In this document: in pieces, positions 1-64,000 of the stretch
Layout of the letters: each line of letters begins with the position of its first letter
Numbering within the stretch: position 1 is the stretch's first letter
Assembly (NCBI GenBank): GCA_000934665.2
Contig: KZ538070.1
Coordinates: 62,001 to 126,000 of the forward strand
Length of the DNA: 64,000 nt
Reading direction: 5' to 3'
Source of the DNA: Catajapyx aquilonaris
Lineage: Eukaryota
Notes under the pieces: generated by a model
Databases searched by the model: none
What the model saw: the letters and a program-made list of their open reading frames with translations, nothing else
What the model was told of the DNA's origin: nothing
Program-made: the position numbers and the translations under genes

Positions 1-39
1 TCAAATATAGTCAAATGTGGCAATAGCCAATCGCAGTTC

Positions 40-883
40 AGTTTAATTTGGTTATAAAATATATTAATTATACGACAAAAATGTATTCAATTGAACATTA
101 TTAATGAATTAAATAATTTGTCAAATTAATATTAAAATAATTTATTCCATGAGAATTATCTAATTAATAAAATAATTATTAAATTAAATTGGTAAACCCT
201 ATTTACATAAAATTAATTTTGAATATTTGTCAAATGGCATTGTATTGATAAATTGGAACCGAAGCAGTAGTGGTGGAGTGGTATGGTGTCCGACTGCTAA
301 TCGGGAGGTCCTGGGTTCGAATCCCGGAGGCCGGCGACCCTGATCATGGTTTTCTGTGGTTTCCCATGGTCATCGCAGGATAATTCCGGGGTCGTTACCG
401 TAATTATAGGCCACAGCCGCTTCCTTCCTTACCTATCCTTGCCTCAATTCCGATGAAAAAGTATAGTAAAAATGGAAAGAGTTCCAGACAAAAAATTGGG
501 AGAAATCCCCCCCTAATAAAGCCCAAAGGGCTGATAATGGGGTATCAATTATTAGTATTGATAAATTGGATTGTAGGCTGTGGGAGGGTTGACGTCACAG
601 CAATTTAATTTATTAATAAAATATATTAATTATGCGAAATAATAATTTATTAAATTGAAAATTACTATCGATATAAGTAATTCGTTGTCAAAATTGTCGA
701 ATTAATTAAATAAATAATTTATTCTTTGAGAATTATCGAATGAATAAAATAATTTGTTACATTAAAATTATTAACTTGAATTTGTTATCATTACATCAAA
801 TTAATTTTTAATATTTATAAAATGGCATTATATTGAGAAATTTTCTTATTGGGTTGTATGCTGTGTGAGGGTTGACGTCACAC
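40..883. repeat. AT-rich tandem duplication (about 280-bp unit, 2 copies; first copy interrupted by the SINE)
   Basis: Shared blocks aaatatattaattat, gagaattatc, aatggcatt and gagggttgacgtcaca in both copies. Confidence 0.75.
258..554 (+). mobile_element. tRNA-derived SINE with 16-bp target-site duplication
   Basis: A-box-like tggtggagtggt, B box ggttcgaatccc (314-325), tRNA-like anticodon stem, body ggttttctgtggtttccc..ggccacagccgcttccttcc, attatta tail; TSD gtattgataaattgga at 242-257 and 555-570. Confidence 0.88.
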
Positions 884-2294
884 AGGCAAGAAGTGTGTCG
901 TAAGCTATATTTCATTGGATCCCTACATTTCCGGTTCAATCTTCAGCTACATATCCAGCCAATACAGTTGACATAAGCGGGTCCTGTCACCCCTCCCAGA
1001 GCATAGGCGACCGAACCGTCACCCCTAAATTGACGTGCACAATCCGAAAATCCTATGAGACGGGTCAGGATAATTTTTTTAACAGCTCGGAATCCTCTCT
1101 TTCATCCCAAAGCCCCCCATTGGAGGGGGAATAAGGGAGATTGGCCCCCCTGCAGCCCCTTGTAGCAATTAGGAGATGGGCATAGGGCCTGAGGGACATT
1201 CGGAGGAACAAGGTCCATGTGGATGGAAGACGCCGTACAAAAGTAGGCGGTAAGAATAGGTGATCCGCTTGTGGGGACCGCTTTTATGTATGGAGTTCAT
1301 TTAGTGAGGATACCATGTACGGCTGAGGTGTCGAAGTGGAATAAGACCTACAAATGAGGATTATCCGGCAGTACGACGCGACGCGACTATGGACAATATG
1401 TGGCAAATACATATGTAGAAAGTCGCATGAGGTACAGCTTCTTGGTGTCAAGAGAGGGACCCATGTCTAGCACTTTCTGAGTGGGCCTTTTCACGCCTGG
1501 TCTTAGCACCTCTTGACCTCTTCTGACACATGAGAAGGGCAAGTAGAAGAGGTGGTCGCTGGCTCGGCGGGGTGGGAAACATGGCTGCCAATCTGAATTA
1601 TGGCGAGTCTACGGTGTGTAGGATATCGGGTGTCTGACCCTGGCATAAGTATTATACAGTCTGAAGAGGTTCATCATTACGAGGAGGGGTTGTTCAATTT
1701 TGTAATATGTCAAAAAAGTGAGTAGGATTGGAAATAAGTGGTTCCACGTGCAGCTATACAATTGGAGTTTGTTTGGATATGTAAACAGATGGCATTGACA
1801 GCTCAACCCCGTTTCTCATCCCCGTCTGAATTGATCAAACTCTACGCAGCTTTCCATGGCATCATCTTTGGGTCTTGCAATTTCTGACGGATTTATCCGC
1901 ATGCCTGGAAAGACAAAGTGTCGGAGAGAAGACTATACAACCTCAGAGAGTATATATAGGAGCGTCGCAAGAAACAAAATCTGATGAGTCCGACCTCGGT
2001 GACACAAATTGCTTCCAGAAATTTCCCTGACGAGACTTGGCGCGAGATGCTTAAAGCCCCCGGTTTATTACATCCATGCATACAGAAATCCGGGGCTGCC
2101 GACCCTAGTTGTCGTCCGGGAAGCCTACGGGGCCTTGCAAAAAGGGGGAAAGGAAATTGGGTTTGAGCAAAGGCGCCAGGCGCCACCTCTTGTCCGCCAC
2201 CTGGGGTTGGGAACCAGCTCTTTCTATAGCTACTTATAGAACTGGAGGACGTCAGGTGTTGCCTAGAAACATTTTATTAGAAAGCCTCTGTAGT

Positions 2295-2410
2295 TCCAAC
2301 CGTTGGCTCAACCCTGCTCTAACCGTCGCAACGGCTGAACCCTGCTCTAACCGTCGCCACGGCTGAACCCTGCTCTAACCGTCGCAACGGCTGAATCCTG
2401 CTCCAACCGT
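2295..2410. repeat. 28-bp minisatellite, 4 copies
   Basis: ggctgaaccctgctctaaccgtcgcaac units start at 2305, 2333, 2361 and 2389. Confidence 0.9.
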
Positions 2411-5400
2411 TTCGTTGCGTTGCTTCAACTCGCTTACTGCTTGTTTCAACTGGTTGTTCCAACTCGAGACAAAATATTAATTTGGTGACAGGACCGAGCT
2501 TCCTTATTTTATTCTTGGGGCTTCCTCCGGTTGGTTTGAAACCGACTTAGGGGAGCAGAAGAATCGCGGGAGGGGCCCAAGAGGCCAGAGGCCATTGGAA
2601 ATCGATGCTGGCTGCTTGTGGGGGTATTGAAATTTATTGTTGCTCTCTGGTCGGTGTCAGGCCGTGCGTTCGGTCCCCTTCTTCACTGTCCTTCTCCTCT
2701 GGGGGGTGGTGGGGGGGAGGGGATGAAGGGAATGAGGGAGCTGCCAAAGGCACGAAGGCGACCATCCAGACCACTATTTCCCCTCGGTTTTTTTCCTATC
2801 CTAGGGTGGATGAAGCTAATGGGGAGCATTGAGGGTGGATGTGAGTTGTTTGGGGTCATTATTATTTTTTTATTCGCTTCTAGACCGTATCATCGGAGAC
2901 ATTATTATAGCGGTGCATTTTCGGGGGCTGTTAGCTACCATGATTGGTACTGGAAATTCGAGCACTTTTGGATTGCTTCATTTGGATATTGCAATTGTTT
3001 TTCTCTAAACTTGGTGGATAGTTCCTCCCCTTCTTGATGTCTGAAAGTTTACTGATGGGGCTTGTGTTTTGACGGCTGGAGGAGCCCTGTGGGCCCATGG
3101 GAGCCACTATACTTGCTTGTCTGCTGCCTTCCATCTTCCCGACCCTACTCCCCCACCATCGTGCCAACTTCTTTCCTTCCCCCAGCAACCGCTTGCCTTT
3201 GATCAGGGCTGTCCTCCATGGAGGCCAGTAGAGGTCGAGCAGAACCACATCTTGTGTTGGCAGCTTCGTCCGGAAAATGTCACGGCTGACCGACGATGAG
3301 TGACAATATTTGGTGATCCGCTGCAATTTGAGATAGACGATGACCTCTCCTACCCCAGGAGGTCACTGTTTGGATTGGAAGGGGCGCTTTCCATGTAATG
3401 TATGAACCCTATTAACTAGTGCCCTTCATTGTAAACACGGCAGACTCTGGAAGCCGTCAGTTAGGAGGAAGGCTGCTGGAGCAGATAAGAAAAGGTTTTC
3501 AATCATGGATGAGAGGGGCCAGTGCGTGCCCATCTTCTTTGATGCATTGTCATCCCCGAGGTGAGATCAATTAAGGAGGTGCGAGCCACCACGTGAAAGA
3601 CGGCTAATTCTTAGAGTGCAAAAATTGTCCGATCATATCACAAACACTACTAAATATTCAATCATTGATGTGGACATCCACGATATTATTGTGCAGTCTT
3701 CAGTACCACTGTTGGCTATATTCTTCAGTATTACTACTGATGACGACCATGGATATCCGCCAGAATTATTTTGAATTTTTGTGCCATGGATGTCCTCAGT
3801 CATGTCATCGTCATTGCTAATGTCATCGTACACATCTACACCATGTCTTCGAGGACACGTGGGTGGCCAGCACCATACCTATTAGCAGGTAGAAATTAAT
3901 GGCGCCATATGATAACACACTTGATATCCCGGTGCGACAAGTGAAGACTGGCGGGGACACCTTGTTAGCTCCATTCTCGCCATCAGCCAGCAACATGTCC
4001 TCGGGAGACAGAGAAAGGAGTTCGTTGCTCATTCCACACGCGAGTGGCAAAGCTCCCCTTTTACACGCCGTCAGCTTTCCTTACGTCCCATCTCCTATCA
4101 ACAAGATGTCTGCCCCGAAGAATAACTGGACTCAGGGCCTTCCTTTTGTCTGACTGGGGGGTACCACCATTGTGCCTTCTTTTTTTGTGTTTTGTTTTTT
4201 AACTGGCCCCAGGAGGTCTGTTGAAGGACTCATAATTTCCGTATCCTCCTGCTGCGTTTTTTTTTGTTGTCTCTAAGACCAGGACAGTGTGACTAGGAGC
4301 CAAAATATTTGCCTAGACGATGTCCTACCTATCTGTGGATTTTCCGCCTTTTTTCCCCTGAAAAAACCGAGAGCCCACAAAATCCTATCTGGCGGACGTG
4401 ACTCTCCTGTCAACATCAGGCCAGCACTTTCAAGCCGCGAGCTATCTCGCGTCACTACTTAACCCTTCGCCTTCCTATTCCCTAAAAAGAGTAGTCTCTA
4501 AGCATCCCACCCGCGCGGCTGGAAGGACCACCAAAAAAAACCTCAAAATGAAAGAGGAAAAAAAAAGGAATGCGGTTAGTTGGATCGACCCTTGTCTTCT
4601 AAGATTGTAGCCTCTGATCCCATTTTTAGCTGTGGATAGAACTAAAAGCGACAGGTCTAACTGAGAAAAATATTTGAAGCCTATAGACAATGTGGTGTGA
4701 AATTAGATAACAATCTAACAATGAATTGCTCGATGGACAACACCACAATTTCTGAAACCAAGTTTTGCAACAGTGTGACTCCTGTCACTTGTAGTGTCGC
4801 AGTGCTGTAGAATTTTTGCCTCTGCAAATACATGTTTATCACCCAGGACGTATCCGCTTTGATAAATCCTGGCACGTCACCCCTAGTGACACCCCATCCA
4901 CTAGCTCCTTCTGCAAGCCATTTTGCAAATTGGGCTCCCCCCAAAATGGAGGCGTCACACCCCAGCTTCTAAATCAAGTCCAAACTTGGCAACACTCTAT
5001 GGCTACTGTATATGGGTAAACCAGGCCTCCCAATCCAAAACAAATCAGCTGCAGCGTCTGCAGTGTTTACAAATGTAAGCAAACCCCCCTCTCTCTAAGG
5101 CTAGTCTGTGAGACCGATCTATCAGAGAGAGGGTACCACTTCCCTCTTTATCGATGCGGTATCGGAGAACCCCTGATAAAAGAGGACCCCCATTTAAGAG
5201 GGGAAGGGAGGCGCCTTTTTAATGAGGAAATGCGGTAATTGAAATCCCGTGTTCGGCAACAGCTATTTGGGACGGACCCAAGGTGAGCAAGGATGGCCTG
5301 GGGAAGAGGGCATGATATGGCCCAAGAAAACCAGTCTGAAGAGTAACAATGGCCAGTGGCATGGTCTGTACAAAGATTTTTCAGACGACTTGTAAATTTG

Positions 5401-6279
5401 GTGTGAATAGAGCGAGAGTATCGGAATCTGTATTATGGTAATGTGCAAAAGTCGAGGATAGACTACTATAGGGGGGGTGGGATCAAAAGCCGATCTATTT
5501 ACCCGGCACTGTTAAGCCCTAGGGTCCTCCAGTGCCCCCTTGTTTGGCATGCTCAAAGCTCAGAAGAGACCGCTTCTAATAGCAACTGATGCACATGCTA
5601 TTCCTCCTCCTCTCCATTTCCATCGGGGGTTGCTAGGGAGAGTGTACAGCTCTCCATGAAAGCTCTGTGAAGCTAACCGCTACATTTGAATAATGGAGAC
5701 CTAAATGGAGTTAGATTTTTCTAGCACCAAGGGAACTCCTGGGCAATCGCCTGGCTCGATATCCCTCCATCCACTATATAGTTGACCCCGTTTTCTTTTG
5801 TGTCGTGACGTCATACTTGCTGGTAATGAAAGCGTGTTACGAGCCAGGAATTCCGCTTCATTTCGCGCGTCGCAATCCGAAGAACGAAGCTAATCGGAGC
5901 GTCATCAAAGGAGCGGAGACTAATTAAGAAATGCGCCCATCGATCTATAAGCTCCATGCCACGAGTACGAGCCATTATGAGATCCTACTTTATCATAAAA
6001 ACAATTAATTTCGATGAAATAATAAAATCTGCCATTCTGCACCTAAGTTCTGCACATGCACAATGCAGCGCCTCTGGTGGTTGGAACGACGAACTAGTAA
6101 CTAAATTAAATTAAATTGTGATACTTAGTGATAGTAGACAAACCGGGTTGCTGACATGAGTCATGTCGGGTGTTGTCGTTGTCTCCAGGTCATGATTCTT
6201 AGCCAAAAGCAGTGCGTATATGGAGACCACCAGCTGGGAAGCCACACAACCCGCCCTCCTCTAATGAGCTGCATTAAGG

Positions 6280-6760
6280 CGCTCATAAACTGCGCTCGCA
6301 GGTATAAAGTATATGCGTTGGAGGGTGGATATGGGGGATGGAGGAGACGCGTGCAGATCAGACCAGGCCAGGTGCCAATTATGGAAATTGACGCGAGATG
6401 CTGGTGCCAGCAGGCTCTGGATGGAGAATGACAAGCCTTTGGACCCTGGGGTGGGCACTTGTTGGGGAAAATTTTCCACCGAGGGACTGAAGCCCGGCTG
6501 TGTCCGTATGCAGATCAGGCTATTTCCAACCCTGCCCCGAGTGTTGCCCAAGTTTTGCCTGCAATAATATTGACGGAGGTTCAACTATGCGGTGGGGGTG
6601 CTTCGAGCGAACAATGGCTGATCGCACAAGATGTGCTCGATCCTGTACCTGGAACTGAAGGGGTTCAAACAACACTGGAATTGTGGGCTAGCGACCGCAT
6701 CTGCGTGGACTACGGCGGCCATGACACTTCAGGTCAACGTTGTGAACAGTGGCAGTGATA
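6280..6760 (+). mobile_element. Decayed non-LTR retrotransposon 3' end (RTE-X-like, tentative)
   Basis: Broken frames KLRS.., ARCQLW..WMENDKPLDPG..W..CVR and QT..LW..CEQWQ* resemble RTE-X ORF2 C-termini; an AT-rich tract follows directly. Judged by eye. Confidence 0.3.
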
Positions 6761-7170
6761 AAGTAATTAATAATGGAAAATAAAGTAATGGAAGTAGATT
6801 AATGCAAAATTAAATAATAAATTACAATTAATAAATAATAAAATTAATAGTAAAATTAAATTGTAAAATTTTAAATAACAAAAATTAATAATAAAAATTA
6901 ACTAATACGAATTAAATAAATTAAATAATACGAATTGAATTAAATTAAATAATACGAATTAAATAAAATTAAATAATAAATTACCACTAATAAATAATAA
7001 AATAAATAGTAAAATTAAATAACAAAAATTAATAATAGAAATTAATTAATACGAATTAAATCAAATTAAATAATACTAATTAAATTAAATCGTAAACACA
7101 TCATAAGTGATAATAAAATTAGCCTGCATAAAATATAATACGTAACAATAGAATAATAGAAAATAGTAAA
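6760..7170. repeat. AT-rich low-complexity repeat (aaattaaataat / acgaattaaat units)
   Basis: Directly visible repeated units. Confidence 0.85.
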
Positions 7171-8531
7171 ACACAGGAGGGAGATAACCAATCAGAGGAT
7201 TATTGCTTTTCTTGACTATGATCATGATAAGACACACAGCCCATTGGCACGGAATAGAATGAATTTATTTCCGAACGGTTGAGCGGGACTGCTTCCGAAT
7301 GGAATTGCACGAATGGATTCATGTGAATGGGAGAGGAAGGAAGCGGTGTTCCTCTTGCTGCCTTCAGGGGGACCAAGAAGTTCAAATTTTAGGGGCTGTC
7401 AGAAATGTACAAAATAATGGGCTTGTTTATTTGATAGCGAGTGTCTCCCAGGCTTGATCGCTGGGTGAATAATTGAGCGCGTACATACCAAATGTACAGG
7501 CTCGTTTCCAGCCGAATTAGGGAGGACTACGTGAAATGGAAATTTTATTACCAGAGAAACTATTCCGGACAGGCTGATAAACTTGTTAGAAGCTTTGTTT
7601 GCTCGATACTGCACTTTTTGGAAAGGGGGGGGAAAAAAGCGTGTAAATATTGCACAGTCCCATGTGGTGAGTCTGCATTGTGATGAGGACGTCGGTCGCC
7701 TATAGGAATCAATGGTAAATTCAGAACTATCTGTGCAGGGTAGTCATGTGACTATCCCATGTCTTTCCCTGAAGGAATTTTGTGTGGGGCTGGTGACCAC
7801 GGAAGTGAGTTTGAGATGGAGATGGATTCGAACCTGAACCCCTTGCTTCCATCTGTCTAGTCTGGTGCAGCTGGAAATGAATGTAGACATTTCCCCGCTT
7901 CTGTAGTTGTCTCAGTGTCGCGGGTGTGTGTGGGTTGAGGCAGCCTATAGTAGAGAGGGGGTCTAAATCGGTATATCGATCGTATAAGCTAAACATAGAA
8001 GCCGGAGACGTCTTCCTAGACGGTTAGACCTATGCAGCATCTGCGCCGAACCGCACCTCCTTTGTCCGGACGCTAACTGGCGTTAAGTCAATGCAAGCAA
8101 GGGATCAAGTCTCTCTGCCTGCGAATTAATTACTGGAGAGAACCGTCGAGCAGAACGCAATTTTAGAGCGGACCTGATTCATACGCAACTATAAGTCAGA
8201 GCGTTGTAAATGAGTCGGGTAACATTTCTGGGGGTGCTTGTTCGGCGTTGCCGAGCATGTGCCACTGGCTCCATTCAGCTCAATCGGGGAGCGTTTTGCC
8301 TGGCTTTGTGCCTGACTGTTGCTGGGAATTCATAGTCCCGGTGTTCGTAGGCGAGGCTCCTATCCATAGCCCGGATGTGAGCCGTCAGTTGTGACGTTAC
8401 ACCACACTCTGGTACAATAGGACGTGCGCAATACCGACCTTTCAGTATGGAGAAGCCAAAATCTCAATTAAATTTTACAATTTTAAAGTAGGCTAATAAT
8501 AAATTTGATAGAAATGGCACAAACTTTTAAA

Positions 8532-8571
8532 AATGAATGAATGAATGAATGAATGAATGAATGAATGAATG
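8532..8571. repeat. (AATG)10 microsatellite within an AT-rich tract
   Basis: Directly visible. Confidence 0.95.
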
Positions 8572-11500
8572 GAAATCAAGTAATTTTTGAAGCAAATAAA
8601 TTTTTTTAAATTACTAAATTCTTTAAATCAATGAATTTTTGAAATGAATACCTTTTAATCAATAAATTTTTAAATGAATAATTTTAAACCCAATAAATTT
8701 CAAAATAAATTTTCCAACCAATATATGATTTTTGAAATAAATAATTTTTCGGATCGATCAATTTTTGTAATAAATTATTTTTTTTAATATATAGATTTCT
8801 GATATAAATAAACTATTTTTAAAATACGTATAAGTGAATAACGAATGAATGAATAAATAAATAATTAATTAAACTGTCAAAACCAATAATTTAAAATAAT
8901 TATCAACTCGTTTGTGACGTCAGTTGTAAGTTACACATTAGATGCCGGTTGAGCAGATATAGCAGTTTGTGTACTTGGGTGGTTCCTCCCCCGCAGTTTG
9001 ACAACAGGTGCCGCTAGTTGGAGTGTCCACACGCATCTGGGTCGGTGGAACAGTGGAAATAGGCGGCGGACAGAAAGAGCAGCAGCCCAGAAGTAAAAGG
9101 GCAGCTGTCAAGTATGATGAATGTCCAGGGCGGAGGACGGAATTGGGGAGGGGTAAAAGAGCGGGGGTCACGGCGGTGACCCCCCGTCGGGATAACCCCC
9201 AAGGAGAAAGAAAAGGGGGGGGAGGACACGGAATTTCCTTCTCTCTTTTTTTTCTTTTACTCTGCCGCTTTTCCAAAAGGAGGAGGGCAGTTTCGCGCCA
9301 GCATTTTTCCTTGCCGCGGGGGTATTTTTAATCCCTTGGCACAGCTGCTCGAAACAATTCCATTGAGGGGTGGCCAACCGCAGACATGCCTCCGGATAAC
9401 CCCAGCTTCGGAAAGTGAGGTGCAGCGTGAAAGCTGCGGCGATCCGGGGGTATGACATGTGAGAAATGTGCCATGTCCTCATCGCCCCCAGCCTGATTGA
9501 GAAAGGTTAGCGACACTTTCTAGAACAATATTGTTCTATGTTTTATATAGTGCAAGAAGAGCACTTTCGAACAGTCAAGTCAGTTTTCTGATAGGCCAAT
9601 TAGAAGCTGGTAGATAAATTGTTGGAAAGTTAGGATAAATCACAGATTATTCCTACTGCTACTGGTGGACTTGCCATATGTACGGACTTGCCATATGTAC
9701 GGACTTACCCTGATTCACCTCATTGCACTCGAAATGTTGAAATGAGTCAAAAATAATGTGACTTTGACCGTTCTGCATGATGGATCCGGATCTATCATGC
9801 TGTAACTTGCTGAACAACCTGTTCACGACACCCAAGCAAGGAGAAAGGTGCAGAAAACGAGCTCATCTTCTTAATCACCGCCATAGTTTGCATGTTCAGG
9901 TGGCTTAATCACCTCTCGCACGATACGGCAGCAGATGGTGACAGTACAAAACTTGTGACTAATAACCACCCCTCATGTTGTGCCAAGGGGTGATAAATGC
10001 GGGCTTTCCAAGATCCGGATTCTCAACCTTGTTTCATTTTTTGTAGGTCCTTCCGTTACCAAAAAATATCGGAACGCTATCAATGCTGTTGTAAAAATTT
10101 GTTGCAGGCCCAGTGTAGTTATGGTGGAATATGAAATCCCACTGCAATGGCTTCCCCCCCAGCTCGGATATAAAAGTTGTAAGAGTAATAAAAAGCCAGT
10201 GGTTTTTTCTCTTTATGTCCACCATTTCACAATTGGCGCGGGCGGGGAAGGATCGTTATCCGTGAACGGGGAAGGATCACAAAAAAAATATACTATGGGG
10301 AGAGGCGGTAGGGGGAGAATGTGAAGGAAGAGGAGATAAGATGGAGGGAGAGAAAAGTCATGACAATTCTGCTCTCTGAGAATGAGGAGGGGAGACGAAA
10401 ACATGGGTCTGTTTATTAGAAAGGTCCCCCTTCTCAGGTCAGGAATTTTGACGTGATGAAAATGAAAAATGTGCTATGTGCTGACATGCGCTCAAAATTA
10501 GAGAAGTTGAGGAATTGTGCGGAATGCACTGGTTGAACAGGTAGAACAGTTTGTATAATGTAGAATGCGAGCAATGACGCACAATGGTTATTATATCAAG
10601 TTAGGTAGGCCCTACAAATAGTACTGGTTAAACGACAATAAATGACAATGAATGACAGTGAATGACGGTGAATGACAATGAATATTTTGAATTATTTGTG
10701 AAGACATTTTGGACGATTCGCGAATGATATATGAAAAAGTTATTGTTGATTTATGAATAAATTGAGGATTTGTGCCTTTTAGTGTACAATAACAATGTAC
10801 AATGACACTGGTTGCACATACGGTGAAATCGAGGCAAATGTTCATCTCCCTGACCAGTGATGCATGTTAATAAAATGACTCCGGTAACGGATCCGCATTG
10901 TCCTCAGAGCAGGTTTAACACGTAATAATACCGTGCTTTCCAGTCTGAAATGACCCATCCTGAAAAGAAAATGATGGAATGTTAGAGTTTCACTGCACCT
11001 ATCAAACCCCATTTCACGACCGGTCAACGTGTCACCCCTGAAAAAGTCCCACACACAATATCGTACCTAATGAGCAATGAGGATCGGATTGCGGCCTAGG
11101 TTTATTCGAGATTCATTGGTCACTTTTGAGCTCACAGTATTTACTGCAGTTTCATAGCTTGGTTAATTATAAAGACAGTAGCACTCTGCCTTGAGGAAAC
11201 AACAGTGGATTATGTGTAACATCTGTTAAGAATTCCTGTATGATCTGTGAATAAGTTATTGGCGATTTGTGGAGAAATCTGTTATGTAGAGGATTGCTGA
11301 ATTTTTTTGACTTATTTGTGAAGACATTCTAGATGATTTGCGAATAATTTAATTTTGATTAGTGGAAAAATCCCTGATTTGTGCCCTTTCGTACATGATA
11401 TGTGAAGGATTTGAGCCTCATGCAGCAACAACACACAACAAAGGCTTGTTTATTCCCCCTCTCATCAGGGTCATTCACATGGTCAGTCAATTTTGGGTGT

Positions 11501-12392
11501 GATTTGTGCCTGTGCACTTAAGCATTTGGCGTAGAAATTCCGTGTGTAGTTTGCATGAGGGGAGGCCAGAGTGACTCCCGGGAAATATCTGGCTGTGACC
11601 GTAATTTATGGAGGGCCGTATATCTAGATGCATGCGAAGGAAGTAGTCCTATGCGAACGTGTTTGTGGTGGGAAGTTGTCGTAGCAGACAGGAGGATTTT
11701 TCACTGCCGCCGATCACTGCTAAGGACCTGGCAGCTGCTATATTTTTAGACCCTCAGTTCCGTTCTCGTGAGTTGGGTGGAAGGTACACAAAAGATTGTG
11801 GTATTACACAGTCAATGGTTGCGCCTGCAAGTTATAGCCTCATAGACTACAGGCCGGACTTAATTTTGCAATTTGAGCCACTAAAGAAGATAGCACATTG
11901 TTGACACCCGCCTTATCCATAAGGAAAAAAGGCTGTTATCTCCAAACCCATAATTCTCACACTATCTCAAATATCCAACCTTGTTTTTAAAACCGCACGC
12001 ACTGTACGTACTAGAACCACACTTAGACCTAGTTTGAACTGCAGAATATTGGTACCAAATAATGTTGTCAACTGCCATGCGAAGCGTGTCTTTATCTGTA
12101 GCGTGTTTATGATAGGGCAATCAGAACGTGGAAAATTTTATTGCCGTCCGCAATATCGCATACGGAAGCGGGGGTGGTATATACACCCAGTTTTTAGGGC
12201 CGTTGAAAAAAACCAGTGTTTCATTGGACGTACCAGATCAAGGGGTTAACCACGGTACTCCGATATACACGTGCAGTGGTACTCTCAGGTACTACTTGGT
12301 ACTCCTTGGCATTCTTTGAGTTTTGGTACTCCAGTGTACACTTTACAGTCGAGTTGTTAACTCCTTGTACCAGATGTACTCAATCTTTGAAT

Positions 12393-12460
12393 GTCGCGTC
12401 ACCTCGCGAGGCACCGCGAGGCACGTACGTGCCTCGCGGTGCCTCGCGAGGTGACGCGAC
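12393..12460. repeat. Perfect 68-bp GC-rich palindrome with no spacer
   Basis: gtcgcgtcacctcgcgaggcaccgcgaggcacgt followed immediately by its exact reverse complement. Confidence 0.95.
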
Positions 12461-12742
12461 GGTCTTAAAGTTGAGTGATCCTCTTTAAAGTGGCCGTGAT
12501 TGTTTATTTACGTACTATATATGTTTGGTTTATTTATTAATTAAATTATTAACGTATAACATATCGATTATACCCCGTAACTTCCATCCAATCTGCGGCG
12601 ACCATGTTTCCAACAGTTCGCGATCATTCCTGGCTCCCTCCTGCGCCTGACAGAACACAAGGAACACTCACTGCCCCTGCCCTCTACCGGCGCATTCCCA
12701 CAACCAGAACCTATTTCGCCTGGGGTAAAGGCCCCGACCAGT

Positions 12743-12777
12743 TCAGTCCAGGAGAAGGGTTTGATGTGAGAGGTTGT
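12743..12777 (+). promoter_or_regulatory. Candidate Inr+DPE core promoter
   Basis: TCAGTC (A+1=12745), G at +24, GGTTGT matching RGWYV(T) exactly at +28..+33; possible donors at 12873 and 13023. Confidence 0.3.
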
Positions 12778-14094
12778 GTTGCGCGGTGCTCCGTGTTTAA
12801 CTTCACAAAATTCAAAAAGTGTCGAATCAGGATGATGGACCTTGGAGTGAGGAGATACAGTGATTTGTGGGTGTGAGTGCTGCGGATGTGGTGTTTTCAG
12901 TGAGGGGTGTTCAGGGTGGGGAGAGTTCAGGACCTGAAACCCGTTTTACCACTCACCTCGATGGATGGCCGGATGGATAGAGGATGACCGCTTTGGGGCT
13001 GGCGGACGAACGGACTTTCTAAGTATGTAGTGTGGGGTTAAACTATTTGTGAAAATGTGATTATCTGTGAGCAAGCGGATGACCGCGTAATCCTCATGTA
13101 AATATGATGAAACCGGGTATAATGTGGGTCCGGACTATTAGTAGAACGGCGACGAGGTTTTGTTGTTCAAACGACAGAGCGCGTGACAACTTATTGTTGC
13201 CGGTAGTTTCGGGACTATAAAAGTGGCGATGAAATTTGTGAAAATTTAAATCCAGTTTTTAAATAAATTCGGCCGGTTGTACCACGCAAGAAACAGCGCT
13301 TAGCGCCACTTATTGTGCCGGATAATAATTGCATTTTTTCCCCAAATTAACCGCTGTGTAAGCACAAATTAAGGAAGTACCGAGTGTGAATATCTACAAA
13401 TAACTAAATGTTGATTTTCGACTTCACTAGTAACGATCACAAAATTATCGCGATATTCTCTGTACCGGTACTAAAAATTCATAGAGCTTCTCTACGAAAA
13501 ATATTCCACAACAATCTGAATATGAATTCCGCACTCTTAGGCCTCAATTAACAATGTAAATAGCAGTGTTTGAAACTGTGAAATGCAAATGTGACGAATT
13601 ATTTAAAAAAAAAGAAATCCGGATTAAACACATTGTTTGCACTTATGGACTAATTGGATTGAAGCTAAGTGCGGATTAGGCAACACTGGCCTTTTGTCAG
13701 AAATCAATTGTTGCTGGGGGAATTCACTCCGATATTATTTTGCCAGCTTTATTTCGTAAACATGGGTTCGCCGTTTGGAAATGATTGATTCAGTAATGGA
13801 ATTGGTGCATTTGGCAATAATAGGGTTCTAATTGCGCGGATAATTGCAGGATAATTTTGTGGGCCAGAAGTTAGGTGCAATTTCAGATGCTTACGTGTAA
13901 TGGCCGTCAAATATATTTTTTTTTTTTGCATGCGAATCCGGGGACGTTGGACATCACTCGGTGTGAGTGATGACGCGGACACACGCGGGGGACAACCACG
14001 CCCTAAGATTTTGGGACATGTGTAACTTCCGGTTAATTGCTCGGGGTTAACATGAGTCAGTAATGAGTCTGATCATTAGGAGGTGATGGGAATG

Positions 14095-14920
14095 ATGACG
14101 CGATGAATGAGCCAATCACTATGATGGCATGAATGAACCGATCACTATGATGACCGATGAATGAGCCTATCAACTATCACTATGATGAGTGACAGGAGTG
14201 GTAAAAGCAATATGAATGAGCCAATCGCCACTAGGATGGCGATCGGAATGAGCCAATAATCATTCTGGAATGATTACGCGTGTGAATGAGCCAATTACCA
14301 AATGTGATCGCAGCCAATCACCACTAGGATAGCAATCAGGATGAGCCAATAATCATTCAGGTATGGTGACGCGTGTGAATGAGCCAATCGGCACTAAGAT
14401 TATCGGAATGGGCCAATAATTACTCGGGAGTGGGAATGAGCCAATCGAATGTGACGCGGAATGAGCCGGTCACTATGGGGCGATGAATGAGACGGACACT
14501 ATATGATGACCACGTCATGAGCCGATCACTACGAGGCGATGAATGAGACAATCACTATGATGACCGCGTCATGAGTGGGAAAAGTTGTATCAGCCAATGA
14601 ATGAGCCAATAATCATTTATGAATAATGACGAGTGTGAATGAGCCAATCACTACTGAGGTCATCGGAATGGGCCACTAATCATTCAGGAGTGTGAATGAG
14701 CCAATCGCTACTAATATGACGCGGAATGAGCCAATCGGCACTCAGGAGTGATGACGTGTGTGAATGAGCGAATCGCCAGCCGTCATGAGTGAGCCAATCA
14801 TTAACCAGGAGTTGATGACGCGTGTGAATGAGCCAATCAAATCGTGATGACGCGATCGGAATGAGCCAGTAGTCAGCCGTGGAGTGATGACGAGGGTTTA
14901 GGAAACTTGAGCCAATCATC
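14095..14920 (+). repeat. Degenerate minisatellite built on gaatgagccaatc
   Basis: About 17 GCCAAT cores in one orientation plus variants, with irregular spacers. Confidence 0.9.
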
Positions 14921-17033
14921 TTCTGCAGGCGTTCGTAAAGGAGGACTTTCCAAGGGCTTGATGAAGGGATATTCCTTATGGTCGTTTTCCCTCCCCAAAG
15001 TTCGGCAACAGCATCGCCACCTCCTCCGTTCCAAATTGCACTTTAAAATCTGGTCGATGAAGGCCTTTGAAGGGCGTTCCCCGCCTAGTCGTAAATGCTC
15101 GGCAATTCCAGGAAACCGGAAATTTGCCGTAATTTCGCATATTAACACGTTTATGGCAAGTAGTAGAGAGAACAATAACATTGACTTATCGACATGAGAT
15201 GTTATCGAGGGGGAGCCCGCCATTTTTGGTCCGAGAAACCGGCCATTTTTGGGCCGAGTTGGAGTAACTTCAGATCGATCCTAATTCTGAAGTTACTTAG
15301 CGTAAGTTAACAGAGGCTTAGGTCTGGTTTGCTCAGCCAGATTACATTAGCGGAATGTTGAGGGGGGGTGGGTGGTAGAGGGTAGAATAAATGGAAGGAT
15401 GAAGATTCAGGACTGGAAAGGGAGGGGTCTCCAAATTAAACTTCTCAAGAGCCCGACATTTTATTGCGAGGTATTTTTTTGTGTGTTATACCTCCCCCCT
15501 CCCCGTTTCTACACTGGCGCCCTCTTTTCTTTATCTCCGAATGTGAGGAGAATGCAGGCGAGCACGTAGGTTGCGTATAGGATCCGGGATGTTTATGGTG
15601 GTAGCTTGCAGGGCGTTTATGGCGTCCATCTTCAAGGTTGGAGAGTCGGGTGGCTGTTGGGCGAGAGAGAGTCCCGGTTTTCACAATAAACACCCCGGAA
15701 TTGGCTGGATGTTGTAAACTAGTAAAATAGAGCCGGTTTTTTGGGGCAGGGTTGCCAGGAGCCAAGATGGTCGCCTGGTGTCGCGCAGGGTTGTCAGGTT
15801 GAGAGGTGTCCGCCTGTTGCCAGGTTGAGCAAGATGGCTGCCTTTGAAGTCTTAAAAGATTCCAATGATTTTTAAATGGATTTAACCCGCTTTAACCCCA
15901 TATTTTTAATTTAAAAATAAAAGACAAGATACCAAAATACAAGATGGCTGCCTTTTCCATGTGGAAGCAAAATGGCGGCCGTTGTAGTCTTAAATGTTTC
16001 AAATAAACTTTGAAATTGTTTTAAACACAAATTTTTAATTTCATAATAAATGGAAGACAAATTACTAAAATCCAAGATGGCAGCCTCTTTCATGTGGAAG
16101 CAAAATGGCGGCCTATGCAGCATTAATATTTAGACTAATTATTTTTAAGTGCAATTTTAATGTGAATGCCATTAAAATTTTAAGTTTTTGACACATGTGG
16201 GGTAAGATGGCCACCTACATCCGTTGCAGTGTTGCCAGCTGCTTTACATGAGTTGACAGTTGCCAGACTCAGACTGTCATTAATCATTTGCGCTACTCTG
16301 GAAGAGGATTCTGATACCGCACAGACAAGACTTTGTTCGCATCCGTGGGGTGCAAATCTGGCGGGTTGGGAAGGTTCTTCGGGAGGGGGTTGTTTGAGGC
16401 CTGGCAGTCGTGGAAGGGGCGTAATGGAGTGAGAGGGCAGCGGTGCGTGGGTTGCAGGAAATGGCCCGTGACGTCGTGTAGGGAATGCTGTCGAAACCGA
16501 AGAGACAAAAGCAGCACCCCAAAATTTTTCGGGTACACGGTACCTTACTATTGCGGGCCATAAATGGCCTGAAGTGCGAAGAGCCCGTGTTTGTTCAGAG
16601 GATGAGAGGAAAACCCCCTTAGGAGGCGCGAAGACCAAGGAGCCAATTTCCTTCATGGACCTCAAGAGAGGCTCGTGGCTTGGCAAGGGAGGAGGGGACA
16701 ACCGGATATCCGGCATCAATTGGGTACACACCGTCAATTGAATGTGTCCATTGTTTATTTTTTTGGGCACGCCATTTTGAGGGAAATGCAAAGGCTTATC
16801 AGAGGGGGGAAAGGGAAATGGAGGAGTCGCCCAAAGGATTATCGATCAGGACCAAATTGGCCGACTTGCAAGGACTGGAAAACGGGGTGTGAGAAACTTC
16901 CAAATGAACTTTGGAATATGGTTCTAGGATATCCGAGCTAGATCAGATTGCTTGGACTGTATTGACGCCTTGACACACATCGGCTTGTACAGTTGCAATG
17001 CAACACTAACAGGAGCGCCGAACAACACGAAAT

Positions 17034-17150
17034 TGTCAGATAAAAGACATTCTGTTTAAATTTTAAATTACGAACACAAAAATTTCAGTTTCAAACTGAG
17101 ATTTCTGTGTTCGTAATTTAAAATTTAAACAGAGTGTCTTTTATCTGACA
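17034..17150. repeat. 117-bp near-perfect inverted repeat (hairpin/MITE remnant)
   Basis: 58-bp arms, 3 mismatches, 1-nt centre. Confidence 0.92.
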
Positions 17151-20100
17151 GCCTGTAGCTGGCCGCAGCCATATTGGGCCACGTACGATATCCGTTTTAT
17201 TTTTTAAAATGTTCATTAAATGTAAAAGTCTATTTATGGCCATAACTGGCACCATGTGAAGAATCTGTCTGTTTTTCATTTATTTTAAAGCTGATATTGG
17301 ACGCCATCTTGGGCATCTGACAGCCTGTCGCTGGTCGCGGCCATCTTGGGCCTCGTACGACGTCCGTTTATTTATTTTTAATGTGCATTTAGTGTAACAC
17401 TGTTATATTAGTAATCTGCATTTAATAGTTTTAAAACTGAACTTGGGCACCACATTTCGCTTCTTGTCCTATGGGCGCGGCCATCTTGTGCCTCCGACCC
17501 TGCAGACCCGGCCATATTGTGCCTCCTACAACTTTTTCAACAAAAAAAGTTTTTATGTTAAAATTTGACGTTTGTAGCCAAAACTGACAAAACTAGCGAC
17601 TTCCTGATTTTTAACTCAGCGCCATCTTGCGTATACGCTCGCACATTTCCGCTCGCATGCGGAAAGTTCCGAATATCGTGCCCAGTGTGGATAGATCGAT
17701 CTCTTTTTTTTTTCATAGTTTTTTTAGTGGGTTGGACATTGGGGGAGTTTGTTGTGTGGGTCTCCCTCAGCACCCACTGGAGCGCCCTAATCGTCGTCCG
17801 GCCCAAAAGCTCAAAGGGGGGACGGGGGAGAGAGACATGGGGAGATTAGACATTTTGGGGCAGAGGCATTAGTCATCTTGCGTGAAATCCGAATCAAACG
17901 GACTGGATGGCTAATGCGATAATTCGCCTGCTTATTACCTGTTCCCTACAAGCAAAAGAGGGGGGCGAGTTAGATTTTCCGTGCTTGGTAGCAAAAACCC
18001 TTGTTTCATTCCTAGGCTCGGGCCTAATCATAGTCTAGATTATAATTCGAGTGTGTCACGGACCATGTTGGGAGACTATTGACATCACACCACTTCCGGT
18101 GTCTATGAGTGGACATAGCGGAATAGTAGGATCGATAGCACAGGTCTGCTACCTTACTCATTTTCGCGAGGTACTATCGATCCTACTATTCCATATGTAC
18201 AGCCTCTAGGTAGAACCATGGTTTTTTTTTTATTCCGAACTTTTCCAAGCCGGTTGCACAATTTGGCCAGAATTGACATGACGGTGGATATCCCATAGGC
18301 CGGGGGTGTGCATTACCCGCGGAGTTGGGTCGATTATAGAGATGGCTGCGGAGTTGATTTGGCGGGGATGGGCCAGGAGCATAGTTGTTCATAGCGGGCG
18401 CCGACATGTTGAATGGTGGCTCTGGCTTAGCCATAATCTCTCAGCTCCGTGTTTATTAGTAATGCTAAATCCCGCTCGGTTTAGTGATGCCAACTGCAGT
18501 GTTTGATGGTTACTGAATTAGGATTAGGGAAGGGCAACAGCGCTGGAGTAATTAGTTAGGCAGAGGGTGAGTCCAAAATGGGAGTAATAGATCAGGTGCT
18601 GCCAACTGGTGGGTCACTGGTGTCTGAACATGTCATATCTAGCCGAATTTAAAAATTATGTTCAGATTCAGTGTGCTGAGTTCGCTCTAGGTAGTCCAGA
18701 AGTGGTATGTCGCGTGTCATCCGCCGCCATTTTGGGTCCCATGAGGTGCTCGACTTTCAAGAAAGTTTTCCCACTGGCAAGTTTTTTTCCTGTGTGATTG
18801 CATAGGGCGCGGGCTGGGAGGGATCAAGACCACACCTCAATAGCCGGAACGACTTGGAGGGATGGCAGGCTAATGCGGCCTGGAGTTTGTAATCCGCAGA
18901 TTTTCTATAGGCGGCGTAATGTCTCCGTAGGGAAAAGGTGGAGCCGGGTAGAAAATATTACCTGGGAGGTATCGCGTTTTGCGAGAAACGACTAGGGTGG
19001 AGCCTCTCTTTTCTCCTTTTGTGTGCACAGTTGGCACGACAGCTTTTGAAATTAGCAAGTTCCGCCATCATTATCGGTTGAGACCCGGGTTCGATCCTAG
19101 GACGCAATATGCAGTTGCGGCTAGACTAATGAACAGTACCGTAGCGGCTTCTAGATTGCAAGCCCTTTAGGGGGTCCAGCATCCCGGAATTCCAGAGGAT
19201 AAAGCAAATGGCCGTTGGGGGTTCACCAGAAAAGTTTAGTGGAGACACCGGGATTCCGTTGTTAACTCTGCCTTGAAAGGGTACAGAGGGCGTTGCTGGT
19301 CAAATCTATTTTGAGTGGTAATCACTACAGGGATCGCCCAGGAAGTGGACGCAAAATCTGCCGAACACTGCCAACAATGTAGGATGTGCGACGACGGTCA
19401 AATTGTATGGTAGCATATCAGCTATCAGTAGTGTAGAAGTGGGTTAGATCGCAGTGTAGCCACTTGCTTTTAATAATGGTGCGTTATTGTTTACAGGTTG
19501 GTTACAGGGTGCTCCGGATTTTGAGTCAGTGCGTACCGGTTCGTGCCACTAAGGTGGGTCAACGAACTGCTCGTAGGCGCGATTTGCCTTGTAGTGTCGT
19601 GCACGCTAAAACTGGGAGTCTGATGGATGGATAGGTGTCAGTAATATCGTGCCGAATGTATTTTCATGAAAAAGAGAACTTGAGGACACAAGTCTCCCAT
19701 GAAACATGTATGTGCATCATCAGATACAAGGTCCGATTCGCATCAAAACATGCATCCAGGTGGCCCATGAGGCATTTGCGCTAGTGTACAACCTGGTAAA
19801 TAGTTCGGGAACACGTGATGGGTCGCTAAGAATATTGTGAAGGGGGCACTGTGAGGCTCGCCATGATATGGTGAGGGGGGCAGTGTGGGGCTACCACAGA
19901 ATATTTTTTTTTGCGTCTTTTGGTTGGCACCCCTGTGATGAGTCGACCTTATTGGTCGTTCACCTGTTGTGCACACCTAGCTTTTTCACTCTGAACCCGT
20001 CCCCATGCTAGTTAGTGTGCGTCCTAATCGATACCCGGCGCGGTTTGCCATTACCAGAGTGATTGCATGTTAACCAAATATTTATCAAAACTTTGTTGTG

Positions 20101-20959
20101 AGTTTGCATGCCGGCCTCAGGCTTCAATAGGGGGCGCCGCTCTTTGGTCACTCACTTGAGGGCTAACATAACCACCCCCGCATGGTATTAATCGCCTCAA
20201 AAAAAAATACGGCTGGGCAGCCATTTTGGGGCTAATCTTAGCTCCATTTTTGGGCCTAATCTGAACGCCATTTTTGAGCCTAATCTACGTTCCATTTTTG
20301 CATAATTGAAATTGGGAGGGTTGACAGACTGGTGGTTGGTGGAATGTGGCCTAACTGATAAAGTCGTGACGCTCCGGGACTGGGTTTCGTATTTATTACA
20401 AAGATTAACTGGATGCTCGGCAAGCCGTGACGTTTTTTGTGCGTTTTTTTTTTTTTTTTTTGCAAACCCTATTGCATTAGAGGTTACGAAACAAAACCTC
20501 GAAGATGTATGGCAGGAACATGATTATATTTCCTCTAATCGAGATAGGAACTTTAATTGTATCATTGGGAGGTTTAGCCGTGAAGAATCGGTTTGTAAGT
20601 AATGTAGGTGGCCATCTTGCACCGCCATCTTGAATCCAGCGACTTTATTTTTAAAGAAATGTGGGGGCGGTTATGCCTTCAGGTGACAATTCCAGATCGC
20701 TTCTGGAATGTCCCACAGGGCGGGTGCTGGTGACGGATTGTCTTAATGCGTGGGCCGTGGCTCCCAGACGCCTAATGGCTTCTGGTGCGTCCTTGTCATT
20801 AGAGTTCATCAGCTGAAGATTGGACTGATTAGTGCTAATGGACAAGTTTGAACTTGTGGGGGAAGAGCTGGGTCGAGAGGAAGGAACCGAGAGAAAGAAA
20901 GCAGTTCTGATTGCTAGGCCAGGTAGGTGGCAGGTAGCTGCAAGTGCTCCATTTGGAGT

Positions 20960-21140
20960 GTGAGAGTGGGCCACAACATTACTGGAGAGTGGGCCACAAT
21001 ATTACTGGAGAGTGGGCCACAGTGCTGGAAGTGAGCTAGTAAGCGTGCCATGTGTAGTGAGCCACTCTGAAAGCAGTGAGCCACTATGTAGCGCCCTCTG
21101 TAGCAGTGAGCCACTCAGCGCCATCTAGTGGTGAGCCAAC
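20960..21140. repeat. Short tandem repeats (gagagtgggccaca / agtgagccact) just upstream of the first coding exon
   Basis: 23-bp units x3, then degenerate agtgagccac units. Confidence 0.8.
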
Positions 21141-21196
21141 TAACCTCATGTTTTTTTCCGTTTCAGAACGCTGGTGACGTCACGTGGCAGCCCGAC

Positions 21197-21272
21197 ATGG
21201 TTTCACACAAGTGCAGGGTGTTCTTGCTTACGACGTTGGTCGTATGTAGTGCAGCCCTCTCCAAAGGATTAG
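21197..21272 (+). CDS. Cirl: First coding exon, signal peptide MVSHKCRVFLLTTLVVCSAALSKGL
   Basis: Acceptor tttttttccgtttcag ends 21166; gacATGG at 21197; basic n-region then hydrophobic core; donor ag|gtgagt at 21273. Phase 1 matches the RBL exon (G+AG=Glu). Confidence 0.75.
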
Positions 21273-22269
21273 GTGAGTACCGTCCACGTCACATGTTTCT
21301 GACAGCCACGGACTGACAGCACGACATTGTTAGGGAGTGAGTGACATGAGGTATCGAGTATGGGGGCTTCAAAGAGGACGAGAAGTTCTTGAATAATTCA
21401 CGTAGGGGACCCGACCTTTTCGAAGGTCGTTTCTCCCAGTGTTTAGGATCAGATTAAAAATGAACCGAAAAGTATAGCGCTCCATTGTTTGCCAACCGCA
21501 CGTTCAGGAGAAGTGCAGCACCGACACCACTGTTATTACAGGTCCGCGTGACAATTTGATTACAGCCAAGAATGGCGTAATCTGAAAGACTTGTGGGTGC
21601 GTGTGAGTAGCATTTTTTTTCATGGCCCTGCATGTATTATTGAAGCAGGAAAAAAAAAAATAGCTGGCAAGTGGGACAATTTCGGGGGCCTGTAGGGAAG
21701 CCATATTTGCCAGAGGGGCGGGCGAGAGGCGCAACTCAAACACAAGTGTTCCGGTGGGTTGATTCGCAATACAAGACTGTACCTTCCGGGGGAATTTTTC
21801 AGGGTTGAAAAAGTTGTTTGGTGAGGAAAAACAAACGGCCTGGTTTCTAGTCTGAGAGTAAAAAAAACAACAATGCACTTGAGAGTTTACAAGTACGTGT
21901 TTCTGCGCTAAAACAAGCCCCATTGGTTCTGAAATCGATCTGGCCAATGTTTTTTTTTTTAAAGTTCGCATTGTTTTGCCAGGAGATGGAGACAATGCAA
22001 TTTTCTTGGGGAGGCTGTAACCGTTCTTAATGGCCAAGTCATCAACGTGACGCAATATGGCACGTTTAGCTAGTCATCCACGGAAAAGGGTGTGAAATTC
22101 TGTTTTCTTTTCCGATTTCCAAACGGACCTGCGAGGTTGACTGAACTGCATGTGAGAGTAAATAAAAATTGCCATATGTATAAGGATGTTTAAAAAATGT
22201 GACAGAAACGTAAACTGTTCAGAAACGCATGAACCCATTGGGAAATTATTATGCTATTTAATAATTAGG

Positions 22270-22930
22270 AAGCCGTTTAAAACGTATAAACTAGTTTAGA
22301 AATGTGTAAGGCCGTTTACATATTATTGTCTTTTAACGGCTAAAACGCGTTTAGACCAAGGTTTAGACACGAATAAACACGTGTAGACACGTATAAACAC
22401 GCTTAGACACGTATAAACACGTTTAGAAATTATTAAGCTGTTTGAAAACGTCTAAACGTGTTTAGAAACGTATAAATCCGTTTAGAAATTATTCATGATC
22501 ATCTTCTTCACGGCGTTTCCCAAACAGATATGGGGTTGGTCATACGAGGATATTGAGGACCTCCTCCTCAATATCCGCTAGCAACCTGGGAAATCTGTTT
22601 GGGAAACGCCGTTAAGATGAATTAAGAAATTATGAAGTCGTTTAATAATAATATTAAGCCTTTTAAAAACGTCTGAACGCGCGTTTAGGAACGTATAAAG
22701 CAATTTAGAAACTTGCAGACCCGTTTAGAAACGTCTAAACGCGTTTAGGAACATTTAAAACCGTTCAAAAATTATTAAGTCGTTTAATAATAATATTAAG
22801 CCGTTTAAAAACGCCTGAACGCGTTTAGGAACGTATAAAGCCGTTTAGAAATTATGAAGCAGTTTGAAAACGTCTAAGCGCGATTATAAACGTATAACAC
22901 CGTTTAGAAACGTATAACCCGTTTAAAAAC
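22270..22930. repeat. About 20-bp minisatellite (ccgtttagaaacgtataaa) interrupted by a hairpin element
   Basis: Repeated units on both sides of 22500-22620. Confidence 0.88.
22510..22612. mobile_element. Small MITE-like hairpin element
   Basis: Perfect 20-bp TIR acggcgtttcccaaacagat / atctgtttgggaaacgccgt and inner 12-bp IR ggatattgagga / tcctcaatatcc. Confidence 0.65.
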
Positions 22931-25222
22931 GCATTAAAAATGTATAAAATATTTGAGGTCACAATCAGTTTCGAGTGTAGGGCTGTAAGAAAGCGGTTTC
23001 TTTCATCTAGGTGCGATTACCTGCACTTGTTGAGGCGAAATCCCTCTCCTGATGGATTTAATCACCCGGACAATAACCACCTGCGATGCTTGGTGAAGTG
23101 CAAAAACAAAAGGTGGGGTGTTGTTTAGAGGGGGTGGATTGGCGAGCATCACTGTAGGTGGGTCACAGAGAGATGAAGGAAGGTGCTTGTGCCGCGGCTG
23201 GGAGCCTAGGGAAGACCCCCCCTTAATTGCACACCTCGTTATTGAGCGACTATGGCCTCGGATAGCTAGCTCTCTCTTCCTGCAATCATCTATTTTTTTG
23301 TTCCTAGCGCAGTCGACTAATCTGAAGGATAAGGCTCTGGGGTATGCCGCCATTATTCCTGTGTGCTATAAGGGAACAATGGCAACATAGGAAAATAATG
23401 GCCATAATTTTTTGAAATTTAAAAAAATTTCAACATTTCGTTTAAAGAGTGGTTCTAAATTTGAAATCGGTAGCGTGCTTGGTAGGTAACGTGGGGGTAC
23501 TTCTGGCAATAATCAGCCAGATAAGGCTGTGGACACGTGACAGCGTTGACAGGAGGTTTTAGCCATACTGGTATCAATATTGGTTTCGGATGCCCCTATA
23601 GTCGATACTGATCTGATTGGGGTTTTACAGTCTTCTAGTACCGGCCATTAACTATTGATGTCCCCCGAATTTAATATGGCGATGGACACCGGCCAGTCAA
23701 TTAATGGGTAATGATGGGTGCATGTCCTCTAATAATAAATATAAATGGGAGGAATTAAATTAAATGACCGATGCAACTCAGGCCATACTGTTGGCATTGT
23801 TGGGGGACATAGTCCATCCTCGAGGTCTAAAAAAAGGGGGTCGGAAGGTTGCGGGAAGGGCTAGTCAATAATGCATGCGTAGCGTGGCGGTGCGACAGGT
23901 GAGGTGCATGTAATGCGAATGCGGTGAATGAATTTTCAGGTGTAATTTTAGCAACGGTCGTGACCACCATAGCCGGTGTTACTGTAGGGTGTCTGTCCGA
24001 AGATTGTTCATATGAGGGGCTTCCCTTGTTACATATTTTACATCAGGTTAATTAGGGATGAAGGTATAACTGGACAGTGGCCGGTGGGATAAGACTAATC
24101 CGGTCAGTTGAGCTCATGATAAATATTATAACTGGAAATATTATTTTACACTAAGAAGTGTGCAAAATAATATTTCCAGGTAAAATTTTTATTAATGAGT
24201 TAAATAATTCGTGCGCCACCAGGGGCGCTGTGAACGCATGGTGGCGGCCATTTTAGGATCGGCCATGTTGTTAGCGGGGCTGTCTCTCCATCCGAGGCCC
24301 CCGTTGGTGGTACTCGAGTGAGAAGAAGGAACCCTCCTGGGAAGCGAATTACCACTCGGGCGTCACGCCAGATGAAGCCTCCAAACGCATAGAATAAGTT
24401 GGGCTGGGTCATTCTCGTCACTGACCTGCACCGATTCGCCAATAACTGTCTTAATTGGCTGTTTTTTTCTCTCGATTGGGTTAAATGGAGTCAGGGCACA
24501 TTCCGGATTGTTTACCACGGTTCATGGCCATGTTGCTCATTATTATATATAAAAATTAGTACGATCTGGCAACATACGCACGATGTGGCAACAGGGATCT
24601 AAGGTGGCCGGAGCAGGGTCATTAATGCCCACCTGGAATGGTCCATTTCACACCTGAGGGTAAGGGAGGCGGGCAGGTGAGGTGGAGTGGGCTGGGGAAG
24701 AGAGGGGGGGTCAATGGGGTCAGCGGCTTGGGAGGAGGATCACGTTGCTTTTGAGCCTTGGGAGGCGGCTTTTGGTCTGGGAGAGAACCAGATGCTGAGG
24801 AAACAAGCTGGCTACATTCATCTCCCCAGTTGCCGGCTTGTTTGCGCAGTACAAATTTTCGATCTGTTTTGCTCCGTACCCACCAGCACCACCGGTATGT
24901 CTGTCGTCATGGGTTTTGGAAGAAAATGGAAAAGGTTTAGGTCCGGTTGGTGACGGAAAAGAAAGGGCAAGGCGCGACATATTGACCGTCAGTTGGGGAG
25001 TCAAAGTCCGGCCCGATTTGCATAATCCCGGACGTTTGAGCCAAGTTGTTACACGGGGCATTTGGTGAGGGGGGGGGGGGGAGGACGGTCCAGGAGCTTA
25101 AGCCCTGTGTGTGCTGTAATGTAAGCCGATAATGGATGTTGCTTACCCAGAAGAGGCGACTGTTATGGATGATTCGGTGTGTGTTGGGTGACACCGGACT
25201 CGAGAAAAGGATCATAAGATGG

Positions 25223-25701
25223 GAAAAAAGCTGTATCTGCAATATCGATATTTTTCCGTGTGGCAATATCGATATTTTTATATGGAAATGATATCGATTA
25301 TTTTTCCATACCGTACATCAATATCGATATTTTAGAGAATGTCGATATTGATGTGTGGAGAAAGGATCTATATTGTCACGCAGAAAAATATGGAAGTTTT
25401 TCATATGGAAATATCGCTACGTTTCACGTGGTAATATCGATACGTTTCATATGGTCATATCGATATTGCTGTATGGAGAAAGTATCGATATTGTCACATA
25501 GCAAAAACCGATATTGCCACAGAAAAATCGCAAATTTTCCATATGGGCATATCGATACTTTAAAATCCATATAGCAATATCGATATTTCTGTATGGAGAA
25601 AATAGTCATATTGTCACACGGAAAAATATCGAAATTTTTCAATATGCTAGTATCGATATTTTCTTCATAAGCATATCGATATTGCAGATACGGCTTTTTT
25701 C
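25223..25701. mobile_element. About 480-bp MITE with roughly 29-bp TIRs and internal atatcgat repeats
   Basis: gaaaaaagctgtatctgcaatatcgatat on the left matches the reverse complement of atatcgatattgcagatacggcttttttc on the right (1 mismatch). Confidence 0.8.
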
Positions 25702-28187
25702 AGTCTAATACGGGGCATTGCCGGGGAACTTTTCAAGATTAAATGGACCTATTAGTAGGCTCCAGCCCTAAGGGCGAAAGGACTCGTTACCGATGCAATG
25801 TTGCGGCGAAACTGCGATACCGCGATATAGTCGCGATCTGGTTTATCCCCATTGGAGCGGTATTTTTTTTTTTCTTTCTGGGGGGTTCCGCGGGTTGGCC
25901 CAATGTTTATGCTGAAAGTTAATTAATTATGCCCGCAGCTGATGTTATATGCAAAACCCAGGCGCGTTTTCATTAAAATGCACGCGCGTCTTTGGGGCCG
26001 GATTTCCTGTTTTCATGTTTCGGTTCGACTGTAGGGTATGCACATTGTTAGCATGTAACCGACTGGATTACATTTAGGAACAATTGAGCAGTCTGATGGG
26101 AAATCGGGTGGAATTATGGACACAGTGGGTTAGTACCGGATTAGCCGGGAGAGGGCGCCACTTGCTTGAGAGGCGCTTATTTTGTTTGGAACGCCCGTTT
26201 GGAGGCTACATCAGCCTCCTTGGTGGTCCTAGCACTTTGAAGCGGTGAAAGCCAGGTTTGTTGATGCTTGTAATTACTGGCAGGCCGTCCTAATGAGCGT
26301 CCATTTATAAAAGTGGGAGTAGCAGTTTTCTGCGGCCGCTATTTCCGGGCGTTGGAACCGGGCCTAGGCAAACAAGCAGAGCGGAGACAAAATGTACACC
26401 ACGGCCGGAAGGCTAAATAGTGCCAAACCCCCCACGATGATGGGTGCAAAAGAGGATGCTTGGCTCGGTCCGGAATGCAGATAGAGCTGATTTGAACGCC
26501 TGTAGACGAGAGCCTGAAAATTTTTCTGGACCAAAAATGGCGGGTGACAAAAAGCTCCCTTGAGGTGTGTATCTGGAAAGGCCCTACATGTGTTTGGTAT
26601 CTCAGGATTGGACCCCATAGAAATCCTACCATTTATCTTGGGTCCTGCCGAAAAGAATGGTGTCGCTGCAAATCCCAGGCCTGGAGGACCGTGACCTGAC
26701 CCAAAATGGGCCATGAAAAGATATATATTTTGGGGAGGGACGGGACCCCCATAGTATCGCGTAACGTGCTCCATTTTCCGTTTTAGTATTGATCATCAAT
26801 CTCTCGGACCGGTTGCAAATTCTGAAGATAGGAAATTGAAGGGCGGGNGGGGGAAAGGGGGGGGGGAGGAGGAGGAAGAACGTGAAGGTTATTTTCCTAG
26901 GGAGCACAAACTAGCTAGTTTTTTTAAAAAACTATCGCAAGAATGTAAGGCAGCCAGAGTGGATCTTGGCAGTGACAAACGTGGAATTCGGGTTACCAGA
27001 ATTGTTTATGTAGTAAAATTAAGGAGACGGTCGCTTTAGTTGTAGTTTACCGGATAGTTGGAGAATTTCGGTCCTAATCGCGGCCATTTTGTATCCAACT
27101 CTCCAATTTTTTGCGAATTTCGGCTAATATTTTTTCCATATTTGGTCGTAAAATTAGGGGCCATTTTGTATCCAGCTCATTTTTGTTTTCTGGATCAGCA
27201 CTTTATGACACGCGCACTTGAGTCGTTGACTCGTTGAGTCGTACCTAATTTAAAAACCTTTCCACTCGAGGCGATGACATTTCATCTCCAAAACGCCCCC
27301 CATAAAGTGTCAACAGGTGACCCGGCAACATGCGGACGGATTTGTTGTGGTCCGGTCGGGCAACCCTGCAAAAGCCCGGCTCAAAATGGCGTCGGGCGCA
27401 TTCCATTCCGAAAAGCCAAGGCAACCAACCAAGCCAAACTTCTCTTTCTTTTCCCCTCCTGGAGCTGCATGACATGTGTTCCGAGGGAACGTAGGCGATT
27501 AGATGATAGTCCCGATCAAGTTGATATACGGAACCAGCGGGCCTGTTTAGAGATGCGTTTTTTTTACGTCCTAGCAATGTTGCCAGATTTTGTTGGGGTG
27601 AATCAATCAGCTAGGAGTTATGTGGTGGCGCTAATGACCTGGGTCGTAAAACTAATCCTGTCATCTTCTAGTGGGTGGTGTGGGGGTCGTTACTGACCTG
27701 GTGGGTCATGCATCAATGTTTTTTTTTGACCCACGCCCTACGTAAATGAGCATTCGAAGACCCATTTTGTGCGAAATGAGCTTCCCCCCATTTCTTGGAT
27801 CATACTATGGCAACCCTGAGATTGGGAGTCTGGCCTGACCAGTTTTTCGGGGTTCCGGGCAGCAGCTGCCTAGGGCCGTGACGCGACTCGGACGTAACGC
27901 AGGGGTGTGAACCGGGCCCTAAATTAGAGAAGTTTTTTTTTTCGGTTTTTCGAAGAGACCCTTTGGGGGGAGTATTAAAAAGGTGGACCTCCAGACCCCC
28001 GATGTCTCTATTGCAAGGCCATCCGCACGAATGCGCCCGAAGTGTCGCACCCGCCCTATTGTCCCTGGCATGTGAGACAGCTGTCATTGGGAGCCCGTTA
28101 AGGTTAATTTCGAGGGAGGATGCCAGATGAATGAGCTCATTAAGGACTCATTTGCATAGGACACTGGCGAGCCCTTTTATGCGAAAG

Positions 28188-28763
28188 TCCGCCATGTTAG
28201 ATTCAATATGGCGACACCATTTCAGGCAATATGGCGGACTTTCGCGGGAAAGGGTGTTCATGGATGGTAATCCACTGTCCAGGTGAAAATTGGCGTAGTT
28301 GCCATGAAAAAAGTGTATGGCGACACCAGGGAGCATATACTGCATAAGAGGTGCAAACTTCTGTCGGCGCCTTTCGTGCTCGCGTCTCTCTGTTTGGGGC
28401 CGTTGCCAAGGCTGGCGGCCATCTTGAAGTGTGGGGAACGCCAACGAGGTATAAATAGGGTACATGCAAAAATAGGGCGGCCATGGCAACTACACTGCAA
28501 GAACACGCGCGAATCAAAGATGGGGACCTTATTTTTGCCTGTCCCCTATTTATACCTATTTATCGTTGGTGTTCCCCACACTTCAAGATGGCCGCCAGCC
28601 TTGGGAACTCCCCAAACAGAGAGATGCGGAAATCGAATGTTTGTGCCTCTTCCTGGCGACACCATTTCAGGCAAATCCGCCATGTTGGGTCCAATATGCC
28701 TGACTTTTTTTTTCATGGAAACTACGCCAATTTTGATCTGGACAGTGGGTTACCAGCCATGAA
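28188..28763. mobile_element. Foldback / long inverted-repeat element
   Basis: Arms about 28257-28480 and 28520-28763 are diverged reverse complements; mirror ORFs on opposite strands (SPHFKMAASLGN in both). Confidence 0.8.
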
Positions 28764-31700
28764 TACATAGGGAGGATGTTGTCTTCCTGTTCTTGTGAGG
28801 GAACAACCCCTCCTCGGAGGCCAGCTTACTAATCGCCATCTGAAAGTCAAATTTCATCTACTTGGCGTTGGCCCCCCCTTCTTTAATTTCATCGCTGGGA
28901 ATCTCCGTCTGGGAAGTGCCCTCCTTCATTTTCATTCCCATTCTCTTTTTTTTCCATGGTTCTTAGCATTTCTTGGAGGGTTNNNNNNNNNGGGGGGGGG
29001 GGGGGGGGGGGGGGACAAGCATGCTGCCATATTGATTGCGCGAGGGAATAGTCAAAATGAACTTATGGCACACCCTGTGGTCGTGTAAGGTATAACCCAG
29101 GCCAGTACCTGGTTCTTCTAGAGCAGGCTCGTGACTTGGGTCTGAATAGGGGGCCGTTAGTCTACTGCGGACCTGTGGAATGGAGACAGATATTAAGCTT
29201 TTTGTCACTTAAGGGCCATCATGACCGTAAGCCAATCTTCCATAAGCCGAGGCTTTACCTGACCGGCCGTTCCAAGTGGAACCTGCTTCATTTTATGGAA
29301 CCGAGACTACATAGGCCTGCCGAATTAAAATTCAGCGCCCATGACTGCGGAATAACGTTTTTGAAAAAGAAAGAATGAAAAAAAGCGCAGTTCTTTGTAC
29401 CAGATGTGGTGGGCCCCACAAATGTGAGGTAGAAACAGAAATTCGCGTCACATGGCTGGCACCAGATGGCGGTGAAGATGCTTAGAAGGGGGGAGAGATG
29501 TATAGAAATAACAAGAATGCAAAAATTGGGTGGGAAAACGGGAAAGTAATGAGTGTAATGTGGAATTGATGGGTGATTCGTTTCGGATCGGATCTCGATT
29601 ACGATATTCTCGTTAAAATAGGGTGGGGGAAAAAACAGGGATGTCAAGCTGGAAAACTATTGTGACAGCCACTAGATGGCGCTGGAGAGCTTGAAGTCGG
29701 TCGTGAGATGGTCTGGCTGAGGCTACCATTTTTCGTAACTGAGCCATTGTGTGCATGAAGTGGGCTATATTTACATGGGAGATGCCTGACGTTGATTATA
29801 TGCGATAACTAGGCAGGGTGAAAGGGTATGAAAGTTTTAGTGGTCGAAGGAAAAAGCACAAAGAGGTTCCAATTTCCAGGTGGTATTTTTGTGGGCATTT
29901 TTGGCGCCAGGGAATCAACACACACTATCGTATGATTAATAATAGATAGGTATCACCCACCTGTGAAGTACCGGTATGCGGTGTTTACGTCGTGAAATTT
30001 TAATGGGGTAGGTGCAATTTTCTTGTGTGATCAAAGCCTGGAATCGTGTGTTTATGTGGGCAGAGTCAATTCGGGCATATGTACGGTGTATGGGCAGAGA
30101 AATAATATTTTGAGGTATTCTGTTTGATGTGTGGTGACATATTGCCCTCTATGAAGTTTCCAGAGCAAAAAAAAAAAAGTTTGCAATTCGTCATAATCCC
30201 CGATGAATTTGCATTATTAAAGTTACATTTTAAAACAAGTGCACATATATAATTCATCAGAATTTGCATCATGCAGCCTGATGGTACAGTCCTCATAAAA
30301 CATTAACAATCCTTGCATTTCCACACCATCCTTCAGAATCTTGGCATAAACTTGAGCGTATCTCATATGCAAAGCCTTCCCAGGTTTAATCCGGCTCTGG
30401 AAACGCTATTTTCTAGAATAAAAATTGTCAGCCATTTGAAAGTGTCCCCGTGACACCCGAGGGCGCACTAGAGTGGACCTGACTATTGATGTCAAAAAAT
30501 GGAGACGTGACGTCACAGGCACTTTCGTTTTATGGGGCCGACTTGCAAAATAACGCCCGACTTGGGGATCCCCTGCTATGGAATTTGTAATGGGAAGCGT
30601 GATTATAGGCCATTTCGAGCAGGCATAGGAAAGCCATTGTAATCTGAAATCAGGTGCTGCCGCCTGTCTTATGGAGCCGAACTATACTGAATTTTTGCTG
30701 AATTTACGGACCCAGGGAAAAAAATGGCGCGTGCGGCTATTACTTATGCAAATGCGGGTAGAGAACTCCTCATTACCTAATTAGGTCTAATTGCCGATTT
30801 TGGGCCACGTTCTTCTGCAAGGGCTAATTGCGAGAGCGTGGACATGGCCGTAATGAGCCGCATTCTTACACTGAAAAAGGCGAAGGGTATTGGTAAAATA
30901 GGCTGGATGCTGAGGGTATACCGACCTATTGGCCTAGAAAATTTTAATGAACCGCCAGTTAAATATTAGGCTCTGGCTATAACCTAAAAGCGATCATTGC
31001 ATATTTGTATATAAATTATAATTTTAAACGTACTGTACGTCATAGAATTATGTATAGGACACAGTCATTGTTAGTTCTTCATTTCCTAATAAAATTTTAA
31101 TTTTAATTAAAAATTAAACAAGGGTTGCCCACCATCACCCTTACACCTTTCGATCCCCCAGCCATCATCAACAGGAGACTGAGGGGGAAGAGATACACTT
31201 TCAAGTATAATTATACCCACAACATAAATTAAATTAAATATCAAAAAATATTGTCCACATGCTGACCAGGGATGGTCACAATGCGGGTGGTCCAGTCCAC
31301 ATATCTGAAGTAATTTATGTATGTGTCGCGTTGCTGATAACCGGAGCCATTTGGGGATACTCAGGATTCTACAAAAAAAAGTCGTATCTCCAAATAACAC
31401 TCTATAATGGGATCGACGGTCTCGGACATGGATTCTGTTTCAAGGGATGTCGCAGGTTCTTTTTTTTTTTTGGAGGACTCCAAGTTTGGGAGTGGTTGGG
31501 GGTGTTGCTTCACTGCCCTGGTGGAATAATTGGTCCAAAGGTGAACTTGGCTGTAATTACAACAATGCCCTGGAGAGCATGCTCATCCATGCAAAACGTA
31601 TGGAAATGATGGTGCAAAAAAAATGTATGGGAGGGTACCCCCAAATGGGTACTGACACCTGCCCCGTTGGTATGGTCATAAAATTTGCAATGACATTTAG

Positions 31701-32929
31701 TGTCAAGAAGGTGTCTTTATCGTCTCGTCTTGTGAGGCCTGGGAAATATAAAGATGGCTTGAATTTTTTTTTCTTCCTAGTTTTATTTCAGGGAAATGAG
31801 GAATTACTAATCAGGCTAGAGCAGTGCTCTGAAAACTATGAATCATAAAGCTAGCCCCGTCTTTATTACGGCAATAACTTCAAAGGGGGCCGCTCTGTCG
31901 TCAGTTTGGACGACCATAATATCTCGCCACAATAATATAACGAGCACTATGCTAACGTTGTACTTTAAATGAAACAGAAACGCGACACAAATATTGATTC
32001 TAGTTCTCCACGACGTTTATAGCATGCATCAACTAAATATTAAATATTATTATTCGGATATTTGCCCGGTAATTATTTACGACACCAGATGTCGGCTAAT
32101 GAGAACAGTCCTAGTCACACTCCAGAACAAATCTGATGATCATTAACTTTTTTTTTTTTGTACGAATCAGCGACATCAGCACAATCTAGCGGGTAGATCT
32201 GACACTATCAGATTAGAGCCGGTATAAAACGAGGGAAAAACGTAGTATGGAAAACGATCCTGGAGGCTCCTGTTGCGAAACAGGGGGATCCATTTGCTAC
32301 GCTGGATTCGACGATTCTTTCCGTTGAGAGGGTTCGAGGACCTAACTCGGGTGTCCCATTAGGAGACTCGTGATGGCACGTATCTACAGGAAACCCTTCC
32401 ACCTCTGGATTTAGTCAAGTGTGGGTGTTCCTCTGTTTTTTCTAATGATGAGTTCCGGGTTCCGTCATTCTGCAAATTTTCACAAATTTGTAGTGGACAC
32501 AACCTGCCAGAACATTGCTGGTCACATTGTTGTATATTAGTGATGCTCATCTCCTTATTATTTAAAATGTCGCTAGCATTTTTATAGCTCCAGAGGACAC
32601 TTTTTTCTCCTCCACCAAGCTGCTCTGTGGGAAAGTGACATTTTGCAAATGCACCCCGACCGTTCCCCTAAATAATTAACACCGCTCCTGCAACAGAGGG
32701 AACGCCTAAAAATGGCAGGACATTTTCCCCTAAATATTTCATGAGCGAAGGTAGCAGGTAAGACATTCTGGGGAATTACGCTACGTAGTCACGTACAACC
32801 CGCCGTTGTATGAATATCATTCTTGACGTGGGAGAAACTAAGAATAGGACCACCTGTTGCCATGGCAACTGGGAAGAAAAATTTGTAAGATGTTCAATAA
32901 AAAAATTATTTGGAAATTATGAAAATGTG

Positions 32930-32990
32930 TACTAATAATTTTTTTTTCTTTAATTGCAGGTGAGTACATCCTGGGGAGTGGTCAGTAAGT
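32930..32990 (+). promoter_or_regulatory. Candidate recursive splice site (ratchet point), AG|GT at 32959/32960
   Basis: tactaat branch-like motif, T-rich tract, ttgcag|gtgagt, then downstream donors gtcagt (32981) and gtaagt (32985). Confidence 0.65.
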
Positions 32991-34258
32991 AGACTTGAAG
33001 CAGAATAGTGGTAATGGGGACAATGCTAACGAGTAAAATTTTTCCTGGTTTTCTGTGTGGTTCCGGCTCAGTGAAGGATGTCCCACCGTTTAGGCACGGT
33101 TTCAGGTGAAAAGATGCCCTCAGGTATAGTGCTGAAGTTAGGCTGCTAAATGGTGTGGCATTGGCCAGTGCTGTTTGTATAGTAAATGTCAAATTTTTGT
33201 ATCAAATTTAAAATTTAGATATTAAAGGACTAGACGATTTAAGCTAGCTAGTTCACTACGTTGTGCATGCAGAATACCCTCATTTGTGAGACAGGACCGC
33301 GGGATAAAGCGACTCTTGCAACCATGTATCTGCAAAGTGGAAAACTTCCTTCCCGTTTTTTTCTTCTCTCTTCCTCGAGGGTTCTAGTTCCCTTGAAGGA
33401 GTTCTAATCTCTGAACCACGAAATTGAACAGAGTAAAAAAAAAAAAGTAGAAAAGAGAAGGATATAAGGAAAAGCCGCCCATGTGCTTCGCCAGTCACAT
33501 TCGGAGCTCCTTTGAACGAAATAAAGAGTTAAGCGGACTCGAAACGCTATCGATTTGGTTCCGTTTATAACGTTCCTCTATAAGTCACTTGGAAGACAGA
33601 GAGAGAAAAAAAAAGAATGTACAAAGTGAAGCCGTTGAACCCACCTTTAAATGACCGTTTCCTGACCCAATCGCATCAGTCGAAATAGGGCTAGAAATAA
33701 TTCATTCTAGCGTCGGAATTAAATTAGACTCGACCTCTAGAGCCCAAATTGCCAATAAGAATCGGTGTAATAAATAACTTGAGGGGGGTGGGGGGGGGGA
33801 TTGTTGTCATCTGATTACAGAAGAGTGTTGCGGCTCGGTTCATCATCGTAAAAAAAGAGTGGCCCTGTTTGTTCCGGAAAAGGGATGACCACTTTACGTG
33901 CTGGAGGTCGGTAGGGTTACGACCCGGTATGAAATATCGGTGGACTCTGAGAGTTTTTTTTGAGTGGGGGGGGGGGGGGNGAAACCCAATTTTTTTTGTT
34001 ATCAGATGGTCTGGGGGCACAGCTTGACCAACGTTCCGCACGACAACTCTGTAGGGAAAAATATAATTATAGAGAGGACTGATTGCCCTGGTCAGAGCCG
34101 AGCCAACCCCTTGACGAGGGCGGAAGTAAATATGGCGAGCATACCCATAAACGCTAGGCGTAACCTCGTTTCGCACTGGAGATGGATTGGCAGGTGATGG
34201 GTGCGTGCGACACCATGCGGTGAGCCAGGTAGCTAGAGTGGGTAGAAGCGACGCCATG

Positions 34259-34312
34259 CGGTGAGTCAGCGACTCTGGGGACGTGACGTCCCCTAGAGTC
34301 GCCGACTCACCG
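34259..34312. repeat. 54-bp GC-rich near-perfect hairpin
   Basis: cggtgagtcagcgactctggggacgt-g-acgtcccctagagtcgccgactcaccg. Confidence 0.88.
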
Positions 34313-37300
34313 TTAGAGGCACTCTGTGGGCCAGGTTATTATTTATATTTTATTAAATTTTATTTCATACAAATAATGTGTAACCCACACAATTTGTGAT
34401 TGGTGTGTAGGAAGCGGAACCTACTTTCGAGGAACTGCTTATCAGAATGCGGGAACACTCGCAGCCTTCCCAGTAGACCAAGCTTACCGTCGATAGCAGC
34501 CTATTTATGCGTCGATAGACGTGCATCTTCATAGCTCATGAATTACGTATCGCGTCACCTATCCTGCCAGTCCCCCTATTTTTGGAAGGACGCGCAACGA
34601 CGTGAAGCGCTTTACCAGGTCACAGTAACCCAGTTTGACGATAGATATCAACATGAATAACACATAGTATTTTTTTTTTGGAAAGTGACCTAAAAATATG
34701 TTTTTTTTTTTTAAATAGTAGGTTGCATCTGGTAGGCTTCCGATAAATGCCATGGAGTGGAGGTTCCCACGTGCTTGCGAAGTTTCTGAAAGCTTCCCAG
34801 TGGACCGTGTTTGCCGAGGACAAATACCGGGGCCCCCGGAAAAACTGGTGATCGATCAGCTGCCACTCAGATCCCCTACCGTGTTATTTCTCTCCGGATG
34901 GGATGTATTTCACTTTACTATCGGAGGCTCTTAGCAACTCGGTACGTCCATATGCAAATGGGCTGGGGGGTCCGTACACCCTCTAGTATAATACGGTTTT
35001 CTCCCCTCAGGTCCTTGTATATTCAAATGCCCCCTACGTATACCCCTAGCATGCCAAGCATATAATATCACCCTGCCACTCGACCGTAATGAACTCTCGG
35101 GTATTCGGCCAAAATAATGGGTTTATGTTACGGGGGTTCCCCGGGTTAATCAAACATGGCGGACGGTAAGCCGGATTTTACGCTAAGGACTGTTTCATAA
35201 TTTTTCTGACATTTTCCACGTCCGCAAACATTAGCCTTTATGTATAATTGGTTGTAGCGCCATTATTGTCTAATCTTGGATGGCTCACCGCTAGATGGCC
35301 TAGTTGGTAACTTGCGGGGGGCGGGGCTTGGTAACTTGCGATCGTATGTGTAAACCTGATGTAAAAACATGTGTTTGGAGGGTGCGGACACAAATCCGGA
35401 GCCACCTACACCTTGATCTTGTTGCCTTCGATTCGGTTGTCAAGTGTTGCCTACCGCAAGCCGAAGTAAATCAGTTTGGGGGTTTACAGCCGACCGGTTT
35501 TTTTGTTTTTTTAAAAAATCCCATAGATGGCGTAGAATCTCAAAATGGCGACCTCTTTAATAAATTTTTACAAATTCGTACCAGGAGAGGTTGAGTGCAG
35601 AATATGATGGGTTGGTTTAGCCTGGAAGTTTTTGGTGGTGGGGGAGTTTTAGGGAGGGGGGAGAGAAGCCTCATCTTCCGCCATGCCAAGAGCTGCGGGG
35701 CCACTTAATCAAAAGGCAGAGCTTATTACCTGGCCAGAGTGGCCGCAGAAGGCTTCAGAGGGCGCCGCCTTCTTCTTTTTCCTTCTTTGTCCCGGGATCC
35801 TTTGCCCTCAAGCGCTGAATGGTCGACCCAGGCGTGGAAATATGCTCTTTTTTTCCCCCCTCCTCCAATCATGAATAGGATGATTAAGACATCAGGAATC
35901 GGACATTTTTGGGCCAATATTTAAATTTTGTTAAAAACATATTTGCAATAGTCATGATAAGTTTTGTAGGGTACAAAAGAAGGGGGTTGTCAAGATTGCG
36001 ACGAAACAGAACCCCCCTTCTAGATGAATTATGATTATTTACAGAGCGGAGAAGAAACGTGCTGTGGAATTTCACACTGGATGTTTATTTTCACGCCTGG
36101 GTACTTTGGCGATAATTGGAGAAAGGGGATGGTGACAGACGGTGTGTCGGCAAAAAAACCATTGAAGAGTACTATACACTTGTGTAGACATATCGGCTGG
36201 ATATATCCAAATTTTAGGTCTGAAGCTCAAATTAGTCTCCAAATGATATGTTTCAATTCTTTCGGATTGTCAACTTAGTATGTGCGTGTGTGCGTTTGGG
36301 AACCTCAGCAGCTGTACCCCAGAAAGGCCCTTCCTATCGAATGGAAAATTCCAGCTCGATTCTGGAAATTGACGCGGCCATGTTTAATAAACAGGGTCGT
36401 CCACATGGATACACATATCGGTGGACAAACATGCGACCTATATTATATTTAGAAAGGGGGACGATGACAAAAAAAAAGCTGGTCGCTGTTGGAAGAATAC
36501 AGGCCATCCTGTGTCCTCTTTGACCGCTTCATTCCCAGCCGTAGGGACCGAGAAGTATTGTTAACTTGCCCCCTCCTGGTAACAGTTGCAGGCCATTGAG
36601 GAAGCGAAGGACTCTTCATCATTCTGCAAGGAGGGGGACCATTATACGAGGAAGTAGCCAATGAGGTGGAACATGGCTTGATCAAGACCATTGTTGCAAC
36701 TTCTCTGTGTACTATCGCCTTCATTTACATGTTCCTTTCTTGTGGAATCTCCACCTACTCAGGCATGGTAAGTTTTACCTGCCTTCATCATAAGCTGGCT
36801 CCCTCTTGGTGATGGATGCTCTTCGCTCGGTAGCTTGATCTGGGCTTGCTCTCGCCATTTGTACCCGCAGCACAGCAAATGGATGCAGGCTTTTCAGGAA
36901 GGGGGCAATTTATCCATGAGGGTAGAAGAAGGAAGAAAGAAAAGAAAGAAAAAAATTCCAGGACTAATATCGCACGGGCCTGGAGAGAAAAGCCTTTTTC
37001 CCACTCTATAGGGATCCAGCCTGCTAATTTATTTGCGCTCTACTAAAGGCATGAATGTGCCCCATGTGATTTAAGGACCCCTGTTGTTATCCGTATTCAT
37101 TTAGCGCCATTTGTACTGTTTGCCATCTTGGGGCCGCCATGTTGGTGAGTCCTGTCCGCCATGTTGGTGAGTCCAGTCCGCCATCTTGGTGAAGTCATTT
37201 TTGGCAGCCATCTTGGTGCGTCCAACAGCCTGATCACAGATATTTAGACTGTTTTAGCGTACATTTGAGCGCGGTTGGTACAATAACCGTTTGGCATTTG

Positions 37301-40300
37301 TGTGATCGGCTTGTCAAAGAGACTCAGGGACGCGACTATTAATTAAACGCGTCGAAATTTTATGACAGTGTTGGATTCAACCGAGCGAGGTGTCCACACC
37401 AAATTGGGTATGGGTGGGAAAGGCAATTCAATTTTTACTGGGGGGTCGGGGTGGGGGGTGTTAGCCAACTGGTTATATGATTGCACCGAAGATGTCCTCA
37501 TTACATAGTGAGGGACGGTAGTTATATCACTTTCTCTGGAGAGATGGACCCTAGACGTGATTTTTCCTTCCTTGAACCACTTATTGCGACACTGGGCCCC
37601 CCCGGATTTTTTTATGGACAATAGTGTGTCGTGGCCATACTGCAGTATTGCATTTTTGTATTGAGGATTGATGTACCCCGTACCGTTGTGCGGGGAAAGT
37701 GAAGGATCGGAACGAGGTCAGCTCTATCCCCCCTTTAAAGCCGGAATTGATCGATGGCTGGGCATTACCATAAGACATTTTTTGTGCGTTAGGCAACCCT
37801 GTGATAGGTTTATAGCACATACATCACTGGGGAAAGGTGCCATCTTTGCAACTTGTTCGCTACATTTTTTTTTGAAAGGGGGAGGAGGGGGGGGGGGCAC
37901 TCTCGAAATTTTGCAATATACGCATTCCCCCTAGTACGTTCCCCCGTCCCCAAAAAAGAAAAAAACTGACAACCGTCAGTGTTTAATGAAATCCCCGTAG
38001 CCCAGCACCGCAGAGTTTGGGTAATTAGTTTAATTCAAAATGATGGCAGCTTCCATTCCCCTGTCACCACTGCTAAGCTCATCAAGTGGGGGAAAGTACA
38101 GTCGGGGTTAAGCGTGTCGGTGGATTCAAGATGGCGGAAATGTTCAAAAAACTGAGCCAATATTGATCACGTTCCGGCTGTGAAGGAAGCCTGATCATGA
38201 CGGACGTGGATGTATAATTTTTGGCCATAAAAGGACCGCTAATTGAGGGGCCGAGGGTTCCATCATGTGCATTTCGGGTCATCATCGGACCAAAAATGGC
38301 CAATGGAAAAGGGAAGGGAGCGAGAGAAAAAAAACTGAGGGGACAATTAGTGCGACCCCAATCTGTGTGTGTCCAGGGGTGGACACCAGTTTCATCTTGT
38401 GACCCGCGTTTGTCGTAATGAGATACTACCGGTTTTGTGAGGTCCAGGCTCTCCGGGGCGCCGGTCATAAAACCGGATTAGGCTCAGGCACTTCGGATTA
38501 CTTGCACAATCTGTACACAGATGCGTGTGTGTGCATGTGGGATAGGATTATAGTCCGGGTTGGCTTATCCCCTAGTGAGTGATGGCCGGGTTGGGCATGT
38601 ATGTACGTTCAGGTGGGCGAACCGACATATTTCTCACAATCTATCCATCTGTACATCATCATGTAGTCAGATATCCATAGTTGTATCGCCTACTTTCCAT
38701 TCCTGCAAAGAAATACTGTTGCAGATCGCCCACATTGTCTCTATGGGCCTATAAGTACGCCATCACCGCCATCTTGGGTCCAGCCCACCAGCCTTTTCCG
38801 GCTGTGAGTGACACACCAGCAGCCTGAATCCGGTGGTGCAGCGAATGAAATGCATGGTAGGGTGCCCCCTCCGGATTTTGGTCTGGTCCATTCCGGAATG
38901 GAGCCTTCGGCGGTGAGGAATGTGGTTCGTGGTCGTACCCCCTCCCCCCCCCCTCCGAGTTTCGACCCAAAAAAATGTTGATTCGCATCCCAGCGCCACT
39001 TTTACCCGCTTTGTCAAGTGTACCTGGGACTAATACCCTGGGATGGCGTCGTTTTTTGGGGGAGACGTCCCAACGGCGATTTCGAGCTCCCTGGTCAAAT
39101 GAAATGTTGTTTTCATAAGTTGCGACCCAGTTTTTTTTTTGGGGGGGGGGGGGCTCCCCCCCCCCCTCCCCACCCGTAAAAAACCGGAGTGCCTAGAGAC
39201 TAATGTAGTGTAATCCAGATGTTAGACCTTAAAGAGTCGGCGGTACTATTTGGGTGTTAGAGTTTAGTAATTGAATCGATTTGATGCTGGAGGGCACCAT
39301 TTTGGCGGAGTTAGGAGTCTAAGGGAGATTTGCATTATGGTTTCGGATGAAACAAGCAGTGGATTACTATTATTAAGCAAGGTGAAGATCAGACTTGTTG
39401 ACCCTGCTAATTTGTAGGAGAATGAATCCCGATTGTTCATTTCACAAATCGTCTATAGAATTGTCTTTAAAAATCGTAATTCTCCATACACGTGTATAAA
39501 TTCTATAAAAATTGACATTTCCACAAAAATCTTTGAATTCTCCATACATCTTCAATGAATCCTTCAGAAAATTTCAGTTCAGTATGTAAGTGTCAATTGA
39601 GAATACATTTTTCGTCACTGTCAACAGGTGGATATGAACCAATGAAAGTTCCCATATCAACTGTCCCAATCAGGTGTGGTCATTCGGAATGCTTATGGTT
39701 TCACAAATTGGAATTACAGCATTTTTTGAAGCTGCGTAACCGTGTTAGCGGTTGATTCTAGAAAACAACGTGTGTTTAGCATTCATATGATCCCGAACCA
39801 GCATCAAATATTGATTCGGCCATTTTTGGGCTGTTTAGCCAGCGGCTGTCAACACTATCGGTATGTAGGGCAATAACATGCTGGAATTCAAGTTTGCAAT
39901 TAGCGATGTTTATCAGGAAGGTCCCTTACTAAGAAAACCCTCGCCCACACATTTTGGCCTACTGTTACACATGGCTTGATGTACAGGAAGCATTTTAGTG
40001 TTTTTTTCCACATTTAATTTAATTTTTTTTACGACGCCATCACTGACCGCTAATGGCGCTTAAGTAGTGCAGGTTTCATTCGTGATAGGCGTATAAACGG
40101 CTCCTTTACATACACTCAAGCCCATCCCTCCAGCAGGCGTTTAATGAGTGATTGTTTTCATTAACGGCCAGTTTTTTTTCCTTTTTTCTTTTTTTTAAAA
40201 AAATTAAAAAAAAAATCTGGTTCTATTCCAGAAGAAAAAACCGTTTAGGTTGGTGACGACAGCTAACAAATCCGAACGCACGGTTTGTGTCATGCACAGA

Positions 40301-41164
40301 GAGCGAGGAAGTAATTACATTCATTGCTACCCGGCCTTTGAATTTAATGCCTGGCTCCGTTGGTTTAATTTAGCAAAAGCGCGCTAGAATAATCCCGACT
40401 TTGCCTGAAAATGGTGGACTGCAATTTGGATATTTAGCTACAGGCCAATCAGGAGCCGCGTGTCTGCTTGCGCATGCGCGGTATGTAAAATGCCCTCACA
40501 CGTAGCCTGAGCGATAATTTGAGTCCCAGGTGGCAAGTTTGGGACGGAAGCATACACTAGGCCTAATAATTGCGACAGTTATCAGCGTGAGAATACCCAT
40601 GATGAATAGGAAGAAGGCGGTACCCCCGGATTTCCAGGAGAGAACAAAAGTAGAGCCAATTAGACCCCTCTAGAGGGATCATCATCATCATGATCCCCAG
40701 AATGATCCGACCAGGCCAGTTTTCTAAGGTCCTAATAAGAAGGGGTCAAGTCCACTGACAATGACAAATGCACTGATTATGGAAAAACAAACGTTGGAAA
40801 GAAGGGTGGTTGAACTCCTATGTTGAATTCGTGCCTGATGAAACGCGCTTTTTCTTGCGGAGAAGACGTCATGCTTGGTTGACACTTTGGCTCAACGACG
40901 CAAGGGAGACATTATCCAGTCATGCATGCTTGAGGACATCTCCTTTCCACTTCTTTTTGTAGCTAGAACCCGCCTTTAGGGGAGTTTAAAAGGGATGCCG
41001 ATCGTGACCTGATGCACGTTTTCTCACTTCTAATGTGAGGGTCACTTGCGGTACTCGGTGTCATTGTCGTGACAGACATCGACGGGACAGTACAGGAAGT
41101 TAGGTGTCACGAGCGGGACCCACACCCCGAAGACGCTCGAGATGGCCCGAGCAGGCTCGAACCC

Positions 41165-41382
41165 TCTTGCGAGGCGACCCGGGGAAGCCCGGGGAAGCTC
41201 GAAGAGGCCCGAGGAGGCACGGCGAGGCCCGAGGAGGCACGGGGAGGCCCGAGGAGGCACGGGGAGGCCCGAGGAGGCACGGGGAGGCCCGAGAGGCACG
41301 GGGAGGCACGGGGAGGCCCGAGGAGGCCCGAGGAGGCCCGAGATGGCACGGGGAGGCCCGAGGAGGCCCGAGGAGGCCCGAA
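41165..41382. repeat. GC-rich minisatellite (ggcacgggga/ggcccgagga 10-20-bp units)
   Basis: Directly visible; produces stop-free ORFs in several frames. Confidence 0.93.
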
Positions 41383-41844
41383 CCCTCTCTCGCGGCATGG
41401 CTACCATACTATAGGACGTAAGGTGCGACACAGGGTGGCACTGAAATAATTCCTGCGTGATCCACACATGGAGGAAGGTGGAAAATCGATAGGGGACGCC
41501 TAGGCTTGACTTTGTTCCTAACTCCGCCCCATTGTTCCCAGCACGTAACCTTTTCCCATCTGTCGGAAAAAGCTACCAGTAGCATTAAAAATGTAGTCGG
41601 TTTGGTCCGAGTTGAGTAGCAAGTTGGAACCAACCCTAGACCAAGTTCCAAAGAGCGTACGTAACGTACTTTTAAAGCGCTGAAATGAAATTTTTGCACA
41701 CTAAAAATCGGGCTAAAGGGATTTTCGCATTCTTGAATGTATTCGTGTTTGAAAAAGCCCGGTTTTTTTTTGAATAGTGGAAAGAGCTGCATTTCCTCTG
41801 ATCTGACTTTTTTGCTGGATTTTTTTTTTTGGGGGGGGGGGGGG

Positions 41845-42042
41845 NNNNNNNNNNNNNNNNNNNNNNNNNNNNNNNNNNNNNNNNNNNNNNNNNNNNNNNN
41901 NNNNNNNNNNNNNNNNNNNNNNNNNNNNNNNNNNNNNNNNNNNNNNNNNNNNNNNNNNNNNNNNNNNNNNNNNNNNNNNNNNNNNNNNNNNNNNNNNNNN
42001 NNNNNNNNNNNNNNNNNNNNNNNNNNNNNNNNNNNNNNNNNN
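41845..42042. other. Assembly gap (198 N) flanked by poly-G
   Basis: N run; smaller N runs at 28983-28991 and single Ns also sit mostly in G or C homopolymers. Confidence 0.99.
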
Positions 42043-43384
42043 GGGGGGGGGGATATCTTGCGACTTTTGCAACCGGTTTTATGTACAGTATTTACTGGTC
42101 GTATACAGCATGCGACAATGTTGAAATATTTGGGTGTGAATTGTTATTCGATTGAAAGGTGCATTGTCGTATTAAAACTAGTGGGGGGGTGTAGTAATTG
42201 CACGCAATTAGTTAATGCAACGTATCGGGCCATTGTGAACCCAGTTATAATAAATCATAATGTTTGAATTCTAGGAAGCCTCTCTGTTGTATATATTGTT
42301 ACGGTTTGCTGAAATTAATTAATAGGGAATTTGTCACGTTATACCCGTTTAAATGGTTGAGTCATTGTGAGGCCAATTTCGACTAATGAATACTGGAACA
42401 ACAAGCGACAAGGAAAACATGTGCACTTTGCAAATACCATCGTGACTCACGGTGGCCCATTGGTGACCTATGGTGTCACGGATACCCGGAAGGTACCTGT
42501 AGGATGTGATGTCAGTGGTTTTTACAAGGTGGCAATACCGTGCGGTGTTGCAAGACTTGCCCTGGTGAGAGGCATCTATTTAGTGGCATCAAGGCAAAGT
42601 AATTGCGACAGCCTCGGCGAAGGTGGCCGTGAGTAATTTGTTGGTTAGGGACCGTAGGGAGAGTGGACTATAAAAAATGGTTGTTTGTACGCCTCCACCC
42701 AAAAATGGCGTCCTTGAGGAAGAGGAGATTCTCCTAAAAGTTTCCTATCAAGCTTCTTCAGCCATCTTGGGGCATGCTGCAACACCTGTTCTTCAATTAA
42801 AAAGTCTCGGAGACTGTAATTCGATTGGGGAATAATCGGCGGGGTTTTCTGATCTTTGGGGTTGACGGCTTCAAGATGGGGGCTGCGTGTCTGATCCTTC
42901 CAAACTTTCGGCCTTGGGGGTTCTCAACAAACCAGGTGCATGACCCAGACCCACAACAACTGGCGTCCGCGACTTTTTTTTATGATACGGTAGTGACGCC
43001 GGATATGCTGCTAAGGGGTGACCCATGAAATCAGTGACTAAGCCTTGGTGCGTCAGCTGAAACTGCTCGGACAGGATCATGAAACGAGTGGTTTGACATG
43101 TTTACAGCCGGGAATTTGAGGTAATGTTTTGACTCCATGGCTAGCGAACCCTGGAGGAGTGTGACTTTCATAGCCGTGTCTTAATCCTTGGCCCTAAGGC
43201 GCCCAGACGCATGCCATAAAGGGGTTCGAAGCTACCCTTGGTTGGAGGAAAAAAAACAGCCAGGTCGAGACCTTCGACAAGAATGGCGTTATTTATGAGA
43301 AAGACTGTACTTTGGCCGGTTGATAAGCCCCAGACACTGGTACTGTAACGGAGCGTGGTGCGGATCAAAAAAGACTGAGCCACA

Positions 43385-43755
43385 TGTGGTGTACTCAGAG
43401 GTAGCCAAGGTACTCAAATGCTGTGGTACTCAGTGGAGCCAGTGTGGTACTCAAATGAAGCCAGTGTGGTACTCAAGAGGTAGTCAAATGTGGTACTCAG
43501 AGGTAGCCAAGGTACTCAAATGTGGTACTCAGTGGAGCCAGTGTGGTACTCAGAGGTAGCCAAATGTGGTACTCAGAGGTAGCCATGGTACTCAAATGGT
43601 GTGGTACTCAGAGGTAGCCATGGTACTCAAATGGTGTGGTACTCAGAGGTAGCCATGGTACTCAAATGGTGTGGTACTCACAAGATAGTGGTACTCAATG
43701 GATCCAGTGTGGTACTCAGAGGTAGCCAAATGAGGTACTACCGATGAAGCCAGTG
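43385..43755. repeat. Minisatellite gtggtactcagaggtagccatggtactcaaatg
   Basis: Repeated ggtactca cores; similar ggtact cores at 12253-12335. Confidence 0.92.
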
Positions 43756-46700
43756 TCATTGAGCACTTTTAGGTACCATGATTCATCCCACAATATTATT
43801 CTTGGGCGATAGGGTGCCATTCTTGTATTCCCCTTGCCAGTGCATCGTTTGACGTCTAATTTGAATACATAAATATTTAAATCCATTTGCTAGGAATCGA
43901 TACTATATAAGTCCGAACCGCTGAAAGAATCTACATTGGCAAACGCCTCTTTTTTTACAATAGAGGGGGGGAGCTTCGCTCTTATTTATGACTGGATAGT
44001 AGGGGTTCTCCCAAATGGGGGTACGTCGGACGTACTTGCAGGGAGGACCGGTAGAGAGGCGCTCGATTTGGGAAGGTGGGGAAAGTATCAGGATGCATTA
44101 ATCACCGAGGGAAGTTCTCTTCTGGAAAAGCCCGTTGTAAAAGTTCATTTCAAAACGACAGGAACCTTTCCTTTCTAATTTGGGGGAGGCTGATTTATGG
44201 CGTCGGAGAAAACTCGTTTTGTTGTAATTGAATAACCACGCATCTGGCGTTTTTTTGATCGCACTTTGGACCGAAACTTGTGGTGAGAACGTACGGAGAG
44301 TTTGTAACGATACTCATTGGATTTATTTTTAATCCCGCTCAAAGAGTCGGGGACGGTCCCGGAATCGTTTACGATATCACTATAAATAAAGATAACGGGC
44401 CAGTAAAGCCTCCCGGACGGGGAGATACCGTCCTCGTCCCAGGGAAGAGGTTCGATAACCCTTTGGCTAATTCGGTGCTTAGGGTTTACGGCTACCATGT
44501 CCAAAATGTGCACATACCGCTGGAAGGGAATGGTGGGGGTATTTTTGTGGAGATAAGCGGTGTGGCAACCCTGGCTGAGCCCTGGCGGTTGAGGATGTAT
44601 TGGTCTTGCTCGTGATTCTTACGAAGGATGCGGTGCCTTTGAAGGGTGCTCCTGGGTTGTATTTGGAGATTTTATTGATGATTTTTGGATAATTTGATGA
44701 TTTGTGTGGGTTTCGACAATATTAGTGAATGATAGTCGGGATATATTAAGTTACCCTAGTTAGAGACGAAGGCTGATGTTTCTGGGTGGTTGTGTGCCTT
44801 TTGCGGATGTTCGTTGGTTATATGTGGAGAATTTATTGAGGATTTTTGGAGAATTTGATGATTTGTGTGGTTATCTATAATATTAGTGAATGGCAATCCG
44901 GATTTTCGTAAGTGTATACCGTATTTGCGGAGGTCTCTCGCGGCTGAGACAAATGATGTGTTCTCGGAGATTAGTGAATGACAATCCGGATTTACGCAAG
45001 TGTACGCCGGATTTACGAGGGATGAGCGACTCTCTAGAGACCGACAGGGTGCAAGGCTTGTAACATTACAAGACACGCTTTTCTGGACACAGTTACGACG
45101 AGACCCCTCGGTTTTATATTTACTCCCGGTGGGACCCAGGCGAGATTTACAGCGTGCGACAACCCAACACCATCCAGAAGGCACTAATTCCGACCGGGTG
45201 GGTCGCCCTAAAAGTGTCGAAATCCCGTTACAGCATTTTCAATGACATGTTACAACCAGGCGCTGCCTTGGGGTAATTCCAGGGACGGAATACGACGGGA
45301 CTTGACCCATTCTCCAGGTAATTAAGGCCTCCGGAACATTGTTCCGGAGTATTTTTTTTTCGGCAGAAGACTCCCCGATAATCGCGGGAACGGAAGCCTC
45401 ACCCGTTCGGGGTGACGGCCCTGGAGATAAGTGGTGATGACCAGGCCGGCTTGATGTCCACTGTAAAGGCGGGACTGGAGACAAAGGGTGGAAGCATCTC
45501 CTCGGAAGCGTAACTGCCGATAACGGAGACGGAAAAGGGGACACTTTATTGCCCATTGCCCATGTCTCCATAAACCAGGATTTGTGAGGTCATACTATAT
45601 TTATTTTTAAAAAAATCTGAAAGTCGGTGACATTATTTTCCGACAAAAAAAAGAGCTCGTAAGTAAACAAACAAGTGGGGCGATTCAGCCGGGTTAGGAT
45701 TCGACGGAGCGAAAAGCCCTGGAACAGATCACGATAATGGAGGCCAATATGACAGCGGAACTTGGCAAAGATGCGGGAGGCGAGAAGATGGCGGAGTTTT
45801 TTCAGCAGAAAAAAAAGTCGATTCGACGTCTCCAGGCGCTTATCAAATCAGGCCTCTTGGCGTAAATGGGTTTAGAAGGAGGAGACTCATTTCATAACCG
45901 CCGTTTGCTCTTCGGTTTAGGACCAATAAGTCGCGCCATCTTTTTTTCTTCAGTTTCATCAGAAAGGTTGACAGAGCAGGATGCGTGTGCCTTACATAAT
46001 AGATATCGATTCAAATCGACTGAATTATGGAGCGCATGAAAATCAAAAGCGAAATTACTGTGTCAACTACGGTAGTAGACGTAACCAATCTGTGGGTAAA
46101 CACTACAAGGTCGTACGTTGATCGGAGTCGAGGTTGTCGTCTTGATATATTCGGTATTGTGGACACAGTATGACGTGCATGCATGGGAAAGAGAGAAAGG
46201 GGGAAGTACGGAGCATGCAAACTTCACATCCCCGATGGCCCCCTCGGAATCGTCATTACAGGGCTTTTCTTTTTACCATTTGCACGCCCGGCTGGAGGGA
46301 CACGCACTTCTAAAAAAGAACTAGAAAACGACAATGTTCATATCAGCTGTTAACGAGGTCTCGAGACACAATGAATCATACGGGAAAACGATACGGTTCA
46401 GAAAATCGGGAGACGAATGAATGTGACCCACTTGAGGAAAAAGAACACTTTCTTCACGCTGGAGTGAACCCTTACGACGTTGGTACTGCACCAGTTGTCG
46501 CATTGGAGAAAGCCTTGACCGACATCCGAGATTGGAATATCCAGAGTCAAAATACATGCTAGTTGACGGCTCACCGCTAGATGCAGCTTCCCAGTGTACT
46601 ATAAATGTGACGGCTCACCGCGAGATGCAGCTTCCCAGTGTACTAAAAGTGCCGACTCACCGCTCGATGGCGCGGCAGTACGTTGTGGATGGTTCACATG

Positions 46701-48007
46701 CCAACCGCTGTGCGTTGCGAGCAGTAGTGTTTGACTAACAAGGTGTGAGAGCATGTACTGATAGAGTTCGACAAGCGATCGAGTGTTTATTGACCAAACG
46801 AACGGCGTGCAGGTAATTGTTGGAAAAACTGGCCCCGATTTAGCTCCCTATGGCATGTTCCGGGAAACTTGAGCATGACTTGAACGAGAACGAGTCGCAA
46901 TTTGCATCAAATTATTTGTCATGTATGACATAATTTTTGTGCGCTTCCTCAATTAAACAGGTAGCATTGACACCATCGAATGACACCAACATTTGGCGAC
47001 ACCTCAACGCATATCGGGTGGGTCCTGCGTGTACCCGCTACAACCCGCACTACCCGCCCTCTTTTGTTTGCTCTCTAATTAGCTATTGGTCTTTGAAAGG
47101 CACGTGGGGCGGGTGGTAAGAGAAAATTGCCTTCGACCAAGTTGACACGTCAGAGAGAAGGGGGAAGGCTCGCGTGTGGAACAGTTTGCCGGACAATGGA
47201 ACCCGCCTGTGTCAACAACTGGACTTGCATGACCAGGTGTATACGCTTACCTTTGCAACCCCTCTCTGGAAATGGCATATCTTCCAGCGGTGTCGTCCTC
47301 CGTTATCAGCTGGCCAGGAAACGAGGTGATTAATTTACAGGCTGTAGGACAGGACAGGAGGACATGAACAAGCGGAATTGCATTTATAAACGGGGAACTG
47401 ACACGTACGGAAAACCCAAATTTTTGTAGTTCCCTGGTGGAGGGTTGACAGAACTATCGAGCACAAATATGGCGCCGTCTGCGGTCGTTAATAACAGCTA
47501 ATGCACTTTTTTTTTGACCGGTATTGTATTTTTTCCCCATGCCCCGGTGGCCTTTTTTTCCCCCTTCTGAAAAGCTTCCAGAAGATAAATGATGGGCATG
47601 ATTTTTCTTCCTTGTCGTGACTCGAAAATCTGTTTACTCATGGACACATCTCAAGATGTGTATTTTTGGGGGAGCTCCACATAATATATGGACAATCGAT
47701 CGTTAAGACACTGCCTTCCCCTAGTACTGTCAGACATGTCTGAATAATGCAGGGTGTACAGCAACATGCTGCAAAGTGTGCACCGTACGCGAAAATCAGG
47801 TTTGCGTGCGGAAATTTTTGCAAGCTCATGACGTTCCAGGTTAGTTGGCATGCAATGTAATTAATAGAATGTGCGTGGATGGAGGGGTTGAACCAAGGGG
47901 GGTAAAGAATTACTGTCGTCAACAGCATGGTAACACCGGTTCAATTGTGGCGACAACTGTCACCGTCACACATGTCCGGACCAATTAATTTCAAGTTATA
48001 TGTGGAC

Positions 48008-48750
48008 TTTCCGAGCATTCCCGGACTCTCCCGATGATCCCCGAACATTTCCGGACTCACCCAACATGGCCCGAGCATTCCAGGACTCTCTCGATGTGCC
48101 CAGAACATTTCCCGAACTCCTCCAAGCTTCCCTGAGCATTCCCGAAGTCTTTCGATGTGCCCCGAGCTTTCCAGGACTCTCCCGACGAACTCCGAGCATT
48201 TTACGAACTCCTCCGAGCACTTCCGGACTCTTCCGACATGACCCGAGCATTCCAAGACTCGCTCGATGTGCCCCGAGCATTTCCCGAACTCCTCCGAGCA
48301 CTTCCGGACTCTCCCGACATGGCCCGAACATTTCCCGAACTCCTCCGAGCTTCCCCGAGAATTCCCGTACTCTCCTGACATGGCCCGAACATTTCTGGAT
48401 TCTCTCGATGTGCCCCGAGCATTCCAGGATTCTCCCGACGATCTCCGAGCATTCCCCCCGAGAACTCCCGGACTCTCCCGACATGACCCGAGCCTTCCAA
48501 GACTCTCTCGATGTGTCCCGAGCATTTCCCGAACTCCTCCAAGCGTCCCTGAGCATTCCTGGAGTCTTTCGATGTGCCCCGAGCTTTCCAGGACTTTCCC
48601 GACGATCTCCGAGCATTTCCCGAACTCCTCCGAGCACTTCCGGACTCTCCCGACATGACCCGAGCCTTCCAAGACTCTCTCGATGTGTCCCGAGCATTTC
48701 GCGAACTCCTCCCAAGCTTCCCCGAGCATTCCCGGATTCACCCGATGTGG
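48008..48750. repeat. Complex satellite (ccgagcatt..cccgaactcct / ggactctcccgacatg units)
   Basis: Roughly 20-30-bp modules with a higher-order repeat (blocks at about 48111 and 48529). Confidence 0.93.
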
Positions 48751-51700
48751 TGCGAACGTCGCCGGAGTGGTCGCGTTCACTAATTTAACCCAAGGCTGAC
48801 CGTTTAATATATTTTTAAAAAAATAAACAAGCTGGCAGGTTCTTCAACCCTGACGGGTTGTCAATCTCGTAGGCCGCTGCCCCTTCCGCGTACACGCGAA
48901 AAACATTGCGAAAAACCCAGGGCGCGCTTTATATTCTGCCTGTTAATTAACCGGTGGGGGTGTGCTCAAGTGGGCGTAAAACTAGTGGGGAGGTTTTTTG
49001 AAACTCCTCCAGCAGCACGTGGTTTACGCGCATCTTTGTTTCATAGTCGTTCAAAAATATTAACAGCTCTCAGNGGGGGGGGGAGAGCTTTGAAATCGAT
49101 TCAAACTCTCATCATCATTTCAGGGGCCTTGGAAAAAAAATGTGTGTTGATAAAACTAGGGTTTGGCCCATTTAACTGGTGACATACATGGTTTTGTATT
49201 GGTTAGTTTTATTATTTAAGGCGGGATCATAAAATAAGGATTTTTGTGGCCTCGACTGGGGTGACCTATTCCTGCTTTCGTTTCGCCTTGGCTGATGTTG
49301 ACCCCCTTGTACAGGGTGTCTCAGCATGTTCATAGTTAGCATCTTTATGGTCAATAAAGCCACCCAAGCTTCTCACGCTACAAACCGCCATTTTTTTGCA
49401 CCCTAACCAGGCCAAAAAAAAGTAGGGGCGACATATACACCCCTTCTGTGTCTACTATGCATGGATCTTGAGAAAATGAAGGGGACTGGCTTTTGTAATT
49501 TCCTTGACTGGGAAAAGGAAATTTATAGTCTATAAAGATGCAAATTCTGTTCCTTTTTTTTGTGAAGGGGAAGGGGAGGGGAGGTTACCCCCACCACTGC
49601 CACCCTTAGCTTCATCACACACCCTCGGGTTAGCTTCAAACTCCTTTAGAAAGGCCCCTTTTAAAACGTTCAAAAAAATTTAGCTTCATACTTTTGTGAG
49701 ATTACCTAAATAATGCACTTACACGAGTAAAATGATGCACTTACCTCCATAAATAAATTCGCATACATAAATATAATCATGCACTTCCCTAAATAAATTA
49801 ATTCCCATAGCCGAACAACATTATGCACTGGTGTAAATAAATTTATCCTCATACATAACTTATGCCATACATCAATAAATTTATGCAGCAGCCTGAATAA
49901 ATTTATGCATCTTGGAATAAAATAGTGCACCAATTTATTATGAAATGGGCTAGAATGTTGAGAAAATTTTGTAAAGACTTGAAAATGTATGTGGGATAGG
50001 TGCCTGGGGTTAATATGGCTCGAATTTGGGCAGGGCGTAGCCACACCTTTTTACTGGCCCAAAAACCAGCGTTTAGCATTTCAAGTATGTGTGTGTGTGT
50101 GGAACACCCACAGTGTTGTTTACTGACATGGATGGATCCCCAGCAATTTCCAGCCTTAATAGGCGTAAAAATAGGGATTATTCAATGCTGAAATATTTAA
50201 AGCGTGAAGCTGACTCCAGAAAAAAAAAATGCGGACGAATTAAATTGCGCCTATTAACCCCTCACGAACCTGTAAAAAAAACTTTTAGTAAATCAAATTA
50301 CCGGCATTGCGATTAATTTACGGCCATAAAAAACAGTATGACGCCATTTTACCCAATTGACAGAAAATTAGATGAGGTCATTCTGGTCACCTCCCCAAAT
50401 TGACCCGACAGTGTTGCCAAACCGGTTTTATGCTAAAATTCGCGTCACGCGTCGGTGTGAAAGCGGGCACATTTTCTACTCGCGTTTTTTTTCTCTCTCT
50501 CTCTCTTTCTTTCTAAAGCGTGCGTGTGTTTGGTGGTTCGGAGCACGCGAGGCATCTTCTTTGGTTGGCTGGTCTTGACAACGCCGCCAGCAGGGGTGGG
50601 AGAAACACGCACCAAAAAAAAAATGGTGCGTTCAGAATGGAATTTGTGGAGTTTTCGTCTGGGAATAAAAAATATATATATAAAAGGTGTCGAGTCATAT
50701 CTTCTGGAAGGGAAGATCATGCGTGGTTGCCAGTTGGATTAAAGATGGCGGCCATCAGTCCGGACTAAAAATGGCTGCCGCCACGTGCTAGCCTCTAATC
50801 CAGGCGGCGTGGAAGCAACCTAGCCGCGTATACTTTTCTTTGGCGACGAAGCCGTGGGAGCGAGTCATTTGGAACCCCGGAGCCTCCTCCATCGCCACTT
50901 AAAACGTCATAAAGTCTCATTTGGTGTCGTCTCCTCCGCCGCTTCCCAGGACGACCACCGTAAAATCCATCTTTTCGCCAACTGGAGGAATTATGTCTGA
51001 TTCCAAGCCTTGTTTCTGAGCTGGGGGGAGGCTAAGAAGGATGTAAAGCGTTGTAACGGCGGCCGGCGCTTCCAATATTTAGGGAAAAGCAAGCGGGGAG
51101 GGCGCCTCGGGAACACCGAGAGTTATGGAGATGGCGGCCTGGTTACGACTTGGGCTTCTGGGCTGGTAATAGTTGGGGTAACTGATGCCAACAATGCCTG
51201 GAGCCACGGAACAAAAATGGATGCCAGTTGCAACCGCCATTTTTGATCCAGACTATGGTTGGCAGTTGTATCGGACTAAAAATGGCGGGCGCATAGCCCC
51301 AAGTGTAAGTGTATCTGACATGGTTCGAGACTTTGCTAATGAAATGGGGGGGTGCACAAAGGGCGTCAAAGTGAGGCCCACGGCCATATTGGATGATGGA
51401 TGACGTGAACAGCAGGAAGCTACATGGTTTAACCCTCCCCTCCAAAAATATGGCGTTTGTTTAGGAAAAGGAGCCACAATTTTGTGGCTAATTTTTTGTG
51501 TGTTGGGGAAGGGGTAATTTTTTTTAACGATCCTTGTGGGAGGTAATTATCAGAAACCAGCTGGTTTGTTCAGTGATAGTACCGATTTATTGAAAAAATA
51601 TAAACCAGACAGGATATGGCTGACATCAAGCGTGTCCGAACCCCTCTCTTGAAGGAGTCTCGACATGCCGGGCACGCTTCCTGAACCACGTCCTCGGGAA

Positions 51701-52024
51701 GCCGCGGCTTGCCCCCCTTTAAAAAAAAACAGAAAGACTCCCCGACACGGTACCTCCATGTTCTGTCCGGAATGAGAAAGCAAGGAATGGACCGTACAAA
51801 TTAGGTCGCTTGCGATCCGGAGCCTCAATATCCCCCATCGCAGCCACCGGATTTCGGAAGCCGTTTGCCGCATCCGTGGTTAGATTTCGGGGGCTTTCGC
51901 ATCTTGGTATTACCCCCCACAGCTAGGCATATCCACGCAATATGGACGATACCAGGCTGGCAGTACTCAAAATGGTACTTGGGACTCGCAATATTCCGGT
52001 TTAGAGTCTCAATATGGCTGGTTG

Positions 52025-52258
52025 TAGTGTGATTGGTGAGAGCTGCAAGATGGCGGCCTCCATGTGGGGTTTCATTGGAGTTTCAATATGGCGGCCACTA
52101 GAGCTGCAAGATGGCGGCCATGTGATTGGTCAGGAGTTGTAAGATGGCGGCCTCCATGTGGGGTTTCATTGGAGTTTCAATATGGCGGCCACTAGAGCTG
52201 CAATATGTCGGCCACTATGCTGTGATTGGTCAGGAGTTGTAAGATGGCGGCTTCCATG
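52025..52258. repeat. Tandem repeat rich in (c)aagatggcggc abutting the RBL exon acceptor
   Basis: About 7 copies of aagatggcggc/aatatggcggc. Confidence 0.88.
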
Positions 52259-52282
52259 TTAATTTTTTTGGTTTTTTTCCAG

Positions 52283-52475
52283 AGCGGCCGAGATACCGTA
52301 CGGCGTACGCCTGCGAGGGCTCCACCTTGCGGCTGGAGTGTGAGCCCGGAGCCCTGATCCAGCTCATCCGAGCCAATTACGGCCGCTTCTCCATCACCAT
52401 CTGCAACGAGCACGGTAACACCGACTGGAGCGTCAACTGTATGTCGCCAAGATCGCTCCGGGTCCTGCACGGCAG
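52283..52475 (+). CDS. Cirl: RBL/SUEL lectin N-terminal half ([65 protein letters not shown])
   Basis: Acceptor ttttttccag, donor ag|gtgagc; 193 nt, phase 1 to 2; carries the SUEL ANYGR motif and Cys pattern typical of insect Cirl. Confidence 0.96.
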
Positions 52476-54027
52476 GTGAGCCCTCTGGCGCCGGTGTATG
52501 GCAACTCAAAAAAAGGGGGGGCCTGCGCAAGGATCTAAATTTCANGGATTTTTCAGAATTTTCAAAAATTGGGGGGGTAGTTATTGATCTACTTATGCAG
52601 ACCCCTAGGGCCATCCGTATCGATGGGGGATCTGATGGTGAATGACTACCCCCCACAACCGGTGCTGGAGTTAGTGTGTTGTAATTTTTTCTGTCATGTT
52701 ATTACCGATTCTGTTGCTTCGCTTCACAATTTAATTGCGGGCTGTTTTGGGCCTGTCTGTTTCGTAGCTCCCCATGCACAATGAAGCGACAGGATCGATA
52801 CCTGGATACATGTGGCCACATTGTCTATACCCAGTGGTCAGCTTTCAGTACCCCTCAAAATTTTAACCCTGGCGTAACATAACCCCTAGCTTTTTGGACA
52901 AAAACCGCATGTACTAACTAACAAGTGGTCTCAAGCAGGTTTTCCACAGAAAAAAAGACTTAAGTGCAATTTTTGCACCGATTTTTTTTTTTTCCTGTAG
53001 GTATTGGTATACATACCCGAAACATACCCACAGCCAAGTGGCTCCAGAAGAACCGCGGGGGAAAAAAATCCATTTCTTTTTTCCGGACTTTTTCCGGGGG
53101 AAAGTCCCGGAGCGTGAAAATGGCTCGTTAGGACTGTCTGCGGCCAAAAAGTATTGTGCCGGGTTGAATGAAATCCGTTTGATGGCAGCTCTTCTCTTCT
53201 TCTTGGGAGCTTTTTTTTTTGTGAACGCTATCCGGGGAGAATCACGCCCGGAGAAGAATCCGGAGCAATCCAACCTCCCTCCAAGATGAATCTCCTTTTG
53301 CCAATAACGGAAAAGCAGTAGAGAAAGCCGTTCTGCAAATACGAAATGAGTCTTGGATTTTCTGTGTGATCCGGATTCAAAATGGACGATCCGGGCACTG
53401 CCAGACACGGTCAGCCTCCTGTAAAGATAGACAGCAGACGGCAGGTGTTGGCGCTCAAGCTGCTCAGGCACATCTTTGCATCTGCCCATGCTTAAAGATT
53501 TTTCCGCAACATGTTCCGCACCATTGTACCCCCATCATGGCCATACACACACACAAAAAAAAAATACCGGTACTGGGTTTGAGCCAAAGGTGCAAAGGTG
53601 CTGCCTCTTGCCCGATGCTAATTCAGTTACAAGTCCTGTGAGAGCTAGGAAAAAATAGAGATGCAATTTCGTAGAACCACCTGCTGCTGCCTGGGACCAG
53701 TTGTCGCCTTCAATATGGAGACATTTCTTTTTTTTTAATCAGGAGGTTTCGTGGGGGTTGGCAGAAGGTACCGTTGTCTTCGCTCTTCGAATGGCACGTA
53801 TTGTGATGTAAATGAAGACGGAATATGAAACGGAGCCTTCAGGGGTCGGTTGAAAAGAATCATCCGGGCTTAAGCCACTTTTCCACAGGTTGAGTGCTTC
53901 CGACTGACAGTCTCAAAGAAAAGCAAGAAGCACTGTCTTAACCCAGTTCGGTTCAAAAAGCTTTTAGGCCCCATATTCGACGATCCGGACCTTCAAGGGG
54001 ACGGACAAAGGAATATACTTGAATCTA

Positions 54028-54390
54028 TCAGCCAATCACGCGTCTGGTACCCCAGAAGTGGCTCTTAGCCAATCACATAGCGGTCGGTATAGGCAGTAGC
54101 CAATCACGCGTCGTGTACCCCCCCAGAAGTCGCTCTTAGCCAATCAGGTAGCGTGTACCTTGTAGCCGGTATAGACAGTAGCCAATCACGCATCGTGTAC
54201 CCCCCCCCCCCNCCCCCCCCCCAGAAGTCGCTCTTAGCCAATCAGGTAGCTTGTAACTTGTAGTCGGTATAGGCAGTAGCCAATCACGCGTCGTGTACCC
54301 CCCAGAAGTCGCTCTTAGCCAATCAGGTAGCTTGTACCTTGTAGCCAATCACATATCGGCCGGTATATGCAGTAGCCAATCACATAGCGT
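54028..54390 (+). repeat. Minisatellite with 10 AGCCAATCA cores
   Basis: Units ccagaagtcgctcttagccaatcagg..ggcagtagccaatcacgcgtcgtgtaccc. Confidence 0.9.
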
Positions 54391-55285
54391 GTATCTCGGA
54401 TAAACGTGCTTGAGACCATGTTCTTGTCAAATCCTGCAACTGTATGTCCCCTACCCATATGCCCTTTACAATGTTGGTACCCTTGCATGAAAAGGATTAC
54501 TATATCTGACCCTTGGGAAGTTTTTTTTGCACACATTTTCCGACCCCTGCAGAATCTACCCCCAAATTTTCTCTGTCCTGAAGAATGTTGACATATAACT
54601 CGGACCGGGGAATGCGTTATTCCCAAAAGCATTACTGGTTGACCCCTTCTGCACTGGACACCAAGCAGTCACTCTGCTTGGAAGCAAGGAGTTATTTTTC
54701 CCTGAACAACCATTATGGTCGAAATATTATGGCCTTTTTCTGTTTATTTTCAACCCCCCCTCTCTCTTGCTATATTTCCTGTGGCTCAGAGGCGGACCAC
54801 TCTGATGCTACGAAATTTGAAAAAAAGAAACACCCTGTACCTTGGCTTTATGTTTTTTTTTTTTCTGTTTCCATGTTCTGTGTGTGCTTTCGTTGTTTGT
54901 TGTGTACCATTTTTTCATGGTTAGGAAAGAGTGTGAGGGCTATTAAGACGCCTTTTTTCACACTAGTAGATGGTGTCATATTACCAAGTCGTCTCAATCT
55001 TTTTGGTCGATATAGTGCCCACAAGATGTTCCTGTGCATGGGGGGAACTGTTGTGTATGGGGTTGGGTTCAAACATGGGCAGGGGTTGGAAGCACCAGCT
55101 GTGGATCCCAGCTGCAGATGAGGGGGGGAAATCCTTGGGAATAAGCTAACAAAATGTGCTCAATACTTTTTTGCAATTTAAATCTATGAAAGCACAGTTC
55201 TTTTAGTTTCTTTTTTTTAAAGTTATTGGCTTCCTATTTTTCCCCATTTTTTAGTTTTCCTTTTTTTTCCAACCGTTATTTCCAG

Positions 55286-55392
55286 ATGTCATACCATGTC
55301 CAGCTGCAGTGTGGAGGTTACCAGTGATGATTTTGGGGATCCGTGTCCCGGCACCCATAAATACATAGAAGTGCATTATTCCTGTGCGATAG
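55286..55392 (+). CDS. Cirl: RBL C-terminal half, alternative exon A ([35 protein letters not shown])
   Basis: Long polypyrimidine tract then tttccag acceptor; donor ag|gttggt; 107 nt, phase 2 to 1; intact DPC.GT.KY motif. Confidence 0.88.
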
Positions 55393-56074
55393 GTTGGTTT
55401 CCATTTTTTTGCCTCTTTAAGGAGCCGGGAATTTTTTTGGGGGGAAAAAGTGGTTTGGATGTGGGCAACCTTCAGCTTTTGCTGTGAAAAAGCAGTGAAG
55501 CAAATCGCAGCTTGAGGAAGCACACATCCTAACCTGTTCTTTTTTTTCCAACTTCCCAGCTTCTTCGTTATAGGATTATAGGAGGAGGGGTCCGGCATTG
55601 TTGCGGGTAAGTCCGGACTCACCTATCGGCGTGCTGCAAGAAAATGACCCAAATTTGTACAGCGTTAAAAACCTGGCAACAACACCTGCCCCCAAAAGCT
55701 TCCCGACCTTTCAACTAGATGCCGCTCGGCTCCGACCGCCTTTGTTTCCCCCCTCCTGCCTGACCACCTCCCCAGCATTTCCACCACCTCACAGAAGGAG
55801 GCGGAGGGCCATCGACCTTCAGAAGTTGGCTCTGAGCGAGGTCAGCTCTTTTTTGGAGGCTACTCCCGTTCATACCCACCCCCCTATTTCCAGCCCCTTC
55901 CGCCAGATGGCAGCACCTCCTTGTTGTCGATGGGTAAACGCGCCCGTAGCGACCAAACCCGGAACTATACCCGGGAAATTTGAAAATTTTGCAGCACGCC
56001 CCTCCGAAATTAGTTTTAAGTGTTGTGAGGGGGGAACGCAACCAAAAAAAAAATGTTTGGGTTTTTATCACCAG

Positions 56075-56181
56075 ATGTAGCCAACAGCAGAACTGCAGCA
56101 TCATTGCGACCACCAGTACGTTTGGTGATCCCTGTCCAGGTACTCTCAAGTACCTGGAAGCTCATTACCAATGCACACCAG
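56075..56181 (+). CDS. Cirl: RBL C-terminal half, alternative exon B ([35 protein letters not shown])
   Basis: Acceptor tttttatcaccag, donor ag|gtatga; 107 nt, phase 2 to 1; intact DPC.GT.KY motif. Confidence 0.92.
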
Positions 56182-56814
56182 GTATGACAATCACTCTTAG
56201 AGGTGCCAGTTGTAAAATGTAATGTTGGGCCACCCCCGACTTGTCCAGCCGGAGGAGGAATATATGGGTAGATAACAATGTTGGAAAAAAATGGCAGTTT
56301 CTGACACAACAATGCAATCACTCCGGTGGGGGATAAAAGCCAGAAAATGATGTTCTGTGTTGTTAAGAGCGTGTTGACCAACTGTGCAGATTTACGATGA
56401 CAGGCTTTAGTTTTTTTTTTCCTGGTTGTGACAAGTTGTAGCACTTGTCCTTTCCACTGGTCAAGAGAAAACTAGTAGACCTTGCGGTTGGGAGGGGGGA
56501 CAAGTTTGGATGGTGACCGCCGGCTTTGCCTGCTAAATTTAACTGTACTGTGAGACACCTACAAGCTGGTTGAGTAGGTGAGGAAGCACTTGAAGACACA
56601 TGCATGCCAGCCGGGGATTAATAAGCTGCTGAATAATGGGCCGCCTCGTAGTTATATTTCTGATTTGTAAATGAAGCATTAATATGTGCCTTGCTGTCCT
56701 CAGTTAGTTAACAAATGAGGCGGCCGTAGGACTTGTAGATGCAATTTGATCATCCTGATGGTTACAACATCTTGTAAAGAGCTAGAAGTGACCTCTTGTT
56801 GTTGTTTTATCCAG

Positions 56815-57530
56815 CCACGAGCAGCACGACCACCAGGCCGCGGCCGCCGTGGCTACTCAGCACAGATCCGAGTCTCTGGAGCACTGCCAAACCTGCCACC
56901 CTCCGGCCGCTACCAGGAGGTGCCAACACTACCGGGTACTTGGATTCAAGCACCACGGTGGCCTCCAGCAGCGCCGGATTCAGCAGCACTGCCGCAACTA
57001 CCACTGCCAGTACCACGACCACCACGACCACCACCACGACAACCCCTCCTCCCATCAAGGTGGTGCCACCCCGTCCAAAAGACTGGGAAGGTGGGAGGGA
57101 CAGGGAGAGTCCAGTGCATGTGTGGGAGACCACGCAAGGCATGGTGGCAGTGTCCGCCACCAGCACAACATCCACCACCAGTCCATCCACCACTACGGTC
57201 ACTGGTGACCCTCCAACCCCGAGGGTCCCAATGGCAACGTCATCCTCTCCGCAGCAGTGGGACGAAGCACGTCCAATGCCGCAGCACTGTGGTCCCACGG
57301 AGACCAGAGGTTTGTTCTGGAACTACACCCGGAGTGGAGAGGTGGCGGTGCAGCCATGCCCAGGCGGTGCAACAGGGTTCGCAAGGTGGAGGTGTGGGGG
57401 TAGTGACCCGGCCTCATGGGTTAGGCCGGCACCAGACCTGTCCGAGTGCAAGTCTGTGTGGCTCACCAGCCTAGAAACCAGGATACTAGAGGGGGACTCG
57501 ATCATCAGCATCTCCAATGACTTGCTCCAG
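56815..57530 (+). CDS. Cirl: Ser/Thr/Pro-rich stalk, hormone-receptor motif (HRM) and start of GAIN
   Basis: Within ORF 56796..57590; HRM HCGPTETRGLFWNYTRSGEVAVQPCPGGATGFARWRC..PDLSEC; acceptor ttttatccag, donor cag|gtaaga; 716 nt, phase 1 to 0. Confidence 0.95.
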
Positions 57531-57611
57531 GTAAGAGGATGTACCATGCTGCCACTACTCACATGCCTTTCTCACTTGGCTGGAAATTAACTTTTCATCT
57601 TATTACCACAG

Positions 57612-57939
57612 GTGACAAGCAGCAAGACCCTCTATGGTGGGGACATGCTGGCGACAGCCACCATCATAAAGCGGTTGGCAGAGAAGATGAACTCGGACCT
57701 GCAGACATTCCCGGACCCACTCCAGAGGGAGGCCATAATCACAGAGCTCCTCCAGAGTGTGGTCCAGACGGGCAGCAACCTCTTGGACAATCCTAGGCAT
57801 GCACCATGGAGAGATCTAGGATACGATGAGCAGATGAGGGTGGCCACTGCACTTCTCATTGGCCTGGAGGAAAACGCTTTTCTGCTTGCTGAAACTGTTG
57901 GGCGGGAGAAAACCGTCCTGCAGGCTGTCAAGAATATAT
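57612..57939 (+). CDS. Cirl: GAIN subdomain A ([33 protein letters not shown])
   Basis: Acceptor accacag, donor t|gtacgt; 328 nt, phase 0 to 1. Confidence 0.93.
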
Positions 57940-58057
57940 GTACGTGTTGCAAATGGTTTCAGATGCTTTTGCAAATTTTGTTAAATTTTTCGCGAGTGAT
58001 AACGTGTGCTGGAGTTTAACTGTCTAATTTTAAGTTTGCAACATTCTCTCTTTTCAG

Positions 58058-58478
58058 TGGCAACGGTGAAGGTAGTGGAGACCCGAAACATCCAGGAAGT
58101 GCGATTCCCACCAGCAGCTGCATTGGAACTGTGGGACTCAGCGGACAACAGCTTAGTCCTCCCTGCAGAGGCTCTTTTGGAGAACAGTGACAATGGCTTG
58201 GTTCGTTTGGTTTTCTTTGCATACAACAACATGGAGGAGGTGCTCCAGCCCCATCCGGATGTGGCGGGTGGGACGGGATTGGTGTATGCAGAGAACAAGG
58301 ACTTCCTGCAGAATGGAAGGTACAACGGCACACGCATACTCAACAGCAAGGTGATCTCTGCCTCACTGGGGAAAGGAAGGCACATTCAGCTTCCCGAGCC
58401 TGTGCTCATCACCTTCAGGCACATACGGACAGAGAATGTCAGTAATCCCTCCTGTGTCTTCTGGGATTACACCATGAG
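58058..58478 (+). CDS. Cirl: GAIN subdomain B to start of GPS (..LNSKVISASLGKGRHIQLPEPV..NPSCVFWDY)
   Basis: Acceptor ctcttttcag, donor ag|gtaagc; 421 nt, phase 1 to 2. Confidence 0.95.
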
Positions 58479-58732
58479 GTAAGCAGAGAGGCAACAGGTG
58501 CCCTAACAATTCAAATTATGGAGGATATATCTGTTTATATGGATAATGTATTGTGAAAATGCACACGTAATCTGCTTTCAACCCACCAGTCATAAGTGTC
58601 AGTCTTTGTGAAATCACATTCTGAATATTTTCTAGCCTAGTTGAATCACAACTGTCAGTATCTGTATTAACCTACGGAAAAGGGTTGGAGTTTGGTGGAT
58701 TTTGAATAATGGCATCGGCCTTTTTATTTCAG

Positions 58733-58958
58733 TTCATGGTCCGAAGAAGGTTGCCAAGTGCTGGGGACGAACCACACGCACACCAGCTGTATGTGCGACC
58801 ACCTGACCAACTTCGCCATACTGATGGACGTCCATGCCGTGCAAGTGCCCCTGCCACATGAGCTTGCCCTCTCTGTGATCACTTATGTTGGATGTGTGGT
58901 TTCTATCATATGTCTCGTCCTGGCAATATGTACTTTCCAGTTCTTCAGAGGACTCAAG
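58733..58958 (+). CDS. Cirl: GPS with HL|T autoproteolysis site, Stachel (TNFAILMDV) and TM1
   Basis: SWSEEGC..CMCDHLTNFAILMDV..LSVITYVGCVVSIICLVLAICTFQFFRGLK; acceptor tttatttcag, donor aag|gtagat; 226 nt, phase 2 to 0. Confidence 0.96.
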
Positions 58959-59320
58959 GTAGATACACTCTGGGATCTTGGACACAATTTTGTTTATTTT
59001 TCCAAGTCTCTCCTCCCTCCCCTAAACTAATCCGATCGAGTGTTTCCCCCTAATGGAAGGAGACATTAATATTTAATGTGGGTTTTTTGGCTTTGTTGTT
59101 TAAGCTAGATATATTTTTTTGTGGCATCGAGTCATCAAAATTTGCCTGACGAAACAATAATTTAAAAATCAGGATAGAGTTAACAATATTTTTTGGAGAG
59201 GAGAAGAAGCCTCAGACTATGTTCATTCAATGCTACTGCTGATTTGCATGGACATTTTTTGAAAATGTGACTAAAATGGACTCTTCCCCCCTGCCCCCCT
59301 GTTCCCGATTTGGTTTTCAG

Positions 59321-59486
59321 TCTGATCGCACCACTATCCATAAAAATTTGTGCCTGTGCCTCCTTATTGCCGAAGTGCTCTTCTTAGCCGGGATTGGTCA
59401 GACTGACAAGCCAATCTTGTGTGGCATTGTGGCTGGATTGCTGCATTTCTTTTTCCTGTGTGCTTTTGCATGGATGTTTCTCGAAG
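59321..59486 (+). CDS. Cirl: TM2-TM3 ([32 protein letters not shown])
   Basis: Family-B GPCR motifs; acceptor ttttcag, donor g|gttagt; 166 nt, phase 0 to 1. Confidence 0.96.
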
Positions 59487-59619
59487 GTTAGTGCCAGTCC
59501 ATCCGTTTTTATGTAAGTGTTTACACGGGCGGGGTTTGACGCAAGAAAAAAAAAAGACATAGTCTGGCTTCATTTCTGCATATGTAAAGCATTTTGGGGG
59601 ACCATTTCTCTCTCGACAG

Positions 59620-59834
59620 GTTTCCAGTTGTATGTCATGTTGATAGAAGTGTTTGAGGCGGAAAAGTCCAGGGTACGGTGGTACTACGCCATTGCTTATG
59701 GCGTTCCTACCATCATTGTGGCCGTGTCTGCCGTGGTGGACCCTTTCAGTTATGGCACTGAGCGCTACTGCTGGCTGAGGGCAGATAACTTCTTCATCTT
59801 TAGTTTTGTGGGACCAGTCATTACTGTGATACTA
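59620..59834 (+). CDS. Cirl: End of TM3, TM4, ECL2 (YCWL), start of TM5
   Basis: GFQLYVMLIEVFEAEKSR..YGTERYCWL..SFVGPV; donor cta|gtgagt; 215 nt, phase 1 to 0. Confidence 0.96.
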
Positions 59835-59909
59835 GTGAGTACCCATTCGTCATTTTACACTTTTTTCACTTTGAGCAAGTTGTAACACAAATCTTCTTTC
59901 TCGTTGCAG

Positions 59910-60013
59910 GCTAATCTAGTCTTCTTGAGCATGGCCATTTACATGATGTGCCGCCATGCCAATGCCTCTGCCACCATGAAGAACAAGGAGCAATCGCGTC
60001 TTGCCACGGCCAG
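59910..60013 (+). CDS. Cirl: End of TM5 and ICL3 (ANLVFLSMAIYMMCRHANASATMKNKEQSRLATA)
   Basis: Acceptor gttgcag, donor ag|gtactc; 104 nt, phase 0 to 2. Confidence 0.93.
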
Positions 60014-60776
60014 GTACTCATTCTTTGCCGTCTTCTACCTCGGTGGGCTGCAGGCCTCATGGGTGTTGGTAGAGTTGTCTTTTAACCAGGGATGGTGCTC
60101 AAACTCTTTGAGGTCTCCTCTACCATTAGATTTGGCATTGACATTCATTGGTGTAAATCCTCCTTTTGTTCATACTATCAGACATTCCTGTATTTCAAGT
60201 ACTCTTGGAAGATATGAAGATATGCTTATTTGCACATTAATTGCTCAATACTTCATGTAACTGAATTTGGTTTATTTTTAACACAACTTAATTTCATTAT
60301 TGCAAGTATGGTACTGCTATTTTACATGGAATGTGAAGTCCAACATCAAATTGAAATTCTGATCTTTCACCAAATAGTATTTGAAATGTTTTCCACTAGT
60401 CCGCAGTTTGCAGTTCCATATGTATCGTCAGTACCCATACTTGTGACTGCTGCCTAATGACACCCTTATATTGCACAGAACAGAAATCGTCGTATCTGTT
60501 TCAATGGAAATGTCACCTCAGGTTTATGTGTACATTTGTGTACTCTTGGCCACACATGACAGTGAAGTGATGAGGCAAGTGTGTGAGAGCATGTGTGACA
60601 TTCCATCAATACAGATATGAGCTGATTTTTGTTCCTTGCGGTATTTACATGTATGGTTGAGCACTGCTGGTTTAAAGTGCATGGACACAAAGTACATTTG
60701 CACATAAAACACCGTAGATTTGATGGAGTCTTGTGGTTGTGGGACTAACCTGTATTTTCTTGTTTTGCATGACTAG

Positions 60777-60821
60777 TGGGAAGGAGGAGAATGCCCTTCA
60801 GTCAAAGTTGAGGTCACATTT
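60777..60821 (+). CDS. Cirl: 45-nt in-frame ICL3 cassette exon (S-GKEENALQSKLRSH-L)
   Basis: Canonical branch point gactaac (60743-60749), polypyrimidine tract, tag acceptor, donor tt|gtaagc; phase 2 to 2, no stop. Not in the ORF track. Confidence 0.75.
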
Positions 60822-61028
60822 GTAAGCCAGTTTCCTTAATATTATTTTCTCCCCTGCAAAACTACCTCCAGTTTTTAAGTTTGATCTCTTTCTGTTTTTT
60901 CCTATCGCTCACCACTCCCATCCAAAAGTAGCAAGCACAACATGGCTTTTAGCAAGTAGCATTGCTCCAGCCATAGTGATCCGAGAGTGAGAGAGTACTC
61001 CCTAATAGCGTGCTGTTTTGCTTTGCAG

Positions 61029-61197
61029 GACATGGCTGCGTGGCGCAATAATTCTTGTGTTCCTCCTGGGCCTTACGTGGACCTTTGGCCTGCTGTACTT
61101 GAACGAACAGTCAATGGTCATGGCCTATGTATTCACAGTGTTGAATAGTTTGCAAGGCCTCTTTATTTTTGTTTTCCACTGTGTTCAGAATGAGAAG
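61029..61197 (+). CDS. Cirl: TM6-TM7 ([38 protein letters not shown])
   Basis: Acceptor ctttgcag, donor aag|gtaaga; 169 nt, phase 2 to 0. Confidence 0.96.
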
Positions 61198-61954
61198 GTA
61201 AGATCATTTGTGGGCTCCACACCTACCTTGTTATAGAGGCAGGGCTCTCCCTTTGTTGTTTTTTCAGTCTCATTTTTAAACTTGTACATAGTTTGAAAAG
61301 GGGGGGATGGAATAGGTTTAAGGCTGGATTGTAATGGCTGAAATAATAAAGAGATGAGCAAAAGAAATTCCCTGAGATGATTTATTTCATCTGTGCAGAG
61401 GAATTGACAGCGGTTTCCCCCCATGCAATTGGCCTTTCTTTTTTCGATTTATCCCTTACAGATGTCGCGACAAGAGTTATCACTGTGCGGCACAAACTGG
61501 ATGTTTGTGCAGCACCGTTTTAGCTCTTGATGCGACATCTGTCCCCATGCAGTTGAGTTATGAGTTGTCTCAGGGAATTTTTATTTGGTCTTTTCTGTTT
61601 TCACGTTTTTGTGCTTTGTGTTCGTACAGTTTTAAGTTACAGTCGAACTTCCATCCTTTGAATCACAATTTCTTTACAGTTATGATGCACACGTTTTCTT
61701 TGTCCTTGACTTGGCCCGAAGAAACTCAACCAATTTTTCTGCGCCTTTTTAGACATTGTTGTTGCTGGACAACTTAATGAGATATGATCAGATAGTCTCA
61801 TTCAGTTTCCATCGACCATCAATGCTGAAAACTGCTAAGAGAAATTTCTCAAGTTTCACTAAGCCAAGCTTAGATCAAATTTTGATTCTGGAAGTTCGAG
61901 TGTATTTGTTCCTTCTTTTTATTTTATTTTCCCTCCTCGCCTGGACCATTGCAG

Positions 61955-62378
61955 GTGCGCAAAGAGTACCGCAAGTTTGCCCGCAGGCACCCGTGGCTCC
62001 CAGCCTGCCTGCAGGGCGCCAGCAAATCCTCCCCTGGAGGGAAGGACCGGCGGAGATCCAGTCTCTACGCAGGGTCCAATGGCACCCCCTCTGCTCCAAA
62101 CTCCCATAGCTCTGCCTGCAGCTCTACTGTCACTCCAGCAGGCGGCTCAAGCGTGGGTACCACAGTCGTTCAGTTGATCCCCACGCCCTCCCCTTCTCCG
62201 CCTCTACCCCACCCGCATCCGCACTCTCCCCAGCACCCCCACCTCCACCAGCACCACTATCACCCCTACCACTCCCACCACCATCCGCCGCCTCCTCCCC
62301 AGCAGCATCACTACGGCAACCCAAGCCCGCGGCCTAGCGAGAATTACTGCAGTCGTTGCAACCATTGTAAAGCGCAAG
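61955..62378 (+). CDS. Cirl: Helix 8 and proximal tail (VRKEYRK..); short form ends 62152, long His/Pro-rich form ends 62378
   Basis: Acceptor attgcag; candidate donors agc|gtgggt (62153, phase 0) and aag|gtacat (62379, phase 1). Read-through stops at 62384-62386. Confidence 0.8.
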
Positions 62379-63017
62379 GTACATGATAAGTTTTGTAACC
62401 CTCCCTTGGCTCCCTGTATTTCTTCCGGGCGGTGTGTGGTGCTGGTGGAGGTCGGAGGTCGACATTTAAAAGGCAATTGGGTTGCTTTGGTGGTGCTGGG
62501 TTAGAGGTTTCTTCTAATGCTTACCTGTATGCACTAATTCCCCGCAACATTGTCGGTAGCTCAACATCACCATGTAGACGTATAGAGAATCTGAGCTTGT
62601 CGTCAAGTTGTGAGAGAAAAACTGTGCTGTGCAGTATTAGAGGATGAATGTTAGCATAATTATATGCCGCATAATTTTTTGATTGAGTGTCATAGACCAA
62701 GGTTCATATATTGAAGAATATTTGGCTGGTTATTAGTGGCAAGTGATCTAAAAGTGACTGGAACAAAATAATGAACACACTCTTGCAAGAAATACCCAGT
62801 ATCTTAGATTTCCATTGAAACAGACTGATCAAGTTGTACGGCAAATGGCCATTACTTATTGTCAGAAATTCCGTAATTTGAAGCCGTAAAGGTGATTTAG
62901 GCTGTTAATCTAGTTACGATCTGCCTAGTACTGGTTACAGAAGTTTCATAAAATCTTATTGTCCAGGTCACCTACATTTCTAGGCTTTACTCACCACAAT
63001 CCATTTTGTTTCGTCAG

Positions 63018-63097
63018 AGCAGGAGTGTCCCTGCAATCAGAAGAACTGGCTGACAGTGCATGGCATTAAAATGCCATCTTTGCATTATTTTATGCAT
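63018..63097 (+). CDS. Cirl: Putative 80-nt tail exon (E-QECPCNQKNWLTVHGIKMPSLHYFMH)
   Basis: Acceptor ttttgtttcgtcag, donor cat|gtaagc; open frame; phase 1 to 0 exactly bridges donor 62379 to acceptor 63547. Confidence 0.45.
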
Positions 63098-63547
63098 GTA
63101 AGCGTACAAGGTTTAAAAAATTTTGTATGCATGTAATTTAACCTCCAAATTTTTGCTCATTCCCGAAATGGTTTGTCAGGCAATACATTACCTGAAGCGT
63201 ATCATATTGAGAGGCTGAGTATGAGTTTGTTGTTTCTTTTGTTGGGTGGAGTGTTAGAGAGAGTTTTCCATAAATGTTGCATAACAAAAGTGCATTTTTG
63301 GGCCCGAAGCAGCTTTCAGTAACAGATAATATAAACAATTGCCAAGTGTCAGTTACAGAAAAAATTACAAATAATTATGCTGTAATTGTACAGGACAAAT
63401 GGCCAAGTTTTTAAATTAAAAATGGTTTCGATTTGCAAACCTGTAAGTTGCGCTGGTCTTCCTTCACCTGTCCGGAACCTATCTGTGCTTATAAAATGTG
63501 TATCTTGTATGTTTTAGGCATAACTTTTATCCCTCTGTCCCCTTCAG

Positions 63548-63802
63548 CTGCAGCGTGTGTGGGGGAGCACCCGGAGCAGCATGCGCACCAGCCGCAGCAA
63601 CCCAGGGCGGGTGGGCAGCAGCCCAGCTGCACAGCTGCCAACTCCTCAGCAAGGAGGGCAGCTCCCCCACCAGGCCCACCTCGTCCACACCCTTCGCACG
63701 GGGGGAGTGGCGGGGGCAACGGGGGGCCAGGGAGTGGGGGTGGCTCTGGCTCTAGGGGCGGGCCAAGGGCTCCCATCCACGCTCAACGACCAGGAAGTTG
63801 AG
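63548..63802 (+). CDS. Cirl: Intracellular tail exon (LQRVWGSTRSSMRTSRSNPG..LNDQEVE)
   Basis: Acceptor tgtccccttcag, donor gag|gtcagt; 255 nt, phase 0 to 0. Confidence 0.75.
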
Positions 63803-63884
63803 GTCAGTTTTCTGATTGAGACCCCACGCATGTGCACACATGTAAGCAAATGGTCCATGCATAAATGCCTTCTTTTCCTTGCAG

Positions 63885-64000
63885 AACTCATCATTCAAGT
63901 CATACAGCCGTGACTCTGGTAACGGCGGTTCAGAGCAGGAGGACTCCCCTAGGGCAGTCGCCTCAGGGGCTGGCCCAGGAGCAGCTGGTGTCGGGTCCAC
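63885..64000 (+). CDS. Cirl: Tail exon, truncated by window end (NSSFKSYSRDSGNGGSEQEDSPR..)
   Basis: Acceptor cttttccttgcag; open frame; SYSRDSG.GGSEQEDSPR resembles insect Cirl tails as I recall them (not verified by search). Confidence 0.8.

Follow-up and report, generated by a model that had tools for sequence, protein, structure and literature searches.

In the present study, a candidate recursive splice site was characterised in the 31-kb first coding intron of a gene that is, judging by its coding sequence, a latrophilin/Cirl adhesion GPCR of Catajapyx aquilonaris. The site lies in a 64-kb stretch of contig KZ538070.1, which is called the window here and supplies all positions given below. 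At 32959/32960 on the + strand (a slash marks a splice junction), the acceptor CAG abuts the donor GTGAGTAC directly. We put the chances at about even that this junction is a ratchet point of the Drosophila type with a short cryptic RS-exon, and the narrower claim, that the acceptor ending at 32959 is used in vivo, appears probable from its motifs. A sequence-only reading of the same DNA had proposed a ratchet point at this place. All the Drosophila-type sequence properties that we examined were present, and use in vivo keeps the conditional wording which that reading itself had given it.

The coding part of the gene was examined from exon 2 onward. Exon 2 codes for the first half of a SUEL/Gal-lectin domain (PF02140 relatives), and the open reading frames downstream of it hold the rest of the lectin, a hormone-receptor motif, the GAIN/GPS part and a family-2 7TM region. 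When the exon 2 protein was used as a query, 436 proteins among 444 candidates were found at E <= 0.001, and the 120 relatives listed were nearly all latrophilin/Cirl proteins of insects and crustaceans, with 75-87% identity. The closest full-length hits, obtained by tblastn against the window, were the Cirl proteins of cockroach, termite and odonate, with about 64% identity over about 1000 residues. By these matches the gene belongs to an insect-like pancrustacean, and the database has no protein from a near relative. In addition, two exons further downstream (55286-55392 and 56075-56181) have exactly 107 nt each, are in the same phase and both code for the second half of the lectin domain; their sequence suggests a tandem duplication with mutually exclusive use. 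The RNA contig described below uses the second of them, and the first has the weak donor TAG/GTTGGT. The coordinates of the intron, its flanking exons and the motifs inside it are collected in Table 1.

Table 1. Features of the first coding Cirl intron and its flanking exons, in window coordinates
Feature	Position	Strand	Basis
Exon 1; ATG at 21197, signal peptide, phase 1 end ...GGATTAG, putative acceptor 21165-21166	21167..21272	+	last 30 nt in RNA contig; 5' boundary read from sequence
Original 5' splice site GTGAGTAC	21273..21280	+	TAG/GTGAGT, 8/9 consensus positions
Branch-point-like TACTAAT (holds CTAAT; A at 32935, -25)	32930..32936	+	sequence; 1 of 28 acceptor-like intron sites with CTAAT at -40..-18
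Polypyrimidine tract and acceptor, T9 C TTT AA TTG CAG	32937..32959	+	15/20 Y, 14/20 T, TT at -6/-5
Proposed ratchet point, recursive (regenerated) 5' splice site GTGAGTAC	32960..32967	+	sequence
Predicted cryptic RS-exon, 25 nt, frameshifting (21-nt in-frame option 32960-32980)	32960..32984	+	sequence; without counterpart in RNA contig
Tandem downstream donors GTCAGT (32981) and GTAAGT (32985)	32981..32990	+	6/9 consensus each; GTAAGT fits all six intronic positions
Exon 2 acceptor, T-rich tract and CAG (...TTTTTTTCCAG at 52282)	52262..52282	+	sequence and RNA contig end
Exon 2, first half of SUEL/Gal-lectin domain	52283..52475	+	contig covers 52281-52475, joined directly to exon 1

The RNA data were the contigs of one public run (X1), which were found with the query 55200-64000 (share 0.05) and aligned to 32800-52544. 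One contig of 765 nt (depth 21.5) covers 52281-52475, and its unaligned letters correspond upstream to the final 30 nt of exon 1 and downstream to the opening 30 nt of the exon at 56075. Thus, mature RNA joins 21272 straight to 52283, which confirms the intron bounds 21273-52282 drawn by the sequence-only reading. Such a direct join of exon 1 to exon 2 is expected with or without recursive removal of the intron. An insert of 21 or 25 nt is absent from this one contig spanning the two exons, though contigs drop rare variants. At 32800-33458 the contigs have a depth of 0, and therefore run X1 is silent on the use of the 32960 site. Small X1 pieces of 18-61 nt at 37.9, 38.9, 41.5 and 44.2-44.5 kb look like repeats or sequences of other organisms. 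Furthermore, the X1 contig differs from exon 2 of the window at 14 of 195 positions, and the 8 differences listed are all synonymous by codon count; its 30-nt flanks from exon 1 and exon 3b are identical to the window despite these differences. The exon 2 mismatch could mean that the contig is chimeric, that it comes from a close relative or that it represents a divergent haplotype.

At the candidate site itself, nine T at 32940-32948 are followed by CTTTAATTGCAG up to 32959, and GTGAGTAC occupies 32960-32967. Across the junction, CAG/GTGAGT (32957-32965) agrees with the consensus at 9/9 positions. In the 20 nt before the acceptor there are 15 pyrimidines, 14 of the 20 nt are T and TT stands at -6/-5; this T count is the highest among all 18 AG/GTRAG sites, both strands considered. 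The 70 nt upstream of the acceptor form an AG-free zone, and a CTAAT with its A at -25 is predicted as a branch-point-like motif. In strength, the acceptor at 32959 is comparable to the real acceptors of the gene. The branch-like tactaat, the T-tract and the TTGCAG/GTGAGT described in the earlier reading are right to the base, with TACTAAT at 32930-32936 and the junction at 32959/32960. That reading had also claimed that the eight nucleotides of the donor are the same at both ends of the first segment, and GTGAGTAC does stand at both 21273 and 32960. At the sequence level, ligation of exon 1 to 32960 would rebuild TAG/GTGAGT, the same donor as the original one. The donor consensus of fly ratchet points is GTAAGT, whereas the Catajapyx donor is GTGAGT.

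Placed at about 11.7 kb into the intron by the earlier reading, the site was found at a depth of 11,687 nt (32960-21273) of 31,010, that is, at 38%. It would cut the intron into segments of 11,687 nt and 19,323 nt, of which the second is approximate and the true intron length uncertain, because an assembly gap of 198 N (41845-42042) lies within the intron. The sequence of the window is all in lower case and holds 212 N, including those of the gap. The only other lenient AG/GT candidate in the intron is at 51541 (GAG/GTAATT, 13/20 pyrimidines), which is 740 nt before exon 2 and far weaker.

Downstream of the candidate site, the donor GTG/GTCAGT at 32981 would define an exon of 21 nt and the donor TCA/GTAAGT at 32985 an exon of 25 nt. 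By a crude consensus count, the regenerated donor scores 8/9 against 6/9 each for GTAAGT (+25) and GTCAGT (+21). The direct join of exon 1 and exon 2 reads ...SKGL-ERPRY.... Inclusion of 32960-32980 would add GEYILGS in frame and keep the lectin domain intact, and inclusion of 32960-32984 would shift the frame to a stop 21 codons on. Translation therefore gave the same outcome as the earlier reading for both of its cryptic exons, the 21-nt one as in-frame GEYILGS and the 25-nt one as a frameshift to an early stop. According to Joseph et al. 2021 (PMC8605326), ratchet points open a short cryptic exon of about 50 nt that in most cases does not keep the reading frame, and the donor rebuilt by the first ligation wins over the one at the end of this exon. 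Since the regenerated donor outscores both downstream donors here, the site fits the donor-competition model of that paper. A downstream donor that may define a short, mostly out-of-frame cryptic RS-exon is thus present in the sequence, and the predicted exon is unusually short. With the fly cryptic RS-exons (Joseph et al. 2018, via PMC8605326), the Catajapyx site shares the nearby downstream donor, the out-of-frame 25-nt exon and a ratchet-point donor closer to consensus; however, its exon would have 21-25 nt against about 50 nt in flies, and its downstream donors form a tandem with a spacing of 4 nt, in which one donor gives an in-frame product.

The published fly criteria that can be applied at the sequence level, namely the AG/GT consensus, the tract with TT, the intron length, the segment sizes and the position of the branch-like CTAAT, all agree with what was found in Catajapyx. 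In Duff et al. (10.1101/006163), fly ratchet points combine juxtaposed splice-site consensus around AG/GT with a marked pyrimidine tract, and 196/197 of them (99.5%) have TT at -5/-6. Their branch points fall between -36 and -21, the introns that hold them span 11.3-132.7 kb and the segments 2.6-63.6 kb; further criteria of that study are conservation and junction, sawtooth and lariat reads. The zero-nucleotide ratchet points of Drosophila (Ubx, kuz, osp, fz, luna and Bx; Hatton 1998, Burnette 2005 and Duff 2015, via 10.1101/006163) have in common with the present site the juxtaposed acceptor and donor, the T-rich tract and the TT at -5/-6. Also shared are a branch-site motif near -25 to -30, by sequence only in Catajapyx, a host intron of more than 11 kb, segments of 10-20 kb and a host gene of the neural or developmental class. 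The Bx ratchet point, too, has a host intron of about 31 kb (PMC8605326). The present site differs from these in its host, which is a distant non-drosophilid pancrustacean, and in being known from sequence alone.

As for how often such sites are used, just 6% of the fly introns longer than 11.3 kb are recursive according to Duff et al. (10.1101/006163), and this counts against our reading. In Pai et al. 2018 (PMC6110457), recursive sites occur in 63% of fly introns longer than 40 kb, and single sites tend toward the intron midpoint, to be compared with the 38% of the Catajapyx site. The five text supplementary files of that paper have no entry for Cirl, CG8639 or FBgn0033313. No relevant literature report on recursive splicing of Cirl was found, and a loose search across other arthropods gave no useful match.

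An alternative to the ratchet point is chance, in which a T-rich stretch and CAG merely happen to stand before GTGAGT and the spliceosome ignores the site or uses it as noise. We consider this alternative unlikely, though by no means negligible. Only two AGGTRAGT sites occur on the + strand of the 64 kb, the exon 1 donor and the 32960 site, and three on the minus strand; these counts are near the expected 2.0 per strand, and therefore the octamer alone is unremarkable. From composition, 0.91 such octamers are expected in the intron, which is AT-rich and repeat-rich with 32 tandem-repeat rows. Chance is also favoured by the RNA contigs, which have no joint to 32960 besides their zero depth around it, and by the fact that the flagged motif was the best of the entire 64-kb window. 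However, the requirement of a pyrimidine tract cuts the expectation to 0.018-0.03. The mean number of AGGTRAGT with at least 15/20 upstream pyrimidines per intron was 0.018 in 1500 first-order Markov simulations, and the empirical product for the same composite motif was about 0.03 per intron, the branch site being left out of both estimates. Among the 20-nt windows of the intron, 3.4% reach 15 pyrimidines and 0.33% reach 14 T.

The acceptor-like sites of the intron also speak against chance. With these sites defined as YAG with at least 15/20 pyrimidines upstream, 28 were counted on the + strand, and GT follows only one of them, the 32960 site, where it matches GTRAGT at 6/6 positions. In the controls, the match after an acceptor-like site was at most 4/6 on the minus strand (n=30) and at most 3/6 in 1-21100 (n=15). 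The 32960 site is also the one site among the 28 with CTAAT at -40..-18, a motif that is present in 3.1% of 27-nt windows. No comparable site was found in the upstream 21 kb, and the composite motif occurred 0 times on the minus strand of the window and 0 times on either strand of 27 arthropod-bearing metagenome loci with Cirl exon-2 relatives (204,596 bases), some of these loci being redundant. These loci reach at most 3-6.7 kb upstream of exon 2, and no strong motif was seen in them; one locus (L007) has two weak AG/GT sites (13/20 Y, after GAG), with nothing comparable in the short upstream stretches of the other 26. Judged by these counts, an accidental origin of the composite motif is unlikely.

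A second alternative is a cassette microexon, either an ordinary one or an expressed RS-exon like mI/mII of Ubx, in which the 21 nt are kept in some tissue to place GEYILGS between the signal peptide and the lectin, and the 25-nt form acts as a poison exon. This we hold to be rather improbable. In its favour, inclusion of the 21 nt would preserve both the reading frame and the lectin domain, and among the 120 listed relatives there are Cirl isoforms of the same species that differ by an insert between signal peptide and lectin, at the same intron position. The inserts have 9 aa in Harmonia (P0117/P0119 vs P0118), 8 aa in Penaeus japonicus (P0094 vs P0096) and 6 aa in Oratosquilla (P0032 vs P0036), and longer linkers are found at this position in Bemisia, Macrosteles, Megachile, Onthophagus and Phaedon. 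At this intron, alternative exons thus recur in the Cirl family, and a true microexon is therefore a possible reading of the 21-nt in-frame form. However, GTCAGT, the donor of this form, is made weak by its C at +3, a perfect GTAAGT stands 4 nt on, the one junction-spanning contig lacks the exon, and the inserts of other species share no sequence with GEYILGS. No isoform protein was found either: the signal peptide of the gene is unmatched in a collection of 5.8 billion proteins, where the query, a 41-aa read-through of the signal peptide, scored no same-species protein in a comparison with longer proteins only.

We also considered whether the inserts that start with G-E or G-K (Bemisia, Macrosteles and Megachile) are a footprint of exons opening with GTGAG or GTAAG, and this idea was rejected. 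Read-through of the donor of exon 1 itself also gives G-E-Y, and such inserts are therefore equally explained by an alternative downstream donor. A leafhopper-like transcript (L006) has L-G in the canonical form as well. As regards the expressed RS-exons already known (Ubx mI/mII with 51 nt in flies, and the annotated RS-exons of vertebrates, Sibley 2015 and Blazquez 2018, PMC6224609), the Catajapyx exon shares with them a start with donor consensus and a donor competition that would decide on inclusion, but it is much shorter and is a candidate predicted from its motifs.

The intron around the site was also searched for repeats and mobile elements. It is rich in minisatellites, none of which lies between 25465 and 37134. 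Large arrays are at 41170-41381 (period 10/40), 43391-43728 (35-99) and 48011-48745 (30-172), and the first of these adjoins the 198-N gap. At 52028-52259, a 94-nt unit is repeated 2.4 times (90% matches), and about 20 nt separate this array from the pyrimidine tract of the exon 2 acceptor; units containing GATGGCGGCC, which are related to this repeat, occur also elsewhere in the intron. It is most improbable that the site is a decoy or regulatory pseudo-exon, or a splice-like motif from a transposable-element family unseen as a repeat in the window: the T-run after an A-rich stretch could be the end of an element, but the site and its surrounding 3 kb are found just once in the 64-kb window, the 105 Pfam-scanned open reading frames (of 112 with at least 90 aa in 1-52282) gave two sub-threshold matches and no transposon or gene domain, and a search of the metagenome contig collection for the exact 23-mer that spans the junction gave 0 matches.

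If the ratchet-point reading is right, removal of the intron would proceed as follows. Once transcription has passed 33 kb, U2AF and U2 would bind CTAAT, the T-tract and CAG, and U1 would bind GTAAGT at 32985, so that a 25-nt exon is defined. Exon 1 (end at 21272) would then be ligated to 32960, and the first 11.7 kb would leave as a lariat. This ligation would restore TAG/GTGAGTAC, the original donor, which would outcompete the cryptic exon's own donor. The restored donor would be spliced to the exon 2 acceptor at 52282, removing the cryptic exon together with the remaining 19.3 kb or so, and the resulting mature mRNA would be the same as from one-step splicing. A much bolder extension, which we regard as very improbable, is a three-way switch in which the regenerated GTGAGT competes with the donors GTCAGT (+21) and GTAAGT (+25), which would yield the canonical receptor by full skipping, a 7-residue N-terminal insert before the lectin domain or a frameshifting poison exon lowering the Cirl dosage, respectively; in that case, a single regulated RS-exon position of ancient origin would have given rise to the inserts of beetle, shrimp and mantis shrimp, each in the version of its lineage.

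In the locust, a recursive site of the fly type was predicted from its motif in the 230-kb intron of NPF1 (PMC8892266). The present candidate has in common with it a motif-based prediction for a non-dipteran, whereas the locust study adds U2AF65 RNA immunoprecipitation to a prediction which in Catajapyx is made from the DNA only. In view of that prediction, a fly-type recursive site outside Diptera is therefore not a new idea. The mechanism, the motif and the exon-definition logic are already described, and the Catajapyx site would add one more member to the class.

If the site is used, a pancrustacean only distantly related to Drosophila would provide a clean case of recursive splicing of the fly type, and in a mechanosensory and neuronal adhesion GPCR. 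The site would also offer a genetic handle on the gene, since a weaker donor at the ratchet point should force the frameshifting 25-nt exon into the mRNA and knock the gene down. Furthermore, its use would speak for ratchet points as a way of coping with long introns that is general among arthropods and not special to drosophilids.

Follow-up and report, generated by a model that had tools for sequence, protein, structure and literature searches.

Does the lectin-domain region of this Catajapyx aquilonaris gene hold two alternative exons, of which each productive mRNA takes one, and would the choice between them alter what the encoded receptor binds? The question arises from a sequence-only reading of the window (here, the whole 64-kb stretch of DNA that was analysed), which proposed that a tandem pair of mutually exclusive exons exchanges the C-terminal half of a latrophilin lectin domain and, in doing so, switches the specificity of the receptor for its adhesion ligands.

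The pair lies in an insect Cirl/latrophilin gene on the + strand, which extends from approximately 52.3 kb to the end of the window and continues past it. A search with the constant exon upstream of the pair returned 437 Cirl-like matches, identified as latrophilin Cirl wherever they are named, and the exon matches are colinear with four orthologues (tblastn). The best overall matches are the Cirl proteins of Periplaneta and Zootermopsis, with an identity of approximately 66% over approximately 960 aligned residues. Pfam profiles locate an HRM domain within 56817–57530 (30.9 bits, cut-off 26.2), GAIN (71 and 39 bits) and GPS (47 bits) on pieces of open reading frame (ORF), and the secretin-type 7TM domain (7tm_2) on four exon pieces spanning profile positions 3–250. 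At the level of sequence, the identity of the gene as Cirl/latrophilin (ADGRL), an adhesion GPCR, is confirmed. The exons and associated features of the lectin-domain locus are as follows.

52283–52475, + strand: constitutive exon; the N-terminal half of the RBL/SUEL lectin domain is encoded here, including Cys 1–4, loop1 and the motifs ACEG and ANYGR.
55286–55392, + strand: exon A, the alternative lectin C-terminal half of the acidic, apparently fast-evolving type (AG/GT sites, SUEL_Lectin match).
55393–56074, + strand: intron between A and B, 682 nt, GT..AG (sequence).
56075–56181, + strand: exon B, the conserved, putatively default lectin C-terminal half (AG/GT sites, SUEL_Lectin match, RNA of a relative).
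56135–56158, + strand: within exon B, a perfect hairpin of 10 bp closed by a 4-nt loop, at the codons of PGTLKYLE; also recorded as inverted repeat I5.
56815–57530, + strand: constitutive exon encoding a Ser/Thr/Pro-rich linker and HRM (Pfam HRM; RNA joint 57530>57612).
57612–64000, + strand: later Cirl exons encoding GAIN, GPS, 7TM and the start of the C-terminal tail (tblastn, Pfam, RNA joints).

Exons A and B are neighbours in one slot between 52475 and 56815, with nothing coding between them. Both are 107 nt long and are read in the same phase (2 nt in, 1 nt out), the final 2 nt of the constitutive exon 52283–52475 forming part of a split codon; this upstream exon is 82–87% identical to insect and crustacean Cirl and is covered by an RNA contig from a relative. 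The borders are ttccag/ATGT...GATAG/gttggt for exon A and caccag/ATGT...ACCAG/gtatga for exon B, and the flanking borders are GGCAG/gtgagc upstream, at 52475, and tatccag/CCACG downstream, from 56815. The encoded peptides (CHTMSSC...HYSCAI in A, CSQQQNC...HYQCTP in B) each contain four cysteines and the DPCPGT.KY motif. In these respects the sequence agrees with what the sequence-only reading had described, namely paralogous exons of equal length, with a phase of 2 to 1 and AG/GT sites, and our translations are identical to the peptides, cysteine set and DPC.GT.KY motif that it quoted. The two exons are identical at 59/107 nucleotides and 18/35 amino acids and retrieve one another reciprocally by tblastn in the 64-kb window with an E-value of 2e-12. 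The next best matches have E-values of 0.04–0.09, so the likeness of A and B is far beyond chance; no third copy of the exon was found by tblastn in the window.

The splice sites of the two exons mirror one another. Exon A has an acceptor with a strong polypyrimidine tract and a weak donor, TAG/gttggt, which is off consensus at +3 and +4, whereas exon B shows the reverse, with a weaker acceptor and a stronger donor, CAG/gtatga. Such opposite acceptor and donor strengths would fit the pattern of regulated exons. Exon B also folds with a free energy of −31.3 kcal/mol (z −2.85; 1/200 shuffles as good), and the fold of exon A is not unusual (z +1.89). The hairpin in exon B is a candidate structure with a putative role, if any, and Rfam gave no match anywhere in the window.

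Exclusivity of the two exons is enforced, at minimum, by the reading frame. Joining the upstream exon through A to the downstream exon, or through B to the same exon, leaves the frame open without a stop. Because 107 is not a multiple of three, joint inclusion of A and B or omission of both leads to a premature stop in the next exon, at 57472 and 57206, respectively. Both stops lie within exon 56815–57530 and upstream of later exon junctions, and the earlier statement that taking both exons or neither breaks the frame is correct. Transcripts with a premature stop upstream of many junctions would be expected to undergo nonsense-mediated decay. In the proposed scheme, the constant exon 52283–52475 would be joined to A or to B and then to 56815, with one choice per productive mRNA, so that each such mRNA would encode one complete RBL/SUEL lectin domain.

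The frame alone can, in principle, account for A/B exclusivity. Steric hindrance between the two exons was considered and rejected, the 682-nt intron being too long, as was incompatibility of U2 and U12 splice sites, all of the sites being of the ordinary U2-type GT-AG class. Pairing of docking and selector RNA elements was sought in eight duplex scans with 60 shuffles each, none of which rose above chance (absolute z at most 1.6). Most of the inverted repeats are rich in A/T or resemble repeats, and for want of a signal the docking/selector model was likewise rejected.

Whether such a pair is annotated in related arthropods had been left open by the sequence-only reading. It is, widely, in RefSeq models, and both peptides are conserved across species, with pairs in cockroach, termite, whitefly and many beetles. 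From the 437 matches to the constant exon, 120 cluster representatives were listed and 30 clusters were opened for isoforms; at least 14 of the 120 representatives listed have an A-type second half. The Periplaneta americana isoforms X2 (XP_069693678.1) and X1 (XP_069693670.1), of 1440 residues each, show 16 differences, all at positions 94–127, and those of Zootermopsis nevadensis (X2, XP_021940474.1; X1, XP_021940473.1) show 18 differences, all at positions 110–143. Isoforms X3 (XP_064215503.1) and X1 (XP_015835038.2) of Tribolium castaneum differ solely in alignment columns 96–129, the A exon of this species being one codon shorter than its B exon. Further beetle pairs follow the same pattern, with seven of eight being of equal length and having differences confined to a 34-residue span, and the eighth, from Onthophagus, differing in length by one residue. 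A pair is likewise present in Anoplophora glabripennis (X2, XP_018565679.1; X1, XP_018565678.1), and Bemisia tabaci has seven A and three B isoforms (for example, XP_018896103.1 and XP_072161347.1). Both types occur in nine of ten further clusters, the exception being Cryptotermes. More than 15 beetles, together with Bemisia and two Blattodea, have such isoform pairs, mostly as automatic RefSeq models, and a full-length A form has been modelled in approximately 20 species.

Sequences outside these isoform pairs bear on the order and use of the exons. A is followed by B within one ORF or model in the gene model P0153 of the wasp Cotesia and in two short beetle contigs (ENA P0155 and Logan P0162), and the genomic order of A and B is therefore the same as in the window; the Cotesia model itself seems to have joined A and B wrongly. 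In a UniRef entry of 1283 residues from Photinus, the A type is spliced to the linker, and entries of this A0A1Y1... kind are presumably derived from a transcriptome. The matches to a lengthened A-type profile were mostly multi-domain rhamnose lectins, with Cotesia, Anthonomus and two tandem contigs as additions. When the cockroach A isoform was used for a region search, no candidate came up in an index that probably comprises cluster representatives only.

No A type was present among the listed isoforms of decapods and one stomatopod (0/30), nor among those of Odonata, Orthoptera, Phasmatodea, Heteroptera, the bee Megachile and Cryptotermes, of Nilaparvata, Macrosteles and Lycorma (planthopper/leafhopper), or of the listed mosquitoes, Bradysia and the representatives of Lepidoptera/Trichoptera, all of which are absences from annotation and not from genomes. 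Every dipteran protein retrieved is of the B type. A is missing from many listed taxa and may therefore often have been lost, or may simply be unannotated.

Phylogenetic analysis of the alternative exons (47 rows, 35 columns) places all 19 true A-type rows in one clade, with an ultrafast bootstrap of 92 and an SH-aLRT of 91, which is below the starred level. Exon A of the window groups with the A exons of Periplaneta, Zootermopsis and the spittlebug Clastoptera (88/93), and exon B is placed among near-identical B exons. An AU test gave p 0.397 on a set that counted the B exon of contig P0162 as A. The A clade stands beside the dipteran B exons with a support of 83–86, a placement that probably reflects a shared His24. 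Dating of the duplication relative to crustaceans from this tree was not trusted, as the alignment has only 35 columns.

Pairwise comparison gives a similar grouping for the window exons. Exon A shares 24/35 residues with Periplaneta A and 18/35 with its own partner B, and exon B is identical at 31/35 residues to exon B of both Periplaneta and Zootermopsis. Tribolium A is about equally similar to B (61.8%) and A (58.8%) of the window. Averaged over 36 species pairs, identity amounts to 58% among A exons and 81% among B exons; by this comparison A evolves faster than B, and B would be the strongly constrained default form.

Among 34 distinct A and 52 distinct B exons, columns 10, 11, 14 and 27 are type-specific. 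Position 11 is Val or Ile in 31/34 A exons and Ala in 52/52 B exons, position 27 is Ile in 26/34 A exons and Leu in 52/52 B exons, and changes at these two positions look like coupled substitutions in the core. Exon A of the window carries the A-type marks E10, V11, D14 and I27. The more acidic character that had been ascribed to A holds both in the window, where A has a net charge of −4 and B one of −1, and across species, with mean net charges of −2.32 and −0.52. The accompanying statement that only B has an N-C-S sequon is true of this window and not of the two types at large, N-C-S/T being present in 20/34 distinct A-type and 49/52 distinct B exons; as a general rule, exclusive glycosylation of B was rejected.

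RNA evidence came from one public metatranscriptome run, which contains 0.06 of the search words and was mapped on 52000–64000. Its source is a close relative and not the same species, since 14/192 letters differ in the constant exon. A 765-nt contig with a depth of 21.5 joins 52475>56075 at GT..AG, with 110 nt on the shorter side, and therefore skips exon A, representing the B form. The joint 56181>56815 is present in two contigs, with 23–25 nt on the short side, and the downstream GT..AG joints agree with the exon map. The two junctions predicted for exon B by the sequence-only reading are thus present in the RNA of the relative; for exon A the mean depth in its bin is 0.79, and neither predicted joint is among those listed from this one run.

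That the single RNA contig spanning the region skips A would suit a reading in which exon A is an unused relic in Catajapyx aquilonaris and only B is spliced in, as would the off-consensus +3 and +4 positions of the A donor, gttggt, and the many insect orders without an annotated A isoform. One contig from the run of one relative cannot, however, show absence. Exon A has an intact frame with four cysteines and the DPCPGT.KY motif; its two splice sites are in place, its polypyrimidine tract is strong, it retains the diagnostic E10, V11, D14 and I27, and it has its 24/35 residues in common with cockroach A although the gene as a whole is only approximately 66% identical to cockroach Cirl. We regard the relic as quite unlikely.

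The stop at 57472 in a joint A and B transcript also admits a reading in which exon A serves mainly for unproductive or truncating splicing, either by joint inclusion with B, which would reduce the output of Cirl through nonsense-mediated decay, or by giving rise to a short, secreted, lectin-only read-through protein. The short A-type entries P0005 (147 residues), P0006 (135 residues) and P0031 (156 residues) extend through the constant half into A and end after 1–23 intron-like residues, and read-through of exon A in the window adds a 31-residue tail before a stop (ORF 55221–55487). Similar read-through fragments nevertheless follow exon B and the constant exon too, and therefore look like unspliced or genomic contigs. 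Moreover, a poison exon would have no need of a peptide whose sequence, cysteines and core co-variation are under purifying conservation, as in A, and full-length A isoforms are modelled in approximately 20 species, with the splice from A to the linker present in the 1283-residue Photinus entry. A mainly unproductive role for exon A is highly improbable.

We consider it likely that the window contains the Catajapyx copy of a two-member cluster of mutually exclusive exons that is old and conserved in insect Cirl. For Catajapyx aquilonaris itself we infer inclusion of exon A in mRNA, control of the choice by tissue or stage and, through the choice, a change in a binding surface.

The division of the lectin domain between the exons can be placed on the fold. 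The constant exon matches positions 1–43 of the 80 positions of SUEL_Lectin (PF02140), and A and B each match positions 47–80 (38.5 bits, cut-off 31.4). That the A/B choice would exchange the C-terminal part of the RBL/SUEL lectin domain, approximately 42% of its length, is well supported, mostly by comparison with other species. For residue mapping, the insect Cirl lectin domain was aligned to the mouse Lphn1 RBL (2jx9), and the numbering of PMC2430599 was used. The swapped piece starts at the equivalent of Cys96 and ends two residues past the equivalent of Cys128, the residues mapped on mouse Lphn1 being C96, C102, C115, G117, K120 and C128. Included in the piece are the end of helix a2 and the a2-b4 linker, followed by strand b4, loop2 and strand b5. 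In the RBL structure, loop2 (residues 106–120) is the PDPCPG loop, of which G117 and K120 help to form the rhamnose pocket, strand b4 pairs with b2 in one sheet, and b5 lies between b1 and b3 (PMC2430599).

The disulfides of the RBL domain are C41-C71, C50-C128, C83-C115 and C96-C102 (PMC2430599). By alignment, the eight-cysteine pattern would be complete in either form of the insect domain, the constant exon supplying four residues and A or B the other four. The exchanged piece is predicted to contain one internal disulfide, C96-C102, and to be tied to the constant half through Cys115 and Cys128, which would bond to Cys83 and Cys50, respectively. The equivalents of the sugar-pocket residues E42 and Y63 are located in the constant exon (in ACEG and ANYGR), and the two alternative exons both contain G-T-x-K-Y. 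Because the pocket residues are kept in both, the two forms look equally competent for sugar binding.

AlphaFold models of an A-type (P0005) and a B-type (P0117) domain from other insects have the same order of elements, which in the predictions is that of the RBL fold, b1 b2 b3 loop1 a2 b4 loop2 b5. The pLDDT is 80–91 across the swapped part of the A-type model (P0005), which matches the LAT-1/LPHN lectin domains 8suf, 6vhh, 8djg and 2jx9 with TM-scores of 0.75–0.83 (target-normalised). On this fold, the acidic residues E10, D14 and D15 of the window's exon A would lie on or after b4, and the predicted core pairs are V11/I27 in A and A11/L27 in B.

Whether the exchange switches ligands depends on where the ligands bind. 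The lectin domain binds teneurin in vertebrates (PMC7195488) and TOL-1 in C. elegans (bioRxiv 2023.05.04.539414). The lectin contacts named for the LPHN3-TEN2 complex are S38, R44, D49, D67 and the C36-C66 disulfide (PMC7195488), all of which precede residue 96, because C36-C66 corresponds to C41-C71 of the mouse protein. For LAT-1-TOL-1, the named contacts are F69 and D79, on a long loop of 24 residues, in an interface of 1412 Å2 (bioRxiv 2023.05.04.539414). These two residues map to the GRF motif and loop1, using the sole numbering offset that fits both in the 8suf alignment. By our own mapping, then, all of the named teneurin and TOL-1 contacts appear to fall in the constant exon, N-terminal to the Cys96 equivalent. 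The published contacts would not favour the simplest form of a ligand switch, which is somewhat weakened. Of the sequence-only reading as a whole, the exchange of the lectin C-terminal half by an exon pair stands, and the ligand switch does not find backing in these contacts.

Secondary or indirect effects on binding are plausible, because b4 adjoins b2, loop2 packs on loop1 and the TOL-1 interface is large. The altered surface would most likely be the exposed face of the b2-b4 sheet together with the rim of loop2. An exchange there would tune affinity or the choice of partner and would not replace the main published contacts in the constant half.

On present evidence we doubt that the A/B choice acts as a two-state switch by which the ligand specificity of the receptor changes between teneurins and Toll-family receptors. 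The exchange does affect the very domain that binds teneurin and TOL-1; within it, the swapped b4 pairs with b2, which by our mapping is flanked by LPHN3 R44 and D49, and loop2 packs against loop1, the loop that contacts TOL-1. The acidic residues of the A type are conserved, and its fast evolution is as might be expected of a surface that tracks a variable partner. Every contact named in both papers nevertheless maps to the constant exon, part of the difference between A and B is co-variation of the buried core and not of the surface, and the pairing of latrophilin with teneurin has itself been argued to be doubtful in invertebrates (PMC6422961).

A broader form of the idea would make A/B an ancient binary selector of the partner of Cirl, with a conserved ligand on B and a changing ligand on A; we put it forward tentatively, as a possibility that we think will probably prove wrong. 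The selector would date back at least to the ancestor shared by cockroaches, bugs, beetles and wasps, and the rapidly changing ligand of A might, for example, come from one branch of the Toll family or be a partner that bears glycans. If this were true, loss of A in Diptera would explain why fly genetics never saw this layer.

The conserved pair of exons, as distinct from any switch of ligand, has consequences of its own. Invertebrate latrophilins have the lectin domain as their main adhesion module, and the physiological ligands in insects are still debated. The natural, conserved exchange of b4-loop2-b5 provides two ready-made versions of the domain for comparison. Drosophila, which apparently has the B type only, may not represent the biology of insect Cirl. 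For annotation, the two exons should be entered as alternatives, and no single gene model should contain both.

The nearest known counterparts are the RefSeq Cirl pairs of other insects, in which the same gene has the same slot with the same two exon types, and in which solely the 34–35 residues after the RBL helix differ. Those pairs are automatic models from other species, and in Tribolium the two exons are of unequal length, whereas in the window both are 107 nt. Among arthropods, the textbook example of mutually exclusive exons by which one half of an extracellular binding domain is exchanged is that of the half-Ig exons of Dscam1. The Cirl pair resembles them in consisting of tandem, phase-matched duplicates, of which one would be taken per mRNA and which would replace part of a cell-surface recognition domain. 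In contrast to Dscam1, it has two variants only, no docking/selector pairing was detected in the window, and a change of specificity is putative. Dscam is mentioned in passing in PMC6629964.

In vertebrate latrophilins, the splice site SSA inserts 4–5 residues between the Lec and Olf domains and modulates teneurin binding (PMC7195488, PMC6629964). Like the Cirl pair, it concerns alternative splicing within a latrophilin's N-terminal adhesion region. SSA, however, is a cassette micro-exon in a linker, whereas the pair in the window would exchange half of the lectin fold, and insect Cirl is without an Olf domain. Eight transcripts of Drosophila Cirl have been described, including an N-terminally truncated 'RBLneo', a deletion of four residues in GAIN and retention of intron 6 (bioRxiv 2023.01.11.521585). 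These concern the same family and likewise alter extracellular or membrane architecture through splicing; among the transcripts described in the accessible part of that preprint, there is no A/B exchange in the RBL domain.

A full-text search, which covered main texts outside subscription journals, yielded no account of alternative exons within a Cirl or latrophilin lectin domain. The insect pairs are not discussed in the accessible portions of PMC6629964, PMC6422961, PMC13197933 (an adhesion-GPCR review of 2026) and a paper on the cockroach brain transcriptome. The same A/B choice, already widely annotated in RefSeq insect models, seems to have gone unexamined. Set beside these systems, the feature belongs to a familiar class, the mutually exclusive exons of arthropods, and is of moderate interest for the biology of adhesion GPCRs.

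The RNA of a close relative, assembled into contigs from one metatranscriptome run and compared with positions 52000-64000, diverges unevenly from the Cirl gene of the window (+ strand). In the constant exon, which encodes the N-terminal half of the lectin domain, 14 of 192 letters differ (52281-52472), compared with 1 of 110 in exon B (56072-56181), one of the two alternative 107-nt C-terminal halves. The low divergence of exon B could reflect extra constraint on its nucleotides. Because the later exons, covered by a second RNA contig, range from 0/166 to 26/112 differing letters, the unevenness may alternatively stem from a mixed or chimeric assembly.

Exon B also contains a perfect hairpin:

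56135-56158: 10-bp stem with a 4-nt loop, inside exon B and spanning the PGTLKYLE codons.

The entire exon folds with a z-score of -2.85, and 1 of 200 shuffles folded equally well; the corresponding value for exon A (55286-55392) is +1.89.

Three repeats lie around the lectin exons:

52028-52259: tandem repeat of 94 nt, 2.4 copies, with its 3' end 24 nt upstream of the acceptor site of the constant exon.
54118-54303: tandem repeat of 98 nt, 1.9 copies, within the intron preceding exon A.
52554-52582 with 55963-55991: inverted repeat of 29 nt, 72% complementary.

The first arm of the inverted repeat is located 80 nt 3' of the constant exon and the second approximately 85 nt 5' of exon B, and pairing of the two arms would loop out exon A. 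A duplex scan gave no signal for this pairing, and the arms look like two copies of one repeat. The intron just 3' of the constant exon also carries a single N, at 52545, an assembly ambiguity that leaves the exons unaffected.

Further downstream, in the 7TM-coding part of Cirl, the RNA contigs of the relative follow two splice routes, one joining 60013 directly to 61029 and the other passing through 60013>60777 and 60821>61029. These alternative routes therefore imply an optional 45-nt exon at approximately 60777-60821, with the contig sides at the joints being short (26-28 nt) and the run coming from a relative.

The mapped part of the gene lacks the signal-peptide exon. A contig of the relative extends 462 letters further 5' of 52281, with the extension unmatched on 52000-64000, and tblastn detected no Cirl exons in window positions 1-47000. 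Over these positions, G exceeds C on the + strand nearly everywhere (GC skew of 0.03-0.18 in 2-kb windows), the sole exception being 4-6 kb; this skew may be the mark of a long transcribed first intron. A tandem array lies between this region and the constant exon:

47934-48843: tandem array with periods of 30, 81 and 172 nt.

Long stop-free frames run through the array on both strands (284 and 300 amino acids), and their products are of low complexity and rich in Pro, Ser and Arg. The array is probably an intronic satellite rather than a gene.

Among the insect sequences, in which both A-type and B-type exons occur, the deposited Cirl model of Cotesia congregata (P0153) has an A-type half followed by a B-type half within one protein. 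This arrangement is probably an annotation error, in which both alternative exons were read into a single transcript.
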